Shown here: positions 1 to 64,000 of the stretch, one piece after another
How the letters are laid out: the number at the start of each line of letters is the position of its first letter
Position numbering within the stretch: position 1 is the stretch's first letter
Virus record (IMG/VR): IMGVR_UViG_3300032236_001613
Span: 124,001-188,000 of that record
Length of the DNA stretch: 64,000 nt
Direction: 5' to 3' (one strand)
Notes under the pieces: model-generated
Database searches by the model: none
Told to the model about the DNA's origin: nothing
The model's input: only the letters and a program-made list of their open reading frames with translations
Translations under genes and position numbers: made by a program

Positions 1-12
1 TCATGCTGGAGT

Positions 13-1050
13 ATGGTTGATCAAATTCCATTAATCAGTCAGCCTTATCCTCCAGAAGTTATTGAATCTAGAGATTATAAAAACTATCATTTTAATTGGA
101 AGATTCCGTATACTCATTTGAGAACAATGAAAGCCAAACTATTGTTAGAAGTTCCTAACGAGGCTTTCCAAGATAATCAAGGCAATTGGTTTAAAGCCGG
201 CGGAGATAACTCTACGTTCTATAACGCATTGTATAATTGTGATCCTGATCGGATTTATGTGGTTCCTGATATTGTTTATAACTACAACGATGCAAGTCCT
301 ATTAACGATTATAAGGTTAATAGAGAAGAGCAAGATCGAGCTATTTCGGTTATTTTTGGAAATAATGATCCTATTGATCGTGCACCAAAAAAACCCGAAA
401 CAGTTAGCCAACCAATTGCATTATCAGCTCCTGCTGTAAATATCGGCCCGGCTAAACGTATTTTAATAGCTATTCCAACTAACAGAAATATTGAAGCTCA
501 GACTTTTAAAAGTATATACGATTTAATTATACCCGACGGATACGTTGCTGAGTTTCAGTATTTCTGGGGATATCAAGTAGATCAAGTACGTAATCTAATT
601 GCACACTGGACGATACACAATGGATACGATTACTTGTTTGCTGTTGATAGCGATATTTCGTTTGCACCAGACACATTAGTAAAACTATTATCGCATAATC
701 GAGATATTGTTTCAGGTATATATATTCAACGCATTCCAGGAACACATATTATTGAAATTATGCGTAAAAATCCGCATGGTGGTGTTAGCCATGTTGATTG
801 GAATACTATTAAAGGGCAAGGCTTAGTACCAATTGACGGATGTGGATTTGGTTGCGTACTAGTTAAATCTGAAGTGTTTAAAGCTATACCATATCCTCAC
901 TTCCTATATCATAGTGCAATTGATCATAAAAATACTTTAAGTGAAGATGTTCATTTCTGTAATCAAGCTAGAGATAGAGGATTTACACTTTGGGCAGATA
1001 CTAGTGTAATTTGCGATCACACTGGATCTTGGACATTTAAGGTAAACTAA
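13..1050 (+). CDS. Glycosyltransferase (GT-A/GT2-like C-terminal domain); may begin upstream of the window
   Basis: ILIAIPT start of a Rossmann-like domain, DSD motif (FAVDSDI), GCGFGCVLVK and SEDVHFC motifs typical of phage GT2-like proteins; the frame is open back to base 1. Confidence 0.75.
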   Translation: MVDQIPLISQPYPPEVIESRDYKNYHFNWKIPYTHLRTMKAKLLLEVPNEAFQDNQGNWFKAGGDNSTFYNALYNCDPDRIYVVPDIVYNYNDASPINDYKVNREEQDRAISVIFGNNDPIDRAPKKPETVSQPIALSAPAVNIGPAKRILIAIPTNRNIEAQTFKSIYDLIIPDGYVAEFQYFWGYQVDQVRNLIAHWTIHNGYDYLFAVDSDISFAPDTLVKLLSHNRDIVSGIYIQRIPGTHIIEIMRKNPHGGVSHVDWNTIKGQGLVPIDGCGFGCVLVKSEVFKAIPYPHFLYHSAIDHKNTLSEDVHFCNQARDRGFTLWADTSVICDHTGSWTFKVN

Positions 1051-1052
1051 TA

Positions 1053-1763
1053 ATGAAAATAGCTATTTTGGTTAGTGGTCAGCCAAGATTCCACAAAATG
1101 TCTTTCTACGATCACCTTACAAAGTTTAAAGGCTATAGTCAAGTTGATTGGTTTTTTTACATTTGGAAAAATAACGAAAACATCAAAAACATTCCGCCTG
1201 AATGGATCAATATTTCCGATGTTAATTGGGCTGTTGAAAAAATTAAAAAAAATCTACCTGTTAGCCATATACTTTCACGTTTTCATTTAGGAATGTATAA
1301 TATTCACGAATATCATACGTTGCCGTCAATTGGCTCAATAAATGCTATTAATTTACAATTTTATAGTTTAAAACAAGCCGATTTACTCCGTCAAGAAACA
1401 GAACAAACGTGGGGAAATTACGATTTAGTTGTTAGAACTAGGCTAGACAGAGAAATTACAAAAGAGATTAATCTAATAGAATTAAAAAACAAATTAGATT
1501 ATAACCCAAATCTCGTTTTCACACCAAATAATTACAAACATTATTATAATGAATATGGTATGTGTGACGCTTTTGCTATAACTTCTTCTAAAAATATGTC
1601 AATCTATAGTGATTTAATTAATTTTATTCCATCTTACTATCAGCAAGGGCTATATCCTCATCCTGAATCTTTGTTAAATTATCATTTAATAAAAAACTCT
1701 TTAGAATTAGACGAAACTTTGGAAATTAACCAATCATATAGCTACGAGTATGTAGACTGGTAA
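1053..1763 (+). CDS. Hypothetical glycosyltransferase-like protein
   Basis: MKIAILVSGQPRF N-terminus and YDLVVRTRLD motif, typical of phage glyco-island proteins. Confidence 0.5.
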   Translation: MKIAILVSGQPRFHKMSFYDHLTKFKGYSQVDWFFYIWKNNENIKNIPPEWINISDVNWAVEKIKKNLPVSHILSRFHLGMYNIHEYHTLPSIGSINAINLQFYSLKQADLLRQETEQTWGNYDLVVRTRLDREITKEINLIELKNKLDYNPNLVFTPNNYKHYYNEYGMCDAFAITSSKNMSIYSDLINFIPSYYQQGLYPHPESLLNYHLIKNSLELDETLEINQSYSYEYVDW

Positions 1764-1766
1764 TCA

Positions 1767-1774
1767 TATAAATA
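1767..1774 (+). promoter_or_regulatory. T4-like late promoter TATAAATA
   Basis: Exact TATAAATA 4 nt before the ATG at 1779. Confidence 0.55.
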
Positions 1775-1778
1775 CAGG

Positions 1779-3059
1779 ATGTTACTACGTGAATTATTTG
1801 AAGACTCAAAAAACCCCGATTTAATAGAAATTTTTCGAAAATTTTTTCCTTTAGCTATGAAAGAAATTGGGCTAAAGGATTTACCCAAAATTGAATTAGT
1901 TGACCGTGTTCAAGACAGAGTTCAACCAACGTTTGGTAAATTTGTTAATAATACCAATACAATATATTTAGGAATTCTAAATCGTCATCCTTTAGATATA
2001 TTACGTACACTAGCACACGAGCTAGTACATTATAAACAAAATACAGAACATCGATTAGATGCTACTAGCGGGCATACTGGAAGCCCTGCTGAGAACGAAG
2101 CACACGAAATTGCCGGCATTGTAATGCGTCATTTTAATAAAATGCATCCAGAATATTTTGATGATCTTCCGGTAATGACCGAAGGATGGCAAGACGATCT
2201 TAAGAAAAGATCGAGACAAGTAGGGTTAGGCTTAACTGCCGCTGCAGGATTCATAGGCGGATTGAAATCTCATGATTATTTCTATCCTCCTTATCAATAT
2301 ACACAGCAGCAAGCTCAAGACACACAGGACGAACCATTGATCCCTTCTGATGATAATGATGATTATTACCAAGGTCCGACTAGCGTTGATAAGAATCAAG
2401 GACCTGAACTCGAAATACCAAAATTATCAAACGCAGAAATTCCAGCAGTAAAAGAACCTGAAATACAAGCTCCATTAAATCAATCATACTTGAAGAAGTA
2501 TGTTCAAGCTCAAAAAATGGTAAAACTTCCTAACGCTTTAGAAAATGATCTTAAAAACGATGCTATGAAGCAAGGAATAGTAGGGTTAGAATTGGATCAA
2601 TTTTTAGGACAGTGGGCGCACGAAAGTGGTAACTTTACACAGTTTGACGAAATGTATAGAAATGGCGAAGCTTTTAAGAGTAAAAAATGGTTCATTGATC
2701 ATTACTGGAAAAACGACAGAATAAGACATGCATTAGGTAATAAACATCCTAATGATGCTTGGATGTATAGAGGAAGAGGCTTTTGCCAACTTACAGGAAG
2801 AGGCAACTACGAACAAGCCGGAAAAGCATTAGGTATTGACCTAACTAATAAACCTAATTTAGCAGCTAGTCCTAAGTATATGGGTGCTATTGCTATTTGG
2901 TATTGGAAAAATCGTGTAGCAACTAAAGTTGATGCAGAACATATGGGCGATACTACCGCAGTAACTAGAGCAATAAATCACGGCGAAAGTAAAGAAAATA
3001 TACAAAAAAGACATACCTGGGTACAATGGTTTAGAAAAATGTTTGGACGCGGTGCTTAA
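1779..3059 (+). CDS. Fusion of an HExxH metallopeptidase-like domain and a GH19 (chitinase/lysozyme-like) endolysin domain
   Basis: N-terminal LRTLAHELVH; C-terminal FLGQWAHESGNF, YRGRGFCQLTGRGNY and AIWYWK are GH19 hallmarks. Confidence 0.8.
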   Translation: MLLRELFEDSKNPDLIEIFRKFFPLAMKEIGLKDLPKIELVDRVQDRVQPTFGKFVNNTNTIYLGILNRHPLDILRTLAHELVHYKQNTEHRLDATSGHTGSPAENEAHEIAGIVMRHFNKMHPEYFDDLPVMTEGWQDDLKKRSRQVGLGLTAAAGFIGGLKSHDYFYPPYQYTQQQAQDTQDEPLIPSDDNDDYYQGPTSVDKNQGPELEIPKLSNAEIPAVKEPEIQAPLNQSYLKKYVQAQKMVKLPNALENDLKNDAMKQGIVGLELDQFLGQWAHESGNFTQFDEMYRNGEAFKSKKWFIDHYWKNDRIRHALGNKHPNDAWMYRGRGFCQLTGRGNYEQAGKALGIDLTNKPNLAASPKYMGAIAIWYWKNRVATKVDAEHMGDTTAVTRAINHGESKENIQKRHTWVQWFRKMFGRGA

Positions 3060-3078
3060 ACATATCGGAGGCTAACGT

Positions 3079-5268
3079 ATGAGCCACGATTCTGTTCTCA
3101 GCATTGACAATTTTGAACAGCTCTTAAACGAGGATAATTTCTCTAATCTATTATCATCTTTATCTGGAAAAGATAATTTAGAAGCTTCCTTACAAAAATT
3201 ATCCGAACAAAAAAGAAAAGTTGAAATAAAAAAAACAGTTACTATTTCGGTTCCTGTAACAAAAGTAGCTGTTGTTAAGAAAACTAAATCACGAGTATTA
3301 AGAAAAGAGATTACAATTCTTTTAGCAACTGCATTATATGCGACTAGTTGTGTTGATGTTAAAGAACCTAGATTAATTAATCAAATAGAATTTAAAAATA
3401 ATACTCAAGAAGTAACAAATAATGCTGTTTCAAAAGATCTGCCTATTATAACTACTACCATAAAAAAAGAAACAGTTAGCAATAAACTTGCTAGATTCTT
3501 TTTAACTGGAAATATTCAAGAACCTAATAAAGAAAAAGTTAATTTAGAAGCCGAAAGTCCTAGTGTTGATGATGATGACGATGATAGAATTAAACAACCT
3601 GTAGTTGTATTTGATACTAGACCTGCTAGTGAATTGTTAGCAGAAGCTAAAGCACTTTTATTAGAAAAATCAGGAAATTATGATCAAGCTATTGCTAATT
3701 TAAAATCTATCATTTCAACACAACCTGCAGAATCTGCAAAAGAATCTCACGAAATGTTAGGTTATGCTTATGAAAAATCAAAAAACTTTAACAAAGCTAT
3801 GAAAGAATATCAACGTTATCTAGCAATCTATACTGAAGATAACGAAGATAGAACTCGTGTAAGACAACGTTTAATGAGTTTAGAAATTTTGGAACCTGCA
3901 GGATTTTCAATAGGAAAAATCGATAAAACAAAAGCACCGCATCAGGGAGATAGTTTTGAACTTAACGGAAATACATCTGATTATCTATATGTAACAAAAA
4001 ATAATAATGTAGGTGTTGGCCAAAAATCACAACAGATCAATTTAATATCGGGTGTACAAGCTTCTTTAAAAGAAACACACAACGAATATGAGTTATCTGC
4101 CCGTGTACGTTTTTCTCAGGTGAAAGATTTTAGTGAGTCTGCTGGCAACAGAACTAATTTGTCAAATGCTTACGTAGATTTTGCTAATACATTTAAAGGT
4201 TATAACATAAGAGCAGGCAGACAAAACAGTGTAGCCGGGTCAGTAGGAAGATTTGACGGTGTTTCGGGAGGCCTCAAAGTTTCAGATGATTTAAAAATAT
4301 CAGTTGCAGTTGGTAATCCAGTATTAGGCTCTAATTCAAAATCAAAAAGAGTTTTTGAAGGAATGGAAGTTGATTGGAGAATTAATAATGATTGGGGTAC
4401 TGGACTATATGTTAATCGAGGAGTAGCAGATGGGTTACTAGAAAGAATGGCTATAGGCGGTAGTCTAGATTATAGAACAAACCAAACTAGTCTATTATTA
4501 AGATCTGAATATGACACTGTTTATCATAGCTTAAACTTGATTTCTTTTCAAAGCAATTACTATGCAAAAAACTTTGATGCTTTTGCTATTTTTGAAAGAC
4601 GACGTACTCCGATGCCATATGGAGACGTTGCACTTACTTTAGGCGAATACTCTTTAGATCGACAGTATTATAATTCTATCGGTGATCTATTATTAAAATC
4701 AGGGCTAACATCTAATGAAATTTACAATTATATTTCACAATCTACTCCTATTGCTACATCAGCAGTTGTTGGGGTAAGAAAAAAGATTTCTAAAAATTGG
4801 GAAGTAACTGCAGATGCACAGTCAACTAATTTATCTACAATACCAGGTTTTAATTTAAATCCTAATTTTGAACCTATTCCTATACAAGTAGGAGATAAAC
4901 AAAATTATTCATTAACTGCTCATTTAAAAGGAGAAAATATACTATTACCTAATAATAGTATAGAATTTGCTGCCAATGATTCTACCGGTGGTAGGAAATC
5001 TTCATATATTACTTTTGCAGATAATTTTAAATTTGGTGATAAAAATAGAAATAGTATTTCGACTGTATTAAGAATCGATACTGTCAACGAAGATTATGGA
5101 AAAATAGATACATTATCTGCTATTTTAAGAGGGTTTTATTCTATTACCGACCATACAGTTTTAGAAGGACAATATTCACAATCGTTGACAAAGACTAGAT
5201 CATCCTTATATAATAATCCTACTGATAAAAATCAAAATTTTTATATCGGTTTTAGACATGATTTTTAA
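3079..5268 (+). CDS. TPR-containing outer-membrane beta-barrel (porin-like) protein
   Basis: GGAGG SD before the ATG; TPR-like helices (GNYDQAIANLK, EMLGYAYEKSKNFNKAMKEYQRYL); C-terminal ~450 aa of amphipathic beta-strands ending FYIGFRHDF (BAM beta-signal with terminal Phe). Confidence 0.75.
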   Translation: MSHDSVLSIDNFEQLLNEDNFSNLLSSLSGKDNLEASLQKLSEQKRKVEIKKTVTISVPVTKVAVVKKTKSRVLRKEITILLATALYATSCVDVKEPRLINQIEFKNNTQEVTNNAVSKDLPIITTTIKKETVSNKLARFFLTGNIQEPNKEKVNLEAESPSVDDDDDDRIKQPVVVFDTRPASELLAEAKALLLEKSGNYDQAIANLKSIISTQPAESAKESHEMLGYAYEKSKNFNKAMKEYQRYLAIYTEDNEDRTRVRQRLMSLEILEPAGFSIGKIDKTKAPHQGDSFELNGNTSDYLYVTKNNNVGVGQKSQQINLISGVQASLKETHNEYELSARVRFSQVKDFSESAGNRTNLSNAYVDFANTFKGYNIRAGRQNSVAGSVGRFDGVSGGLKVSDDLKISVAVGNPVLGSNSKSKRVFEGMEVDWRINNDWGTGLYVNRGVADGLLERMAIGGSLDYRTNQTSLLLRSEYDTVYHSLNLISFQSNYYAKNFDAFAIFERRRTPMPYGDVALTLGEYSLDRQYYNSIGDLLLKSGLTSNEIYNYISQSTPIATSAVVGVRKKISKNWEVTADAQSTNLSTIPGFNLNPNFEPIPIQVGDKQNYSLTAHLKGENILLPNNSIEFAANDSTGGRKSSYITFADNFKFGDKNRNSISTVLRIDTVNEDYGKIDTLSAILRGFYSITDHTVLEGQYSQSLTKTRSSLYNNPTDKNQNFYIGFRHDF

Positions 5269-5788
5269 AACATTAGCAGTATTACTACTTTTATTAATTT
5301 TTCCAAAAGCATTAGGAGCCGAATGCACTGCCTATGAAAAATTGCATCCTCGTTGGCCGTTAACTGGTGCGCATTTAAGTACCGGTAAGTGTACTAGTTG
5401 TGGTATGTGTCATATACCCGAAGGTTCGGCAGTTTGGATAGGCACACCTAGAACATGTATTGCCTGTCATAATGGCGACCCTAGCCGTATGACAATAGGT
5501 CGTAGTGCTAGACATCTGCCTACATTATTATTAGATTGTGCAGGATGCCATAATACCATGGCATTTACAAATAAAACAGGTATAACACAGTTAATGATAC
5601 ACACTACAGGCTACCCTACTGTTATGTGTAAAGGGTGCCATAATGGCATGTATACCAGCTATGGCGCACAAGGAATGTCAAACGATCATCCTAAAACGGT
5701 GACTAGGAATGGTGTAAAAATAATAGTAGCTGCTGTTGACTGTAATTATAGTGGTTGCCATAATCCTAACAGTAACTCCTTCAATTAA
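5258..5788 (+). CDS. Secreted multiheme cytochrome c (4 CxxCH plus 1 CxxxxCH)
   Basis: Signal peptide MIFKTLAVLLLLLIFPKALGA; CGMCH, CIACH, CAGCH, CKGCH and CNYSGCH; overlaps the porin stop. Confidence 0.9.
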   Translation: MIFKTLAVLLLLLIFPKALGAECTAYEKLHPRWPLTGAHLSTGKCTSCGMCHIPEGSAVWIGTPRTCIACHNGDPSRMTIGRSARHLPTLLLDCAGCHNTMAFTNKTGITQLMIHTTGYPTVMCKGCHNGMYTSYGAQGMSNDHPKTVTRNGVKIIVAAVDCNYSGCHNPNSNSFN

Positions 5789-5802
5789 GAAAGCAGTTTT
5801 TT

Positions 5803-5810
5803 GCTAAATA
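5803..5810 (+). promoter_or_regulatory. Late-promoter-like GCTAAATA
   Basis: TAAATA core in the intergenic gap about 30 nt before GTG 5840. Confidence 0.35.
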
Positions 5811-5839
5811 GCAGTAGAAACCGCAAGGAGTTTTCTACC

Positions 5840-6649
5840 GTGCAAAAACTAAAAACACTTTTATCGTCTATGGCTATAACGATAGCATTAGCATTATCAT
5901 ATATTGCTGTTCCTGCTACAGTTGCAGCAGGTTCAATGATAATGTTTACTGATACCGCAGATGCTGCTGAATGTACGTTATATGAAACAATTCACCCAAA
6001 TTTTCCATTAACCGGTTCGCACTTGTCAACTGGTAAATGCAGCACTTGTGCTAGCTGTCACGCAGGTGGCATTTATTTAGGCACACCAAAAATCTGTGCT
6101 ACTTGCCATAACGGTAGCCCAACAGGACAAATTTCTGCACAAACTATCGGTCGTTCAGCAAAACATATTCCGATTAATACAACTAACTGCGATTCTTGCC
6201 ATAATACAACGTCATTTACTGCTTCATGGGCTATGAATCATGCTAGTGTAAGTGGGCAAAGATGCGATAGTTGCCATAATGGATCATTTACTGCATATGG
6301 TGCTATGGGTAAACCTAATGATCACATTCCAACGACAGCTGATTGCGGTACTTGCCATGTTACTAAAGATTCAAGCACACACAGTAACGATGCATGGAGT
6401 ATGTCACTTGCTGATATTCACAGAGGTATAACAACCGGTTGTGTTAGCTGTCATGATGGCGCTCACCACCCAGCTCTAGGTAAAATTGATTATGCTCCAG
6501 GGCATCCACAAACAAGCGATGCTTGCGAAACTTGCCACAGTATTAATAACACATTTAAGTGCGCATCATTAATTGAAGATAAAATGCTTCAACGAATGAT
6601 GAAGCAGAGTTTGGCATCTCTTATTGGAATACGTCTTAAATCAATCTAA
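5840..6649 (+). CDS. Secreted heptaheme cytochrome c (7 CxxCH)
   Basis: AAGGAG SD at 5825-5830 supports a GTG start at 5840; hydrophobic signal region; CASCH, CATCH, CDSCH, CDSCH, CGTCH, CVSCH, CETCH with intervening distal His residues (e.g. GKPNDHIPT). Confidence 0.92.
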   Translation: MQKLKTLLSSMAITIALALSYIAVPATVAAGSMIMFTDTADAAECTLYETIHPNFPLTGSHLSTGKCSTCASCHAGGIYLGTPKICATCHNGSPTGQISAQTIGRSAKHIPINTTNCDSCHNTTSFTASWAMNHASVSGQRCDSCHNGSFTAYGAMGKPNDHIPTTADCGTCHVTKDSSTHSNDAWSMSLADIHRGITTGCVSCHDGAHHPALGKIDYAPGHPQTSDACETCHSINNTFKCASLIEDKMLQRMMKQSLASLIGIRLKSI

Positions 6650-6665
6650 AGTTTAAGGACAAAAT

Positions 6666-6689
6666 AAAACGCCCCGAACGGGGCGTTTT
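6666..6689. terminator. Bidirectional intrinsic terminator
   Basis: AAAACGCCCC-GAAC-GGGGCGTTTT between convergent genes. Confidence 0.85.
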
Positions 6690-6732
6690 ACTATCACGAA
6701 GTAATTTATTTTTATTGTAGGCTATGCCACTT

Positions 6733-7008
6733 TTACTTCTTTGATACGCCAGCGTTAACAAACGCATACATCTTTTCAGCAGTGGCTAACACTTGATCTA
6801 AGCCAGGAAATTCCGGCATAGCAACAGTAGATACTAACTGGCCAGTTTTCTCATCGACGTGAGAACTCATTTCCCAACCAGCAAACTTAGCACTGTATTC
6901 GGCTTCGACTAAATCCTTGGCCATGCTAAGGATGTCTGTTCTAATCTCATATCCATTTTTGTTAAACTTAACTTCAGGGGCTTTCGGTGTGTAATCAGTT
7001 AATGACAT
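6733..7008 (-). CDS. Hypothetical phage protein
   Basis: 91-aa ORF with an AAGGAG SD, convergent on the terminator. Confidence 0.65.
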   Translation of the reverse strand: MSLTDYTPKAPEVKFNKNGYEIRTDILSMAKDLVEAEYSAKFAGWEMSSHVDEKTGQLVSTVAMPEFPGLDQVLATAEKMYAFVNAGVSKK

Positions 7009-7056
7009 AATGTTCTCCTTCTGTGTGTATGTTAACTATTATACATAATACTGTAA

Positions 7057-7248
7057 TTAATTACAAGATTTCTTGGCAGGCTGTGTAACCCATTCAACTT
7101 CATCTTCAGTTGCAGGTTGCCAACGATTTATAAAATACCAATTTGCAAAGGCATTAATAGTTGTGTAATACATTATATACTCTCCGTTGTGTGTGCCTAT
7201 ATTTATTATATGTTGCACTGCATTAATAATCAATTCAGATCTTATCAA
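7057..7248 (-). CDS. Possible small hypothetical protein
   Basis: 63-aa ORF; an internal ATG with a GGAG SD (MYYTTIN...) may be the real start. Confidence 0.3.
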   Translation of the reverse strand: MIRSELIINAVQHIINIGTHNGEYIMYYTTINAFANWYFINRWQPATEDEVEWVTQPAKKSCN

Positions 7249-7298
7249 AAGATACTTGCATCCAAAATGAATAAATATTCAAAAGAAAGGCTATTATC

Positions 7299-7595
7299 GT
7301 GCAAAGAAAAACAAAAAGCTTGCTAGAAGAACTTAACGATTTTGCTGTTAAAAAAGACCGAGAAGTTATTCTAGAATCAAGAGCTGTGCATATTATTGAT
7401 TCAGCTATTAACTTAATTAAACTTATAAGAGAAACTTTTGATCCTGACGTAGCCTACGAACTCGAAAGGCGTCTTATAAACAGTATTAAAGGTGCAGATT
7501 CTGCTAAATTTATACGTGGAATAAGAAAACTAAGAGACCATAAAGAAACAGCACGTAATCTAAAGATTATCGAAGGTGATTTAAAAGACGAATAA
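7299..7595 (+). CDS. Hypothetical phage protein
   Basis: 98-aa ORF, GTG start, AATAAATA motif upstream. Confidence 0.6.
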   Translation: MQRKTKSLLEELNDFAVKKDREVILESRAVHIIDSAINLIKLIRETFDPDVAYELERRLINSIKGADSAKFIRGIRKLRDHKETARNLKIIEGDLKDE

Positions 7596-7684
7596 TCTAG
7601 CCATATCAGTTATTTTTTCCATTTAATCATAAATATTTGCACGATAGCCCCAAACAGGGCTGACAGAACATAAGGAGAAATAAT

Positions 7685-8158
7685 ATGTCTGGAGGAATTT
7701 CAAGAGTACATGGTGGTATTAAACCAGGTTCGTTAGCTGGTGTAAGTTTAGCTGATTTCAATGTCACGTTCTGGCTCGGAGACGCTGCTAATCTTGCAAC
7801 AGATTACAACAGTGGTAACGGTAGCGTACCAGACGGTGCCTTAGATAAGGTTTTCCGTACAGCGATCGAAACTGTTGCTACAGTAAGTCGTGTTGGACAG
7901 TTAAAGACTAATGTCATGAACTTCACAATCGAAACATTGGGCACAGACGGTCTAGATGGTAATGGTTCGTTCTTAGGAACAGGACCAACTGATGCAAACT
8001 CTAGCACAACAGCATTAGCATTACAAGGTGCTATTCGTTCACTAGGAGTTTTAAATTACTGGGCTAACTCAGGAACAGCAAGTGCATCATACTTAAGAGT
8101 TGACTGCAGTACTGCTACTATTGCCTCAGGTGTTGCTGCTAACACAACTGGCTTCTAA
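7685..8158 (+). CDS. Putative virion structural protein
   Basis: Strong AAGGAG SD, upstream CATAAATA, Gly/Ala/Thr/Ser-rich, own terminator. Confidence 0.5.
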   Translation: MSGGISRVHGGIKPGSLAGVSLADFNVTFWLGDAANLATDYNSGNGSVPDGALDKVFRTAIETVATVSRVGQLKTNVMNFTIETLGTDGLDGNGSFLGTGPTDANSSTTALALQGAIRSLGVLNYWANSGTASASYLRVDCSTATIASGVAANTTGF

Positions 8159-8183
8159 TTTTTAATTAGAAATTAGATCAAAC

Positions 8184-8213
8184 AAAAAGGCAATCGCAAG
8201 GTTGCCTTTTTTT
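8184..8213 (+). terminator. Intrinsic terminator
   Basis: AAAAAGGCAATC-GCAA-GGTTGCCTTTTTTT. Confidence 0.85.
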
Positions 8214-8250
8214 ATGGCATAAATATCTACAACAGTTATGTAGGTATATA

Positions 8251-8682
8251 ATGGAAACGATACAAATTAAAACCTTAGTAGATATTACTAAACCACCAGT
8301 TAGCAGACCAGGTCAAGGCTCTTTCTTAGAACAAAATCAATATAAAAATTGGATTACGCTACAACAATGTATCGGGCTGCGTTCGATTATAGAGTTTGAC
8401 GAGCAGCCCAAATCTGAAATTGTCGATATCAAAGGATTAGGATTTGGAAATCGTTATAAGGGTCAACATAGAGTATGGACTTTTGAATTTAGACCCGATA
8501 GAACTATGTCTTATGATAATGAAAAAGGCAATCCTATTGGTTTACTTTTTGATGACGTAAACAATGTGCCGATTATTGAAAAATTAAACGAAACGATAAA
8601 TATTAAACAAGCAGTGTTCGACTTAGAATCACCGCAATATAAAAATACTATAATTACGGCATCTTTTGGGCAAACAACATAG
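8251..8682 (+). CDS. Hypothetical phage protein
   Basis: 143-aa ORF with CATAAATA upstream. Confidence 0.6.
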   Translation: METIQIKTLVDITKPPVSRPGQGSFLEQNQYKNWITLQQCIGLRSIIEFDEQPKSEIVDIKGLGFGNRYKGQHRVWTFEFRPDRTMSYDNEKGNPIGLLFDDVNNVPIIEKLNETINIKQAVFDLESPQYKNTIITASFGQTT

Positions 8683-8724
8683 GCAACTTGATTAAAATTT
8701 AATTACGTTTATGGAGACGAAAAA

Positions 8725-8964
8725 ATGCCCTTGGATTCCTCGGAAATCGAATCAGAAAGTTTAGAAACACATGTAGCATTGTGTGCGTTAAGATATAGTA
8801 ACTTAGAAACAAGATTAGGTAATATTGAAAAGAAAGTTGAAACACTACAAGCCATAATTGAAAAAAGTCATTTAAGCATGGTTCGTGTATTAATTGGAAC
8901 TGCAGGAACAGTCGTTGCTGGAGTATTATCAACATTGGTAGTAATACTTTCAAAATCTCATTGA
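8725..8964 (+). CDS. Small coiled-coil protein with a C-terminal transmembrane helix
   Basis: Heptad region followed by VLIGTAGTVVAGVLSTLVVIL; GGAG SD. Confidence 0.55.
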   Translation: MPLDSSEIESESLETHVALCALRYSNLETRLGNIEKKVETLQAIIEKSHLSMVRVLIGTAGTVVAGVLSTLVVILSKSH

Positions 8965-8965
8965 T

Positions 8966-9175
8966 ATGAAAATAAATCATCTAATAAAAGATATTACAAT
9001 TATTATAAACAATGAGGAAAGAGAATTTATAGAAAATCACAACTCAACGATATCTCTCTCCTCATTAAGTGAACACGATACTTGGACTGCTCAAAATTTA
9101 GTTAGGAAAGGAATGTATAGACTAACTAACGATAATAAGAACATTATTCTTACTGGTCGTTATGACAAAAAATGA
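8966..9175 (+). CDS. Hypothetical phage protein
   Basis: 69-aa ORF tightly packed in the operon. Confidence 0.5.
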   Translation: MKINHLIKDITIIINNEEREFIENHNSTISLSSLSEHDTWTAQNLVRKGMYRLTNDNKNIILTGRYDKK

Positions 9176-9629
9176 TCAATTATTTGAGCAAATAGCAACT
9201 CTTGCTGTTGAAATTAAAGAATCCTTCAGAGAGCAAGGAATAGTATTGCCTTCTATGACGAAAGAAGGCACTGTTAAAATTGGTAACTATTTTATATCTA
9301 AAACTATACTAGGATTTTATTCTGTTAAAAATCGTTATAAAGAAGTATTTTACGATAATATTAACTTACCTCATACAGCACTATTAATAGCTAATTCTTT
9401 AGCATCAGGCGTTACTATTGATAAAAAAATTATTAATTTTGATAAAGAATATGGGTATAGTGCTTTTGAAGATAGAAATTTTGCAAGGCTACTAGAACAT
9501 TACCAATTAAAAAAAGATTGGCCTAGATACAATGCTACAATAGTTAAACAAGAAATAGCACAAAATAGAGCTGCACAATCAAAAAACGAAATATTAAGAT
9601 ACTTCGAAAAGTTCCGCCGTCTTCGATAA
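9162..9629 (+). CDS. Hypothetical phage protein
   Basis: 155-aa ORF overlapping its upstream neighbour. Confidence 0.55.
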   Translation: MTKNDQLFEQIATLAVEIKESFREQGIVLPSMTKEGTVKIGNYFISKTILGFYSVKNRYKEVFYDNINLPHTALLIANSLASGVTIDKKIINFDKEYGYSAFEDRNFARLLEHYQLKKDWPRYNATIVKQEIAQNRAAQSKNEILRYFEKFRRLR

Positions 9630-9657
9630 ATACTTTATCGTTTTTTGGAAGTTTAAT

Positions 9658-10830
9658 ATGCAAACAAATGAATTCAATCAAGCAGTTTCCAGTTCAGTAT
9701 TGAACGAAAATATGTTTAAAAAGTTCGGAGTAAAGGTTAACTTTACCAAATATACTCGCGAACAACTAGAAGATGCACGTAATCACTTACGTACAAAATT
9801 AAGTCAGACCGAAAGCAGTGCCGGATTTAACGATCTTCTAGCTAACGAAGATTATCAACAAGACAAGTACATGTTAAACTTGTTAAACACAAAAATTAAA
9901 GAAATGCTAGGCGAACGCAAACTTACTAAAGCTGAAAAAGCTAAGAAAGAAAAGGTTGTTAAGAAAGATCTTAAACCTAAGAAAAAAGAGTTCGAAAAGC
10001 GTTATGGAAAAGATAAAGGCGAGCAGGTAATGTACGCTGTCGCTACTAACATTGCTAAGGGCAAAAAAATGAATAAAAAAACTAATGAAGCAAAAAAAGC
10101 TAAACCAGACTACTTAGACTTTGACGGTGACGGCGATAAGAAAGAGCCAATGAAGAAAGCTCTTAAGGATAAGAAAAAAGCACCCTTTAAAAAAATGTCA
10201 GAGGCTGCTAAACCAAAATGCTGCTGCAAGACTGAAAGCAAATCTAAGTGCCCAGTACATGGTAAAAAGAAAGTTAAAGAATCTCTAACACGTCAATACT
10301 ATTCAATGGTTATTGAAAGTATTAAACATCTTTTAACTGAAAACGAAGAAGCTAAAGCTAAAGATATTAGTTCGGCAGCAGATATGGTCAGCGACTTAAC
10401 ACGTCAAATGACACAGCTAGCAAAAATGCAGACTACTAATTTAATTTCATTACACGATAGTATTCGTCAAAATTTTGGTGAAGCAGAAGCTAATGCATTT
10501 AAAGAAGCAATTGAACCTGCACTCGAAGAATCACTCGAAGTAGTAACACGTAGCAGAGAAACTATTTCTCGTGCAGTACAGGCACTCGCTGGTGGAGAAA
10601 TCCCAACCCCAATGGGTGCTGATACTACTGGCATGGACGGTATGGATGATCTAGCAGCACTTCCTGGCGATACTATGAATGAACCTCCAGTAGATGATGA
10701 ATTTGCTGCTAGCGATGCTGCTGCAGGTGGAGCAGAAACTGCTGGTAGAGAAATGAGAGAATCAAAAGAAAGAGCTCGTGCTCGTAGATTATCTGAAGAA
10801 CATTCAATTATTTCAAGATTAGCAAAATAA
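9658..10830 (+). CDS. Putative prohead core/internal virion protein
   Basis: Lys/Glu-rich; DFDGDGD motif; CCC..CPVH motif; many short Glu-terminated segments; GATAAATA upstream. Confidence 0.45.
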   Translation: MQTNEFNQAVSSSVLNENMFKKFGVKVNFTKYTREQLEDARNHLRTKLSQTESSAGFNDLLANEDYQQDKYMLNLLNTKIKEMLGERKLTKAEKAKKEKVVKKDLKPKKKEFEKRYGKDKGEQVMYAVATNIAKGKKMNKKTNEAKKAKPDYLDFDGDGDKKEPMKKALKDKKKAPFKKMSEAAKPKCCCKTESKSKCPVHGKKKVKESLTRQYYSMVIESIKHLLTENEEAKAKDISSAADMVSDLTRQMTQLAKMQTTNLISLHDSIRQNFGEAEANAFKEAIEPALEESLEVVTRSRETISRAVQALAGGEIPTPMGADTTGMDGMDDLAALPGDTMNEPPVDDEFAASDAAAGGAETAGREMRESKERARARRLSEEHSIISRLAK

Positions 10831-11129
10831 TGAGATTATTCGAAGTAGAAAGTCGTTTTATCGATGATCTAGAAACACTACTAAGAAACTTAGTTGGAAG
10901 GGGAGATAGTAAAAAATCTCCCCGAGTGTTAACTTACCCTGCATTAAGTAATTTATTACGTAATTTAGGCTACGGAGACATAAATTACGACATTTTTTCT
11001 AAAATTTACGACGAAAATCCTGAAATTAAGCCTCTAATTAGAAATTTTAACGACCAACAAATTGTTTTAGGTACTAAAGAAGAACCACCTAAAACACCAC
11101 CATTTAAAGGCACGCCTCCTAAAGTCTAA
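10830..11129 (+). CDS. Hypothetical phage protein (MRLFE N-terminus)
   Basis: Translationally coupled (TAATG) to the previous gene. Confidence 0.55.
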   Translation: MRLFEVESRFIDDLETLLRNLVGRGDSKKSPRVLTYPALSNLLRNLGYGDINYDIFSKIYDENPEIKPLIRNFNDQQIVLGTKEEPPKTPPFKGTPPKV

Positions 11130-11167
11130 AAGCGTCGTAGATAAAATATACAACAATAAATATTTCC

Positions 11168-12058
11168 ATGAGAAATGCTTGTTTTGTAGTTCCAATTCAC
11201 TACCCTAAATTTAATTACGGTTTAGAATTAATTAGATCTTATAACAAATACTTCAACGACGACCATTTATATTTTGTTTTTAATTCCCAAGAAGATGCCG
11301 AATATTTTGCTAATTTAGATAAAGATATAAGGTTTAGATTTATTATTTGTTCAGATCTAAAAAGCAGATGCATGAGTAACGATAAACTCTTAAAAATGCA
11401 AAAGCTTTTCGAAAATTCACCGATGACAGTTAAAGAAGAAGATTCTTTTTTGTACGAATCAGCAGTAACTGAAAAAAAGTTTGTTGGTATGAAATGGATT
11501 TTTGAAAACACCGACTTTGAAAATGTTGCGGCTATAGATGCCGATTGTGCATTCACAAGACATCTCGATTATCCTTTACTATTTGAAGAAGCTATTAAAC
11601 AAGCAACATTATACGGAAACTTTTCTCCGCAATCATTTAACCCGATGATTATATCCCCTTTAAAATTTTTTAATGCACAAGATCGAATAAAACTGTATCT
11701 TAAAGTTCACCATTTCAAAACATATTTTTGGTTCAATGATTTACCAGTCTTTAATAAAAATTACTTTTTAAATTTTTTAAATTATATCGATTACGAAAAT
11801 ACTGCGAAAGATTTATGTATGTGCGATTTTGACTTTATTCTATATGCTTATTATCTTCTTATTAAAGACATATACAAATTAGAAATTATAGAAGTCGATA
11901 GTGCAAAAATACCGGAACCCTTAATCGAATTTCAGAGGTTGTTACCTGCTGATGTTTTTAAACAGGCATTTTTAAAATATAGTCCTATGTGGATTATGGA
12001 TGAAATAGAACCCGAATACATGAATAAATGTTTTATGCGGGTTCACGTAGACAGATAA
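11168..12058 (+). CDS. Hypothetical glycosyltransferase-like protein
   Basis: FVVPIH start and AIDAD (DxD) motif. Confidence 0.45.
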   Translation: MRNACFVVPIHYPKFNYGLELIRSYNKYFNDDHLYFVFNSQEDAEYFANLDKDIRFRFIICSDLKSRCMSNDKLLKMQKLFENSPMTVKEEDSFLYESAVTEKKFVGMKWIFENTDFENVAAIDADCAFTRHLDYPLLFEEAIKQATLYGNFSPQSFNPMIISPLKFFNAQDRIKLYLKVHHFKTYFWFNDLPVFNKNYFLNFLNYIDYENTAKDLCMCDFDFILYAYYLLIKDIYKLEIIEVDSAKIPEPLIEFQRLLPADVFKQAFLKYSPMWIMDEIEPEYMNKCFMRVHVDR

Positions 12059-12084
12059 AACCCTTTATTATATAATAAATTATT

Positions 12085-12774
12085 ATGACAAAAACACCAC
12101 CACCGTTCGTAGAAAAATTTCAGTACAAAGGTTGCCAGCAGATTAACGATCCGATAACACGTAAACGTGTTTACCTTACCCCCGACGGCGAAAAGCTGCC
12201 CAGTGTTACTACTATCTTAAGTGCAACTAAAGATATGACGCATTTAATTGAATGGAAAAAGCGTGTAGGCGAAGCTGAAGCACAAAGGATTACTACCGAA
12301 GCTGCCGGAGTAGGAACATCTATGCATAGTAATTTAGAAAGATTTTTAACCGGGTTACCTCGCATGCCCGGAAATAATCAAGTTCACGTAAAAGCTAATG
12401 CTATGGCTGATCGAATTATCGAAGAAGGCCTTAAAGATGTAAACGAGGTGTGGGCTATGGAGCAGAGTTTATATTACCCCGGTTTATATTCAGGAACTAC
12501 TGATTTAGTAGCTGTTTATAAAGGAAATCCCTCAATTTGTGACTATAAACAGACAAATAAACCTAAAAAAGAAGAGTGGGTGGAAGATTATAAAATACAG
12601 CTAATCGCATACATCTTAGCACATAATCAAGTATATGGAACAGACATTAAAGAAGGGCATGTATTCATGTGTTCTAGAGATTTAATATACCAACAGTTTG
12701 ATGTATGGCCCAATGATTTTGCCAAATACGAAGATCTGTGGTTAGGTAAAGTAGAAGAATACTACGCCAAATAA
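12085..12774 (+). CDS. PD-(D/E)xK (Cas4/MGME1-like) exonuclease
   Basis: LPSVTTIL, GTSMH, GTTDLV..ICDYKQ and QLIAY motifs. Confidence 0.8.
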   Translation: MTKTPPPFVEKFQYKGCQQINDPITRKRVYLTPDGEKLPSVTTILSATKDMTHLIEWKKRVGEAEAQRITTEAAGVGTSMHSNLERFLTGLPRMPGNNQVHVKANAMADRIIEEGLKDVNEVWAMEQSLYYPGLYSGTTDLVAVYKGNPSICDYKQTNKPKKEEWVEDYKIQLIAYILAHNQVYGTDIKEGHVFMCSRDLIYQQFDVWPNDFAKYEDLWLGKVEEYYAK

Positions 12775-12819
12775 ATTACCAGTATAACTCGATAAATATC
12801 TAATATTGGAGAATTAGAT

Positions 12820-14472
12820 ATGGCCGTAATCGAGATAGCCAAAATACAGATACGTCGTGGACAGGAAAATATCACCGGAATTCCTACGCTTTCTCCTGGT
12901 GAATTTGGGTGGGCAGAAGATACAGAGCACTTGTACATTGGTAAAAGTGTTGCTGGCGGTGCTGTTAACAACCATAACACTAGAATTTTAACCGAAAACG
13001 ATGTACAAGTATTCTATAATGGTGTTGTGTCCACTACTACAGCGTATTCTTTCCAAGGACACATTCCTGGATATCCTGCTCAAAATACTGTAACACGTTC
13101 TTTACAAGATAAGATCGATGATAACGTAAGTGTTTTAGATTTTGGTGCAGTCGGTGATGGAGTAACTCCAAATGCTATTCCGTTACAAGCAGCTATAGAT
13201 AACTTATATCTAACTAGCCTTGTTAAAAATAACGGCAGTAGACAAAGTAAGATGGTAGTAAAAATACCAGCTGGGGTTTATCAAGTAGAAAATACTATCT
13301 ATGTTCCACCGTATGTTACATTACAAGGCGAAGGAAAAGGAAATACGGTATTAAATTTAACAACAGGTAGTGCTTCCTTAATACAATTTGTTGACCAACA
13401 AAGCACTATCGGAAGTCCTTACGTAAAATTTGTCGACGGCCAAGTATATATAGGGCCTACACATCCTAGTAATATTACAATTAACGGAATGACTTTACAA
13501 TACGATACTAGTATATCAACCACAGGTACTCTTTCTTTAGTGAGAGCAGATTGTGCTACTGATTGCGTAATCTCAGATGTACAATTTTTAGGAACTTATA
13601 CCGTTGCAAATTCCCAAATTGGCAATAGCAATTACACCGGTATTGATATAAGAGGACAAGGCTTAATAACCACAAAAGATCTTATTATCGATAATTGTAA
13701 TTTTGATAATCTTTACTACGGTATAAAATCTAACTACGATATCGAAGATTGCATTATTACAAAATCAAGATTTAGAAATCTTAATAGAGCCATAACATTT
13801 GCAGAATCGATCGCTAGTATTAATGTTACTGGGCCATTGAGAACTCGCATTGAAAACAATAAATTCTATTACATTGAGAGAGAAGGAATTTTTGTAGGAA
13901 GTAATTCAAGTAATTATCCTACTCATCATGTTAGTGCATTTAATATTTTCCGTAACGTCGGTAATAATGCCGGTAGCGATGCTGTTCCTGTTACTCCTGT
14001 TATTAACTATCAACCGCCAGGTAATGTTTCGATAGGCGATTACACATCAAGATTTGATTATATTAATAATACTTCGACTGAAATTACTTCTTTAACTAGT
14101 TTATTTGTTAACGGAATATCATATGTTGAAAGTGCTGGTGTGTATACTGCTGCTATTTCAGCTACCCCTAATACAACACTTGTTAAATTTCCATTTAGTG
14201 GCACTGCTCAATCAACTCGAATACAGTACAATGTTACCAAAGCTGCATCAAATATTCTAAGAACTGGCGAATTGCTAATTAATGCTTCTTATAATGGGTC
14301 GACATCAACTGCATTAGTAACTGATCGGTATTCTTTTACTGGCGCCAATGATGGAAACATTACATTCTCAGCAAGTTTAAATACAACTACTAATCTAGTT
14401 AGTTTAAATTATACAAGTGCCGATGCTATTGGATCAATAACATACAAATACAGTCAACTAAGTAATGTTTAA
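12820..14472 (+). CDS. Virion/tail protein with a pectate-lyase-like beta-helix
   Basis: KIQIRRG N-terminus, VSVLDFGAVGDGVT, IPAGVY and parallel beta-helix repeats. Confidence 0.65.
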   Translation: MAVIEIAKIQIRRGQENITGIPTLSPGEFGWAEDTEHLYIGKSVAGGAVNNHNTRILTENDVQVFYNGVVSTTTAYSFQGHIPGYPAQNTVTRSLQDKIDDNVSVLDFGAVGDGVTPNAIPLQAAIDNLYLTSLVKNNGSRQSKMVVKIPAGVYQVENTIYVPPYVTLQGEGKGNTVLNLTTGSASLIQFVDQQSTIGSPYVKFVDGQVYIGPTHPSNITINGMTLQYDTSISTTGTLSLVRADCATDCVISDVQFLGTYTVANSQIGNSNYTGIDIRGQGLITTKDLIIDNCNFDNLYYGIKSNYDIEDCIITKSRFRNLNRAITFAESIASINVTGPLRTRIENNKFYYIEREGIFVGSNSSNYPTHHVSAFNIFRNVGNNAGSDAVPVTPVINYQPPGNVSIGDYTSRFDYINNTSTEITSLTSLFVNGISYVESAGVYTAAISATPNTTLVKFPFSGTAQSTRIQYNVTKAASNILRTGELLINASYNGSTSTALVTDRYSFTGANDGNITFSASLNTTTNLVSLNYTSADAIGSITYKYSQLSNV

Positions 14473-14899
14473 AAAACCTCTTGAGGAAAGATTGTCGGAC
14501 TGGTTTCAATTAAGATTAGAACTTGACCAAAACGACAATCCTTATATCAAAAATATAGAATTCTGGAATCAAGCACCAATGGTTCCATATAACCATAATG
14601 TTGACCAATATAATGTGAAAAGTTGGCCAACTCCGTGGGAAATTATCGCAAATAATCGTTATGATGACTTTACTTTAGCTTTAATGTTAGGATATAGTCT
14701 AAAATTAACAAATAAATTTTCCAATAGTTTAATTGAAGTACGAACTTTGGTTGATTATCCTAAGACTCGATTGTATAATTTAGTTTACATTAATGAGAAT
14801 GATGTTCTTAACTACGATAAAAATACTGTAGTTAAAGCCCAAGATATTGATCAGGAACTTTACTTAGAAAACAAAATAGAAGTAAGCTACCCTAGGTAA
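14465..14899 (+). CDS. Hypothetical phage protein
   Basis: 144-aa ORF overlapping the previous stop. Confidence 0.55.
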   Translation: MFKKPLEERLSDWFQLRLELDQNDNPYIKNIEFWNQAPMVPYNHNVDQYNVKSWPTPWEIIANNRYDDFTLALMLGYSLKLTNKFSNSLIEVRTLVDYPKTRLYNLVYINENDVLNYDKNTVVKAQDIDQELYLENKIEVSYPR

Positions 14900-14939
14900 A
14901 TATCTTTCTCATACATAAGAATTAAAAGGTCACACATAG

Positions 14940-17273
14940 ATGGTTACAGTCGTTAAAAGAGATGGGTCTCGAGTTCCCTTAGATATTTCCAAAATTCAAA
15001 GACAAGTAGCACACGGATGCCGTGGAATTGACGGGGTAAGCCCGTCAATGATTGAGATTAAAGCTCAATTAGAATTGCACGATGGCATGAGTACTCAAAC
15101 AATCGACGAACTACTATTAAAAGCTATGGTTAACCTCATTGACGAAAATGAGAACCCAGAAATTAATAATACTAACTATCAGTACGTAGCTGGTAGACAG
15201 CGTGTTAGCATGCTTCGTAAAGAAGTCTACGGCGAATATGAGCCGCCAAAGTTATATAGTATTGTTAAAACAAACGTCTCTGCCGGAATGTACACGTCTG
15301 ATTTATTATCTTGGTATACTGAAGACGAATGGAACATTATTGATCTTTTTATTGATCATTCCAAAGACGAAAATTATACATTTGCTGCGATTGAACAGCT
15401 AGCAGAAAAATATCTAGTTCAAAATAGAGCTACTGGTAAGATCTATGAAACTCCCCAAGTAAGATATGCAATTGCTGCTGCTACAGCATTTCATAACGAA
15501 GATAAAGAAATTAGACTAAAATTAGTAAAGGAATACTACGAATGTGCATCTGAAGGACATTTTACTCTTGCTACTCCTGTTCTTGCTGGTCTTGGTACTA
15601 CCACTAAACAGTTTTCTAGTTGTGTGCTTATTGCTAGCGATGATACTTTAGATAGCATCTTTGCTAGCGGCGAAATGATGGCCAAATATGCTAGTAAACG
15701 TGCCGGTATTGGTCTCGAACTTGGTCGTATTAGGCCTGTTGGCGCTCCTATACGCAATGGAGAAATTAAACATACTGGATTAGTTCCATTCTTAAAGAAA
15801 TGGTTTGCTGACTTACGTAGTTGCAGTCAAGGCGGAATTCGTAATGCGTCTTGTACAGTAACATTTCCTATTTGGCATGCACAATTTGAAGATCTAATTG
15901 TATTAAAGAACAATCAAGGCACAGAAGAAACTCGTGTACGTCAAATGGATTATTCTGTGGTTGTTTCTGCGCTCTTTTGGCGCCGCTATAAGAATGGTGA
16001 AAATATTACATTATTCGATCCTCACGAGGTTCCTGACTTATACGAAGCTTACTACCGAGATAGCAAAGAATTTGAAAAATTGTATCTTAAGTATGAACAA
16101 GATAAAAATAAGAAAAAGAAAGTATTATCTTCAGAAGAAGTTTTTAAAAACGGTATTCTTAAAGAACGTACTGATACTGGACGAATCTACCTTGTTAATA
16201 TTGATAACGTGATCAGTCAGGGTCCATTCAATTCTAAAACTGATCCTATCTATCAAAGTAATCTTTGTCAAGAAATTTTATTACCGACTCGCCCATTCCA
16301 ACGTATCAGCGACGAGAATGGTCGCATCGCTCTCTGCACATTGGGGTCCATTAATTGGGGTGCGTTCCGTAATCCCGCCGATATGCGCAAAGCTTGTCGT
16401 GTACTAGTACGCAGTCTAAGCAACTTACTTAACTATCAAGATTTTCTTAGTGTACAAAGCCGTTTAGCAAATAAAGAATTTGAACCTCTTGGTGTAGGAA
16501 TTACTAATTTGGCATTTTGGCATGCTAGAAAGAATCTAAAATACGGAGAAGCAGAAGCATTAGCAGAAGTTAAACGTTGGATGGAACATCAGGCATTTTA
16601 TCTCACAGAAATGAGTGTAGAACTTGCAAGAGATCGAGGCGCATGTGAGCGCAGTCAATATACCTATTACGGCCAAGGAATATTTCCATGGGAACGACGT
16701 AATACTAATGTCAACGAATTAACTAATTTTGATCCTAGTGCTAATCTTGACTGGGAAGGATTGCGAGAGAATCTAAAGAAGTACGGCATTCGTAATGCTA
16801 CACTTATGGCGATTGCACCAGTCGAATCTAGCAGCGTTGTACTTAACAGTACAAATGGTATTGAAATGCCTATGGAGCTAATTAGTGTTAAAGAAAGCAA
16901 AGCCGGATCATTTGTACAAGTTGTTCCTGAGTATAAACGTTATAAAAATCGTTATCAATTAATGTGGGATCAAAAAGATTGTGTAGAATACCTTAAAACC
17001 GCTGCTGTATTAGCTGTGTACATTGATCAAAGTATCAGCACAAATACTTTCTACAATCCTGCGTATTTTGCTGAAGGTAAAATTCCTGCTACACTAATTG
17101 CTAAAAATCTAATGTTAGCGTATCGATGGGGTTTGAAAACAATCTATTATAGTTTGATAAACAAGGTCGGCAGTAAAACTATGATTAATAGCCAAAGCGA
17201 TAGACTTTCAGTATCTGAACCTGTTACAATCTACGATGACTCAGAAGATGACTGCTTGGCCTGTAAACTTTAA
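14940..17273 (+). CDS. nrdA: Ribonucleotide reductase class Ia alpha subunit with ATP cone
   Basis: VVKRDG ATP cone; FSSC, SNLCQE and LCTL catalytic Cys residues; YY pair; C-terminal CLAC. Confidence 0.97.
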   Translation: MVTVVKRDGSRVPLDISKIQRQVAHGCRGIDGVSPSMIEIKAQLELHDGMSTQTIDELLLKAMVNLIDENENPEINNTNYQYVAGRQRVSMLRKEVYGEYEPPKLYSIVKTNVSAGMYTSDLLSWYTEDEWNIIDLFIDHSKDENYTFAAIEQLAEKYLVQNRATGKIYETPQVRYAIAAATAFHNEDKEIRLKLVKEYYECASEGHFTLATPVLAGLGTTTKQFSSCVLIASDDTLDSIFASGEMMAKYASKRAGIGLELGRIRPVGAPIRNGEIKHTGLVPFLKKWFADLRSCSQGGIRNASCTVTFPIWHAQFEDLIVLKNNQGTEETRVRQMDYSVVVSALFWRRYKNGENITLFDPHEVPDLYEAYYRDSKEFEKLYLKYEQDKNKKKKVLSSEEVFKNGILKERTDTGRIYLVNIDNVISQGPFNSKTDPIYQSNLCQEILLPTRPFQRISDENGRIALCTLGSINWGAFRNPADMRKACRVLVRSLSNLLNYQDFLSVQSRLANKEFEPLGVGITNLAFWHARKNLKYGEAEALAEVKRWMEHQAFYLTEMSVELARDRGACERSQYTYYGQGIFPWERRNTNVNELTNFDPSANLDWEGLRENLKKYGIRNATLMAIAPVESSSVVLNSTNGIEMPMELISVKESKAGSFVQVVPEYKRYKNRYQLMWDQKDCVEYLKTAAVLAVYIDQSISTNTFYNPAYFAEGKIPATLIAKNLMLAYRWGLKTIYYSLINKVGSKTMINSQSDRLSVSEPVTIYDDSEDDCLACKL

Positions 17274-17283
17274 GGTGTGAACT

Positions 17284-18384
17284 ATGAGTAAATTGCAATA
17301 TGATTTCTCCAATCCTACTAACTATCTAAAACGTACAATGTTTTTAGATCCTGCAGGCCCGGTTACTGTACAAAGGTTTGAGGAAGTAAAATATCCTAAG
17401 CTACAAAAGTACGAAGAGTTAGCCCGCGGATTCTTTTGGGTTCCTGAGGAGATTAGCCTCACCAAAGATAAAATGGATCACAAGGAGGCCAGTGATGCAG
17501 TTAAACATATTTTCACAAGTAATCTACTTCGTCAAACAGCTCTCGACAGTATTCAAGGGCGTGCCCCTTTCCAGGTATTTGGACCAGTCACGTCTATACC
17601 GGAATTAGAAGCACTAACACTTACATGGAGCTTTTTCGAAACATCTATCCATAGTAAGAGCTATAGTCATATTATCCGTAATATCTACGGAGTTCCTAAA
17701 GAAGAATTTAATAAGATTCACGATACTAAAGAAATCGCCGGCATGGCTGCTGGTATTGGAAGATATTATGAAGAGCTGCATGTACTTAACATGCGCCGAG
17801 AACTAGGAGAAGACATTCCAGTTTACGATCATAAGAAGTCTATTTGGCTTGCACTACATGCAAGTTATGCTCTAGAAGCCCTACGCTTTATGGTCAGTTT
17901 TGCTACTAGCCTTGCTATGGTTGAAAATAAAATCTTTATTGGCAACGGCAATATTATTAGTCTTATTTTGCAGGATGAAATTTTACACAGCGAATGGACT
18001 GCATGGTTAATTAATAACGTCACTAAAGATGATCCTGACTTTGTTCAAATCGAGCAAGATTGCCGCGAAGAAGTATATGCATTGTATATGGAAGTTATAC
18101 AAGAAGAAAAATCTTGGGCAGACTATCTGTTCCGTAAAGGAGTAGTAATCGGGCTTAATGCTAATATTCTCAAAGACTTTGTAGATTATACAGCATATAC
18201 TAAACTAAAGGATATCGGAATTAAGTATTTGGAAGACCATCCTAAGTCTACGCCGATTCCATGGTTTAATAAACATGTAAATATTAATAAGAAACAGTCA
18301 GCGTTACAAGAAACCGAGTCGACAAATTATGTTATCGGTGTAATGAGTGACGCTGTTACACATGATGAATTACCAGACCTATAA
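17284..18384 (+). CDS. nrdB: Ribonucleotide reductase class Ia beta subunit
   Basis: FFWVPEEI, LDSIQGR, IHSKSY (radical Tyr), LEALRF, DEILH, QETE..NY. Confidence 0.96.
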   Translation: MSKLQYDFSNPTNYLKRTMFLDPAGPVTVQRFEEVKYPKLQKYEELARGFFWVPEEISLTKDKMDHKEASDAVKHIFTSNLLRQTALDSIQGRAPFQVFGPVTSIPELEALTLTWSFFETSIHSKSYSHIIRNIYGVPKEEFNKIHDTKEIAGMAAGIGRYYEELHVLNMRRELGEDIPVYDHKKSIWLALHASYALEALRFMVSFATSLAMVENKIFIGNGNIISLILQDEILHSEWTAWLINNVTKDDPDFVQIEQDCREEVYALYMEVIQEEKSWADYLFRKGVVIGLNANILKDFVDYTAYTKLKDIGIKYLEDHPKSTPIPWFNKHVNINKKQSALQETESTNYVIGVMSDAVTHDELPDL

Positions 18385-18394
18385 GGAGAATACA

Positions 18395-18619
18395 GTGAAG
18401 GTAGTAATTTGGAGTAAGAACGGTTGCACATACTGTGAAAAAGCCAAAGCCTTGCTTAAGGCAAAAGAAATTGCTTATGAAGAACGTAACATCAATACTA
18501 GTTGGACTAGGGAACAACTCTTAGAAGCGGTTCCTAACGCACGTACAGTTCCTCAAATTTTTATCAATAACGAATTAATCGGCGGGTTTGACGATCTTGT
18601 TAAAAAATTAGCGGCATAA
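18395..18619 (+). CDS. Glutaredoxin
   Basis: AAGGAG SD then GTG 18395; CTYC active site; TVPQIF and IGGFDD. Confidence 0.92.
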   Translation: MKVVIWSKNGCTYCEKAKALLKAKEIAYEERNINTSWTREQLLEAVPNARTVPQIFINNELIGGFDDLVKKLAA

Positions 18620-18620
18620 T

Positions 18621-19067
18621 ATGGACCAAGAAACAAAAAAGAAAATCGATGATATAATTAATGGACAACCATATTTTACTAATATGGCTGTCTATGACCC
18701 GTTACAGTATCAATTTAATTATGGCACTTCTTTACCGATTACAAACGCTGGACCTGTAGGAGCGGCACCTAATGTAACAATTGCCAGCGGAGGAACAGCG
18801 TCGGCATGGTCATCTTCTATGTCAAGTTATACTAGCAGTAGTAGTGGAAATCTTCAGGTGAGAGGTGATGCCGAAATCGAAGGCGATATCAAATGGCAAG
18901 GACGTAGTCTTACAGAAATGTTTAATAACATTGAACGGCGTTTAGCTATCTTAGTTCCTGATCCTAACAAGCTAGAACAGTTTGAAGCACTAAAAAAAGC
19001 TTACAATCATTATAAAGTTTTGGAAGCATTATGCGAACTTCCAAAAAACAACAATGAAGACAAATGA
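18621..19067 (+). CDS. Hypothetical phage protein
   Basis: 148-aa ORF in the operon. Confidence 0.55.
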   Translation: MDQETKKKIDDIINGQPYFTNMAVYDPLQYQFNYGTSLPITNAGPVGAAPNVTIASGGTASAWSSSMSSYTSSSSGNLQVRGDAEIEGDIKWQGRSLTEMFNNIERRLAILVPDPNKLEQFEALKKAYNHYKVLEALCELPKNNNEDK

Positions 19068-19215
19068 AGCAAAAATTGCAGAATTAGAAGATCTATTAAA
19101 ACGACAAAGTCGTGTAATAGAAACCTTGTTTAAAAGAATTAAATACCTCGAAAGAGAAAATTCTCGTAGACGCACAGATGTAGAGAAATTAGGAAATGAA
19201 ATTAGAAGAATTTAA
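19054..19215 (+). CDS. Small coiled-coil hypothetical protein (53 aa, absent from the ORF track)
   Basis: MKTNEAKIAELEDLLKRQSRVIETLFKRIKYLERENSRRRTDVEKLGNEIRRI fills the gap and overlaps both neighbours. Confidence 0.5.
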   Translation: MKTNEAKIAELEDLLKRQSRVIETLFKRIKYLERENSRRRTDVEKLGNEIRRI

Positions 19216-19588
19216 CGAGTGGTGTAGTCGACACGGTATACAAATTATCAATACAGATAAGAGAGCTCACCGTTGGACTAAACAAAATGTAAAATATTTT
19301 CAAAATCCTGCCGACTATAACATAATGTATGAAGATATAACTTTAGAGACAGAACCTCTATATACTTTAGAAATTAGTCTTAGCGAGCTAGAACGTCTGG
19401 CAGAATTCGAACTACAGGTTTTTAATAATTTAAAAGAAACTGGTCATTATAATATGTTTGAAAAAATAATGAAACAGAAGCATCAAGAAAAGCATTTGAG
19501 AACAAAATATGCCGCAGTACAAAAAGCATACGAACATTATAGTTTATTGCTTAAATTGGCAGAAAGCGGCGAACTAAAAGGATCATAA
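19196..19588 (+). CDS. Hypothetical phage protein
   Basis: 130-aa ORF in the operon. Confidence 0.55.
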   Translation: MKLEEFNEWCSRHGIQIINTDKRAHRWTKQNVKYFQNPADYNIMYEDITLETEPLYTLEISLSELERLAEFELQVFNNLKETGHYNMFEKIMKQKHQEKHLRTKYAAVQKAYEHYSLLLKLAESGELKGS

Positions 19589-19589
19589 T

Positions 19590-19880
19590 ATGTTAGTTAA
19601 TAGAGGACTTGCTATTGGAGAGATTGTAACAATACGTACAACAGCAGGCGAAGAAATTATAGGTAGACTTGAAGTAGAAGATGAAAAGTTTATTACACTT
19701 GGAAAACCGCATGCATTAGTTGCTACACAAAAAGGTGCGACTCTTGCTCCGGTTATATTTACAGTAGATGTTGAAACAATACCTTTTGCTAAACATTCTG
19801 TAATGATCGGCCCATTACCATCTGGTAAAGATGCTTCAGATCTTTACATACAAAAATCAACAGGTATCGCTTTAGGATAA
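19590..19880 (+). CDS. Hypothetical small beta-rich phage protein
   Basis: 96-aa ORF, GEIVTIRTTAGEEIIGRL. Confidence 0.55.
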   Translation: MLVNRGLAIGEIVTIRTTAGEEIIGRLEVEDEKFITLGKPHALVATQKGATLAPVIFTVDVETIPFAKHSVMIGPLPSGKDASDLYIQKSTGIALG

Positions 19881-21076
19881 TGCCTTTAGTTTTAGCATCA
19901 ACTACTGCTACGACATCTACAGTAAAGCTAATACACGGTAGCATTACTGTAGATTTGTTGCAAGCTCTTAATATGCAGCATCTGTATGATAGCATTATAA
20001 CTGCCAATCCTCCTGATCCCGGATGTACAGTTGCCCAGATGCAAATTCCTTTTATTGGATTAAATTTTAAAGATATAGGAATCATTAATCCCATTAGCGA
20101 TATTAAGCAGGCAATATCACGATTGTATGCTGCATTGCTAAGAGAAGTTATGAAACCTATTTGGGATATATTAAGAGCTATTCTTAAAGTACTAGAGAAA
20201 TTTATTAGTTTTGTAATAGATTTAAAGTTGCCTGTTTTAGATTTACATATTGATGATTTATTTGCACATGATCTCTATGATAAAATTAAAGCTGCCATTA
20301 CAAAACTTTATTATAAAGAAAAACAAAAAGTAATTGATATTTTAAATAAACTTAAAATTCCCTATCCATTTTTTATCGACTTTACTAGTATTGAAAAAGA
20401 AATTGAACACATTGTTGAAAAAATAATGCATAGTCTTTGGGATTCGTTATTCAAACTCATCTTTAAAATTATCGATATAATCGGAGTAGCATTAGAAGCA
20501 TTTGATATAGCTACGCATGGTGTACCAACTTTATCGGTAATTTGGAAAAAAATTGTCGAGGCAGTTTTATTAAAAGTATTAGAATTTTTTGCTGCCCCGT
20601 TTAGTATAGAAGATATCGAAAAAGCTATTAAAAAATTTGTTAAGGCTGAACTTAAAAAAGCAGTTGATGCTGCAAAGGCTGCAGTCGAAAAAGCAGTAGG
20701 GGCTGCATTAGCAGAAGCTCAAAAAGTTCTTGATGAAGCCGAAGCATTATATGAAAGAGCTGAACATGCTTATTATGAAATTATGCAAATGATTCATAAG
20801 TTCAAGTTACCAGTGTTTGGTTCACCATTTGATTGGCATCTTCCTTTAAACATCAAAGTTAATATTCCAAATTTAGATTTTAGCAAACTTGTTAATGATA
20901 TTAAAATCTGGATAAATCACTTTCTTGCTAATTTACTATTAAAATTTATGCAACTAATTGACGAAATTTTAAAAGCATTAGGACTTAATTTTATTATACC
21001 TAAAATTACTATTCCATTTATTCTAATGGAAGTTTGCGAAGAACCAATTAATATAAAACAGTTGCAATTTGCTTAA
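19880..21076 (+). CDS. Hypothetical amphipathic-helical protein
   Basis: 398-aa ORF coupled by TAATG; Ile/Leu/Lys-rich. Confidence 0.55.
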   Translation: MPLVLASTTATTSTVKLIHGSITVDLLQALNMQHLYDSIITANPPDPGCTVAQMQIPFIGLNFKDIGIINPISDIKQAISRLYAALLREVMKPIWDILRAILKVLEKFISFVIDLKLPVLDLHIDDLFAHDLYDKIKAAITKLYYKEKQKVIDILNKLKIPYPFFIDFTSIEKEIEHIVEKIMHSLWDSLFKLIFKIIDIIGVALEAFDIATHGVPTLSVIWKKIVEAVLLKVLEFFAAPFSIEDIEKAIKKFVKAELKKAVDAAKAAVEKAVGAALAEAQKVLDEAEALYERAEHAYYEIMQMIHKFKLPVFGSPFDWHLPLNIKVNIPNLDFSKLVNDIKIWINHFLANLLLKFMQLIDEILKALGLNFIIPKITIPFILMEVCEEPINIKQLQFA

Positions 21077-21109
21077 ATACTGTTATAATATTCTATAAAG
21101 GAGAATAAA

Positions 21110-21253
21110 ATGTTTACAGTTATTGTACTTTTAGTTATTGCTGGAGTATTAGTATACGTTGGAACACGTAATAAGGGATCTTCTTCGTCAGGTTCATCAT
21201 CAGGCGGTGCTAGTATGCCTGGTGTTGATAATACTAAAGAAAATAAGAATTAA
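21110..21253 (+). CDS. Small membrane protein (47 aa, absent from the ORF track)
   Basis: AAGGAG SD; extended -10 TGTTATAAT at 21081-21089; MFTVIVLLVIAGVLVYVG followed by a Ser/Gly-rich tail. Confidence 0.65.
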   Translation: MFTVIVLLVIAGVLVYVGTRNKGSSSSGSSSGGASMPGVDNTKENKN

Positions 21254-21632
21254 TGGTAGTAAACTCTTAAGTAAAGACGGTCTGGACGGGGAGTGCGACC
21301 CTCCCCCACCTCCACCATAGGTACATTTGATGCGAAAAATATTTGTAGTTGGGTTTTTAATGTTGTTGGCGGTCTTTGGTATATATAAGATTTTAAAATA
21401 TTCAGCTGACCATCCAACACAATGTAATATGTGGCACAGATGTTAAGTGTATCTATGTCGGGGGTGCGTAGTTTCGACAGAGTGTGTAATAGTCAAAGGG
21501 CTACTGGTGAGATGACTGACCTAATCAGCATAAACAAAAATAAATGCTAATGACAGTGTTTATGATGTTGCTATCGCTGCTTAATTGCAGTCTAGTAAAC
21601 AGAGTTTGATCACTCGGTAACAGAACGGTCAG
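21254..21632 (+). ncRNA. ssrA: Circularly permuted (two-piece) tmRNA: acceptor piece ending CCA at 21317, coding piece starting at 21460
   Basis: GGGGGTG (21460-21466) pairs with CACCTCC before ACCA (ends 21317), with the G3:U alanine determinant; T-arm GGGGAG-TGCGACC-CTCCCC; tag frame 21546-21584 reads ANDSVYDVAIAA-stop; the outer ends of both pieces are approximate. Confidence 0.93.
21330..21446 (+). CDS. 38-aa putative membrane peptide inside the tmRNA intervening segment
   Basis: MRKIFVVGFLMLLAVFGIYKILKYSADHPTQCNMWHRC; AGGT upstream; one transmembrane helix. Confidence 0.55.
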   Translation: MRKIFVVGFLMLLAVFGIYKILKYSADHPTQCNMWHRC

Positions 21633-21661
21633 ATAAAGGAGCTTCGGCTCCTTTATTTTTT
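21633..21661 (+). terminator. Intrinsic terminator after the tmRNA coding piece
   Basis: ATAAAGGAGC-TTCG-GCTCCTTTAT followed by a T run. Confidence 0.88.
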
Positions 21662-21699
21662 GTAATACAAATGTAATGTTTTTATAGTTAAATATTACT

Positions 21700-22449
21700 A
21701 TGAAAAAAACATACCGAACAATATGTATTAGTGATGTGCATTTAGGCACTAAAGACTGCAAAGCTGAACAGCTTAATAATTTCCTTAAAAATAACAGTTG
21801 CGAAACACTGTATCTAATAGGTGATATTATTGACGCATGGAAAATTCAACAGAATCGTTGGAAATGGAAACAAAGCCATACTAACGTAATTCGTAGAATT
21901 TTAGGACATGCTAAACGCGATACCAGAGTAGTTTACATAGCCGGTAATCATGACGAATTCTTAAGACCATTATTGCAATATAATATTGCGTTTGGACATG
22001 TAGAAATCGTTAACCAAACAGAGCATCACGGTATTGATGGAAAACGTTACTTATTAACACATGGTGATTTGTTTGATGGTATTACAAGACTAGCACCATG
22101 GATTAGTTTCTTAGGCGATCGTGCGTATGACGTTGTATTGTCTTTAAACACCCGATTTAATTGGTTACGGCATCGTATGGGATTTGGTTACTGGAGCCTA
22201 AGCAAATATCTAAAACAACGTGTTAAAAAGGCTGTCGACTTTATGTTTCAATTTGAACATAATCTTGCTGCCTACTGCAAAAAACGTGGGTTCGATGGTG
22301 TAATCTGCGGTCATATACATCATGCAGAAATTAAAGAAATCGACGGTGTTGTATATATGAACGACGGCGACTGGGTGGAGTCTATGACTGCCTTGGTCGA
22401 GCATCATGACGGTCGTTGGGAAATCGTTACCTGGACTAAAGAAAAATAA
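21700..22449 (+). CDS. Calcineurin-like metallophosphoesterase, LpxH/UDP-2,3-diacylglucosamine hydrolase-like
   Basis: ISDVHLG, LIGDIID, AGNHDE, THGDLFD and ICGHIH motifs. Confidence 0.85.
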   Translation: MKKTYRTICISDVHLGTKDCKAEQLNNFLKNNSCETLYLIGDIIDAWKIQQNRWKWKQSHTNVIRRILGHAKRDTRVVYIAGNHDEFLRPLLQYNIAFGHVEIVNQTEHHGIDGKRYLLTHGDLFDGITRLAPWISFLGDRAYDVVLSLNTRFNWLRHRMGFGYWSLSKYLKQRVKKAVDFMFQFEHNLAAYCKKRGFDGVICGHIHHAEIKEIDGVVYMNDGDWVESMTALVEHHDGRWEIVTWTKEK

Positions 22450-22525
22450 TCGGACACAAATATTGGGTGTCACTGGAACCGTAACCAGTATCTCTCTTAT
22501 AAATATCTTTATAGGGAGTACTAAA

Positions 22526-22681
22526 ATGAAACAGTCTAAACTAGTAAAGAAAATGTATCGTGCTTGTTTAGAGCATGATGTAGAACGTCAGCGCGAGTTA
22601 ACCCTAATCGAATATAGTAAAATTTTCAAACGTAAACAAGCAGGAAAATATTTTACTACTAAGTGGACTATAATTCGGTAA
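22526..22681 (+). CDS. Small basic hypothetical protein
   Basis: GGGAG SD and TATAAATA (22498-22505) support the ATG at 22526. Confidence 0.5.
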   Translation: MKQSKLVKKMYRACLEHDVERQRELTLIEYSKIFKRKQAGKYFTTKWTIIR

Positions 22682-22689
22682 AAGCTTAG

Positions 22690-22718
22690 TTGACGATAAA
22701 ACCTTTTAAAACTATAAT
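22690..22718 (+). promoter_or_regulatory. Sigma70-type promoter
   Basis: TTGACG-17 nt-TATAAT. Confidence 0.75.
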
Positions 22719-22740
22719 AGTGTTTTAACAGGAGAATAAT

Positions 22741-23046
22741 ATGTCAGCAATTAACACGTTGTATTCTTTGGAACAGTTTTGCCTAGATTCTAGCAGCCTT
22801 GCAGAACGGTGGCAGGGTAATAGTGCGTTCTATCAGTGGAGTAAGGGCAAAACTACCGACGAAGGTATTATTAACGGTGTAGTACGCAAGCTAGCCGGAA
22901 CAGACACGGCAGGTAATGAAATTTGGGTAGTTGCTGGTTCTTTTAAGATTGCTGCTAACGGAGAAATTCTACGCTTTACCGGTATTAGTAAAAAGCAATG
23001 GGGTATTATTCAAGTACTTCCTGCTAAGGATCCAATTGCTGCATAA
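22741..23046 (+). CDS. Hypothetical phage protein
   Basis: AGGAG SD; 101 aa. Confidence 0.6.
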   Translation: MSAINTLYSLEQFCLDSSSLAERWQGNSAFYQWSKGKTTDEGIINGVVRKLAGTDTAGNEIWVVAGSFKIAANGEILRFTGISKKQWGIIQVLPAKDPIAA

Positions 23047-24347
23047 TGTTTGCTTTAGTATATCTAGCATTTATTGCAGCCGTAATTATTTTCTATCTTA
23101 AAAAGAAAAGAAAAACTCACAACAAATCGGTAGCAGTATTAGAAGAAGCAGTTGAATCAGGCTTAACAGAGCCTGTTTCAATGCATCCGGTAATTGATAC
23201 CGATCAGTGTATTGGCTGTGGTAGTTGCGTTAAAGCTTGTCCAGAAAGCCACCACCATGTTTTAGGGTTAATTAACGGAAAAGCAGCTCTTACTAGTCCT
23301 ACCGAATGTATCGGGCATGGTGCTTGTAAATTAGCTTGCCCGGTTGATGCAATTACTCTAGTATTTGGTACTGCACGACGTGGCGTGGATTTACCAGTAG
23401 TTAAGCCCACGTTTGAAACTAATGTTAATGGACTCTATGTTGCTGGTGAACTAGGCGGAATGGGACTAATTAAGAATGCACTAACACAAGGGAGGGAAGC
23501 TGTTGAAAATATTAGTAAGAATTGTATTCGTGGTCAAAGTCAGTATGATCTTATTATCGTTGGCGGCGGCCCTTCTGGTCTCGGCGCAGCTTTTACTGCA
23601 CTTAGCGAAAAACTTAATTATGTAGTGATTGAGCAAGATTCGTTAGGAGGTACTGTTTTTAAATATCCTCGTAGAAAATTGGTTATGACCCAACCAGTTA
23701 CTATGCCCGTACTAGGTAAGATACACTTTAGAAATACTACTAAAGAAGAACTATTAGGCTACTGGAGCGAAAAAAGCCAAGAGCACAATTTAAATCTTAG
23801 ATTTAATGAACGTGTTGAAAGTGTTGTTAAAGACGGCACAGGGTTTGTTGTTACTACTACATTAGGCATTTACCATGCTACTAATGTATTGTTATCCATC
23901 GGCAGGCGTGGTAGCCCGAGAACACTAGGAGTGCCTGGCGAGGAATTGTCAAAAGTAGTTTACAGGCTTATCGACCCTGAACAATATAAGGGCGCACATG
24001 TATTAGTAGTCGGCGGCGGCGATAGCGCACTAGAAGCTGCTGCTAGCGTTGCTGAAGCCGATCCTACTAATCGCGTTACACTGTCTTATCGTAGTGCAGT
24101 TTTTCAAAGAGCTAAACCTGCTAATAGACAGCGTGTAGATGCTGCTGTTAAAAAGGGCAACTTAGAAGTAATACTAAATTCTAACGTATACCAAATTGGT
24201 GAGGATTATGTTATTCTCCAAATTGGTAAAGAAGATTTGCGTATTTTAGAGAATAATGCTATTATTGTTAATGCAGGTGGTATCTTACCAGATGCATTTT
24301 TGAAAAAATGTGGTATTAAAGTTGTAACTAAGTGGGGTACAGAATGA
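23046..24347 (+). CDS. Membrane-anchored 2x[4Fe-4S] ferredoxin / FAD-NAD(P) thioredoxin-reductase-like oxidoreductase
   Basis: N-terminal transmembrane helix; CIGCGSCVKACP and CIGHGACKLACP; GGGPSG and GGGDSA dinucleotide-binding motifs. Confidence 0.85.
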   Translation: MFALVYLAFIAAVIIFYLKKKRKTHNKSVAVLEEAVESGLTEPVSMHPVIDTDQCIGCGSCVKACPESHHHVLGLINGKAALTSPTECIGHGACKLACPVDAITLVFGTARRGVDLPVVKPTFETNVNGLYVAGELGGMGLIKNALTQGREAVENISKNCIRGQSQYDLIIVGGGPSGLGAAFTALSEKLNYVVIEQDSLGGTVFKYPRRKLVMTQPVTMPVLGKIHFRNTTKEELLGYWSEKSQEHNLNLRFNERVESVVKDGTGFVVTTTLGIYHATNVLLSIGRRGSPRTLGVPGEELSKVVYRLIDPEQYKGAHVLVVGGGDSALEAAASVAEADPTNRVTLSYRSAVFQRAKPANRQRVDAAVKKGNLEVILNSNVYQIGEDYVILQIGKEDLRILENNAIIVNAGGILPDAFLKKCGIKVVTKWGTE

Positions 24348-24670
24348 TTGATATTGGATTTGGACTTGAATTACCGATCACACATGAAATTAAAAATCTC
24401 TATACTAAGGATTTTCCGTTAACCAAAAACAAGATCTTTGAGTTGAACCTATATAAAGACGTGGTATTGATAAAGGCTAATTTTGATTATTTTCATGCCG
24501 ATGACCACGCGGGTGCTACGCTTTGGTTAGGATTACTAGGCTATAATCTAGAGATAAAGATTTTTGATAAACGTCATTGGAATTATGATGCTAACCGTTG
24601 GTATCTACCTGGCGAGGAAGATATGGAATTTATTGAAAGCATTTCAGAATTTGATAACGAGTCAAAGTAA
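24344..24670 (+). CDS. Hypothetical phage protein
   Basis: ATGA overlap with the previous stop (ORF track starts it at 24332). Confidence 0.5.
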   Translation: MIDIGFGLELPITHEIKNLYTKDFPLTKNKIFELNLYKDVVLIKANFDYFHADDHAGATLWLGLLGYNLEIKIFDKRHWNYDANRWYLPGEEDMEFIESISEFDNESK

Positions 24671-25068
24671 TGTCAATGCATTTAGCACATCCTGCTCTTA
24701 CTACCACTGGTAAGAAGAAAGGCAAGAAAAAGTGGGCAAGTGCCGAGCATAAACGTCGTAGTGAACTAGCTCGCGAACAACAAGAAGCCTTGTATCGCGA
24801 ATATAATGTAAAGACAACTAAGACTAACAAGAAAGGCTTTATGACTTCTAGTTATAAACCTTCTTATACTGCGCCTCGGCAAGATGCTACCCGAGCAATT
24901 AAGAGCGTAGAACCTACGTGGGCAGCATGTGTCAAGCCGCAGATTCATCAATATTCCGGTGAGCGACAACTTCTTGGTATTGCTACTATGCACAAAAGCA
25001 ACATGGTTCCTATCTTTGCTGATAATAAAGAAGTAGCAGTCGACATTGCTAAGATGAGACGAGGATAG
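24670..25068 (+). CDS. Hypothetical basic phage protein
   Basis: 132 aa; GIATMHKSNMVPIF C-terminus is typical of large-phage hypotheticals. Confidence 0.6.
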   Translation: MSMHLAHPALTTTGKKKGKKKWASAEHKRRSELAREQQEALYREYNVKTTKTNKKGFMTSSYKPSYTAPRQDATRAIKSVEPTWAACVKPQIHQYSGERQLLGIATMHKSNMVPIFADNKEVAVDIAKMRRG

Positions 25069-25147
25069 TGTGATTTCTATATCTTTTGGGCGCAAGCGCA
25101 GGAGAAAGAAAAAGGATAAGGTCACAATTCAGGAAATAAATATTTCC

Positions 25148-26212
25148 ATGAATACCTTATCCAATAAGATTGTAGCCTATTTAACTTTACTCTCAGGACT
25201 AGCAATTTCCGCAGTTGCAGTTTATTATTCCGTTTCAGGACTAACTGCAATATTCTCGGCGGCTGTAATTCCTATTATCGTAATGGGTGTTACATTAGAA
25301 ATTAGCAAACTAGTTGCTACAGTGTGGCTTAAACAAAATTGGAATATTGCACCTGCTGCTGTTAAGGGTTACTTAATAGCAGCAATTGTTGTGCTTATGC
25401 TAATCACTAGCATGGGTATCTTTGGCTTCCTTAGTAAAGCACACAGCGATCAGAGTTTAGTCAGCGGGGACGTAGCTGCACGTATTGCAGTCTACGACGA
25501 AAAGATTAAAACCGAAAAAGAAAATATTGAAACAGATCGTAAAGCATTAAAACAAATGGACAATGCTGTTGATCAATTAATGGATCGGTCTACAGACGAG
25601 CAAGGCGCAGGGCGTGCAGTAAGGTTACGTCATACACAGACTGAGGAAAGAACAAGACTATTAACAGAGATTGCCGAATCACAAAAACGTATAGCTGCAC
25701 TTAACGATGAACGTGCACCTATTGCTGCAGAATCTCGTAAAGTTGAAGCTGAAGTGGGTCCTATTAGATACATTGCTGCATTTGTTTATGGTAACACAGA
25801 TCCTAGTATATTAGAAAGGGCAGTAACATGGGTCATCTTAATTCTTATTCTAGTGTTTGACCCGCTAGCCGTTATTCTATTATTAGCTAGCCAATACAGT
25901 TTTCAACAATTTAGTAAACAAGATAAAAACAAAACAGATAATCATGATCCAACCGAACTCTGGAATTCTATGATTAAAGCTGCAGAAGAAAAAAGCGACG
26001 ATGCTGAAGGGTACGTTCAAAATGAAGAACAAAACACTAGTAGTCGTTGGAAAAATGTTAGTAGTCAAATTAGTCAAAAAGACTATTTAGAAGCGTCAGA
26101 AAAAAATATAAAAGAGATGATTAAAAGAGTTAAAGATGGTGTTTTACCTTTTTACCAAGTTCCTGAGGAAATGAAGGACGAAGTAAAGAAGGGATTAAAG
26201 AATGCCCGCTAA
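25148..26212 (+). CDS. Membrane protein with a central coiled coil
   Basis: AATAAATA late-like motif supports ATG 25148; several transmembrane helices flank a long coiled coil. Confidence 0.65.
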   Translation: MNTLSNKIVAYLTLLSGLAISAVAVYYSVSGLTAIFSAAVIPIIVMGVTLEISKLVATVWLKQNWNIAPAAVKGYLIAAIVVLMLITSMGIFGFLSKAHSDQSLVSGDVAARIAVYDEKIKTEKENIETDRKALKQMDNAVDQLMDRSTDEQGAGRAVRLRHTQTEERTRLLTEIAESQKRIAALNDERAPIAAESRKVEAEVGPIRYIAAFVYGNTDPSILERAVTWVILILILVFDPLAVILLLASQYSFQQFSKQDKNKTDNHDPTELWNSMIKAAEEKSDDAEGYVQNEEQNTSSRWKNVSSQISQKDYLEASEKNIKEMIKRVKDGVLPFYQVPEEMKDEVKKGLKNAR

Positions 26213-26591
26213 AATTACTTTAATCACACCACCTGACATTTTTCAAAACGATCAAGAAAGTATACTATTTGTTGATCTAACCACCGAAGATCAAGATGCT
26301 GTAATTAAATATTTTACTAACGTTGATTATAGTATTAATATCTATTTTTATAGTGGTGAAGCAAACGTACCTTGGTTAATGCATGCCCTTTCTTGTAGCA
26401 ATTATCGTTATATTAACTTAAATAACATGTCGGCTATAACAAGCTATTTGATAGCTTATATACTGTCAAAACAAGATGTATTTTACTCGATTGAGGATAA
26501 CAGTGTGGCTGAGATTTATAGTCACATTAATTTAAATCGTGTTAATAATGCTATTGAATTTTTAAAGAAGGTTTACAGTGACAACAAATAA
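26202..26591 (+). CDS. Hypothetical phage protein
   Basis: 129-aa ORF overlapping its neighbours. Confidence 0.55.
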   Translation: MPAKITLITPPDIFQNDQESILFVDLTTEDQDAVIKYFTNVDYSINIYFYSGEANVPWLMHALSCSNYRYINLNNMSAITSYLIAYILSKQDVFYSIEDNSVAEIYSHINLNRVNNAIEFLKKVYSDNK

Positions 26592-27822
26592 AAATCATGT
26601 TTGCGACTTTTGTCAAAAGGCAAAAGAAGATGTCGAAAAACTTATTGTCGGCGATAATGCTGCTATTTGTAACGACTGTGTAGAACTATGCATTAGTATC
26701 TTAGATGAAGATAAAGTAAAGAAATTCCCGTTAGGTGATAATAAAAATTTACTAAATCCTGTGCATATTAAAGAATATTTAGATCAGTATGTTATTGGTC
26801 AAGAAAATGCAAAAATTGCTCTTAGTGTAGCAGTATGCCAACATTTTAAAAGAGTGTTCACTGATGTTAAAGACATTGAAATTGAAAAAACTAATGTATT
26901 AATTTTAGGACCTACTGGGTGTGGTAAAACTATGCTAGCTAAAAAGCTAGCAGAATACCTTAACGTACCTTTTGCTATTTGTGATGCAACTGGCTTAACA
27001 GAAGCTGGATACGTGGGCGACGATGTTGAGAGCGTATTAAATCGTTTAATTTCAGCAGCCGACGGCGATATTGATAAAGCTAAACAAGGTATTGTTTATA
27101 TTGACGAAATTGATAAACTAAGTCGTAAAGGTGAAAACACTAGTCTTACACGAGATGTTGGTGGAGAAGGTGTTCAACAAGGTCTACTAAAAATGATCGA
27201 AGGATCAGTAATACGAGTACCTGCTGCAGATAAGCGTAAGCATCCTAGAGGCGACATGATTGAAGTTGATACAAAAAACATATTGTTTATATGTGGCGGT
27301 GCATTTGTTGGGTTAGATAAGATTATTAACCGTAGAAATAAATCAGGTGCAGTTGGATTCGGAGCATCAGTAACGTCAAATAAAGATACATTAGGTTATA
27401 GCGATGTAATTACTAAAGATTTAATTACTTTCGGACTGATACCTGAATTTATCGGACGTTTCGGATTAATTACACATGTTGACGAATTAAGTGTAGACGA
27501 TTTGGTAAAAATACTTAAAGAACCAAAAAACAGTTTAATCAGTCAATATAAACATTTATTTGCTATCGACGGCATTGAATTAGAATTTAAAGACGAAGCA
27601 CTAAAGGAGGTTGCAGAAAAAAGTAAACAACTTCAAACAAATGCTAGAGGCTTAAAAAACATTTTAGAAAAAATCTTATTAAATTATCAATTCGAAGCAA
27701 TGGATCTTGTTCAGCGAGGCCTCAGTAAAATTGTGATAAGTAAAGAAGCAGTTCATGGTAAATCTGCTGAATTAATTTTTAATAAAACAAAGAAGAAGTT
27801 AAATTATGAAAGTAATAGTTAA
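26578..27822 (+). CDS. clpX: ATP-dependent Clp protease ATP-binding subunit ClpX
   Basis: Zn finger CDFC..CNDC; GPTGCGKT; GYVG pore loop; IDEIDK; RKH loop; VGF ClpP-docking loop. Confidence 0.96.
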   Translation: MTTNKNHVCDFCQKAKEDVEKLIVGDNAAICNDCVELCISILDEDKVKKFPLGDNKNLLNPVHIKEYLDQYVIGQENAKIALSVAVCQHFKRVFTDVKDIEIEKTNVLILGPTGCGKTMLAKKLAEYLNVPFAICDATGLTEAGYVGDDVESVLNRLISAADGDIDKAKQGIVYIDEIDKLSRKGENTSLTRDVGGEGVQQGLLKMIEGSVIRVPAADKRKHPRGDMIEVDTKNILFICGGAFVGLDKIINRRNKSGAVGFGASVTSNKDTLGYSDVITKDLITFGLIPEFIGRFGLITHVDELSVDDLVKILKEPKNSLISQYKHLFAIDGIELEFKDEALKEVAEKSKQLQTNARGLKNILEKILLNYQFEAMDLVQRGLSKIVISKEAVHGKSAELIFNKTKKKLNYESNS

Positions 27823-28012
27823 GGATGGTAATATTAACGCTGCTCTAAGAAAGTTCAAAAAGAAAGTTGAAGACAGTGGTATATTGATTGAAGTTTTAGA
27901 AAGACAATACTACGAAAAGCCCACAATTGCAAGACGTCGAGCTAAGGCTGCTGCAAAAGCTCGTTGGCGTAAAAAGCAAAGAGAATTGACAACGCAGGCT
28001 AGATACGATTGA
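27806..28012 (+). CDS. rpsU: 30S ribosomal protein bS21
   Basis: NINAALRKFKKKVEDSGIL..RQYYEKPT signature. Confidence 0.9.
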   Translation: MKVIVKDGNINAALRKFKKKVEDSGILIEVLERQYYEKPTIARRRAKAAAKARWRKKQRELTTQARYD

Positions 28013-28037
28013 CATTTTGCTGTAGTTTTGCTATAGT
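28009..28037 (+). promoter_or_regulatory. Sigma70-type promoter
   Basis: TTGACA-17 nt-TATAGT, with the ATG only 8 nt downstream. Confidence 0.7.
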
Positions 28038-28045
28038 AATTGTCT

Positions 28046-28570
28046 ATGCCAAAACACTTAATGGTCGATTTAGAAACACTATCGGTTGCTCCTGATGCAG
28101 TTATATTGACATTAGGAGCTGTTCATTTTGATCCTTTTGATAAAGGAATTATTAATGAACTTTATATTAAATTTGATCTCGACGATCAGGATCTTTTAAA
28201 AAGATCCATTGATCCACTAACATTAGATTGGTGGGCAAAGCAAGATTCTAAAATAATGGAAGAAGCATTTTCTCCAGATGGAAGAACCAAAGTATCTGAT
28301 GCTATCGATCAGTTCCACAAGTTTGCATGGGGGTGCGATAAATTTTGGAGTCACGGCGCAGTATTTGATCTTATGATCATAGAAAATTTATACCGTCAAC
28401 TAAAAAAATCATTTCCTTGGAACTTTTGGGATTTGAGAGACACAAGAACATTATTTGATCTAGGATTTAAGTCTAACATGACAAAAGACTCTATGCATAA
28501 TGCTCTTGAAGATGCTAAACGGCAGGCTATTGGTGTACAAAACGTTTATGCTCAAATAAAGAGAACATGA
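28046..28570 (+). CDS. DEDD-family 3'-5' exo(ribo)nuclease
   Basis: MVDLETL, SHGAVFD, RDTRT and HNALEDA motifs. Confidence 0.85.
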   Translation: MPKHLMVDLETLSVAPDAVILTLGAVHFDPFDKGIINELYIKFDLDDQDLLKRSIDPLTLDWWAKQDSKIMEEAFSPDGRTKVSDAIDQFHKFAWGCDKFWSHGAVFDLMIIENLYRQLKKSFPWNFWDLRDTRTLFDLGFKSNMTKDSMHNALEDAKRQAIGVQNVYAQIKRT

Positions 28571-29313
28571 AAAAACTGTTTGATCGATTATATTTTCAAA
28601 GCGGCGGAAGTTTAGGTGATTGTTTTGTATTATCAGGTATAATACATTATTATGCAGAAAAAACTAAAGAGCTGCACGTTCCGGCTTATCCTGTTTACTA
28701 TAAAACAATTCAAACTCTTTATCAAGACTACAAAAACATCATTGTGGTTTCAATTTCAAATGCAGAAGAAGAGGAAGAATATGTTAATTCTAAAAAATTA
28801 TCAAAAATTTTAGGTGGTCGTGTATACGGTGAATTAATAAGAGGACTGTATATTCACACTCTATGGGATCAGCAATTATATGCTAACCACGAATTACCGT
28901 TTAGTTTAAGATACAAAAACTTCAAACTCCCGAAATATATTAACGGCGAAGAAGAACTTTATCAGAAACTTAGCAATAATGAACCTTACGTGTTAGTACA
29001 TAGATATACTGGCGATCATCCTCAAGGAATCCCTATTAGTATAGAAAATTTTAGATCAGCTAATGGAATGACTCCTATAAAAATCATAGATATTGATCAT
29101 ACTATTACAGACAATATGATGCAATACGTAAAACTAATTAAAAATGCAGAAGAAATACACTGTGTTGCTAGCAGTTTCCATTGTTTAGTTGATAGTATCG
29201 ATACTCCTGCTCGGTTATTTTTTCACGACGTGAGAGAAAAAACTTCAATGCTAGTAAATTCGGAATGGAATAATAATAAATGGATAATAATAAATTACAG
29301 TCAAAAGTTTTAA
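28567..29313 (+). CDS. Hypothetical glycosyltransferase-like protein
   Basis: GSLGDCF start; AEEIHCVASSFHCL C-terminal motif of phage GT-B-like proteins. Confidence 0.5.
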   Translation: MKKLFDRLYFQSGGSLGDCFVLSGIIHYYAEKTKELHVPAYPVYYKTIQTLYQDYKNIIVVSISNAEEEEEYVNSKKLSKILGGRVYGELIRGLYIHTLWDQQLYANHELPFSLRYKNFKLPKYINGEEELYQKLSNNEPYVLVHRYTGDHPQGIPISIENFRSANGMTPIKIIDIDHTITDNMMQYVKLIKNAEEIHCVASSFHCLVDSIDTPARLFFHDVREKTSMLVNSEWNNNKWIIINYSQKF

Positions 29314-29331
29314 TAACTATAAAGGAAAATA

Positions 29332-29904
29332 ATGGAAGATAATCCATCTCACGACGATATTAATCATGCTATTCTTTCAAGAACATTGCATTTAGAATAC
29401 GACGAAAATACATATTTTAGTAAAGGCATATTTAAATATGTTCTAGAACATTTAGATGATCCGCATATATTGTTTAGAGTAGCACTTTATGGCTATTATA
29501 GAAAAGAATATAAATGGTCTAACGAACAAACAGAAGAATTTTTTCAATTACATAAACATAATTCGGTTAAATGGGATGACGGATTTCATGTTTACTACTA
29601 CGATTGGGGAAAAGGTAAAAACAGAATTACTAGAAATCCTATGCATTTTCCTAATTTAGATCACGTACAGCCTAAGAGTATAGATGTTAATAAAAACGGA
29701 CCTGAAAACTTTCGTATACGTTGCAAACGCTTAAATGAGAGCAAAAGCGATGCTAACAGTGATAACGAACGTAGAGCTAGTATTGTCGATCTTTTCAAAG
29801 ACATGAATGCCGAAGGACAACAAGTAATTTTATCTTATCTAAATACTATTAAAAAAGAAATTGATAAAACTTTCAATTGCTCTACATCAAATAAAATCAT
29901 ATAA
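29332..29904 (+). CDS. HNH-like nuclease domain protein
   Basis: LDHVQPKS...NFRIRCKRLNESK. Confidence 0.55.
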   Translation: MEDNPSHDDINHAILSRTLHLEYDENTYFSKGIFKYVLEHLDDPHILFRVALYGYYRKEYKWSNEQTEEFFQLHKHNSVKWDDGFHVYYYDWGKGKNRITRNPMHFPNLDHVQPKSIDVNKNGPENFRIRCKRLNESKSDANSDNERRASIVDLFKDMNAEGQQVILSYLNTIKKEIDKTFNCSTSNKII

Positions 29905-29905
29905 T
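29877..29905 (+). promoter_or_regulatory. Sigma70-type promoter
   Basis: TTGCTC-17 nt-TATAAT before the peroxiredoxin gene. Confidence 0.6.
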
Positions 29906-29929
29906 ACTCTAAATTAAAAGGAGAATAAT

Positions 29930-30460
29930 ATGAATTGGACAGTTCCAAATGTTACGTTTATGTTCCGCGAAGGCGACGAGCCTACTGAAGATGGAGGATG
30001 CCCGATTGGTGGTGAGTTTGTTGCTAAGAATACACAAGACTTGTTTTCCAACAAGCGAGTAGTATTGTTTAGCCTTCCAGGTGCGTTCACTCCCACTTGC
30101 TCTTCAAAACAGCTCCCCGGGTTTGAGGAAGGATATAACGAGTTTAAGAATTTGGGTGTAGATGAAATCTATTGCATTAGTGTTAACGATGCCTTTGTTA
30201 TGAACGAATGGGCGCGACACCTTGGTATTAAGAACGTTAAGGTTATTCCAGATGGTACCGGACAGTTTACTCGTTTAATGGGTCGACTTGTTGATAAGAG
30301 TGCAATTGGGTTTGGTTATCGCAGTCATCGCTATGCTGCTATTGTTAACAATGGTGTAATCGAAAAGATTTTTGATGAACCCGGACGTGAGGACAATTTT
30401 GGCAGCGATCCGTACGGCGAAACTAGCCCAGAAAATGTTCTTGCTTATCTTAAGGGCTAA
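29930..30460 (+). CDS. Peroxiredoxin (Prx5/redoxin type)
   Basis: PGAFTPTCS, SVNDAFVM, RSHRYA. Confidence 0.93.
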   Translation: MNWTVPNVTFMFREGDEPTEDGGCPIGGEFVAKNTQDLFSNKRVVLFSLPGAFTPTCSSKQLPGFEEGYNEFKNLGVDEIYCISVNDAFVMNEWARHLGIKNVKVIPDGTGQFTRLMGRLVDKSAIGFGYRSHRYAAIVNNGVIEKIFDEPGREDNFGSDPYGETSPENVLAYLKG

Positions 30461-30463
30461 GTA

Positions 30464-30667
30464 ATGCGCGATCCGAAACTAGGGTATCATTGGCTTTGGC
30501 TCTATCCATTAGCTGTTTTGTTACTTATAGTTTCGGTATTAGCATTTCCCTTCATTAAATTTATTGACGCTTATCAAAAGTATCAGCATAATAAGCATAT
30601 GCAACGGATTTATAAAAAGAATCCAGATATTAAAGATTTATCTATTTTGGCAGGTACAAAGAAGTAG
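30464..30667 (+). CDS. Small membrane protein
   Basis: Single hydrophobic helix, 67 aa. Confidence 0.5.
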   Translation: MRDPKLGYHWLWLYPLAVLLLIVSVLAFPFIKFIDAYQKYQHNKHMQRIYKKNPDIKDLSILAGTKK

Positions 30668-30696
30668 TTGACAATTAGGTAAAAGTTAATTATAAT
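30668..30696 (+). promoter_or_regulatory. Perfect sigma70 consensus promoter
   Basis: TTGACA-17 nt-TATAAT. Confidence 0.88.
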
Positions 30697-30710
30697 ATCT
30701 GCATAGTTTG

Positions 30711-30826
30711 AAATTAAGGATAGGTACAGCAATTCATAATCAATATGGAACGCTAATACATTGTATTAGATAGAGTGGTTTCGACAGTTCCGCTCGATAA
30801 ACATAAAAAGTAGATAACTATCCTGT
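30711..30826 (+). ncRNA. Candidate Y-like/TROVE-associated structured RNA, copy 1
   Basis: AGGATAG (30717-23) pairs with CTATCCT (30818-24); GTACAGCAA follows the 5' arm; internal hairpins include a TTCGAC-containing loop. Confidence 0.5.
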
Positions 30827-30830
30827 TTTT

Positions 30831-30904
30831 AAATTAGGTTAAGTTCCGCAACTAAAAATCGCTCAATGGCTGTCTACTAGGACGTTAAACTAGTTTTAAC
30901 CTGT
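30831..30904 (+). ncRNA. Candidate Y-like/TROVE-associated structured RNA, copy 2
   Basis: AGGTTAA (30836-42) pairs with TTAACCT (30896-902); GTTCCGCAA follows the 5' arm; same flanks as copy 1. Confidence 0.5.
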
Positions 30905-30914
30905 AAGGAGAATA

Positions 30915-32318
30915 ATGATGAATATGTTTGCAGAAGCAGTTAAAGAAGTACAAATCGAAACTCGTACCATTAACGGTATGAAAACTTTCGATTCCAGCAA
31001 GAGTCGTCTCGTTGACTTGTTCTTTGCAATCGGTGCAAGCCGTGGAAAAGACTTAAGCGCCGAATTCCACCGTGCTCTTGCTGAAGATAAAACGCTAGCA
31101 CTTCGCTTGCTCATGTGGGCTCGCGATGTTCGCGGTGGGGCAGGCGAGCGAGATGTTGTTCGCACTATCTTGCTTAGTCTGGAAAAGAAAGATCCAGATG
31201 TGTTGAAGCGTGTGCTTCCGCACCTAGCTGAGTTCGGCCGCTGGGATGACTTGTTGATTTTCGAGCATGATCCGGAAATCAAGAGCATGGCGTTTGATCT
31301 CATCCACGCAGCTCTTAAGGCCGGCAACGGTCTTTGTGCTAAGTGGATGCCTCGTAAGGGCGAGAAGGCGGCAGAGTTGCGTAATGCACTTGGTATGAGT
31401 CCTAAGACTTATCGCAAAACTCTAGTCAATTTGACTAAGGTTGTTGAGCAGAATATGTGTGCTAACGACTGGACTAACATTAACTACAACCACGTTCCTA
31501 GCGTGGCTGCTAGTCGTTACCAGAAAGCGTTTAAGAAGCACGACCCAGAGGGTTATGAAGCGTATGCTTCTAAACTCGAAAAGGGTGAAGCTAAGATTAA
31601 TGCTGGTGCGGTTTATCCGTATGACATTATCAAGGCACACAATGCAGGCGGTAATGTAAAGGTTGTTACTGCGCAATGGGAAGCATTGCCTAACTACATC
31701 GGTGATGAGTTAATCCTTCCGATGGTGGACGTTTCAGGCTCTATGTCTGTGCCAATTGGTAGCAACAAGAACCTGCAATGTATCGACGTTGCAGTTAGCT
31801 TAGGTTTATATCTTGCTGATAAGAATACCGGTCCGTTTAAGGATATGTTCTTAACTTTCTCGAGTGATCCGGAGCTACAAATTCTTAAGGGCGACCTCAT
31901 TAAGAAAATTGCACAGCTACAAAAAGCTGATTGGGCTATGAGCACCGATCTTAATAAAGCATTTGAGTTAATTCTCAATTACGCTGTTAAGGGCAAAGTT
32001 GCAACTAAGGACATGCCTCAGTATGTGCTCATCTTGTCAGATATGGAGTTTAATCAGTGCACACGACACAATGACAGTGCTATGCAAATGATCGTACGTA
32101 AGTACGAAGCTGCCGGCTACGAGGTTCCGAATATTATTTTCTGGAATCTAGCAGCACGTAGCGGAAACGTTCCAGTTAAGTATGACAAGAAAGGTACTGC
32201 ATTAATTTCCGGATTCAGCCCGGCAATCATGACTTCGGTTCTAGCAGCTAAGAGTATTACTCCGATAGATGTGATGCTTGAGACTCTAAACAAGCCACGT
32301 TACGCTGTTATCAGCTAA
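30915..32318 (+). CDS. TROVE-like/vWA domain protein (DUF2828 / Ro60-like)
   Basis: WARDVRGGAGER, GRWDDLL, AKWMPR, VPSVA; C-terminal vWA with the MIDAS motif DVSGSM and SDMEF. Confidence 0.85.
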   Translation: MMNMFAEAVKEVQIETRTINGMKTFDSSKSRLVDLFFAIGASRGKDLSAEFHRALAEDKTLALRLLMWARDVRGGAGERDVVRTILLSLEKKDPDVLKRVLPHLAEFGRWDDLLIFEHDPEIKSMAFDLIHAALKAGNGLCAKWMPRKGEKAAELRNALGMSPKTYRKTLVNLTKVVEQNMCANDWTNINYNHVPSVAASRYQKAFKKHDPEGYEAYASKLEKGEAKINAGAVYPYDIIKAHNAGGNVKVVTAQWEALPNYIGDELILPMVDVSGSMSVPIGSNKNLQCIDVAVSLGLYLADKNTGPFKDMFLTFSSDPELQILKGDLIKKIAQLQKADWAMSTDLNKAFELILNYAVKGKVATKDMPQYVLILSDMEFNQCTRHNDSAMQMIVRKYEAAGYEVPNIIFWNLAARSGNVPVKYDKKGTALISGFSPAIMTSVLAAKSITPIDVMLETLNKPRYAVIS

Positions 32319-32323
32319 CATAG

Positions 32324-32347
32324 AAAAGGCCCGTAAGGGCCTTTTTT
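32324..32347. terminator. Bidirectional intrinsic terminator
   Basis: AAAAGGCCC-GTAA-GGGCCTTTTTT between convergent genes. Confidence 0.88.
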
Positions 32348-32353
32348 ATTGTA

Positions 32354-33238
32354 TTAAAATCCTTTTGTATACCAATCTTCAGTTGTTTTATAGATAGTTT
32401 GAAAATGTTGTGCGCTTTCAAACTCTTCTTGACTTCTTACATAAAATCCAAGATCTTCTCGAAAGGGAGTTCCGGCAAAATCAGGCCAACTAGGTTCTCT
32501 AACTAAATGCATGATATACGGAAATCCTCTGACTGAGTCCTCTCCTAATTCATAATCTATAACAGTTTTGTATAATTTTTCAATATGAGGTCCATCTGAA
32601 TGCCTCCATAGATGCGGCGGAACATACAATCTATTAAAAAGTTCGTCAGTATTAACTAACATATTTTTCAGAATAGAGAAAAAGGATTCTGCATTTTGCT
32701 CTGATAAAACTGCATGCCTATCACAATATCCCGTATGATGTTGCCCGTCTGGAAGCCAAATATATTCCGGTTCCAATATATCCATAGGAGGATGAGGAGA
32801 TAAGAAATTAAAATCAGTGCGTGTTAAAACTATTCTGTCATATTGACTAAAAATATTTTCCTTCCTAATATTGTACCATAGATACCATTTAAGAAATGTT
32901 TGTATTGCTCCAAATCCTCCATCCCAATTATTTAAAGGATGAAATGCATTTCCTGGCAACATCGCAAATTTTTTCCAGTAATTTGGGTCAGCATCTGGAA
33001 AATCCTTTTGCCGAGCATACTCTATAGCATCAAACCAATTCTGAAACTTAGGAGAAAACCAAATATACTTTGAATTTTTCCAAAATGGATCTGTAAAATC
33101 CAAGTTGGATCGAGGTTCCATACATATTGCTAAATCAGCATTTAAACTATCTAATACATTCTTTTTAAAATTATTCCATGTTACTTCGTGCTCGCGTCCT
33201 CTTACATTCACTACACATACTAATGTTTTTCTATTCAT
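32354..33238 (-). CDS. Hypothetical glycosyltransferase-like protein
   Basis: YDRIVLTRTDF and GYCDRHAV motifs resemble those of ORF 1053. Confidence 0.5.
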   Translation of the reverse strand: MNRKTLVCVVNVRGREHEVTWNNFKKNVLDSLNADLAICMEPRSNLDFTDPFWKNSKYIWFSPKFQNWFDAIEYARQKDFPDADPNYWKKFAMLPGNAFHPLNNWDGGFGAIQTFLKWYLWYNIRKENIFSQYDRIVLTRTDFNFLSPHPPMDILEPEYIWLPDGQHHTGYCDRHAVLSEQNAESFFSILKNMLVNTDELFNRLYVPPHLWRHSDGPHIEKLYKTVIDYELGEDSVRGFPYIMHLVREPSWPDFAGTPFREDLGFYVRSQEEFESAQHFQTIYKTTEDWYTKGF

Positions 33239-33344
33239 AAAGATACCTTTAAAAAAATTATTTATCGTTCAAACAATATCAAAATTATTAAATTGGTATA
33301 TAATAAAAAATAAATAATTTTCTAGTATAAGGAAAAAAATTTTT

Positions 33345-33929
33345 ATGACCAAATATAACATTGACGATGTTATTGATAACGCACTTTTAGGATGGGGTGA
33401 TACTGCACAACACGGTATAACATTATTAGCATTAGTATGCTCAGTTAATGCTAAAAAAATTTTAGAGCTCGGAGTCCGAGGCGGAGGAACAACATATCCG
33501 TTGTTAAAAGCTGCTAGCATTACTAATTCTGTACTAACGTCAGTAGATATCGCCGATGCTGGATACCGTCCTCCGTCGGATCTTTTTCCTTATTGGAATT
33601 TTGTTGTACAAGATGCAATAGAATTTTTAACAAATACAACCGAATCATATGATATTATTTTCGTTGATGATCTACACACAACAGATCACTTATATAATGA
33701 ATTGAAACTTATAGATAAAATTTCTACAAAAAAAACATTAATCTTATTACATGATTTAATGTGGGGGGGTTCACACCCTGAATATAATACTGCAGTCATG
33801 ACTCATGGTGAGTTTGAAGGTACCGGTCCTCACGGAGGATTAATGAAATTTTTATCAGAATATCCAGACTACGAATATGCAACAATCCCTATCAATCACG
33901 GACTAACTTTATTAAGGAAAACTAAATGA
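33345..33929 (+). CDS. Class I SAM-dependent methyltransferase
   Basis: ILELGVRGG, YDIIFVDDLH, LILLHD. Confidence 0.85.
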   Translation: MTKYNIDDVIDNALLGWGDTAQHGITLLALVCSVNAKKILELGVRGGGTTYPLLKAASITNSVLTSVDIADAGYRPPSDLFPYWNFVVQDAIEFLTNTTESYDIIFVDDLHTTDHLYNELKLIDKISTKKTLILLHDLMWGGSHPEYNTAVMTHGEFEGTGPHGGLMKFLSEYPDYEYATIPINHGLTLLRKTK

Positions 33930-34744
33930 AATATTTAATTTTAGGTTCTGCTGGGCAAGTTGGAGCAGAATTAACAAAATTTTTAAAAAATAAAGGTCAT
34001 GAAGTAACTACTTTTGATATTGTAGATTCCAGTCATGAAGATTTAAGAATACCCGGTTCCGTAGATGATTATATAAAAAAATCAGATTTTGTTTATTTTT
34101 TAGCATTTGATGTAGGTGGTTCTAGATATCTACAAAAATATCAAAATACATACGAGTTTGTTGATAATAATATGAGAATATTAACTAATACGTTTGAATG
34201 CCTACAAAAATATAAAACTCCTTTTATATTTGCATCCAGTCAGATGTCTAATATGAACTATTCATCATATGGGGTTTTAAAATCGATAGGCGAAAAATAT
34301 ACTAAAATTTTAAACGGAATAGTTGTTAAATTCTGGAACGTCTATGGCGTTGAGCATGATTTAAATAAATCACACGTTATTACCGATTTCATCCTTTCTG
34401 CAAAAGATAAAAATTGCATTAATATGTTAACCGATGGTCAAGAAGAAAGACAAATGCTACATGCCGAAGATTGTTCAGAATGTTTAGAAATTTTATCTCA
34501 AAATTATAATACTATTTCAAGAGATAAAGAGTTACACATTACTTCATTTGAATGGTCTAAAATTATCGATATTGCAAATATTGTTGCTGAGATCTTTCCA
34601 GGAACTAAAGTTAATCCGGCTAACACTCAAGATAACGTTCAACTGAATAAAAAGAACGAACCAGATACTTATATATTAAATTACTGGCAACCTAAAATTA
34701 AAATCAAAGATGGTATTAAAAAAATTACAGAGGTATATAATTAA
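33926..34744 (+). CDS. NAD-dependent epimerase/dehydratase
   Basis: GSAGQVG, YGVLK (YxxxK), WNVYG. Confidence 0.85.
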   Translation: MKYLILGSAGQVGAELTKFLKNKGHEVTTFDIVDSSHEDLRIPGSVDDYIKKSDFVYFLAFDVGGSRYLQKYQNTYEFVDNNMRILTNTFECLQKYKTPFIFASSQMSNMNYSSYGVLKSIGEKYTKILNGIVVKFWNVYGVEHDLNKSHVITDFILSAKDKNCINMLTDGQEERQMLHAEDCSECLEILSQNYNTISRDKELHITSFEWSKIIDIANIVAEIFPGTKVNPANTQDNVQLNKKNEPDTYILNYWQPKIKIKDGIKKITEVYN

Positions 34745-35712
34745 TGAATAAGTCAGCAGTAGTGCTAGGGGCAGGTGGATTTATTGGAAACCATTTAGTT
34801 AATAGATTAAAAAAAGAAGGATACTGGGTTAGAGGAGTAGACTTAAAATATAACGAATACCAACAAACCTCTGCTGATGAATTTATAATTGGCGATCTTA
34901 AAGATAACTCTATTGTTGAAAAGGTTATGTATAAGGAAACTCCATTTGATGAAGTATATCAACTAGCTGCAGATATGGGCGGTGCTGGCTATATTTTTAG
35001 TGGCGATAATGACGCTAATGTTATGTATAACTCAGCTCTTATAAATTTAAATGTAGTACATCATTCAACAAGATACAATGTAGGCAAAGTTTTTTATAGC
35101 AGCAGTGCATGTATGTACCCTGAACATAATCAGATCGATCCAAACAATCCAAATTGCGAGGAAAGTAGTGCTTACCCAGCAAACCCAGACAGCGAATACG
35201 GATGGGAAAAACTTTTTAGTGAGAGATTATACTTAGCATATCATAGAAACTATAAACTAAATGTAAGAATAGCAAGATTTCATAACATTTTTGGACCATA
35301 CGGTGCTTGGAATAATGGAAAAGAAAAATCGCCAGCAGCAATTTGCCGAAAGATATCTGAGGCAAAAGACGGCGGTGAAATTGAAGTATGGGGCGACGGC
35401 GAACAAACAAGAAGCTTCCTCTATATCGACGAATGCTTAGACGGTGTTCGTAAATTAATGGATAATGATTTTCTCGGTCCAGTTAACATTGGATCAGACG
35501 AAATGGTAACTATTAACAAATTAGTTAGTATTGTGTCCAACATTGCAAATAAAGAAGTAAAAATAAAACATGTGCCGGGTCCGTTAGGCGTTCGCGGAAG
35601 AAATTCCGATAATAAACTAATTAAGGAAAAATTAGGCTGGGCGCCAACACGCCCTCTAAAGGAAGGTCTTATCGAAACTTATAACTGGATCAATCAGCAA
35701 GTTAACACATAG
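34744..35712 (+). CDS. NAD-dependent epimerase, GDP-mannose 3,5-epimerase-like
   Basis: GAGGFIG, LAADMGGAGYI, SSSACMYP, YGWEK, GVRGRNSDN. Confidence 0.88.
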   Translation: MNKSAVVLGAGGFIGNHLVNRLKKEGYWVRGVDLKYNEYQQTSADEFIIGDLKDNSIVEKVMYKETPFDEVYQLAADMGGAGYIFSGDNDANVMYNSALINLNVVHHSTRYNVGKVFYSSSACMYPEHNQIDPNNPNCEESSAYPANPDSEYGWEKLFSERLYLAYHRNYKLNVRIARFHNIFGPYGAWNNGKEKSPAAICRKISEAKDGGEIEVWGDGEQTRSFLYIDECLDGVRKLMDNDFLGPVNIGSDEMVTINKLVSIVSNIANKEVKIKHVPGPLGVRGRNSDNKLIKEKLGWAPTRPLKEGLIETYNWINQQVNT

Positions 35713-35717
35713 ATAAT

Positions 35718-36137
35718 TTACTTAAACCATCCTATCTTTTCGCCAGCGGCTTTACGTCGCTGGTATTCTTCTAAGCTTCCGGGATAACGTGTAGCCCAAA
35801 TCATCCAAAAGGCCATAAATGCACTTACACCTAGTGTTAATTTCCAATTATGAGTAGTTAACCAAATAGTTACAACACTAGCATCCATGCATAAGAACAT
35901 AACCCATTTAATCTTAGTGGGGTAAACTCTGTTATTACTCCAATTTTTAATAAAAGGTCCAAATAACCTATGGTTAAGCATATAGTTATGGAACTTTTCC
36001 GAACTCTTACTAAAGCACCATGCTGCTAAAATACTAGGAGTGCTCCATGGCAATCCAGGAACAAATGTTCCTAAGTAAGCAACACCTAAAAATAGTATAC
36101 CTAAGGTAAACCAAAGAGCTTTTTTAATTTTATTCAT
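35718..36137 (-). CDS. YbaN/DUF454-family inner-membrane protein
   Basis: GVAYLGTFVPGLPWSTPSILAAWCFSKSS..FHNYMLNHRLFGPFIKNW. Confidence 0.8.
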   Translation of the reverse strand: MNKIKKALWFTLGILFLGVAYLGTFVPGLPWSTPSILAAWCFSKSSEKFHNYMLNHRLFGPFIKNWSNNRVYPTKIKWVMFLCMDASVVTIWLTTHNWKLTLGVSAFMAFWMIWATRYPGSLEEYQRRKAAGEKIGWFK

Positions 36138-36165
36138 TTTTTTTCTCGTTTGAAATATTTATTTG

Positions 36166-36195
36166 TTGACTTTACCCCACGTTATATTTTATAGT
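36166..36195 (+). promoter_or_regulatory. Sigma70-type promoter facing the ORF-free structured region
   Basis: TTGACT-18 nt-TATAGT. Confidence 0.6.
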
Positions 36196-36199
36196 ATAT

Positions 36200-36720
36200 C
36201 AACTAAGGCACACTCACTGGCATAAACATAGGCACATCAATCAACGCTTAAGCTCGCACCGGCTAATTTCGGGTGCCTATGATAACCGGACAACAAAGTC
36301 GCGGGGACAGAAATCCTGTGTGTTGACAGGAACTCAGCCACTACCCCTTCAGGGATGATGATGGAATATGCCTATATAATCCGTTTGGCTAAGATAAAAA
36401 TACTAAGGCTCTTTTGATCGCGGCTCTGTGAAAAAGATACAACCGCAAATACTACATATCTGCTAACATCGGTGTGTAGCGTTCCCGTTAGATTGAAGTT
36501 AGGAATAAGAAGTACAGGCTAACCGCTTCTGCGCAGCAATGCAATTTCCGAATGTTAGTGACCAACGAACTCAGGTAATAATCGTTAGAAAATCTTCGCC
36601 CTGTTTTGGGCGAAGTATGACATTAAAATCTAGGTAATCAATTCACTCTTAATAATTTTTCTCTTTCTTATAAAAGGTGATGAGCGCGAGCGAAATCACG
36701 GGCGAATCCTTTCGCCCCTT
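36200..36720 (+). ncRNA. Candidate large structured ncRNA (family unassigned)
   Basis: About 520 nt with no ORF, more GC-rich than its flanks, many hairpins (e.g. CATAGGCAC/GTGCCTATG, TCCTGT/ACAGGA, CTTCGCCC/GGGCGAAG). Confidence 0.5.
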
Positions 36721-36726
36721 AAATAA

Positions 36727-36755
36727 TTGACACTAATGGTAATTCCAATTATAAT
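36727..36755 (+). promoter_or_regulatory. Perfect sigma70 consensus promoter, likely leaderless transcript
   Basis: TTGACA-17 nt-TATAAT; ATG 6 nt downstream, no SD. Confidence 0.85.
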
Positions 36756-36761
36756 TACGTT

Positions 36762-37580
36762 ATGAAAATCAACATTGTCAGCGATCTACATTTAGATGTT
36801 AGCGGGTATCAAGAATTACCTGGCGGAGAAGTATTAATACTCAGCGGAGATATCGCCGAAGTACGTAATATTCACAAACACTTTCACAGCACTAAGCTTT
36901 TATCTGATGTACCTAATCATACATACGCATGTTCGGAATTCTTCCATTACGAATGTGCTAAGTACGATCGTGTGTTCTATGTAATGGGCAATCATGAGCA
37001 CTACAGAAGTACCTATCAGAATACTCGTAGAGATCTTGAGTATATGATGCCTAAAAATCTAACCATTTTAGAAAATGATGTAGTAGATTATAATGGCGTT
37101 ATGTTTATGGGTGCTACGTTATGGACTGATTTAAATCGTGGAGATCCGTTAACAGAATATCATGTTAAACAATGTATGAACGATTATCATAAGATTACTC
37201 AAAAAGGTGATGTGTACGATATGTATCATAAACTTAAACCTTCTTTTACTATGTCAGAGCATAGGCGTAGTTTAGAGTATTTTAAGATTGTGCTCGAACA
37301 GAACAAGGATCGTAAGTTTGTTATTGTAACGCATCATGCACCTAGCTTTGAAAGTGTTGACGATTATTACAAAAATGATACTCTAATGAATGGCGGATAT
37401 ATGAGTCGTTTAGAAGAGTTTATCTTAGATCGCCCTAACATCTCTATGTGGGTGCACGGGCATATGCATAACAAATCCGATTATCTAATTGGGGATACTC
37501 GTGTAGTATGCAATCCTAGAGGCTATTTGCCATACGAAAACGAAAATGGATTCGATCCAGGATTTACGGTAGAGTTATAA
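36762..37580 (+). CDS. Metallophosphoesterase
   Basis: VSDLHLD, LSGDI, MGNHEHY, VTHHAP, WVHGHMH. Confidence 0.88.
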   Translation: MKINIVSDLHLDVSGYQELPGGEVLILSGDIAEVRNIHKHFHSTKLLSDVPNHTYACSEFFHYECAKYDRVFYVMGNHEHYRSTYQNTRRDLEYMMPKNLTILENDVVDYNGVMFMGATLWTDLNRGDPLTEYHVKQCMNDYHKITQKGDVYDMYHKLKPSFTMSEHRRSLEYFKIVLEQNKDRKFVIVTHHAPSFESVDDYYKNDTLMNGGYMSRLEEFILDRPNISMWVHGHMHNKSDYLIGDTRVVCNPRGYLPYENENGFDPGFTVEL

Positions 37581-37894
37581 TGTTTAAGTTTCCGTGGCTT
37601 TGGAAAAAGCACAGCAAGAAAAAGAAACTTTATATTCCTATCCATCAACATTATGATATCTACCACAGAATTAGGGTAAGGGCTTCTGATGAATGGTGTA
37701 AAAATAATCCAGGAAAAAGTGTTGCGGATATGTACATTGACTATACATATCCACAGTCTCTATCTAAAATTTTTCTCCAATATACAGGAGTTAACATTAA
37801 ATTTAGTAGCGGGTTGCATAATGATGGAGAATCTTTCTTCGTATTCGACAATGAAGCAGCATACACTATGTTTTTATTAAAATGGTCATCATAA
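37580..37894 (+). CDS. Hypothetical phage protein
   Basis: 104 aa ending FLLKWS. Confidence 0.5.
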   Translation: MFKFPWLWKKHSKKKKLYIPIHQHYDIYHRIRVRASDEWCKNNPGKSVADMYIDYTYPQSLSKIFLQYTGVNIKFSSGLHNDGESFFVFDNEAAYTMFLLKWSS

Positions 37895-37903
37895 GGATAT
37901 TAT

Positions 37904-38287
37904 ATGTTTTACAATAACGACACCCATTATCATTTCTATTTAGGCACAGATCGTCGTCCGTTTTTTATTAAAAAATTATGGTGGAAATACATGACCGGAG
38001 TACGTGTTGCAGTTGCATGGCCAAAAACTCTTAATGACGATAAAAAACAGCCTGAATATAAAAAACTTAAAGACGATAATACAATACATGCTATTGTACC
38101 CACAGACGAATTAGACAAAGCTTATCGCCCGTGGCTAGAAAAACAAGCAGGCTATAAAGGCATAGATTGGGATTGGGAGATAGTTACAGAAAAAGACAGT
38201 GGCGATCAATTGTTAGGTAGACTTTATTTGAGATTTCGCAAAGGTAAAGAAAAATTAGCTACTATGGCGGTGTTAAAATGGAGTTAA
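37904..38287 (+). CDS. Hypothetical phage protein
   Basis: 127 aa ending AVLKWS. Confidence 0.5.
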   Translation: MFYNNDTHYHFYLGTDRRPFFIKKLWWKYMTGVRVAVAWPKTLNDDKKQPEYKKLKDDNTIHAIVPTDELDKAYRPWLEKQAGYKGIDWDWEIVTEKDSGDQLLGRLYLRFRKGKEKLATMAVLKWS

Positions 38288-38574
38288 TAGCAGATACTAT
38301 CGAGGAGCTCGAGTGGGTTATTTTACGTTGTAGCTCTGCAAAATATATTAAGTATATTACAAAAAATCATCGACTAGATCCTAACACTTTTCAAATAATG
38401 GTAGCATTTGGTTATGTACTTGAAATAAGTCCGCAGGATTATACAATGTGGGCATTGCGGTATTCTAACAAAGAAGAAAAACTTGAATATTTTTATGAAG
38501 ATGAAATGGCTGGTATTCAAGAAACAGTCGATAAAATAAAAAAATCATTTGACGAAAAAAATTATATTAAGTAA
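38278..38574 (+). CDS. Hypothetical phage protein
   Basis: 98-aa ORF overlapping the previous gene. Confidence 0.45.
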   Translation: MELIADTIEELEWVILRCSSAKYIKYITKNHRLDPNTFQIMVAFGYVLEISPQDYTMWALRYSNKEEKLEYFYEDEMAGIQETVDKIKKSFDEKNYIK

Positions 38575-38582
38575 TATAAATA
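38575..38582 (+). promoter_or_regulatory. T4-like late promoter TATAAATA
   Basis: Exact motif upstream of the Hsp20 gene. Confidence 0.55.
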
Positions 38583-38639
38583 TCGTTGTAGATGACCTAA
38601 AAGGCTCTACAATACATCTTACTTTATAAGGAGAAAAAA

Positions 38640-39083
38640 ATGAATAGCTTAGTAAGACAAGCACGTTTTGATACAAATACACTAAACGCTCTAAACAGAG
38701 CACTCGTAGGGTTTGATAATTTGTTTTCGCAGCATTTTGTTAATTCTGTAGAATCGAGTTATCCACCTTATAATATTTTAAAACGCGACAAGGATACTTA
38801 CGAGGTTCAGGTTGCTGTAACTGGTTTCGATTCAAAAGAGATCTCCGTTGAACTCGATCAGAATCAGTTAATTATTCGTGGAGAGGTTGAGGAAAAAGAT
38901 GACGAAAATGTACAGTACATTCATCGTGGTCTTGCTGGACGCAACTTTACCCGTGTACTGCAATTAGCAGAACATATCGAAGTTGGCGAGGTTAAGATTA
39001 AAAATGGTGTATTGCACATTGAACTTAATCACGTGATTCCCGAAGCGTTAAAGCCTCGGCTATTAAAGATTAAGTCGGAGTAA
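38640..39083 (+). CDS. Small heat-shock protein (Hsp20/IbpA family)
   Basis: SYPPYNI, YIHRGLAGRNFTR, NGVLHIEL. Confidence 0.95.
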   Translation: MNSLVRQARFDTNTLNALNRALVGFDNLFSQHFVNSVESSYPPYNILKRDKDTYEVQVAVTGFDSKEISVELDQNQLIIRGEVEEKDDENVQYIHRGLAGRNFTRVLQLAEHIEVGEVKIKNGVLHIELNHVIPEALKPRLLKIKSE

Positions 39084-39092
39084 TTTAAAACG

Positions 39093-39120
39093 GGGTAGGG
39101 AGTAATCCCTACCCTTTATT
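39093..39120 (+). terminator. Intrinsic terminator-like hairpin
   Basis: GGGTAGGGA-GTAA-TCCCTACCC followed by TTTATT. Confidence 0.75.
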
Positions 39121-39223
39121 ATGAAAATATTTCTCTCGATTTTACTTACATTAACTAGTATAATACCTGTACTAGTTTGTTACATATTAATAATTTTAGA
39201 AAACAAAAAAAACGGAGTTAATA

Positions 39224-39526
39224 ATGGGCGATACAGCCGTAGTAAGCAAAGAGACAGTTAAGAGTCGTATTAAAGAACCTAAGAAGTTTAAAGTTCTAAT
39301 ACTTAATGACGATTATACTCCTATGGATTTTGTTATTGCTATTCTTGTTACTGTTTTTAAACACCCAGAACCATCTGCTGTAAAAATTATGTTGCAAGTT
39401 CATAACGAAGGCAGTGGAGTAGCAGGTGTATATAACTACGAAATCGCAGAACAGAAAGGGATTGAAACTACCAATCTTGCCAAAGAAAACGGTTATCCAT
39501 TACAAATCAAGGTTGAACCTGTATGA
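39224..39526 (+). CDS. clpS: ATP-dependent Clp protease adaptor ClpS
   Basis: FKVLILNDDYTPMDFVI, MLQVHNEGSGVAG, YPLQ. Confidence 0.95.
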   Translation: MGDTAVVSKETVKSRIKEPKKFKVLILNDDYTPMDFVIAILVTVFKHPEPSAVKIMLQVHNEGSGVAGVYNYEIAEQKGIETTNLAKENGYPLQIKVEPV

Positions 39527-40065
39527 GTTTAAAAGATTTAACTAAAGATAGCCATACTGCTGCTGAAAAAACAAAATTCATGAAGGCAGTATTTAAAGGT
39601 ACTATGCCTTTGAATGTATGGGCAGATTGGACATATCAAAAGAGTTTATTTTATAATGCTATTGAAAGCTGCGCCGACGAATTAGATATTTTAAAAGATA
39701 TTCCAAATATTAAAAGAACTTTTTTGTTGCTTAAAGATTATAAAGAAATGGTAGCTGAGCACGTAACTCCCGCATATCGAAAAGTTACTTTAGATTATTA
39801 TCAATATATTATGAGTCTTTATCCTGATCGCGATCGTGTAATTGCACATCTTTATACATGGCATATGGGAGATTTGCACGGCGGACAAATGATTAAAAAG
39901 ATTTTGCCAGGTAGTCATAGTAATTTAGAATTTGTAGACTCTGCAACAACAATCTCTAATGTTAGAATGCTCTTAGACGACCGGCTAGCTAAAGAAGCTA
40001 ATATGGCATTTCATTGGGCAATTAGATTAATGGAAGACTATGAACCCTGGCTTGCCGGCGAATAA
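39523..40065 (+). CDS. Heme oxygenase
   Basis: LKDLTKDSHTAAE (proximal His) and HLYTWHMGDLHGGQMI distal helix. Confidence 0.9.
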   Translation: MSLKDLTKDSHTAAEKTKFMKAVFKGTMPLNVWADWTYQKSLFYNAIESCADELDILKDIPNIKRTFLLLKDYKEMVAEHVTPAYRKVTLDYYQYIMSLYPDRDRVIAHLYTWHMGDLHGGQMIKKILPGSHSNLEFVDSATTISNVRMLLDDRLAKEANMAFHWAIRLMEDYEPWLAGE

Positions 40066-40714
40066 AGTTATCGACTTTGCCGAAAAGTTTATTAGACGTC
40101 TAGAACAAAATTCTGACTGTATTAAAGAAGAACATCCGACATTAATTTGGCGTGATTACGTTTTTCATAGCGATACTTTTAGACGTGCTCACGTTAATAT
40201 AGTTGATGCCAGAGATACTAGAGGATTGTATCTTTTTCATTGTTGTATTTTTCCAAAGTTAAATGATACTAGTCCTATATTCGGGTTGGATATTATTGCC
40301 GGGGAAACTAAAATTAGCGGAGCCTTTCACGATTTTTCAAAAACAGTAGATCCTAATCATCCTATGATGTCATGGTTTGAAAATATTGTTAAAACATTAA
40401 GTTGGCGAAGGCCAAGAGAACTTCCAGAGTGGGCACAATCAATTTTTAGTCCTGCAATAATTGCTGCCGGTGCAATAAACACTGAAGAAGAAATTGATCA
40501 ATTAATTACATTCTCTCTAAATAGTTTAGATTATTATCTCGATAATGTTGGATTAACTACATTTCCAACCGGCAACTTTTCAAAAGAGCAAAATTTCTAC
40601 TGTCAGCAGCAAAAATTAAATCCTCATAATGCTCGTACTATGCAACATCTTGGACTCACTGCAGAAGAAGCAAACTATTTTGTCCAAAATGTCATGTTTC
40701 CCGAAGTTAAGTAA
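40040..40714 (+). CDS. Ferredoxin-dependent bilin reductase (PcyA/PcyX-like)
   Basis: FRRAH, FHCCIFP, PIFGLDII, RELPEWAQSIFSP, QNFYCQQQKLNPH; adjacent to the heme oxygenase. Confidence 0.88.
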   Translation: MNPGLPANKVIDFAEKFIRRLEQNSDCIKEEHPTLIWRDYVFHSDTFRRAHVNIVDARDTRGLYLFHCCIFPKLNDTSPIFGLDIIAGETKISGAFHDFSKTVDPNHPMMSWFENIVKTLSWRRPRELPEWAQSIFSPAIIAAGAINTEEEIDQLITFSLNSLDYYLDNVGLTTFPTGNFSKEQNFYCQQQKLNPHNARTMQHLGLTAEEANYFVQNVMFPEVK

Positions 40715-40786
40715 GTATTTAACGCAATATCTGCTAAGTTAAGTTTTATCAATGCTCCTGTAAATATTTACGTACAGGAGTAACCG

Positions 40787-41242
40787 ATGAAACATAAATT
40801 ACTTATTTTGTTAGCATTTTATGCTACTACATCATCGGCAGCTCTACCTGACTTTTCTTTTAAAAGCCCTTCGTTTAACGGGCAAGGTTATGGATCATAC
40901 CAAGTAACCTTAGAGAACGAAGCTTACACTCGTTCACAACAGATACAGCAAGCATTAGAAGCAGCAGCACAAGCTGCTAAAAATGCTGCTGCTAATACCC
41001 CGATTAATCAATTCCTTACAAATCTTGAATCAAGAATTTACGCACAGATAGGTCAAAATCTTGCTACAGCAATGTTTGCCGGCGGGGATAAGACTAGCGG
41101 TAGTATCGATTTTCAAGGTAACACAATCTTTTGGCAGCATAATGCTACCGATATTACACTACAAGTAACAGATAGCTTGGGTAATGTAACCACAATCACT
41201 GTGCCGTTAGGTTCATTTAACATAACAGGATCGGGGGTCTGA
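40787..41242 (+). CDS. csgF: Curli assembly CsgF-like protein
   Basis: Signal peptide then FSFKSPSFNGQG..LENEA..FLTNLESRIYAQI. Confidence 0.75.
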   Translation: MKHKLLILLAFYATTSSAALPDFSFKSPSFNGQGYGSYQVTLENEAYTRSQQIQQALEAAAQAAKNAAANTPINQFLTNLESRIYAQIGQNLATAMFAGGDKTSGSIDFQGNTIFWQHNATDITLQVTDSLGNVTTITVPLGSFNITGSGV

Positions 41243-41244
41243 TA

Positions 41245-42165
41245 ATGCGATTACTGACTTTACTTGCTAGCACATTAGTGCTAACAGGCTGCGCAACCAT
41301 GCAGAGATTTGATCAACTATCGAAAATAAAATACGATCCTACTCCAATGGCAGATACTATGCAAAGAGAGTTTGACCGCATGCCTGCACCTAAGAACGGA
41401 AAAATTACTGTAGCCATTTACAATTTCCAAGATAAAACTGGACAACGTAAAACAGTACCAGGCGTAGCTAGTTTCTCTACAGCAGTAACGCAAGGTGCTG
41501 ATGCATTTTTAATACGTGCACTTCAAGAAGTAGGACACGGAGAATGGTTTGATGTTGTTGAAAGAAGTAATATTGACGACTTAACTAAAGAAAGATTAAT
41601 TATTAAACAGATGCGAGATGCATACGAAGGTAAAGATGCAGAAAAACTTATGCCATTAACCTTTGCGGGAATCATATTAGAAGGCGGTATTGTAGGATAC
41701 GATAGTAGTTTAGAATCCGGCGGTTATGCTAACAATTGGTTAGGTACTGGTAAACAAACACAATACAGTAAAGATATTGTAACTATAAGCTTACGAGCAG
41801 TATCGGTAAACACTGGCAAAGTATTAGCATCTGTTAATGTAACTAAGATAGTATTAAGTACTGCTGATAGCTTCGCAGTATTAAAGATGAAGCATGATGG
41901 AACAGCACCTTTTGAATTAGAAGGTGGAATAACAATGAACGAAGCGCCTACTATTGCTGTAAAGACTACAATAGAAGCAGCAGTAATAGAATTAATCAAA
42001 GAAGGCGAGCGTAAATCTATTTGGGATTATAAAACGACTGCACAATCTCAAATACCACAATCTGCACCGTTGGAAGGAACACCAACGATACCTGTAGGAA
42101 TGAATAAAACACCTAAGGTACCTGCGGATGTTGCAGTCAAAACTGGCGACATAAAAAACTTTTAA
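41245..42165 (+). CDS. csgG: Curli secretion channel CsgG-like lipoprotein
   Basis: Lipobox LTGC; VAIYNFQDKTGQRK, FSTAVTQG, WFDVVER, EGGIVGYD. Confidence 0.9.
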   Translation: MRLLTLLASTLVLTGCATMQRFDQLSKIKYDPTPMADTMQREFDRMPAPKNGKITVAIYNFQDKTGQRKTVPGVASFSTAVTQGADAFLIRALQEVGHGEWFDVVERSNIDDLTKERLIIKQMRDAYEGKDAEKLMPLTFAGIILEGGIVGYDSSLESGGYANNWLGTGKQTQYSKDIVTISLRAVSVNTGKVLASVNVTKIVLSTADSFAVLKMKHDGTAPFELEGGITMNEAPTIAVKTTIEAAVIELIKEGERKSIWDYKTTAQSQIPQSAPLEGTPTIPVGMNKTPKVPADVAVKTGDIKNF

Positions 42166-42174
42166 GGAGCAGAA

Positions 42175-43089
42175 ATGAAAAAGTTAAACACAATTCTTGC
42201 AAGCTTTGTGGCCGCAACGTTATTCGGTGCAGCAGCATATGCAGGAGACAACACAATTTATATTAACCAATCTGGTAATAATACTAATGTAAACATTACA
42301 CAAGATGGTGCTAGCAACGTTGTACAAGGCATTTCGAATTCAAATCCGGATGCTTTACAAAACGCAGCAATCGTTAAAGGTAATAATAACATTGTTAATA
42401 TTAGCCAAATTGGCACAGGCGATACATTAAACTTTGGTGTGCAAACTAGCACTGGAACAAAATTAATCGGGAATAGCTTTAGTTACAGCGTGACCGGCAA
42501 TAATGCTAACGCTATTATCAATAGCAACAACGACGGGTTAGGCATTAGTGCTAACAACACTATTTCTGTTAATCAAACAGGCGATTCAGCATACACCAAT
42601 ATCAACATGCTAGGCGGAGGTAACTCGTTTACTGCTGTAACTGCAGGCGGCAATGGAAATATGATTTCTGCTGTTATTAACGGTACAAATAATGTTGACA
42701 CAGTTAGCATGGTCGGTGGTGCAAGCAATAGCTTTAGCTTAGGTCAAGGTAACGCAACATCTCAAACTATGAACGGTACAGTTAATGTATCAACTAATGG
42801 TGCAACCGATAACGTTACTATTAGCCAATTTGGCGGAGCAGTAGGTGACAGTGTTACAGTCGGCGGCTACAACTCAGTAGGACTTACTACAGTTGGAGCA
42901 TTCAACGGATCTGGTAACACAATGGTTATTGCTCAAAGCGGTGTTTATGACAACGCATTGACACTTGGCGGTAACGGTAGTAGTAATGTTTTCAATGTAA
43001 CTCAATCAGCTTTGGGAGGCAACAACCTTGCTAATATCCAAAGCAATGGAAGTAGCAATACATTTAACATAACACAAACACACCGTTGA
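42175..43089 (+). CDS. Curlin-repeat (CsgA/CsgB-like) secreted protein
   Basis: Signal peptide; repeated N-x-x-x-I/V-x-Q-x-G units; Asn/Gly/Gln/Ser-rich. Confidence 0.75.
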   Translation: MKKLNTILASFVAATLFGAAAYAGDNTIYINQSGNNTNVNITQDGASNVVQGISNSNPDALQNAAIVKGNNNIVNISQIGTGDTLNFGVQTSTGTKLIGNSFSYSVTGNNANAIINSNNDGLGISANNTISVNQTGDSAYTNINMLGGGNSFTAVTAGGNGNMISAVINGTNNVDTVSMVGGASNSFSLGQGNATSQTMNGTVNVSTNGATDNVTISQFGGAVGDSVTVGGYNSVGLTTVGAFNGSGNTMVIAQSGVYDNALTLGGNGSSNVFNVTQSALGGNNLANIQSNGSSNTFNITQTHR

Positions 43090-43090
43090 T

Positions 43091-44293
43091 ATGAAAAAGA
43101 TCCTACTGACGGCTATATTAGTTTCAATATCTTTGAACTGTATAGCCTCAGTAGGTCAAATTACTGAGATGTCACAAACACCTGCAGTAATACAAAGAAA
43201 TAAATCAACACTAACAGGTATAACTGGCACTGGCGTTGAAATGGCCGACGTAGTTAATACTAAGCATGGCAAAGTTGGCATTGTATTTGAAGACGATACT
43301 AAAGTACAAGTAAGCGAAGATTCAAAACTAGTAATCGACGATTTTGTTTATGACCCCAAAGGTAAAAAACCTAACCGCCTGGCCCTTAACATGGCATCGG
43401 GTACTGTTAGGTATGCATCAGGCGTTATTGCACATAGTAATCCTAACGCTGTAAATCTACGCACTCCTACTGCAACTATTGCAGTGCGTGGAACTGATTT
43501 CACTACTACAGTAGCCGAGCTAGGCGAAAGTACAATTATATTGTTACCCAGCTGCCCTAATGCTAATCCAATAGATTACGAAGTAGAGTGCAAGACAGGT
43601 AAAATCGAAGTAATAACAGATGCAGGATCAGTTACATTAGATAAACCATTCCAAGCAACAAAAGTTTTATCTGCAAATACGTTTCCTTTAAAACCTGTTA
43701 TTCTAAAATTAAATGAAAACGCTATTAGTAACATGTTAATACTTAGTCCTCCGCCGCAGATAAAAATGGCGCAAGAGCGTGCAGAAAGAGAAACAAAAGC
43801 AGGTGCTGCAACTTCTTTAATAACAACTACTACAAAAATTGACGCAGAAAAACCCACAGTTGAAACAGCTAATGTTGTAGCAGATTGGTCAGTTGATATC
43901 GAACATCCTGTTATAGCAACAGTGTCAGTAAAATCTACAGTAATTAAAGTAGAACCTGTTACACCTAGTGCATTTTTAGATAATGAAACTTTAAATATTG
44001 TATTAGACATGGTTAGTGTACAGATTAATGCAACTCCTACTAACAATAATTCTCTAACAACTACTCCTATTAAAAATACTATTATTCCTGATTACACACC
44101 TACAAGCGGAACAGTTGCTACTATCGATACTCAACAGGTAGAAATATGCCGTACAGACTTTAGTAATAACACAGTATGCGCAATTACTCCACGAGATCAA
44201 AGCAGCATAATTACGCAAACACAAGGTACAGTTACAGTCGTAAATAGAATTAATCAAGGTGGTAATACTGTTATAACCACAAGGCAAAACTAA
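43091..44293 (+). CDS. FecR-domain periplasmic protein
   Basis: Signal peptide; IVFEDDTKVQV, LNMASGTVR, TPTATIAVRGTDF. Confidence 0.85.
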   Translation: MKKILLTAILVSISLNCIASVGQITEMSQTPAVIQRNKSTLTGITGTGVEMADVVNTKHGKVGIVFEDDTKVQVSEDSKLVIDDFVYDPKGKKPNRLALNMASGTVRYASGVIAHSNPNAVNLRTPTATIAVRGTDFTTTVAELGESTIILLPSCPNANPIDYEVECKTGKIEVITDAGSVTLDKPFQATKVLSANTFPLKPVILKLNENAISNMLILSPPPQIKMAQERAERETKAGAATSLITTTTKIDAEKPTVETANVVADWSVDIEHPVIATVSVKSTVIKVEPVTPSAFLDNETLNIVLDMVSVQINATPTNNNSLTTTPIKNTIIPDYTPTSGTVATIDTQQVEICRTDFSNNTVCAITPRDQSSIITQTQGTVTVVNRINQGGNTVITTRQN

Positions 44294-45600
44294 TGAAACA
44301 GTTTTTCTTAACTTTATTATTGTTTCTATCTAGTACAGCACTAGCTGATGTTGGAGATTTACCTGGATTAACTTATACTAGCTATTACGAAACTGCCGGA
44401 GCCACACCCACACGCTCGACTACAGCGTATCCGGTAGCTACTACAGGAGTATTAAACACTTTCTATATTCCTAGTAGTGGAAGCATGTTAGGAGCTAGTA
44501 GAACTAATATGATTATGGTGCATATTACAGGCTATATGGAAATTATGCCTACTGCTAACCTAGCTGCAGGAACTAGTGTTAATGTAACCTTTTACGATCA
44601 AAGTGACGACGGGTTCAGTTTAGCTTTAAATGGAACATATGTAATTAACAATTGGAAAGAACAAGGGTGTAGTTGTTCGGTTAACTGGAACGGAGCATCT
44701 AACTCTAATGGGTCGACTACTATGGTGGTAGGGCAATTATACGCCGTTGATGCTTGGTATTATAATAATGGTGGCGGTTACGGTATGCAGTTGTATTGGA
44801 ACGTTGGAGGTTCTATTACTAATATTCCTGCCGGTGATTTATATAGAACTATTGTAACTTACTCTAGTAGTATAACTGCAGCACAACAAACTGACGTTAC
44901 TAGATTTAATAATACATCTATTTCAGGCAATGCTATCTACATAAGACAAAGCGGTAATAATGATAAAATTACTGTGCAGCAAATCGGGTCGAATAATTTA
45001 ATTACCGGAGTTGGGCAACAATTTGCTATTGTTCAAAACGGCAATAATACTATTAATATTAAACAAGGTAATCTTAATAATTTAGGAAAAAATGAAATAG
45101 ACCTTAGTGTAGTAGGCGGAAGCAATAGTGTTGCTATAACAGAAGGATATGATACTAATGGTACTAGTGCTGGTAATAACTATCAGCTAGTAGGTATTAA
45201 CGGAATAGGAAATACTGTTACAACTAGCCAAACTAACGACGGTGGTAGTGTAGGACATTTTTTAGAGGCTGTTGTTAATGGTAATTACAATACTGTAGGA
45301 ATTATTCAAAGTAATAACACACAAAAGCAGATATTTGCCAGCATCACAGGAAATAATAATACTATTACTACTAGCCAAACAGGTACAGGACAACATTATC
45401 TTAATATAACAGAAACCGGAAACGGCAATAGTGCTGTAGTTAATCAAAGCGGTAATACTAATAATGCTGCTACCATAGTACTAAATAATCAAGGAGCACC
45501 TGCGAGTGTTAATCTAACCCAAACAGGAGGTCAGGTTTACAGTATAACGCAAACATGCGTAACCACTTGCGGCACTGTTACTGTTAAGCAAGGACCTTAA
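44293..45600 (+). CDS. PA14-like domain plus curlin-repeat secreted protein
   Basis: Signal peptide; HITGYM..SDDGFSLALNGTYVINNW..WYYNNGGG (PA14-like); C-terminal curlin repeats. Confidence 0.7.
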   Translation: MKQFFLTLLLFLSSTALADVGDLPGLTYTSYYETAGATPTRSTTAYPVATTGVLNTFYIPSSGSMLGASRTNMIMVHITGYMEIMPTANLAAGTSVNVTFYDQSDDGFSLALNGTYVINNWKEQGCSCSVNWNGASNSNGSTTMVVGQLYAVDAWYYNNGGGYGMQLYWNVGGSITNIPAGDLYRTIVTYSSSITAAQQTDVTRFNNTSISGNAIYIRQSGNNDKITVQQIGSNNLITGVGQQFAIVQNGNNTINIKQGNLNNLGKNEIDLSVVGGSNSVAITEGYDTNGTSAGNNYQLVGINGIGNTVTTSQTNDGGSVGHFLEAVVNGNYNTVGIIQSNNTQKQIFASITGNNNTITTSQTGTGQHYLNITETGNGNSAVVNQSGNTNNAATIVLNNQGAPASVNLTQTGGQVYSITQTCVTTCGTVTVKQGP

Positions 45601-47628
45601 ATGTTTAAAAAAATTCTGTTGAGTCCGTGGACTGCACTACTTACACTTTTTTTAGTAGTTGCTGTTAGAGTGGTCGATCCTAGCTTTGTTGAAAGTGTGC
45701 GCCTTAGATATTTTGATACTTTAATTACAAATAAAGCATCTACGGCTAATAATATTTTTACTGTTAATATTGACGAAGCTGCATTAGATCGTTACGGTCA
45801 ATGGCCATTACCTCGCAACGTATATGCTGACATTATACAAGATTTGTATAATCGTCATGCAGGATTAGTTGTATTAGATGTTGTAATGTCTGAAAAAGAT
45901 CGTATGGGCGGCGATTCTGCATTAGCTGATATGATGAAACAGTATCCAGTAGTATTAGCTAACATTCCAGCAGAAAAAACTAAAAACGATCCGCGTGCAC
46001 CCGGAAGTGCAGTAATGGGTGCAGATCATTTAGATCGTATTGTACAATATCCGGGACTAATTGCTAATATTCCTGCATTAGAAGAAAATGCTGTAGGTAT
46101 AGGCAGTGTAAACACTATGCCAGAAATTGATGGAGTTAATCGTCGTGTACCTTTAATTGCTGCAATTAACGGAAAACTATACCCGTCATTAGCCATGGAA
46201 GCACTACGTGTTGCAGGTAATGATACTACATTTCAAGTTAAGCTTAACGAAAATGGTGTAGAGAAAATGCGTATACCTGCATTCGGACCTATCGCAACAG
46301 ATAGCCTAGGACGCATTTGGGTTGACTGGAGTCAACAAAATCGACAGATTTCTATAACAGATTTACCTAAAGACTTTAATGGTGCTGTAGTTATAGTAGG
46401 CCCTACTGCTGCAGGTATTGCTAATCCTGTTCCGACTTCTCGAGGCGCGGTTTATCCTCAAGATATGCAAGCTGCAGTATTAGGTACAATGATAAATGGC
46501 GTAACAATACAAAGACCCGATTATGCAGACGGACTAGAAATCGTTGCTATTTTATTAGCAAGTGTTATACTGTTAATTCTAACAAGGTGGGTTTATGCAG
46601 GATTGGCGGCAGTCGTTATTTTACTGGGTTCAGGAGCTTTTGGCAGTTATTATCTTTTTAGCCATTACCTTTGGCTTTTTGATGCTAGTGCTTTTGTTGC
46701 TGCGATCGTCCTTGTGTCACTCCATGCCTATGGAGTTAAATTCGTTAGTGAATATTTGCAGAAGCAACAAATAAAGAAACAGTTTGGCACATACTTGAGT
46801 CCGGCAATGGTTGAAAAATTACAAAAAAATCCCGAACTATTAAAGTTGGGCGGTGAATCACGCGAACTTAGTATTATGTTTACGGACGTTCGAGGATTTA
46901 CAGGAATTAGCGAACACTATGGCAAGGATGTACAGGGACTTACTAAGATTATGAATCGCTATATGACTGCCATGACTGCAAAAATCATAGAGAATGAAGG
47001 TACACTAGATAAGTACATTGGTGATGCACAAATGGCATTCTGGAACGCACCGTTAGACGATGCTGCCCACGCTAAACATGCTGTAAAAACTGCATTAGCT
47101 ATGTTAAAAGATTTGGAGAATTTTAATGCAGAAATCGCTAAAGAAGGTGTTCCAGAGTTTGGAATGGGGCTTGGCATTAACACTGATACTGTCGTGGTTG
47201 GCAATATGGGGAGTAGTCAGCGTTTTGATTATACTTGTCTTGGGGACGGCGTTAATCTTGCGAGTCGTTTGGAAGGACAAAGTAAGCCCTATGGTGTCAA
47301 GATTATTCTCGGGCCGAAAACAGCAGAATATGTAATGGACGAATATCCTTTAATCGAATTAGATTTAATTGCTGTTAAAGGTAAAAAAGAACCTGTTAAG
47401 ATCTATACTGTAGCACCGATTGACGATGCTATGGCTTGGCTATTACACGAAAAGTTCTTAGATGCCTACAGAGACGGTATGTGGGTAGGTGCACGTTTCT
47501 ATGCTGAAGAATTGCGTGACAAAGGATGGAATGGCGAGATGTACAAGTATTACGAAATGATGCTAGAGCGTATGCAAGGAGAAGTTCCGTTAGATTGGGA
47601 CGGTGTATTTAGAGCCACTAGCAAATAA
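45601..47628 (+). CDS. CHASE2-domain class III adenylate/guanylate cyclase
   Basis: YGQWPLPR, DGVNRR (CHASE2); transmembrane helices; MFTDVRGFT, DKYIGDAQMAFW, GDGVNLASRLE. Confidence 0.93.
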   Translation: MFKKILLSPWTALLTLFLVVAVRVVDPSFVESVRLRYFDTLITNKASTANNIFTVNIDEAALDRYGQWPLPRNVYADIIQDLYNRHAGLVVLDVVMSEKDRMGGDSALADMMKQYPVVLANIPAEKTKNDPRAPGSAVMGADHLDRIVQYPGLIANIPALEENAVGIGSVNTMPEIDGVNRRVPLIAAINGKLYPSLAMEALRVAGNDTTFQVKLNENGVEKMRIPAFGPIATDSLGRIWVDWSQQNRQISITDLPKDFNGAVVIVGPTAAGIANPVPTSRGAVYPQDMQAAVLGTMINGVTIQRPDYADGLEIVAILLASVILLILTRWVYAGLAAVVILLGSGAFGSYYLFSHYLWLFDASAFVAAIVLVSLHAYGVKFVSEYLQKQQIKKQFGTYLSPAMVEKLQKNPELLKLGGESRELSIMFTDVRGFTGISEHYGKDVQGLTKIMNRYMTAMTAKIIENEGTLDKYIGDAQMAFWNAPLDDAAHAKHAVKTALAMLKDLENFNAEIAKEGVPEFGMGLGINTDTVVVGNMGSSQRFDYTCLGDGVNLASRLEGQSKPYGVKIILGPKTAEYVMDEYPLIELDLIAVKGKKEPVKIYTVAPIDDAMAWLLHEKFLDAYRDGMWVGARFYAEELRDKGWNGEMYKYYEMMLERMQGEVPLDWDGVFRATSK

Positions 47629-47630
47629 TA

Positions 47631-47954
47631 TTACCAAGGCAATGGAGTTGTTATCACCGGATTTATTAATGAAGATATCTTACTTTGCACTGTAGATTCT
47701 GTAGATACTTTGTCGATATTATTCCACACCCATCCTAAAACAATATCCGGAGTCAATAAATCGTATGGTATATAAGTATCAGGTTGGTAAGCAATATTAC
47801 ACGATCCTTCATGATCGGCACTAACTGTGTTACCATTGTTATCTGTATCAATACCGTAGCAATTCCAGTAAACAGTATAAACAATATTTGGACGATCGCC
47901 TATTAAAGGAAAAGATTCCATACTTCTAATAATCCAATTAAATGTCGCAGCCAT
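47631..47954 (-). CDS. Hypothetical phage protein
   Basis: 107 aa with YIPYDLLT..VLGWV and TTPLPW, common near tail-fibre genes. Confidence 0.5.
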   Translation of the reverse strand: MAATFNWIIRSMESFPLIGDRPNIVYTVYWNCYGIDTDNNGNTVSADHEGSCNIAYQPDTYIPYDLLTPDIVLGWVWNNIDKVSTESTVQSKISSLINPVITTPLPW

Positions 47955-47965
47955 AATTAACTACC

Positions 47966-48289
47966 TTATGATTCACCAGCCGATGCTGTATTGTCGTCTT
48001 CCGACTTCTTAATTTTATTTATTGTCTGCTCAGCTTCAACTCGTTCTCTCTCAATGGTTTTTCCACGTAAATGTAGAACAGTAGTTACTTTTTGATTTAA
48101 TCTAATTAAATCGTTATCGAGCATACGTATACGATCTATTAATGCAATAAGAACAGTATTTGATTCGCTTAATACTGGCTTAATTTCTTTGGTAGCCCAC
48201 TCCCATACATAATAGATTAAATATCCCATACCTCCTGCAGCTACAACAGGAAACCCATACTTATTAATTAAATCAACAACGTCAGACAT
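47966..48289 (-). CDS. Small membrane protein (paralog of 49609-49890)
   Basis: LINKYGFPVVAAGGMGY...DRIRMLDNDLIRL. Confidence 0.6.
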   Translation of the reverse strand: MSDVVDLINKYGFPVVAAGGMGYLIYYVWEWATKEIKPVLSESNTVLIALIDRIRMLDNDLIRLNQKVTTVLHLRGKTIERERVEAEQTINKIKKSEDDNTASAGES

Positions 48290-48291
48290 GC

Positions 48292-48483
48292 TTAAGCATA
48301 CATATCATCTGAATCGCTGCTCGATTGATGATGTACTAATTCTCCCATTTCGTTAAACACTTTAGCAGAATGATGTTTTCTACCGTTTAAAAAACCTAAA
48401 GCTTCTTCTAAAGTATTAAAAATATACTCTCTGGCTCTTAAGGTTCCAGAAAACCAATTGTGTGTTTTAACTTTGTGTTTCAT
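48292..48483 (-). CDS. Small hypothetical protein
   Basis: 63-aa ORF packed in the operon with a GGAG SD. Confidence 0.5.
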   Translation of the reverse strand: MKHKVKTHNWFSGTLRAREYIFNTLEEALGFLNGRKHHSAKVFNEMGELVHHQSSSDSDDMYA

Positions 48484-48484
48484 T

Positions 48485-49543
48485 CTACTCTCCGGAAAAG
48501 ATAGAAACCCATAGTTTTTGGGTTTCTTTGGTATATTTAGTTAAATTTCGCTGATTTAACATAACGTTAACACTGGGATTTAGATAAGTACGGTGTATGA
48601 TATCAGCTATCTGATCGCTATCTGTAGGATCGCAGTTAAAAAATCTAGTTGACCAAGGTATTTCTTTAGATCCAACAATAGGTACACCTTGACTAATTAA
48701 ATCGGCACTTACAATATTAAATGTTTCGCTAAAATTACATTGTAAACCAATATCCATATCAGCACAAATTTTGAGAAACTCTTCTCTAGGAGTCCATTCG
48801 TGTATTATTAATTGGTGTCCTTGATCGTTAAGATGTTGAAATAATGCTTTTAGATTATTCATTACAGGATCGCCCTTCATTTCGATGCGCCCGCCATTGA
48901 TATGAAATCTTAATTGTTTACCAATTTGATTAGCAAATTTTAAAGCAGCGAACGCTTGTAATAAATGATTTTTTAACGGACGAACTGCTCCAAAGCACGC
49001 AATGTCTACCCAATATTTGTTATTATTATATTTTTTAATTTTATAATCTGATGGGTAATAATTTGGCATATAAAAAACTCTTTGTTTAGTTTCTTCGTCG
49101 GACCACTGTTGTGTTGTTTTTAAGTATTCTCTAATTTCTCCTAACATCCTCGGAGCATTAATTCCTATATCGATGTTATTATATGTTACATAATCACCAA
49201 TCCAGTTCATAGCCATACCTTCGCCGGCCATAAAAGGCATTTCGCTATGTAATCTAATAATCCATCTCACCTTAGGGTGTAATTTATTAAGAACTGCAAA
49301 TTTTGTAGGTACTACCCAAAGTGCTTCGATAATAACATGAGTAGGACGGTGTTTTGTTACTAAACGATCAATGCAATTATTATCTATCGCTACTTCTAAC
49401 GCAGATTCAATTCCTGCATTTAGTAACATCTCGTGCATAAAATTAGCCGAATTATACAATCCTGTACTAAGGCCTATAGGACTATGGGCAATAGGATTAT
49501 AGTCCTCTCGTCTTTTGAGAATGAATAATACTTTTTTTGACAT
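48485..49543 (-). CDS. Glycosyltransferase (GT-B/GT4-like)
   Basis: RPLKNH, SETFNIVSADLISQGVPIVGS. Confidence 0.75.
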   Translation of the reverse strand: MSKKVLFILKRREDYNPIAHSPIGLSTGLYNSANFMHEMLLNAGIESALEVAIDNNCIDRLVTKHRPTHVIIEALWVVPTKFAVLNKLHPKVRWIIRLHSEMPFMAGEGMAMNWIGDYVTYNNIDIGINAPRMLGEIREYLKTTQQWSDEETKQRVFYMPNYYPSDYKIKKYNNNKYWVDIACFGAVRPLKNHLLQAFAALKFANQIGKQLRFHINGGRIEMKGDPVMNNLKALFQHLNDQGHQLIIHEWTPREEFLKICADMDIGLQCNFSETFNIVSADLISQGVPIVGSKEIPWSTRFFNCDPTDSDQIADIIHRTYLNPSVNVMLNQRNLTKYTKETQKLWVSIFSGE

Positions 49544-49568
49544 TGGAAATCTCTCGTTTATGTACCGA

Positions 49569-49576
49569 TATTTATA
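49569..49576 (-). promoter_or_regulatory. T4-like late promoter TATAAATA (minus strand)
   Basis: TATTTATA on the plus strand, upstream of the 49543 start. Confidence 0.5.
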
Positions 49577-49608
49577 TACGTATATATTAAATATTTGTTA
49601 CTTTGGAA

Positions 49609-49890
49609 TCAATCTCTTCTAGCATCATTTTTGCCATCGGCTCTAGCAATACGGTCAACATCGGGTCTTAAGCCAAGAGCATTTGAAACAATTGTGTCTA
49701 TTCTAATAACATCATGATTCATAGTTTTAACACGATTATCGAGAGCAGTAATTATACCTTTCATACCATTAACGCTACTAGTAACTCCAGCTAAGATAAA
49801 TTTTAATGTTAGAAATACAAAATAACCACCGGCACACGCTGCTGCTATCGGAAAACCTAACTGTGCTACTAAATTAAAAAATTGATCCAT
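49609..49890 (-). CDS. Small membrane protein (paralog of 47966-48289)
   Basis: LVAQLGFPIAAACAGGY...DNRVKTMNHDVIRI; AGGAG SD. Confidence 0.6.
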   Translation of the reverse strand: MDQFFNLVAQLGFPIAAACAGGYFVFLTLKFILAGVTSSVNGMKGIITALDNRVKTMNHDVIRIDTIVSNALGLRPDVDRIARADGKNDARRD

Positions 49891-49936
49891 AACTGCTCCT
49901 TATAATATATTTAAAAAGAAGCAGTTATAGGTAATA

Positions 49937-50398
49937 CTAGCCGTTAACTATTTTTTTAATTTTTTCTACATAATCACTGCATATTCCGTAACAATTTGTA
50001 TTGAGATCTTTAAACTCCAAATCATGCCATTCGGGCAACACACTAATACTTATACTAGTTAATTCTTTACCAGGAAAAGTCCATATAAAATTATTACTTG
50101 TAAGAACAAAGTCATCATTTTGATGCCAAAAGTATTTGTAAATTGTAGTAGAAGTTAGCCAACGTAATGCTGCTAAATTTTTAGCATGTATCCAAAGACT
50201 TAAGTTATTATTTTTTAAAAAGTCTTCTTTAATTAAGTACTGGGGGTTGTCGTGCCCTAACCACAATTCTGAATTAACAATCCATAAATCAATTTCGCAA
50301 TCGTAACCTTGATTAATTGCATCGAGTATTTGTTTAGGATCATTTTCTATTTGTTTATTAGGACCTTGAGTAAGTCCTCTATGTGCTATTAATTTCAT
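49937..50398 (-). CDS. Glycerophosphodiester phosphodiesterase-like protein
   Basis: LIAHRG, EN, CEIDLW, LGHD, GICSDY. Confidence 0.75.
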   Translation of the reverse strand: MKLIAHRGLTQGPNKQIENDPKQILDAINQGYDCEIDLWIVNSELWLGHDNPQYLIKEDFLKNNNLSLWIHAKNLAALRWLTSTTIYKYFWHQNDDFVLTSNNFIWTFPGKELTSISISVLPEWHDLEFKDLNTNCYGICSDYVEKIKKIVNG

Positions 50399-50400
50399 TT

Positions 50401-51021
50401 TTATCTCTTTTTAAAATAAACGTTTACTTCGTTTGCCCACATATCGTTGCTTAGAATTCCTGTAATTTCGAATCCTTTGCTAATTAAAAAATCTACCATT
50501 TCTTGTATGGTATGATTTTCTTTATATAATTTTACATCATTGTCACGAGCACATTCGACTACGCCCTCTTTTATTAGATGTACTAAATCACCCATGCCTT
50601 GTAGAACTTTTAGATCAGTACCTTGAGTATCACAATGAAAATAATCTATTTTATCGATATTAATTTTATTAAGTTGATACCATGTATCAAATCTTAAAAC
50701 TTGAACTTGAATTTTATGAGTTACTTTAAAATCTTCTCTACCCGGCCATGTTTGATTTAAATTATCAGAAAATGTATTAAGAGAGCTACACCCCCAATTT
50801 TCTTGCCCTGCAACATTAAATTGAGCTATACCATTAAAGTCGCTTAATGCAACAGGTATTACATGATATCGATCTGAATAAGTTTTACTTTTTTCATTTA
50901 AATGAACAACCATTTCTGGCGTTGGTTCAAATGCCCATGTTATTATATTTTGATCACTCTGTGTTCTACTTAAACTATCATCTCCCCAATTCGCACCAAT
51001 GTCAAATAAAATGTATGTCAT
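50401..51021 (-). CDS. FkbM-family methyltransferase
   Basis: FDIGANWG, AFEP, VALSD, HCDTQGTD. Confidence 0.85.
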   Translation of the reverse strand: MTYILFDIGANWGDDSLSRTQSDQNIITWAFEPTPEMVVHLNEKSKTYSDRYHVIPVALSDFNGIAQFNVAGQENWGCSSLNTFSDNLNQTWPGREDFKVTHKIQVQVLRFDTWYQLNKINIDKIDYFHCDTQGTDLKVLQGMGDLVHLIKEGVVECARDNDVKLYKENHTIQEMVDFLISKGFEITGILSNDMWANEVNVYFKKR

Positions 51022-52394
51022 ATATTTTTTCTTTTATTAGTTAAAAAATGATTCAAATCTTCCGGAGTTCCTATTCCCCACATATTTTCTACCTGCTTAA
51101 TTCTTATTTTTTTACCATCTGCAATAGCTTCGTTATATACCGGACATACATAAAATTCGTTATTAACTCTAATATTTTTGTTAATCATCGATTCTGCATA
51201 TCTAACATAATCAGACCCTTTACTCCAATAGTAAATTCCTACAGTAGCATTATTACTAATAACCTTTTTCTCTGCAACTTCTGCAACAAACCCATCGTCG
51301 CCTATACGTGCATAACTCCATTTAGGATGATGTGCATTAAATGTTAATATACCTCCGTCAATATTTTCTGCTGAAAATGCATAAACGCATTCATTGCTAT
51401 TCCACTCAATATATTGATCGCTATTAGCAATTATTAGTGGTTCGTTATTGTTTATAAATTCTTTAGCAAGTAAAGTAGTACAAGCTGCTCCTTCGGTAAT
51501 TCCGTCTATTTGTACAATGTCACAATTAGGAGCAATTAGATTTAATAGATATTTAAGATTATATTTCTCATAATGATCTTTTTGTACTATAAAAATGTAA
51601 TGTGCTTCTATGTTTAAATTATCTACTACTACTTCGATCATAGGTTTTCCTTCGACTTCGATCAAAGGTTTAGGAAATGTATATCCTGCTTGAGCAAATC
51701 GACTACCAGCTCCGGCCATAGGAATTAACACATTCATTTTTTTATTTCTCCAAGGAATTTTTTTATGTGCGACTCCATTTAAAATATCAACAGCCTCGTT
51801 AATTTTATCTTCCGTTAAATCAAAACTATCTTTTACAGGTAAAAGATGAGCTCCGCTATCTATAGCACCTTGTCGACCTATATGACTGTCTTCAATAATT
51901 ACAGTATTTTTGGGTAAACAATTCATTGCAGTCATACATTTCCAATACATTTCAGGAAATGGTTTAGTTCTTTTTACATCTTCGTTACTTACAAAATAGT
52001 CTACATAAGGTAAAACGCCAATACTAATTAATGATAGCTTAACTGTTTCTCTAATGCTATTACTAGCAACTGCAATTTTAATTCCTTGAGAAGATAGATT
52101 AGAAAAGATTTTAATTAATTTCTCGTCTTTAGGAAAGTTACGTATAAGATCAAGAGTAGCAAGTTGCTTATCTTGCCAAACTTGATTAAATAGATTTCTA
52201 TTTAATCCTTTCTTCTCGGAAAGCAATTCTAATTTACGTGTAGTATTAAGTCCATCGTATATGCTTAAATGCTCTTCTCTCGAAATTACATATTCTGTGC
52301 CGACTTTTTCTAATGCAGTATTAAGTGCATTGTAATGTAGTTCTCTACTTTCAATTAATACTCCGTCGAGGTCAAATATGATCAGTTTATTCAT
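51018..52394 (-). CDS. HAD phosphatase fused to a sugar nucleotidyltransferase-like domain
   Basis: IFDLDGVL, KPFPEMY, IEDS; then LIPMAGAGSRF..PKPLI, EKKVIS, GIGTPEDL. Confidence 0.88.
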   Translation of the reverse strand: MNKLIIFDLDGVLIESRELHYNALNTALEKVGTEYVISREEHLSIYDGLNTTRKLELLSEKKGLNRNLFNQVWQDKQLATLDLIRNFPKDEKLIKIFSNLSSQGIKIAVASNSIRETVKLSLISIGVLPYVDYFVSNEDVKRTKPFPEMYWKCMTAMNCLPKNTVIIEDSHIGRQGAIDSGAHLLPVKDSFDLTEDKINEAVDILNGVAHKKIPWRNKKMNVLIPMAGAGSRFAQAGYTFPKPLIEVEGKPMIEVVVDNLNIEAHYIFIVQKDHYEKYNLKYLLNLIAPNCDIVQIDGITEGAACTTLLAKEFINNNEPLIIANSDQYIEWNSNECVYAFSAENIDGGILTFNAHHPKWSYARIGDDGFVAEVAEKKVISNNATVGIYYWSKGSDYVRYAESMINKNIRVNNEFYVCPVYNEAIADGKKIRIKQVENMWGIGTPEDLNHFLTNKRKNI

Positions 52395-52483
52395 ATAGGA
52401 ATTATTTATAAATCTAATTTTTTATTCTAAAAAATATGAGTGGAACTCTTAGTTGAGTAAATAGTACTATTAAAGGAAAATAT

Positions 52484-53200
52484 ATGAATTTTGTTGTTGT
52501 TAGTATTAACGATGATGGGTATAGTTCTCTAGCTGATATTACATGGGAACAAAATAAAATAATTTATGCTAATTTACACAACTATAGTTATATATCTAAA
52601 AATGATGGGTTCTATGGAGTTCATATGGGTTTTGAAAAGTTTCTTTTTATTAGAGATATTTTTAATCATTATCCAGAGATAGATTGGGCATGGTTTAGTG
52701 ATACAGATGCAATGATAACTAATATGTCTTGCAAACTTGAAAACAAGATCGATACCGATTATCATTTTATAATTTCTACTGATTGTCACGGTATAAACAC
52801 AGGTAGTTTTTTGATACGCAACAGTAAAGAAGGAAATGATTTTTTAAATACAATTATAGAATTAAATCCTGATTATAATGAATTTTGGGATGCAGAACAA
52901 CGAGTAATTGCAAATATGTTAGGGTTTCCTGGTACTAACGACACTTCATGGAAAGAAATTTATTCTATGGAGATAAAAACAAAATGGAAATCATTAGTTA
53001 AGATTGTTCCTCAAAAAGAATTAAATTCTTATAATACTGAGATCTATCCTCATCAATCGAATTTAGACAAACTTGGCACTAGTGCAAACTGGTCACCAGA
53101 GGATTTATTAATACACTGGCCCGGTCTTTCTTTACCACAAAGAATGGATTTAGCTAAATATTACATGCAGTTTGCAAACAACAGTATACCTACCAAATAA
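52484..53200 (+). CDS. Glycosyltransferase, GT34/MNN10-like
   Basis: WFSDTDAMITN, INTGSFLIRN, DAEQ, IHWPG. Confidence 0.75.
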   Translation: MNFVVVSINDDGYSSLADITWEQNKIIYANLHNYSYISKNDGFYGVHMGFEKFLFIRDIFNHYPEIDWAWFSDTDAMITNMSCKLENKIDTDYHFIISTDCHGINTGSFLIRNSKEGNDFLNTIIELNPDYNEFWDAEQRVIANMLGFPGTNDTSWKEIYSMEIKTKWKSLVKIVPQKELNSYNTEIYPHQSNLDKLGTSANWSPEDLLIHWPGLSLPQRMDLAKYYMQFANNSIPTK

Positions 53201-54131
53201 AATTATTTTTGTAGTATTCAACAATTTTATCTAATTCCTGGTTAAAGTTTGCTTTCGGAATCCATCCTAATTTTCTTAGTTTGCTATCGTCAATCGCATA
53301 TCTAACATCTTGACCAGGTCGATTAAGTTCTTCGATATAATTTTCGTAATCCTCGATATTATCGTACTTCTTAAGTATACTTTTTACTACAGTTAAATTA
53401 TCTATTTCGTAATTTCCTGATATGTTATAAATTTCATTAATTACTCTGCTGTTAATAATTGTTAAAATAGCGTTCGCTGTATCACTTACATGTAACCATG
53501 TTCTACGAGGTGTTCCTTTATTGTGCAAATCAACTTTACGATTAATAGACATATACTTAACTGTTTTAGGAATAAGTTTTTCTACATATTGACCAATACC
53601 ATAATTGTTAGTAGGTCTTACAATAATATAAGGAACTCGATAAGTTCGAGCCCACGCTAAAATCAACATATCTGCTGCAGCCTTAGTAGCAGAATAAGGA
53701 TTGCTTGGTTTAAGTAAATCTGATTCAGAGTGAAATCCTTCAACTATATCGCCATATACTTCGTCAGTTGAAAAATGAAGTAAGATGGGAGTCTTATATA
53801 GTCCTTTAGATCTAATTAATTTTAATAGATGATGCACACCATTTACGTTACTTTTCAAGAAAACATCACTGTCAACAATACTGTTGTCAACATGTGTTTC
53901 AGCTGCAGTATTAATAATATAGTCACAATCGTAAAGACGATCTAGATCATTTATATCAGATTGGATAAATTTAAAATTACTATTTGAATTAAACTCATCG
54001 AGAAATTTTATATTACTAGCATAGGTAAGTTTGTCTACACCAATAACGTACCAACCTGCAGCTAAACATGCTCGGGTAACATGCAACCCAATGAGTCCTA
54101 AACATCCAGTTACATAAACTATTTTTTTCAT
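53190..54131 (-). CDS. dTDP-glucose 4,6-dehydratase-like NAD-dependent enzyme
   Basis: DKLTYAS, AAETHVDNS, STDEVYG, YSATK, RPTNNYG, RPGQDVRY. Confidence 0.9.
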   Translation of the reverse strand: MKKIVYVTGCLGLIGLHVTRACLAAGWYVIGVDKLTYASNIKFLDEFNSNSNFKFIQSDINDLDRLYDCDYIINTAAETHVDNSIVDSDVFLKSNVNGVHHLLKLIRSKGLYKTPILLHFSTDEVYGDIVEGFHSESDLLKPSNPYSATKAAADMLILAWARTYRVPYIIVRPTNNYGIGQYVEKLIPKTVKYMSINRKVDLHNKGTPRRTWLHVSDTANAILTIINSRVINEIYNISGNYEIDNLTVVKSILKKYDNIEDYENYIEELNRPGQDVRYAIDDSKLRKLGWIPKANFNQELDKIVEYYKNNFIW

Positions 54132-54135
54132 ATTA

Positions 54136-55059
54136 TTAATTGCTCTTAAAAATGTATTTTTGGAAACGATCTAAATTATCTACTAGATATTTAGGATGGT
54201 TTGGTTGAGTAACAGAAACAAGAGATTTAGGTATTGAAATATCAAAAACTCTAAATAACCATTCCATTGCTTCTTCTTTTGAAAATTCGGATATCTTTTT
54301 TCCTGTATCTGTTAGATCATTAGAATGACCCCAACTTTGACATTTTCTAAGAACAAGATCTCCGTCGGTATCATCCATATAAGTATAATGCCATCCGCCG
54401 TCTCTTACATCTTCGTGTGTACTAACATTCGATTGTCTAAGCGTAGTAGGAAATATTTTTTTTAAAAGTCCTAATTCTGTTAAAGCCGCTCCACATCTAG
54501 CCTTATTTTTTAAAATATTTATTTTATAAAAATACGAATACATCTCAAAAAACACATAAGGACGAATATTATTATATACTACTCGATTATCCCATCCGCA
54601 TACTGCATCAAATAAAGAATTTTTATCATTAAATATTTCTTTTGCAGTATAAAAAGCACTTTCGCTAACAATTTCGTCAAGGCAGGTAATTAAAATAAGA
54701 TCGTCGTCTTTAGCCCCTAAATCCATTAATACTTTAATTATATAATTAGCTTGAAAATGATCTCTTTGCCAATCTTGAGGTGTTTGATTTGGACGGTTAT
54801 AATGAACTCTTGCAAACTCATCTAGTAACCACGGATATTTCGGCATTTCTTCGGTAAAAGAGTCAAAATTTACATAAACAATTTTTTCTTTATAAGGTTC
54901 AAATCTTTTATGATCAAAATTAAAAGATTTTTTGTTTCCTGTATGCGTTTCACCTGCTTCTACAAGAATAAATTTATCAACAAAATTCCATTGTTCATTT
55001 AATTTTATTTCAAAAATATCGTTTTCATTAAAGAACATAGAACACGAATAAACAGACAT
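54136..55059 (-). CDS. GT17 (MGAT3-like) glycosyltransferase
   Basis: FFNENDI..VDKFILVEA..THTG, DLILITCLDEI, GGWHYTY. Confidence 0.75.
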   Translation of the reverse strand: MSVYSCSMFFNENDIFEIKLNEQWNFVDKFILVEAGETHTGNKKSFNFDHKRFEPYKEKIVYVNFDSFTEEMPKYPWLLDEFARVHYNRPNQTPQDWQRDHFQANYIIKVLMDLGAKDDDLILITCLDEIVSESAFYTAKEIFNDKNSLFDAVCGWDNRVVYNNIRPYVFFEMYSYFYKINILKNKARCGAALTELGLLKKIFPTTLRQSNVSTHEDVRDGGWHYTYMDDTDGDLVLRKCQSWGHSNDLTDTGKKISEFSKEEAMEWLFRVFDISIPKSLVSVTQPNHPKYLVDNLDRFQKYIFKSN

Positions 55060-55073
55060 TTATAATTTCCTTT

Positions 55074-55964
55074 TTAATTTTTATAAACAAATTTTTGTAA
55101 TTTATCTAAGTTATCTATAATATATTGCGGATGTGTATCAGCACTGATATCAACTATTGTATGAGGATAATGTTCAAGTAATTGTTGCACTGCAATTTCT
55201 TTAGTTTTATTTTCAAAATATACATTAGATCGCCCTGAAAATTTATCTCTTGAATGAGCCCAACTACGCTGTTTTTCTAAAACTAATTCACCACTAGTAC
55301 CATCTAAAAATGTAAAATGCCATCCACCGTTAGTAATGTGTGGATGCGTCGACAAAGATAAATCTCTTATAGTAGTAGGAAGTAGTTTTTTAAAGTTTCC
55401 AAATTCTGTAATTAATCCTGCAACATGCTCTGTCCAATGTTTATGCAACAAATTAAATTTATAAACATAAAGATAATAGTGAAATCCAAATATTGGTCTA
55501 AATCCTCTATAATCAACACCGGGTTGTTGAAATCTAATTAAACTCTCATCAAAGGCCGATTTTTTAATAATTTCATCTAAACATGAAATATAAACAATAT
55601 CGTTATCGTTAGCTTCTAAATCCCTCATAACTTTAAAAAGATAATTGGCTTGAAAATGGTCTCTTATCCAATCATCATTCTCGACATGAGGACCACGATC
55701 TCTAACACAATATTCATCGAGCAACTCTGGATATTTGTTTATTTCATCTTGAAAATTTTCAAAAGTTACATAAATTAATTTTTCAGAATATTTCTCAAAT
55801 CTTTTTTGATCAAAATTAAACTTATCTTTTTTTCTTCCTGTATGTGTTTCGCCCGCCTCGACTACAATAAATCGGTCAACAAACTCCCAATGAGAATTAA
55901 TTCTTATTTCATATAAATCGTTTTCGTTATGAAACATGCAACAATCAAATACAGTCATTTGCAT
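55074..55964 (-). CDS. GT17 (MGAT3-like) glycosyltransferase, tandem paralog
   Basis: MFHNEND..VDRFIVVEA..THTG, ISCLDEI, GGWHFTF. Confidence 0.75.
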   Translation of the reverse strand: MQMTVFDCCMFHNENDLYEIRINSHWEFVDRFIVVEAGETHTGRKKDKFNFDQKRFEKYSEKLIYVTFENFQDEINKYPELLDEYCVRDRGPHVENDDWIRDHFQANYLFKVMRDLEANDNDIVYISCLDEIIKKSAFDESLIRFQQPGVDYRGFRPIFGFHYYLYVYKFNLLHKHWTEHVAGLITEFGNFKKLLPTTIRDLSLSTHPHITNGGWHFTFLDGTSGELVLEKQRSWAHSRDKFSGRSNVYFENKTKEIAVQQLLEHYPHTIVDISADTHPQYIIDNLDKLQKFVYKN

Positions 55965-56763
55965 TTTCCTTTAAATAATTATCCAATCCGTCATCTATAC
56001 CGTTCAATAAAATTGGTAATGATTCTAACAAAGTTCCATCACCTGTGTAGTTATTCTCATATACTGATTTAATAACAAAATTAGGTTCTATGTTGTTTAT
56101 GTAACAAAACTTAGATAAAACTTCACTAATTTTAAATTTGTTTTTATAAACTGCATTGATATCTTTTAAATTACAGTCTATTTCAGTAACATAATTAACA
56201 ACAGTGCAAAGATCTTGTATACTAAAATAATCAAAATATCTATCGTTAATAACTTCAAATATTTTTTCACTGTTGTTTAAAAATCTAGGAATCAATCTTG
56301 TACTTAATTCGCCTGGCCCAAAACAGTTAAAAATTCTAATATTATAAAAATTTTTTTTATCGTAACATAATCTGCTTTTAATATTTTGACCCCACCCATA
56401 ACTATCAGTGGGCATCCTTTCAAATATCAGTTTTTCTTTTGCATAGTTAATGTCTTGATTTCTGTCAAATTCTGCTCCTGATGCAGTGTTTATAAATTTT
56501 CCAAATAAATTGGAATTATTATAAAAATTCATAAACATTCCAAGATTATTTCTAGCGTCATTTAACATTGATGAATCTGTCATAATAGCTGCACAATTTA
56601 CAATTACATCAAATCTATTATTTTTTAAAAATTCTTTAACAGACAACGGGTTTAATAAATCTAAGGTATTTCTAGTAACTGGAGTTACCTGATGTATTAA
56701 ACTTAAAGATTTAGTTAAATTTGAACCAACAAACCCTTTTGCTCCGATAACAGCTATTTTCAT
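55945..56763 (-). CDS. NAD-dependent epimerase/dehydratase
   Basis: GAKGFVG, SGAEF, YGWGQNIK, RIFNCFG. Confidence 0.8.
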   Translation of the reverse strand: MKIAVIGAKGFVGSNLTKSLSLIHQVTPVTRNTLDLLNPLSVKEFLKNNRFDVIVNCAAIMTDSSMLNDARNNLGMFMNFYNNSNLFGKFINTASGAEFDRNQDINYAKEKLIFERMPTDSYGWGQNIKSRLCYDKKNFYNIRIFNCFGPGELSTRLIPRFLNNSEKIFEVINDRYFDYFSIQDLCTVVNYVTEIDCNLKDINAVYKNKFKISEVLSKFCYINNIEPNFVIKSVYENNYTGDGTLLESLPILLNGIDDGLDNYLKENANDCI

Positions 56764-58538
56764 ATTTTAACTACCATTTCTTTTTCTAATTCTTCTTGTG
56801 TAAGGAACGGTGACATGTCATGTAACCCTCCTTGAACTCCATTAAGCTTCATTGCTTGAGCTGGCTGTACATCTAGAACATTTTGACTTACAATCTCAAT
56901 AATAACAGGTTCATTTTTTCGCATTAAATCAGGTATATAACGATCGAGAGACTCGTTGTTTTCGATCTTAACATAAGATATTTCAAATGCTTCTGATACT
57001 TTTCCGATATCAGCAAAATATACTCCTGTTGACTGGCTAACCCCCCATTGACGTCCATTGAACATTTTATTCTGCGTTTGTTTAATGCTCATATATCCAT
57101 CATTATTAATGACAAATATTTTTACAGGAATATTATGTTTACGAATTACCGCAAGTTCTTGTACATTGGTATAAAAACTTCCTTCTCCAATAATAAGCAT
57201 AATGTTTAAACTTGTATCAGCGTAATGTATCCCTACACTTGCTGGAATAGCATATCCCATATCGCCTTGCGCAGCTTGCGCCATATAACGTGTATTTTTC
57301 TTAAATTTACCGTTTGTTGAAAGAATATAACAAGGTTGCCCTGCATCGACAATAAAAGCATCTTTTTCCTGCATATTACGGTTTAAACTTTCAACAATCT
57401 CGTATAAATTAACGCCGCCGATGTCGCTACGGTGTATTGAGGCATTATATATTGGCCATTTTTCTTTCCAATGCAATGCTTTTTTAGCCCACGTACTTGC
57501 ACTATAATCGTATGAATTTAATTGTGCTACCTTCAAAAAATCTTTTACATTACAATTAATTTTTTGATCTACTTTAAAAATATCTTTCTGTAATTCACTT
57601 GAATCAATATCAACCATAATTTTTACACTATAAGGACTAAAACTTTTTGTATCATATCCGATATGTGTAACATTCATCGAACAGCCCAATATTAATAAAC
57701 AATCCGCATTTTGTATAGCAAAGTTAGCGGCTCGATTTCCCTTAATACCCATCATTCCAATATTTTGCGGATGCTCATACTCGATTAGATCTCTCGTTAA
57801 AAAATTAGTAACAAATGGTATCTGATATTGATCAATAAATTTTCTGAATTCATCTCGACAATTAGCAATTGTAATTCCGTTACCAGCAACAATAACCGGT
57901 CTTTCGGATTTAAAAAGAATGTTTAAAGATTTTAAAATTTCTTCTTTACAATTAGTTGTATTATTGTCTTGATCCACTATAAATTCTTTATAAGTATCTG
58001 GAATGATTGCTGATTGTAAATTCCCCGGAACATCAATCCAAACAGGCCCAGGACGCCCGTTAGTGGCAATCCAAATTGCTTTTTCAAGCTCGTATGGAAC
58101 ATCTTCAGCACTTTCGATCATTACAGCATATTTTGTCATTCCAGATACCGCGCCAACAGTATCGAAATCTTGAATTCCGTATTTTCTTAAATTAAGCCCT
58201 CGTTCGGCATTAATTCGTTTGGCCATATTGAATGTTTGAGTATTACCGCTAAGAAATAATACTGGTACACTTTCTTGATAAGCGTTTAGACAACTAGTCA
58301 TTACGTTTGTAACCCCGCAACCTGCGGTAACATTACATACGCCTAATTTTCTATCTGTACGAGCTGATCCCGTTGCAGCATGTCCTGCACCTTGTTCGTG
58401 ATGAAACGCTACGAATTCGATATCCGGATGGCTAATAAATCCGTCATTAAGCCCAGCAGTACTTCCACCGACTAGCCCATATACTTTAGTAACACCAAGT
58501 TTATTTAACTTAGTAGCAATGTAATCACATACTCTCAT
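56760..58538 (-). CDS. Thiamine-diphosphate-dependent enzyme (acetolactate synthase/YerE-like)
   Basis: HHEQGAGHAA, GRPGPVWIDVP, GDMGYAIP, GEGSF..NNDGY. Confidence 0.9.
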   Translation of the reverse strand: MRVCDYIATKLNKLGVTKVYGLVGGSTAGLNDGFISHPDIEFVAFHHEQGAGHAATGSARTDRKLGVCNVTAGCGVTNVMTSCLNAYQESVPVLFLSGNTQTFNMAKRINAERGLNLRKYGIQDFDTVGAVSGMTKYAVMIESAEDVPYELEKAIWIATNGRPGPVWIDVPGNLQSAIIPDTYKEFIVDQDNNTTNCKEEILKSLNILFKSERPVIVAGNGITIANCRDEFRKFIDQYQIPFVTNFLTRDLIEYEHPQNIGMMGIKGNRAANFAIQNADCLLILGCSMNVTHIGYDTKSFSPYSVKIMVDIDSSELQKDIFKVDQKINCNVKDFLKVAQLNSYDYSASTWAKKALHWKEKWPIYNASIHRSDIGGVNLYEIVESLNRNMQEKDAFIVDAGQPCYILSTNGKFKKNTRYMAQAAQGDMGYAIPASVGIHYADTSLNIMLIIGEGSFYTNVQELAVIRKHNIPVKIFVINNDGYMSIKQTQNKMFNGRQWGVSQSTGVYFADIGKVSEAFEISYVKIENNESLDRYIPDLMRKNEPVIIEIVSQNVLDVQPAQAMKLNGVQGGLHDMSPFLTQEELEKEMVVKI

Positions 58539-58624
58539 ATTTACACCTTTTGATTAATTATACAACATATACTTGAAATCTCAAATATTTATATGCTAAC
58601 ATAATTCAATTAAATAATTTATAT

Positions 58625-59326
58625 ATGAACAAATTAGTTTTAATTACTGGTGCTACAAGAGGGATTGGACTTGCTGCAACCAAAATATACAAAAGCAACG
58701 GATATACAGTTATTGGTACAGGTACTACAAGTTACACAAGTAATTTATGCGATAGTTATTACCAATGCGACTTTTCTTCTCTAGAAGAAATCGAAGATTT
58801 TTGCCAAAAAATAATAAATTTACCGATCAGCATATTAGTTAATAATGCAGGTATAAACATTATTAATAGCTTTTGCGAGATAAATCCGAAAGATTTTCTC
58901 AAATTACAACAGATTAACTTATACGCCCCATTTAGAATTGCTCAAACGGTAATTCCTAATATGTTAAAAAATAATTGGGGTCGCATAGTTAACCTTAGCT
59001 CTGTCTGGGGAAAACTTAGTAAACCTGGTGCAGCTAATTATTCAGCAAGTAAGTTTGGAATTGACGGGTTAACAGTATCTATTGCAAATGAATTTTCGAA
59101 AAATGGAATTTTAGTAAATTGTGTATCTCCGGGATTTATTGATACTGATATGACTTGGAAAAATCTTGGTAAAGCTGGTATAGATAAAATCCTTGAAAGA
59201 GTTCCTGCTGGTCGTTTAGCTAAAACCGACGAAGTAGCTAAATTAATCTACATGTTAGGTAGCGAGGAAAATACTTTTATTACTGGGCAAAATGTAAGTA
59301 TTGACGGAGGGTTTACTCGTGCATAA
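58625..59326 (+). CDS. Short-chain dehydrogenase/reductase
   Basis: TGATRGIG, VNNAG, YSASK, PGFIDT, IDGG. Confidence 0.92.
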   Translation: MNKLVLITGATRGIGLAATKIYKSNGYTVIGTGTTSYTSNLCDSYYQCDFSSLEEIEDFCQKIINLPISILVNNAGINIINSFCEINPKDFLKLQQINLYAPFRIAQTVIPNMLKNNWGRIVNLSSVWGKLSKPGAANYSASKFGIDGLTVSIANEFSKNGILVNCVSPGFIDTDMTWKNLGKAGIDKILERVPAGRLAKTDEVAKLIYMLGSEENTFITGQNVSIDGGFTRA

Positions 59327-60347
59327 ATTAGATATCAAGAGTCATTCTGGAATTTATTCTGTACATTTTGATAATGATTTGTTATCAGGAGATAAAATCT
59401 CTCAATTAGGAACACATTTTATAATAGACAAAAATGTATTATCTTTACTTAATATAAAAGATAAAAATATAATTGTAGTTGATGCAACCGAAGAAACAAA
59501 AAGTTATCAAGGAATCGAACCCATTATTAATAGTTTAATATCACAAAAACTTAAGAGAGATAGCATTTTAGTAGCTATCGGAGGGGGTATTATTCAAGAT
59601 ATTGTTTGTTTTATTGCTACAACATTTATGAGGGGCATACCATGGATTCTGATACCTACAACTGTGCTTGCACAAGCAGATAGCTGTATTGGATCTAAGA
59701 GTAGTATAAACTTCGGTGGTTATAAAAATTTATTAGGATCGTTTACACCCCCTAATCAAATTTTTATCAGTAATCAATTCCTTAATACACTAGAAGATAA
59801 GGATATTAAATCCGGAATCGGAGAAATTATAAAACTATGTTTAATTGACGCACAAGTTGTTTCCGCAGAAAGCATTAATCGCAGTAACATCGATGCTTAT
59901 ATTCAAAAAGCACTATTAATTAAAAAGAAATATATAGAAGAAGATGAATTTGATAAAGGAATTAGAAATATATTAAATTACGGGCATTGTATCGGGCATG
60001 GTATTGAATCAGCTACTAATTTTGCTATTCCACACGGTATTGCAATTACTATAGGAATGGATGCTGCAAATAAGTTTGCTATGCTCGAAGGGCTCATTAC
60101 AGAAGATTTATATAAATCAATGCACAATACTTTATATGAAAATTATAAAGAATTTTCTAAAATTCCTATAGATATTGATTTAGTATGCAATGCATTAACT
60201 AAGGATAAAAAGAATACAGGCAGTAAAATTAATATTGTACTGCCTGTAGATCACTCTATTGAAAAATACGGATTTGAAAGTAATAATAAATTCTGGGATC
60301 AAATTAAAAATTCAATCACCAGCCTTCCTATTACAGTCCGATCATAG
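59319..60347 (+). CDS. 3-dehydroquinate synthase-like sugar-phosphate cyclase
   Basis: GGAGG SD then GTG 59319; GGGIIQD, PTTVLAQADSCIGSK, LNYGHCIGH, HGIAI, DKK. Confidence 0.88.
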   Translation: MHKLDIKSHSGIYSVHFDNDLLSGDKISQLGTHFIIDKNVLSLLNIKDKNIIVVDATEETKSYQGIEPIINSLISQKLKRDSILVAIGGGIIQDIVCFIATTFMRGIPWILIPTTVLAQADSCIGSKSSINFGGYKNLLGSFTPPNQIFISNQFLNTLEDKDIKSGIGEIIKLCLIDAQVVSAESINRSNIDAYIQKALLIKKKYIEEDEFDKGIRNILNYGHCIGHGIESATNFAIPHGIAITIGMDAANKFAMLEGLITEDLYKSMHNTLYENYKEFSKIPIDIDLVCNALTKDKKNTGSKINIVLPVDHSIEKYGFESNNKFWDQIKNSITSLPITVRS

Positions 60348-61134
60348 CTTTCCAACGGGTTTCGAGCATATTAATACGTTTATCATCTTCGGTAAAGATA
60401 CTACCGTAATAATCTCTCTTATTTTTAAGCCATAGTAGTTCAAACTCTACAGCATCAACTAACGCTTGATCTGCAACCGGCAATTGAATAGCATCTCCCG
60501 AGAAAATTATCTTACGTGTTTCGTAACGACTTAAATGTACTGATTGTACGGACCTAATAGCAGAAATAGCATCTCGAGAAACTCCGCCTCCCATTACCAA
60601 TTCAAGATTAGACTCTTTACATAGTTCGGCAGTTTTAACAATCTTTTCGGTAACAAAATCTTTGTTGATATCTTCTCTACCGTTACCGCCCATACTCATA
60701 ACAAAATCAACACGTCCGAACACTAATCCATCTAATCCGTCATCTGTTGTTGCTTTAGAAATCATGTCTGTTATGTTATTAAATCCAGTAATAGTTTCTA
60801 GATTAGTTAAAAACTTTACAGATTTTCTATCTTCTTTGTCGAAAATCTTGTTTTTAGCATCAATAAATTTCCATAAAGCATACGGTGTTTCAACCATGGG
60901 TGCAATAATATAGTCAACACCGATTTGTTTAGCTTCCATAAGATCTTTCATGGCTTCGCAACCACCAATTTTTAATCCTACTCCGACATTGGCTTTTCTT
61001 GCAATCTCAATAAGTCTTAATAGTTCGTCAGTTCGAGTGCCTTCGGCTTCGAACTCGGCCTTAACTGCAACGTAGCCATATTCTTCTTTACCTTTTTTAA
61101 GAATATCTAGCATTTGTTTTTCTTTTAAATTCAT
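60331..61134 (-). CDS. HpcH/HpaI aldolase / citrate lyase-like protein
   Basis: KAEFEAEG, KIGGCEA, APMVET, NLET, VFGRVD, MGGG. Confidence 0.75.
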   Translation of the reverse strand: MNLKEKQMLDILKKGKEEYGYVAVKAEFEAEGTRTDELLRLIEIARKANVGVGLKIGGCEAMKDLMEAKQIGVDYIIAPMVETPYALWKFIDAKNKIFDKEDRKSVKFLTNLETITGFNNITDMISKATTDDGLDGLVFGRVDFVMSMGGNGREDINKDFVTEKIVKTAELCKESNLELVMGGGVSRDAISAIRSVQSVHLSRYETRKIIFSGDAIQLPVADQALVDAVEFELLWLKNKRDYYGSIFTEDDKRINMLETRWKAMIGL

Positions 61135-61144
61135 ATAATTTCCT

Positions 61145-62461
61145 TTATTTGTAATTAATCATAAATTTATCAACAATTTGACCAATATAAGAAATTTGTT
61201 CTGGAGTTATAACAGGGCTAGTACCATGAAAAAACGTATTAGTCATAACCATTGTAGCTACTGGATAATTATCTTTCGCTAATTGAGGATCCATAATATG
61301 TGAATAAGCCGGTTGCAACATAATGTTACCAGCAAAATATGGTCGAGTTTGAATCAAATTTTCTTCTAGATAATCTACAATCTGTGATCTTTTAAACGGT
61401 GCATTTTTACGTATTGTTAATGGAAATGCAAACCAACTAGGGTCGCTCTTTTCTCTAGCTCTAGGAAGATGAAAAAATTCTTCATACTTTTCATAAATTT
61501 TAAACATTAGATTGTAATTACGGCGTCGAAGAGCGTGTATGTCATCTAATTTTTCTAATTGTTTTAATCCAATAGCTGATTGAACTTCAATAGGTTTTAA
61601 ATTATAACCAATCTCGTCATACACATACTTGTGATCAAAGATCTCCCCAGGCATAGTAGGAATCCATTCTTTAAATCTTTCCTTGCATGTTCCGCATTTT
61701 AATTTATTAGCTTTCGGACCTACACAGTAACACCCTCTTCCCCATTCTCTAAAACTACGTAAAATTACTTCTTGATCATCGGTATTACACGCAACAAACC
61801 CGCCTTCGCCTAATGTCATATGATGTGCAGGATAAAAAGAACAACTAGACATTTCACCAAAACTACCTAAAGGCTTCCCATCATAATTAGTTCCTAATGC
61901 ATCGCAGCAGTCTTCTAGTAGAATCAAATTATATTTCTTTACAAGATCCATTACTTGATCCATATTTGGTGGATTACCGAGTACATGAGCAAACGTAATT
62001 ATTTTAATGTTATGTTCTTTAATTAAATCTTCGGCCTTGGTTAAATCTAGATTAAGCGTTTCCAACTCAATATCAAGAAATACTGGCTCGAATCCTAACT
62101 GTAGAGTAGGATTTAATGTAGTAGGAAATCCTGCAATAGGCATTAACACCTTTGTTCCTTTAGGTAAATGATGCCCGCGCTTACTAGTAAGGCTCGCCAT
62201 CATAAGTAAATTCGAGCTCGATCCACTATTAGTAAGTATTCCGTGTTTCTTTCCAAAAAGACGAGGAAAGTGCCTTTCAAATTTTGTACTTTGATCCCCC
62301 ATCACTAGCCATCCGCTTAATAGAGTTTCAACTGCCGCTACATATTCATCAGTTGAAAAATACGGTCCAGCATAGTTAACAAAATCTTTACCGGCTTCCC
62401 AAGATTTTTGTTGTTGTTTTTCTTCAATATAGATTTTAATGTCTTCGAGTATCTTTTTCAT
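61145..62461 (-). CDS. rfbH: RfbH/DdhC-like PLP-dependent CDP-4-keto-6-deoxyglucose 3-dehydrase
   Basis: NSGSSSNLL, EDCCDALG, SFYPAHHMTLGEGG (His in place of the Lys), GRGCYC, HKY, WFAFP. Confidence 0.85.
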   Translation of the reverse strand: MKKILEDIKIYIEEKQQQKSWEAGKDFVNYAGPYFSTDEYVAAVETLLSGWLVMGDQSTKFERHFPRLFGKKHGILTNSGSSSNLLMMASLTSKRGHHLPKGTKVLMPIAGFPTTLNPTLQLGFEPVFLDIELETLNLDLTKAEDLIKEHNIKIITFAHVLGNPPNMDQVMDLVKKYNLILLEDCCDALGTNYDGKPLGSFGEMSSCSFYPAHHMTLGEGGFVACNTDDQEVILRSFREWGRGCYCVGPKANKLKCGTCKERFKEWIPTMPGEIFDHKYVYDEIGYNLKPIEVQSAIGLKQLEKLDDIHALRRRNYNLMFKIYEKYEEFFHLPRAREKSDPSWFAFPLTIRKNAPFKRSQIVDYLEENLIQTRPYFAGNIMLQPAYSHIMDPQLAKDNYPVATMVMTNTFFHGTSPVITPEQISYIGQIVDKFMINYK

Positions 62462-63213
62462 ATTATAATATAATTCTTGTAATGATTTACTAATTCAATT
62501 CTTGTTTTTAAATCAGTTGAAGGCCAATGTATTAACCAATCTCCAAATTGCCAATTTCCGTCAAATCCTAAGCGATCCCTTTGATCAGTATAATGATATA
62601 ATTGATAATTAAATGAATTCATGTATCTTTGGGGAACTATTTTAACGATATTTTTATACTCCTCATTAATTTTAAGATCTGTATTTTTTTCAATAAATTG
62701 CCATGCAGGATCCGTAGTTCCAGGAATTCCTAACATAGTAGCAATGCATTTTTGCTCTGTATCCCAAAATTTTAAAAAAGCTGGCTCTAGATGAATAATT
62801 GTATCTAAAAAATTTAAACTTTCTGGGGAATTTTTAATTAATAAACTATCGGCGTTAACTCCATTAACATCGACTGCTATAATAAAATGGTGATCTTTTG
62901 AAATTCTATCTTCAATTTTAATTGAAAAATTAGTGATCATCGAATCTGTCCCTGACCACCAAATCCACTCATACTCAGGATGTTCTCTCAAAATGTCTCT
63001 AGCAAAATGTATCTTTTCGAATCCGGTCATTAAAGAGCCGTTTCTAGATGTGGCAAAATTTGAATCTCTTGCATGTACTGCATATCCATGATATTTTGCA
63101 TACTCTACTTTATTCTGTTCCCACGTCAAATCAGCTAAAGGTTTATATCCAATATCGTGATGAGTAATTAATGCATACATTAGAAATAAAACCCGTTTAT
63201 TCTTGGAAACCAA
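62458..63213 (-). CDS. Glycosyltransferase, GT34/MNN10-like (paralog of 52484-53200)
   Basis: LADLTWEQNK, WWSGTDSMITN, DTEQ, IHWPS. Confidence 0.72.
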   Translation of the reverse strand: MVSKNKRVLFLMYALITHHDIGYKPLADLTWEQNKVEYAKYHGYAVHARDSNFATSRNGSLMTGFEKIHFARDILREHPEYEWIWWSGTDSMITNFSIKIEDRISKDHHFIIAVDVNGVNADSLLIKNSPESLNFLDTIIHLEPAFLKFWDTEQKCIATMLGIPGTTDPAWQFIEKNTDLKINEEYKNIVKIVPQRYMNSFNYQLYHYTDQRDRLGFDGNWQFGDWLIHWPSTDLKTRIELVNHYKNYIII

Positions 63214-63983
63214 GTATCTCCGTATCCACCGTGTGGAGTTTTAGTTTGTTCGTAGTTTGAAATAATTTCACACCAATATGTTTTACCTAACCCTATAGCT
63301 ACGCTTAATGCAACACTTTGATTTCCGATAAATTGTTCGCATCCTTGTACATATCGAGCCATTTCTAATAAATCGTTAGTTTTCTGATATTGTATTTTAA
63401 TCTTAAAAAAATCTTCAAACTTAGAATGTTCTTCTTCCGTTCCTAAGAAAACTGCATAATCACCTAGCCCGTTATTAATCCATTCCTCCCATCCAGTTAC
63501 TTGTTGATCTCTTCCGTAAAGATATCTTTCCGTCCTGTTAACCACAATAGGCTTTCCAGATACACGTAATGGAGAAACTGGAGTCAACCAAGGTTCGTAT
63601 AACAATTTCCTTTTGATATCAATATTATGAATGTTTAATCCTTGTGTTAATGCGTAACATTCTGTCTGATTACCTTGCCAGCCTTTAATCAAATGGTATT
63701 TCCAATGGTCGCTAAAATCGTAATCAAACGTTTCACCGTTCCATACAGCGACTTTTTCTATATAATCTTGTGCTTCTAATAAAGGAGCTAATATATTATA
63801 ATCGTGTTGTGTTAATCTTCCAGATGCAGGACCGGCGTTTGGCCAACCTAACACGTTTTTTGCGTAATCGTCAAGAGCGTCAAGTTTCACATACATATTA
63901 CCGCCGCCTAACAGTTTTACTAAACATAAGCTGTAGATAGTATCACCAAAAGTGCCTAACGTATAAAAATTATTTACTTTCAT
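63180..63983 (-). CDS. GT9-like glycosyltransferase-related protein
   Basis: GTFGDTI start; DLLEMARYVQGCEQFIGNQSVALSVAIGLG; ATG at 63983 is the likely start. Confidence 0.6.
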   Translation of the reverse strand: MKVNNFYTLGTFGDTIYSLCLVKLLGGGNMYVKLDALDDYAKNVLGWPNAGPASGRLTQHDYNILAPLLEAQDYIEKVAVWNGETFDYDFSDHWKYHLIKGWQGNQTECYALTQGLNIHNIDIKRKLLYEPWLTPVSPLRVSGKPIVVNRTERYLYGRDQQVTGWEEWINNGLGDYAVFLGTEEEHSKFEDFFKIKIQYQKTNDLLEMARYVQGCEQFIGNQSVALSVAIGLGKTYWCEIISNYEQTKTPHGGYGDTWFPRINGFYF

Positions 63984-64000
63984 TATTATTCCCAATTGAG

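What the first reader, a model, noticed from the sequence alone, without database searches (positions are those of the whole stretch)
40787..47628. Curli-like secretion module physically coupled to a FecR protein and a CHASE2 adenylate cyclase
Seen: six contiguous co-oriented genes, csgF-like, csgG, curlin-repeat, FecR-domain, PA14+curlin, and CHASE2 class III cyclase. No csgE, csgC or csgD is recognisable. Established: CsgG/CsgF export curli amyloid subunits; csgF/csgG have been reported in SAR11 myophages; FecR and CHASE2 are periplasmic signalling domains. Inference: amyloid export is wired to trans-envelope cNMP signalling, so surface fibre assembly or contact could set cAMP levels in the infected cell (aggregation, superinfection exclusion, catabolite rewiring).
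Basis: partly seen in the sequence, partly recalled or inferred. Interest (0 to 1): 0.65.

Follow-up and report, generated by a model that had tools for sequence, protein, structure and literature searches.

The report
Phage curli module with receptor cyclase
A 328-kb phage carries a tightly packed six-gene operon for a curli-type amyloid export pore, two curlin-repeat fibre proteins, a periplasmic FecR-like protein and a membrane receptor adenylate cyclase; the same module was already described in marine SAR11 and OM43 phages in 2022, so this is a new member rather than a new system.

Summary
Six co-oriented, almost abutting genes at 40787-47628 encode CsgF, CsgG, a curlin-repeat protein, a secreted FecR-domain protein, a PA14+curlin fusion and a CHASE2 class IIIb adenylate cyclase. 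No CsgE or CsgC was found in the 328-kb phage genome; CsgD was not searched.

The linkage is not chance. In 43 related phage loci with at least 7 kb on both sides of the cyclase, CsgF and CsgG lie within 9 kb in 39 and FecR in 40. Two of the exceptions have CsgG 13-16 kb away on the same contig.

The module is not new. Wittmers et al. 2022 (PMC9599517) described CsgF-CsgG-CsgA/B-FecR-second CsgA/B-adenylate cyclase in pelagiphages. Melnitz and HTVC008M carry it.

This work adds five points:
- The cyclase sensor is CHASE2.
- FecR+CHASE2 is a recurrent bacterial pair that occurs without curli genes, so FecR need not be an iron regulator here.
- A six-gene version (second curlin without PA14) sits as an island in two Caulobacteraceae genomes.
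- Two small membrane proteins always accompany the module.
- This copy is in a jumbo phage, probably from fresh water.

That secretion or fibre state sets cAMP remains an inference from synteny. The complex prediction could not be run.

The parts
40787..41242 (+). CsgF-like secreted protein (151 aa). It has a signal peptide and a conserved mature N-terminus, F25-x2-P28-x-F30-x-G32-x-G34-Y35.
   Evidence: Pfam PF10614, E 5e-13, covering 6-132 of 132 positions; phrog_35372, E 1.5e-47. The N-terminal motif residues are each kept in 54-64 of 65 phage homologues. In E. coli the N-terminal 27 residues of mature CsgF line the CsgG lumen (PMC7304575).
41245..42165 (+). CsgG outer-membrane lipoprotein channel (306 aa), lipobox L-T-G-C16.
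   Evidence: PF03783, E 2e-40. It matches NCBIfam's E. coli CsgG model at E 7e-45, but at 153.6 bits is below that model's 505-bit equivalog cut-off. E. coli CsgG structures 3x2r/6l7a match at E 1.7e-42 over residues 2-269. Cys16 is present in 65 of 65 phage homologues. The E. coli constriction residues Y66/N70/F71 align to V71/S76/F77.
42175..43089 (+). Curlin-repeat subunit 1 (304 aa): signal peptide followed by an N/G/T/S-rich beta-solenoid.
   Evidence: 17 of 22 homologues match Pfam Curlin_rpt. Weak Curlin_rpt repeats lie at window 42244-42306 and 43015-43080. The model has pLDDT 78.8 and is all strand-turn-strand. Best structural match is Pontibacter CsgA 8c50_A, Z 21.7, 236 residues aligned, 20% identity.
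43091..44293 (+). Secreted FecR-domain protein (400 aa). It has only an N-terminal signal sequence, a conserved FecR-fold domain at about residues 20-225, a variable linker, and a small C-terminal beta domain.
   Evidence: PF04773, E 7e-9; phrog_37870, E 5e-94. Only one hydrophobic segment, residues 1-24. Structural matches: Z 10.9 to PupR CCSSD 6ovk_R, 10.2 to 5ix9, 10.0 to 4m0h, then 4.8. The N-terminal 225 residues are conserved across 28 phage homologues.
44293..45600 (+). Curlin-repeat subunit 2 with an N-terminal PA14 head (435 aa, signal peptide).
   Evidence: PA14 PF07691, E 4.6e-7, 30.2 bits against a cut-off of 24. RsgI3 PA14 structure matches at E 4.6e-4. Curlin_rpt repeats at window 44929-45006, 45349-45390 and 45415-45468 sum to 24.4 bits, above the cut-off. 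The curlin-1 HMM hits it at E 1e-16. In the family, Curlin_rpt is found in 15 of 26 members and PA14 in only 4 of 26.
45601..47628 (+). Receptor adenylate cyclase (675 aa). Layout: TM1, periplasmic CHASE2, three TM helices, class IIIb cyclase domain, then a conserved tail of about 100 residues.
   Evidence: CHASE2 PF05226, E 2e-40; Guanylate_cyc, E 1e-18. Hydrophobic segments at 2-31 and 307-383. It aligns to adenylate cyclases CyaC 1wc0/1wc1 and CyaB 3r5g at E 1e-28. D429, K471, D475, T545, N552 and R556 are all present. Mean column identity is 68% across 25 phage homologues.
47966..48289 (-). Small membrane protein (107 aa): N-terminal hydrophobic helix then coiled coil. It is a constant companion of the module.
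   Evidence: phrog_18771, E 1e-31; no Pfam family. The family is present in 43 of 43 informative loci, usually as a pair directly upstream of csgF or downstream of the cyclase. The Atlas neighbours are all viral hypothetical proteins.
49609..49890 (-). Paralogue of the small membrane protein (93 aa, TM helix 11-37).
   Evidence: The family HMM hits it at E 2e-40. Its homologues lie next to the first paralogue in most loci. Hydrophobic segment shown.

Best explanation
This is a copy of the viral type VIII secretion (curli) module already described in marine pelagiphages. Here it sits as one translationally coupled operon in a 328-kb T4-like phage.

Shown from sequence and structure models:
- The operon encodes a CsgG lipoprotein channel.
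- CsgF has the conserved N-terminal segment that in E. coli lines the CsgG lumen.
- Two signal-peptide-bearing curlin-repeat beta-solenoid proteins are present, the second with a PA14 head.
- A soluble periplasmic protein has the FecR/PupR signalling-domain fold.
- An inner-membrane receptor cyclase has a periplasmic CHASE2 sensor and an intact class IIIb adenylate-cyclase site.

Inferred: during infection the host Sec and Lol machineries place CsgG/CsgF in the outer membrane, and the two curlins are exported and polymerise on the cell surface. The FecR-like protein works with CHASE2, as FecR-CHASE2 pairs do in bacteria, to convert a periplasmic or envelope cue into cAMP synthesis. That cue may be the state of the secretion channel or of unsecreted curlin. 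Host factors would have to read the cAMP, because no PF00027 cNMP-binding domain was found in the phage genome. FecR here is a protein-interaction and sensor module, not an iron regulator.
For: Domain and fold assignments.

Operon packing, with gaps of 2, 9, 1, -1 and 0 bases.

Conserved linkage:
- 64 of 80 related phage loci hold CsgF+CsgG+FecR with the cyclase.
- Among 43 loci with at least 7 kb on both sides, the counts are CsgF 39, CsgG 39, FecR 40, curlin 40.
- Linkage survives inversion of the CsgF-FecR block in about 9 loci.
- Linkage survives separation by 13-16 kb in two contigs.

The same gene order occurs in the isolates Melnitz and HTVC008M.

The module is published, with expression in metatranscriptomes (PMC9599517).

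All module-linked cyclases form one clade with 100% SH-aLRT support, sister to bacterial CHASE2 cyclases.

FecR-CHASE2 pairing without curli genes:
- At least 11 of about 75 bacterial homologues have a FecR-domain ORF directly adjacent. None has CsgG or CsgF within 10 kb.
- The Burkholderia LysM-FecR + CHASE2 kinase operon (PMC5192318).
- S. meliloti has FecR-domain SMc02177 among the targets of the cAMP regulator Clr (PMC5498481). That cyaD1 lies beside it is my recollection, not in the passages read.

S. meliloti CHASE2 cyclases raise cAMP on a protein signal sensed through the outer-membrane barrel NsrA (PMC13001267).

The closest solved structure to the FecR domain is PupR bound to the periplasmic domain of an outer-membrane protein.
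Against:
- No amyloid or secretion assay exists for any viral copy. Buchholz et al. saw no clumping of Melnitz-infected cells.
- The window's own curlin 1 does not reach the Pfam threshold.
- The CsgG constriction keeps only one of the three E. coli residues.
- CsgE is absent, so gating is unexplained.
- The published podophage versions often lack the cyclase while keeping FecR. FecR may therefore serve the secretion system rather than the cyclase.
- No PF00027 cNMP-binding domain or PycTM effector was found in the phage genome, and the host is unknown.
- The transition-state Asn is replaced by Ser in 7 of 25 phage cyclases.
Confidence: 0.55

Rival explanations
1. FecR is a periplasmic accessory of the secretion system itself, for example a stand-in for the missing CsgE cap or adaptor. 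The CHASE2 cyclase is then an independent cAMP-raising host-takeover gene that merely travels with the module.
For: FecR tracks CsgF/CsgG: it is present in 40 of 43 informative loci, and absent from the three loci that lack the CsgF-CsgG block within 9 kb. In published podophage modules FecR always follows the curli genes, while the cyclase is only 'frequently' present. CsgE is not found. FecR-fold domains bind periplasmic parts of outer-membrane proteins (6ovk).
Against: FecR-domain proteins sit directly beside CHASE2 transducers in many bacteria that have no curli genes. In myophages the cyclase stays in the same genome even when displaced. The bacterial island keeps FecR and the cyclase overlapping.
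Confidence: 0.2
2. CsgG/CsgF have been repurposed as a gated pore. Proposed roles are lysis timing in the manner of a pinholin or secretin (Buchholz 2022) or uptake of large solutes or cofactors (Zaragoza-Solas 2020, Wittmers 2022). The curlin-like proteins do not form fibres.
For: No clumping was seen in Melnitz infections. The E. coli Tyr ring of the constriction (Y66) is not kept, while the Phe ring stays Phe or Leu. CsgE is absent.
Against: Two secreted curlin-repeat proteins are conserved beside the pore in 40 of 43 loci, with a CsgA-like solenoid fold. The CsgF segment that binds CsgG is conserved. CsgF is needed for fibre nucleation rather than for pore assembly (quoting the literature). 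None of these fits a bare pore.
Confidence: 0.15
3. FecR acts as an iron-responsive regulator, so the module ties curli production to iron availability (suggested by Wittmers 2022).
For: The family name; iron limitation matters in the surface ocean.
Against: The protein has only a signal peptide. It lacks the cytoplasmic anti-sigma domain and membrane anchor of FecR proper. Its nearest family models are Leptospira LipL45/Lsa33-type secreted FecR-domain proteins. FecR-domain proteins pair with CHASE2 sensors in operons unrelated to iron.
Confidence: 0.05

Closest known systems
Viral T8SS (curli) module of pelagiphages (Wittmers et al. 2022, PMC9599517; Zaragoza-Solas et al. 2020, PMC7029224; Melnitz, PMC9004378)
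   Same: Same gene set and order: one or two small upstream or downstream genes, then CsgF, CsgG, CsgA/B-like, FecR, a second CsgA/B-like, and an adenylate cyclase. Same lack of CsgE and CsgC; CsgD was not searched here.
   Different: - This copy lies in a 328-kb phage genome, not one of about 140-150 kb.
- Its cyclase falls in a large clade of uncultured phages apart from the Melnitz/HTVC008M clade, at about 40% identity.
- Related sequences turn up in freshwater metagenomes.
- The second curlin has a PA14 head, which only 4 of 26 relatives share.
- The small companion genes, probably those the paper calls 'HK' (judged by position only), show no kinase domain here.
Curli system of Escherichia coli (csgBAC-csgDEFG)
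   Same: CsgG aligns over its full length with its lipobox. CsgF family and N-terminal segment are present. The subunits are curlin-repeat beta-solenoids.
   Different: - No CsgE or CsgC was found; CsgD was not searched.
- Constriction is V/S/F instead of Y/N/F.
- Subunits are two to three times longer than the five-repeat CsgA (E. coli CsgA architecture is from my own knowledge), and one carries PA14.
- FecR and a receptor cyclase are inserted in the operon.
- The module is encoded by a virus.
FecR-domain protein + CHASE2 transducer pairs of bacteria (Burkholderia BiofilmReg operon, PMC5192318; S. meliloti CyaD1 system with outer-membrane NsrA, PMC5498481 and PMC13001267)
   Same: A secreted FecR-domain protein is encoded beside a TM-CHASE2-3TM transducer. 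In S. meliloti the output is cAMP, and signal perception needs an outer-membrane beta-barrel protein.
   Different: The bacterial pairs have no CsgG, CsgF or curlins within 10 kb. The Burkholderia output is a histidine kinase. Bacterial FecR partners are often giant multidomain proteins or carry LysM.
Six-gene island in two Caulobacteraceae genomes (L089 and L180)
   Same: CsgF, CsgG, two curlins, FecR and a CHASE2 cyclase in the same order. CsgG is up to 65% and FecR 50% identical to phage versions.
   Different: - It is chromosomal, at 50-55% G+C.
- Its flanks are bacterial genes that differ between the two genomes.
- There are no small membrane companions.
- One copy is followed by a PycTM-family gene.
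- Its cyclase groups with a phage-like contig, so the direction of transfer is open.

Membership tests
Curli / type VIII secretion system | CsgG-family outer-membrane lipoprotein channel | tested here: met
   PF03783, E 2e-40. Full-length alignment to E. coli CsgG structures, E 1.7e-42. The lipobox Cys is invariant in 65 of 65.
Curli / type VIII secretion system | CsgG constriction ring Tyr66/Asn70/Phe71 (E. coli numbering) | tested here: not met
   These align to V71/S76/F77. Across 65 phage CsgGs the Phe position is F or L, and the other two vary. This feature is defined for the enterobacterial protein only.
Curli / type VIII secretion system | CsgF with an N-terminal segment that plugs CsgG | tested here: met
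   PF10614, E 5e-13, full length. The mature N-terminal F-x2-P-x-F-x-G-x-G-Y motif has each residue kept in 54-64 of 65. Binding itself was not tested.
Curli / type VIII secretion system | Secreted curlin-repeat subunits (CsgA/CsgB type) | tested here: met
   Curlin_rpt is found in 17 of 22 and 15 of 26 homologues of the two genes. ORF5 passes the family cut-off on summed repeats. The ORF3 model is closest to CsgA 8c50, Z 21.7. Both proteins have signal peptides.
Curli / type VIII secretion system | Accessory genes CsgE, CsgC and regulator CsgD | tested here: not met
   PF10627 and PF10610 were not found in the 328-kb genome, with E. coli positive as control. CsgD was not searched. These genes are also absent from alphaproteobacterial curli operons according to PMC9599517.
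Curli / type VIII secretion system | CsgG-dependent export and amyloid polymerisation | not testable with these tools
   Needs Congo red or ThT binding, EM, or a secretion assay.
FecR-type anti-sigma factor (ferric citrate signalling) | Periplasmic FecR domain | tested here: met
   PF04773, E 7e-9. The fold matches PupR CCSSD, Z 10.9, rmsd 3.1, 137 residues aligned.
FecR-type anti-sigma factor (ferric citrate signalling) | Cytoplasmic anti-sigma domain and single membrane anchor; partner ECF sigma and TonB-dependent transducer | tested here: not met
   The FecR domain starts about 25 residues after an N-terminal signal sequence, leaving no room for a cytoplasmic domain. ECF sigma and TonB-transducer genes were not searched in the phage genome.
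FecR-domain + CHASE2 sensor pair | CHASE2 domain between TM1 and a three-helix membrane block, with a FecR-domain gene adjacent | tested here: met
   PF05226, E 2e-40, residues 16-324, flanked by hydrophobic segments 2-31 and 307-383. FecR is one gene upstream. The pairing recurs in bacteria.
FecR-domain + CHASE2 sensor pair | Physical or functional interaction of the two proteins | not tested
To my knowledge no published structure exists.
Class III adenylate cyclase, subclass IIIb | Two metal-binding Asp, adenine-specifying Lys and Thr, transition-state Asn and Arg | tested here: met
   D429, D475, K471, T545, N552 and R556 by alignment to CyaC 1wc0/1wc1 and CyaB 3r5g. The roles of these residues and the IIIb assignment come from my own knowledge of CyaC. 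Among 25 phage homologues, T/D occurs in 18/7 and N/S in 18/7.
Class III adenylate cyclase, subclass IIIb | cAMP synthesis | not testable with these tools
   Needs an enzyme assay or a cya complementation test.
Viral T8SS module of pelagiphages | Gene content and order CsgF-CsgG-curlin-FecR-(curlin)-(cyclase) on a phage genome | tested here: met
Viral T8SS module of pelagiphages | Host is Pelagibacter (SAR11), marine | tested here: inconclusive
   The host is unknown. The only public runs with related sequence outside the source study are labelled as freshwater metagenomes, and they cover only the conserved cyclase part. The window also holds a beta-type tmRNA and a Polynucleobacter-1 RNA.

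The most novel reading that the evidence does not exclude
The FecR-fold protein physically bridges the phage-made CsgG/CsgF channel (or unsecreted curlin) and the CHASE2 domain. The infected cell's cAMP level would then report whether the surface fibre machinery is working or engaged. This would be a virus-encoded trans-envelope signalling device, with the two small membrane proteins as further parts of it.
Probability: 0.2. Interest if true: 0.7.

Novelty: new member of a known kind. Interest (0 to 1): 0.35.

Why it matters
Curli modules are among the largest auxiliary gene sets of abundant aquatic phages, and their function has not been tested. CHASE2 is one of the commonest bacterial sensor domains without a known ligand or mechanism.

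A compact, strongly conserved phage operon joins a FecR-fold protein, a CHASE2 cyclase and an outer-membrane secretion channel. Two cultured phage-host pairs carry it (Melnitz/OM43 and HTVC008M/SAR11). This gives a tractable system for two questions: what FecR-CHASE2 pairs sense, and whether phages remodel the host surface and second-messenger state together.

As a discovery in itself it is incremental, because the module was published in 2022.

Tried and rejected
**Attempts that failed or gave little**
Nothing can be said about binding.
- phmmer of the two curlins against PDB sequences gave no CsgA hit. Foldseek gave only weak beta-helix matches, with CsgA at rank 49. Only VIA-align separated CsgA from generic beta-helices.
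- phmmer of CsgF against PDB sequences found nothing useful.

**Leads checked and dropped**
- PF00027 cNMP-binding and PycTM domains were sought in the phage genome; none was found.
- A PycTM-family gene lies beside the cyclase in bacterial L089 and beside a distant CHASE2 cyclase in L181. It is absent from L180, from all phage loci and from the other bacterial loci, so it is not treated as part of the system.
- The 'histidine kinase' label that PMC9599517 gives to small genes at the same position, probably these companion genes, is not supported. They have no Pfam family, about 100 residues, one TM helix plus a coiled coil, and only viral hypothetical neighbours in the Atlas.
- Seven 'bacterial' MAG contigs with cyclase matches (L084-L088, L090, L161; six hold other module genes too) share further genes with phage loci. 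They are taken as phage contigs binned into MAGs.
- Three loci seemed to have the cyclase without the secretion genes. Two have CsgG 13-16 kb away on the same contig, and the third is a fragment rated 5% complete.

**Searches not run**
- The large protein searches were not used, because family scans settled every gene.

Full report
**What is there**

The window is part of a 328,068-bp virus record rated 92% complete. Its genes are typical of T4-like aquatic myophages: ribonucleotide reductase and tail fibre genes, plus Hsp20, ClpS, heme oxygenase and bilin reductase.

At 40787-47628 six ORFs lie on the + strand with gaps of 2, 9, 1, -1 and 0 bases. They form one translationally coupled operon. 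A simple scan finds no promoter or terminator signal above background inside it. Family scans give:
- CsgF, PF10614, E 5e-13.
- CsgG, PF03783, E 2e-40.
- No family for the third gene.
- FecR, PF04773, E 7e-9.
- PA14, PF07691, E 5e-7.
- CHASE2 at E 2e-40 plus a class III cyclase domain at E 1e-18.

**The two curlins**

The third gene does not reach Pfam's Curlin_rpt threshold on its own. Other evidence supports it:
- 17 of 22 phage homologues match Curlin_rpt, best E 6e-17.
- The genome-wide Curlin_rpt search finds weak repeats only inside this gene and the fifth gene.
- Its AlphaFold model (pLDDT 78.8, all strand-turn-strand) is closest to the solved curli subunit CsgA of Pontibacter. The match is Z 21.7, 236 residues aligned and 20% identity, against Z 16.7 for generic beta-helices.

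The fifth gene passes the Curlin_rpt cut-off on summed repeats, 24.4 bits, and is hit by the curlin-1 profile at E 1e-16. Both proteins start with signal peptides. In the second-curlin family, Curlin_rpt is found in 15 of 26 members and PA14 in only 4 of 26. The N-terminal head is therefore variable.

**The secretion pair**

CsgG aligns with E. coli CsgG structures from the lipobox to the C-terminus, E 1.7e-42. The lipobox cysteine is invariant in 65 phage homologues. The three constriction residues of E. coli, Tyr66, Asn70 and Phe71 (PMC7304575), align to Val, Ser and Phe. Only the Phe position is kept in the family, as Phe or Leu.

In CsgF, each residue of the mature N-terminal motif F-x2-P-x-F-x-G-x-G-Y is kept in 54-64 of 65 homologues. 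In E. coli the N-terminal 27 residues line the CsgG lumen.

CsgE and CsgC were not found anywhere in the genome, with E. coli positive as control.

**The signalling pair**

The FecR protein has a single N-terminal hydrophobic segment, a signal sequence, and no room for a cytoplasmic anti-sigma domain. Its first roughly 225 residues are conserved and the rest is variable.

The model is only moderately confident (pLDDT 61). Even so, residues 20-220 match the PupR cell-surface signalling domain at Z 10.9, a 'cell surface anchoring domain' (5ix9) at Z 10.2, and a Bacteroides FecR-type protein at Z 10.0. The next entry scores 4.8.

The cyclase has TM1, CHASE2, three further TM helices and a catalytic domain. 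The catalytic domain aligns with the adenylate cyclases CyaC and CyaB at E 1e-28. All six canonical residues are present: D429, D475, K471, T545, N552 and R556. The Thr marks subclass IIIb.

The whole protein, CHASE2 included, is strongly conserved among phages, with mean column identity 68%.

**Is the linkage real?**

The cyclase has at least 551 relatives in IMG/VR. In the best 80 loci, profile searches recover CsgF+CsgG+FecR beside the cyclase in 64. Among the 43 loci with at least 7 kb on both sides:
- CsgF and CsgG are present in 39.
- FecR is present in 40.
- A curlin is present in 40.

In about nine loci the CsgF-to-FecR block is inverted or lies on the other side of the cyclase, yet stays within 9 kb. 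Of three loci without the block, two have CsgG 13-16 kb away on the same contig. The third is a fragment rated 5% complete.

A family of small membrane proteins of about 100 residues, usually two paralogues, is present in 43 of 43 informative loci. The pair lies directly upstream of csgF or downstream of the cyclase. The window has both copies, at 47966-48289 and 49609-49890 on the minus strand.

**Prior art**

The cultured phages Melnitz (OM43 host) and HTVC008M (SAR11 host) carry the same six genes in the same order. GenBank annotates them as CsgF, CsgG, curlin repeat protein, FecR domain protein, curlin repeat protein and adenylate/guanylate cyclase.

Zaragoza-Solas et al. 2020 described the cluster and proposed 'sibling capture'. 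Buchholz et al. 2022 discussed only CsgG/F and proposed a lysis-timing pore.

Wittmers et al. 2022 explicitly described the module as HK, CsgF, CsgG, CsgA/B, FecR, a second CsgA/B and an adenylate cyclase, in podo- and myophages of SAR11. They reported its expression in metatranscriptomes and its global distribution. They discussed aggregation, superinfection exclusion and import as possible roles.

**What this analysis adds**

1. The sensor of the cyclase is CHASE2. A full-text search for CHASE2 together with FecR did not return the phage papers.

2. FecR plus CHASE2 is a recurrent bacterial pairing that does not depend on curli genes.
   - The closest bacterial homologues of the cyclase, at 33-39% identity, are in Hyphomicrobiales, Rhizobiaceae, Kiloniellaceae, SAR86 and Woeseiaceae.
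   - None of them has CsgG or CsgF within 10 kb. At least 11 of about 75 have a FecR-domain ORF directly adjacent, often a giant protein.
   - The literature gives a LysM-FecR + CHASE2-kinase operon that controls biofilm in Burkholderia.
   - It also gives the FecR-domain gene smc02177, a target of the cAMP regulator Clr in S. meliloti. That it lies beside the CHASE2 cyclase gene cyaD1 is my recollection.
   - The S. meliloti CHASE2 cyclases respond to a protein signal through the outer-membrane barrel NsrA.
   - This makes an iron-regulator reading of the phage FecR unlikely. It also gives a precedent for signalling from the outer membrane to a CHASE2 cyclase.

3. A six-gene version of the module (its second curlin has no PA14 head) exists in bacteria. 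Two Caulobacteraceae genomes carry CsgF-CsgG-curlin-curlin-FecR-cyclase at 83-96% mutual identity. The island has about 52% G+C against 56-69% in most flanking sequence, the flanking genes are bacterial, and they differ between the two genomes.
   - In the cyclase tree all module-linked cyclases form one clade with 100% support, sister to bacterial CHASE2 cyclases.
   - The bacterial island groups with a phage-like contig. The direction of transfer is open.

4. Seven other 'bacterial' MAG contigs with cyclase matches (six of them hold other module genes too) share further genes with phage loci. They are probably phage contigs binned into MAGs.

5. Small genes at the same position, probably these companion genes, are labelled HK in the literature; the ones here show no kinase domain.

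6. This copy sits in a 328-kb genome and in a cyclase clade distinct from Melnitz/HTVC008M.
   - Outside the source study, the only public runs with related sequence are labelled as freshwater metagenomes. They cover only the conserved cyclase end at 90-95% identity, so the habitat is suggested rather than shown.

**Mechanism**

Shown: the parts list, the export signals, an intact cyclase active site, and strong conservation of linkage.

Inferred: CsgG/CsgF assemble in the host outer membrane and export the two curlins. The second curlin, with its variable head, acts as an adhesin-bearing or nucleating subunit. FecR and CHASE2 form a periplasmic sensing unit that drives cAMP synthesis.

The attractive idea is that FecR links the secretion channel, or unsecreted curlin, to CHASE2. 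It rests on three things: gene linkage, the PupR-PupB precedent, and the NsrA-CHASE2 precedent.

Evidence against an obligatory link:
- Published podophage modules keep FecR but often lack the cyclase.
- No PF00027 cNMP-binding domain was found in the phage genome.
- No infected-cell phenotype has been seen.

The planned complex prediction could not be run.

**Verdict**

This is a new member of a known viral module, with some added clarity on the signalling half. Interest is moderate to low as a discovery. It is higher as an experimental handle on CHASE2 and FecR.

Noticed in passing
window 21211-21658 (+): A permuted (two-piece) tmRNA gene: RF04321 at 120 bits, also matching the betaproteobacterial tmRNA model RF01850 at 89 bits. 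Melnitz also carries a two-piece tmRNA.
   Followed up: no
window 36251-36391 (+): A full-length match to the Polynucleobacter-1 RNA motif, RF01718, 91 bits. Together with the beta-type tmRNA and the freshwater-metagenome relatives, it hints at a freshwater betaproteobacterial host.
   Followed up: partly
window 38640-40714 (+): Hsp20, ClpS, heme oxygenase and a ferredoxin-dependent bilin reductase lie directly upstream of csgF. The heme oxygenase + bilin reductase pair also precedes the module in L003, L059, L063 and L081.
   Followed up: no
window 47631-47954 (-) and 48485-52394 (-): Between and beyond the two small membrane genes lie four further genes: a DUF7936 protein, a weak GT1-like glycosyltransferase, an FkbM methyltransferase, and a HAD-nucleotidyltransferase fusion. 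Together they look like a sugar-modification cluster next to the surface module.
   Followed up: no
L037:17428-17781, L051:2386-2742, L035:1571-1945 and seven other phage loci: Stand-alone proteins of about 117 residues are homologous to the C-terminal tail of the cyclase (profile positions 567-667). They sit next to the module in 10 phage loci. No stand-alone copy was found in the window's own genome.
   Followed up: partly
L089:12494-13087 and L181:7861-8427: A PycTM-family (Pycsar effector, PF18967) membrane protein lies next to CHASE2 cyclases in two different Caulobacteraceae genomes. It was not found in the other loci or in phages.
   Followed up: partly
L084, L085, L086, L087, L088, L090, L161: Contigs filed under Bacteroidota, Verrucomicrobiota, Rhodobacteraceae, Legionellales and Pirellulales MAGs carry the phage-type cyclase; six of them hold other module genes, and all seven share further genes with phage loci. 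They are probably phage contigs binned into MAGs.
   Followed up: partly
L092:2294-9862, L112:3-9944, L135:4549-9717 and similar: Giant ORFs of 1,500-3,300 residues containing a FecR domain lie directly beside the CHASE2 cyclase in many alphaproteobacterial genomes.
   Followed up: no
phage record OR851715.1 (Salmonella phage S.Kent 1-2-1, 1,499 bp): A 1.5-kb record labelled as a phage holds a CsgG match at 39% identity. It is probably a fragment of host DNA.
   Followed up: no
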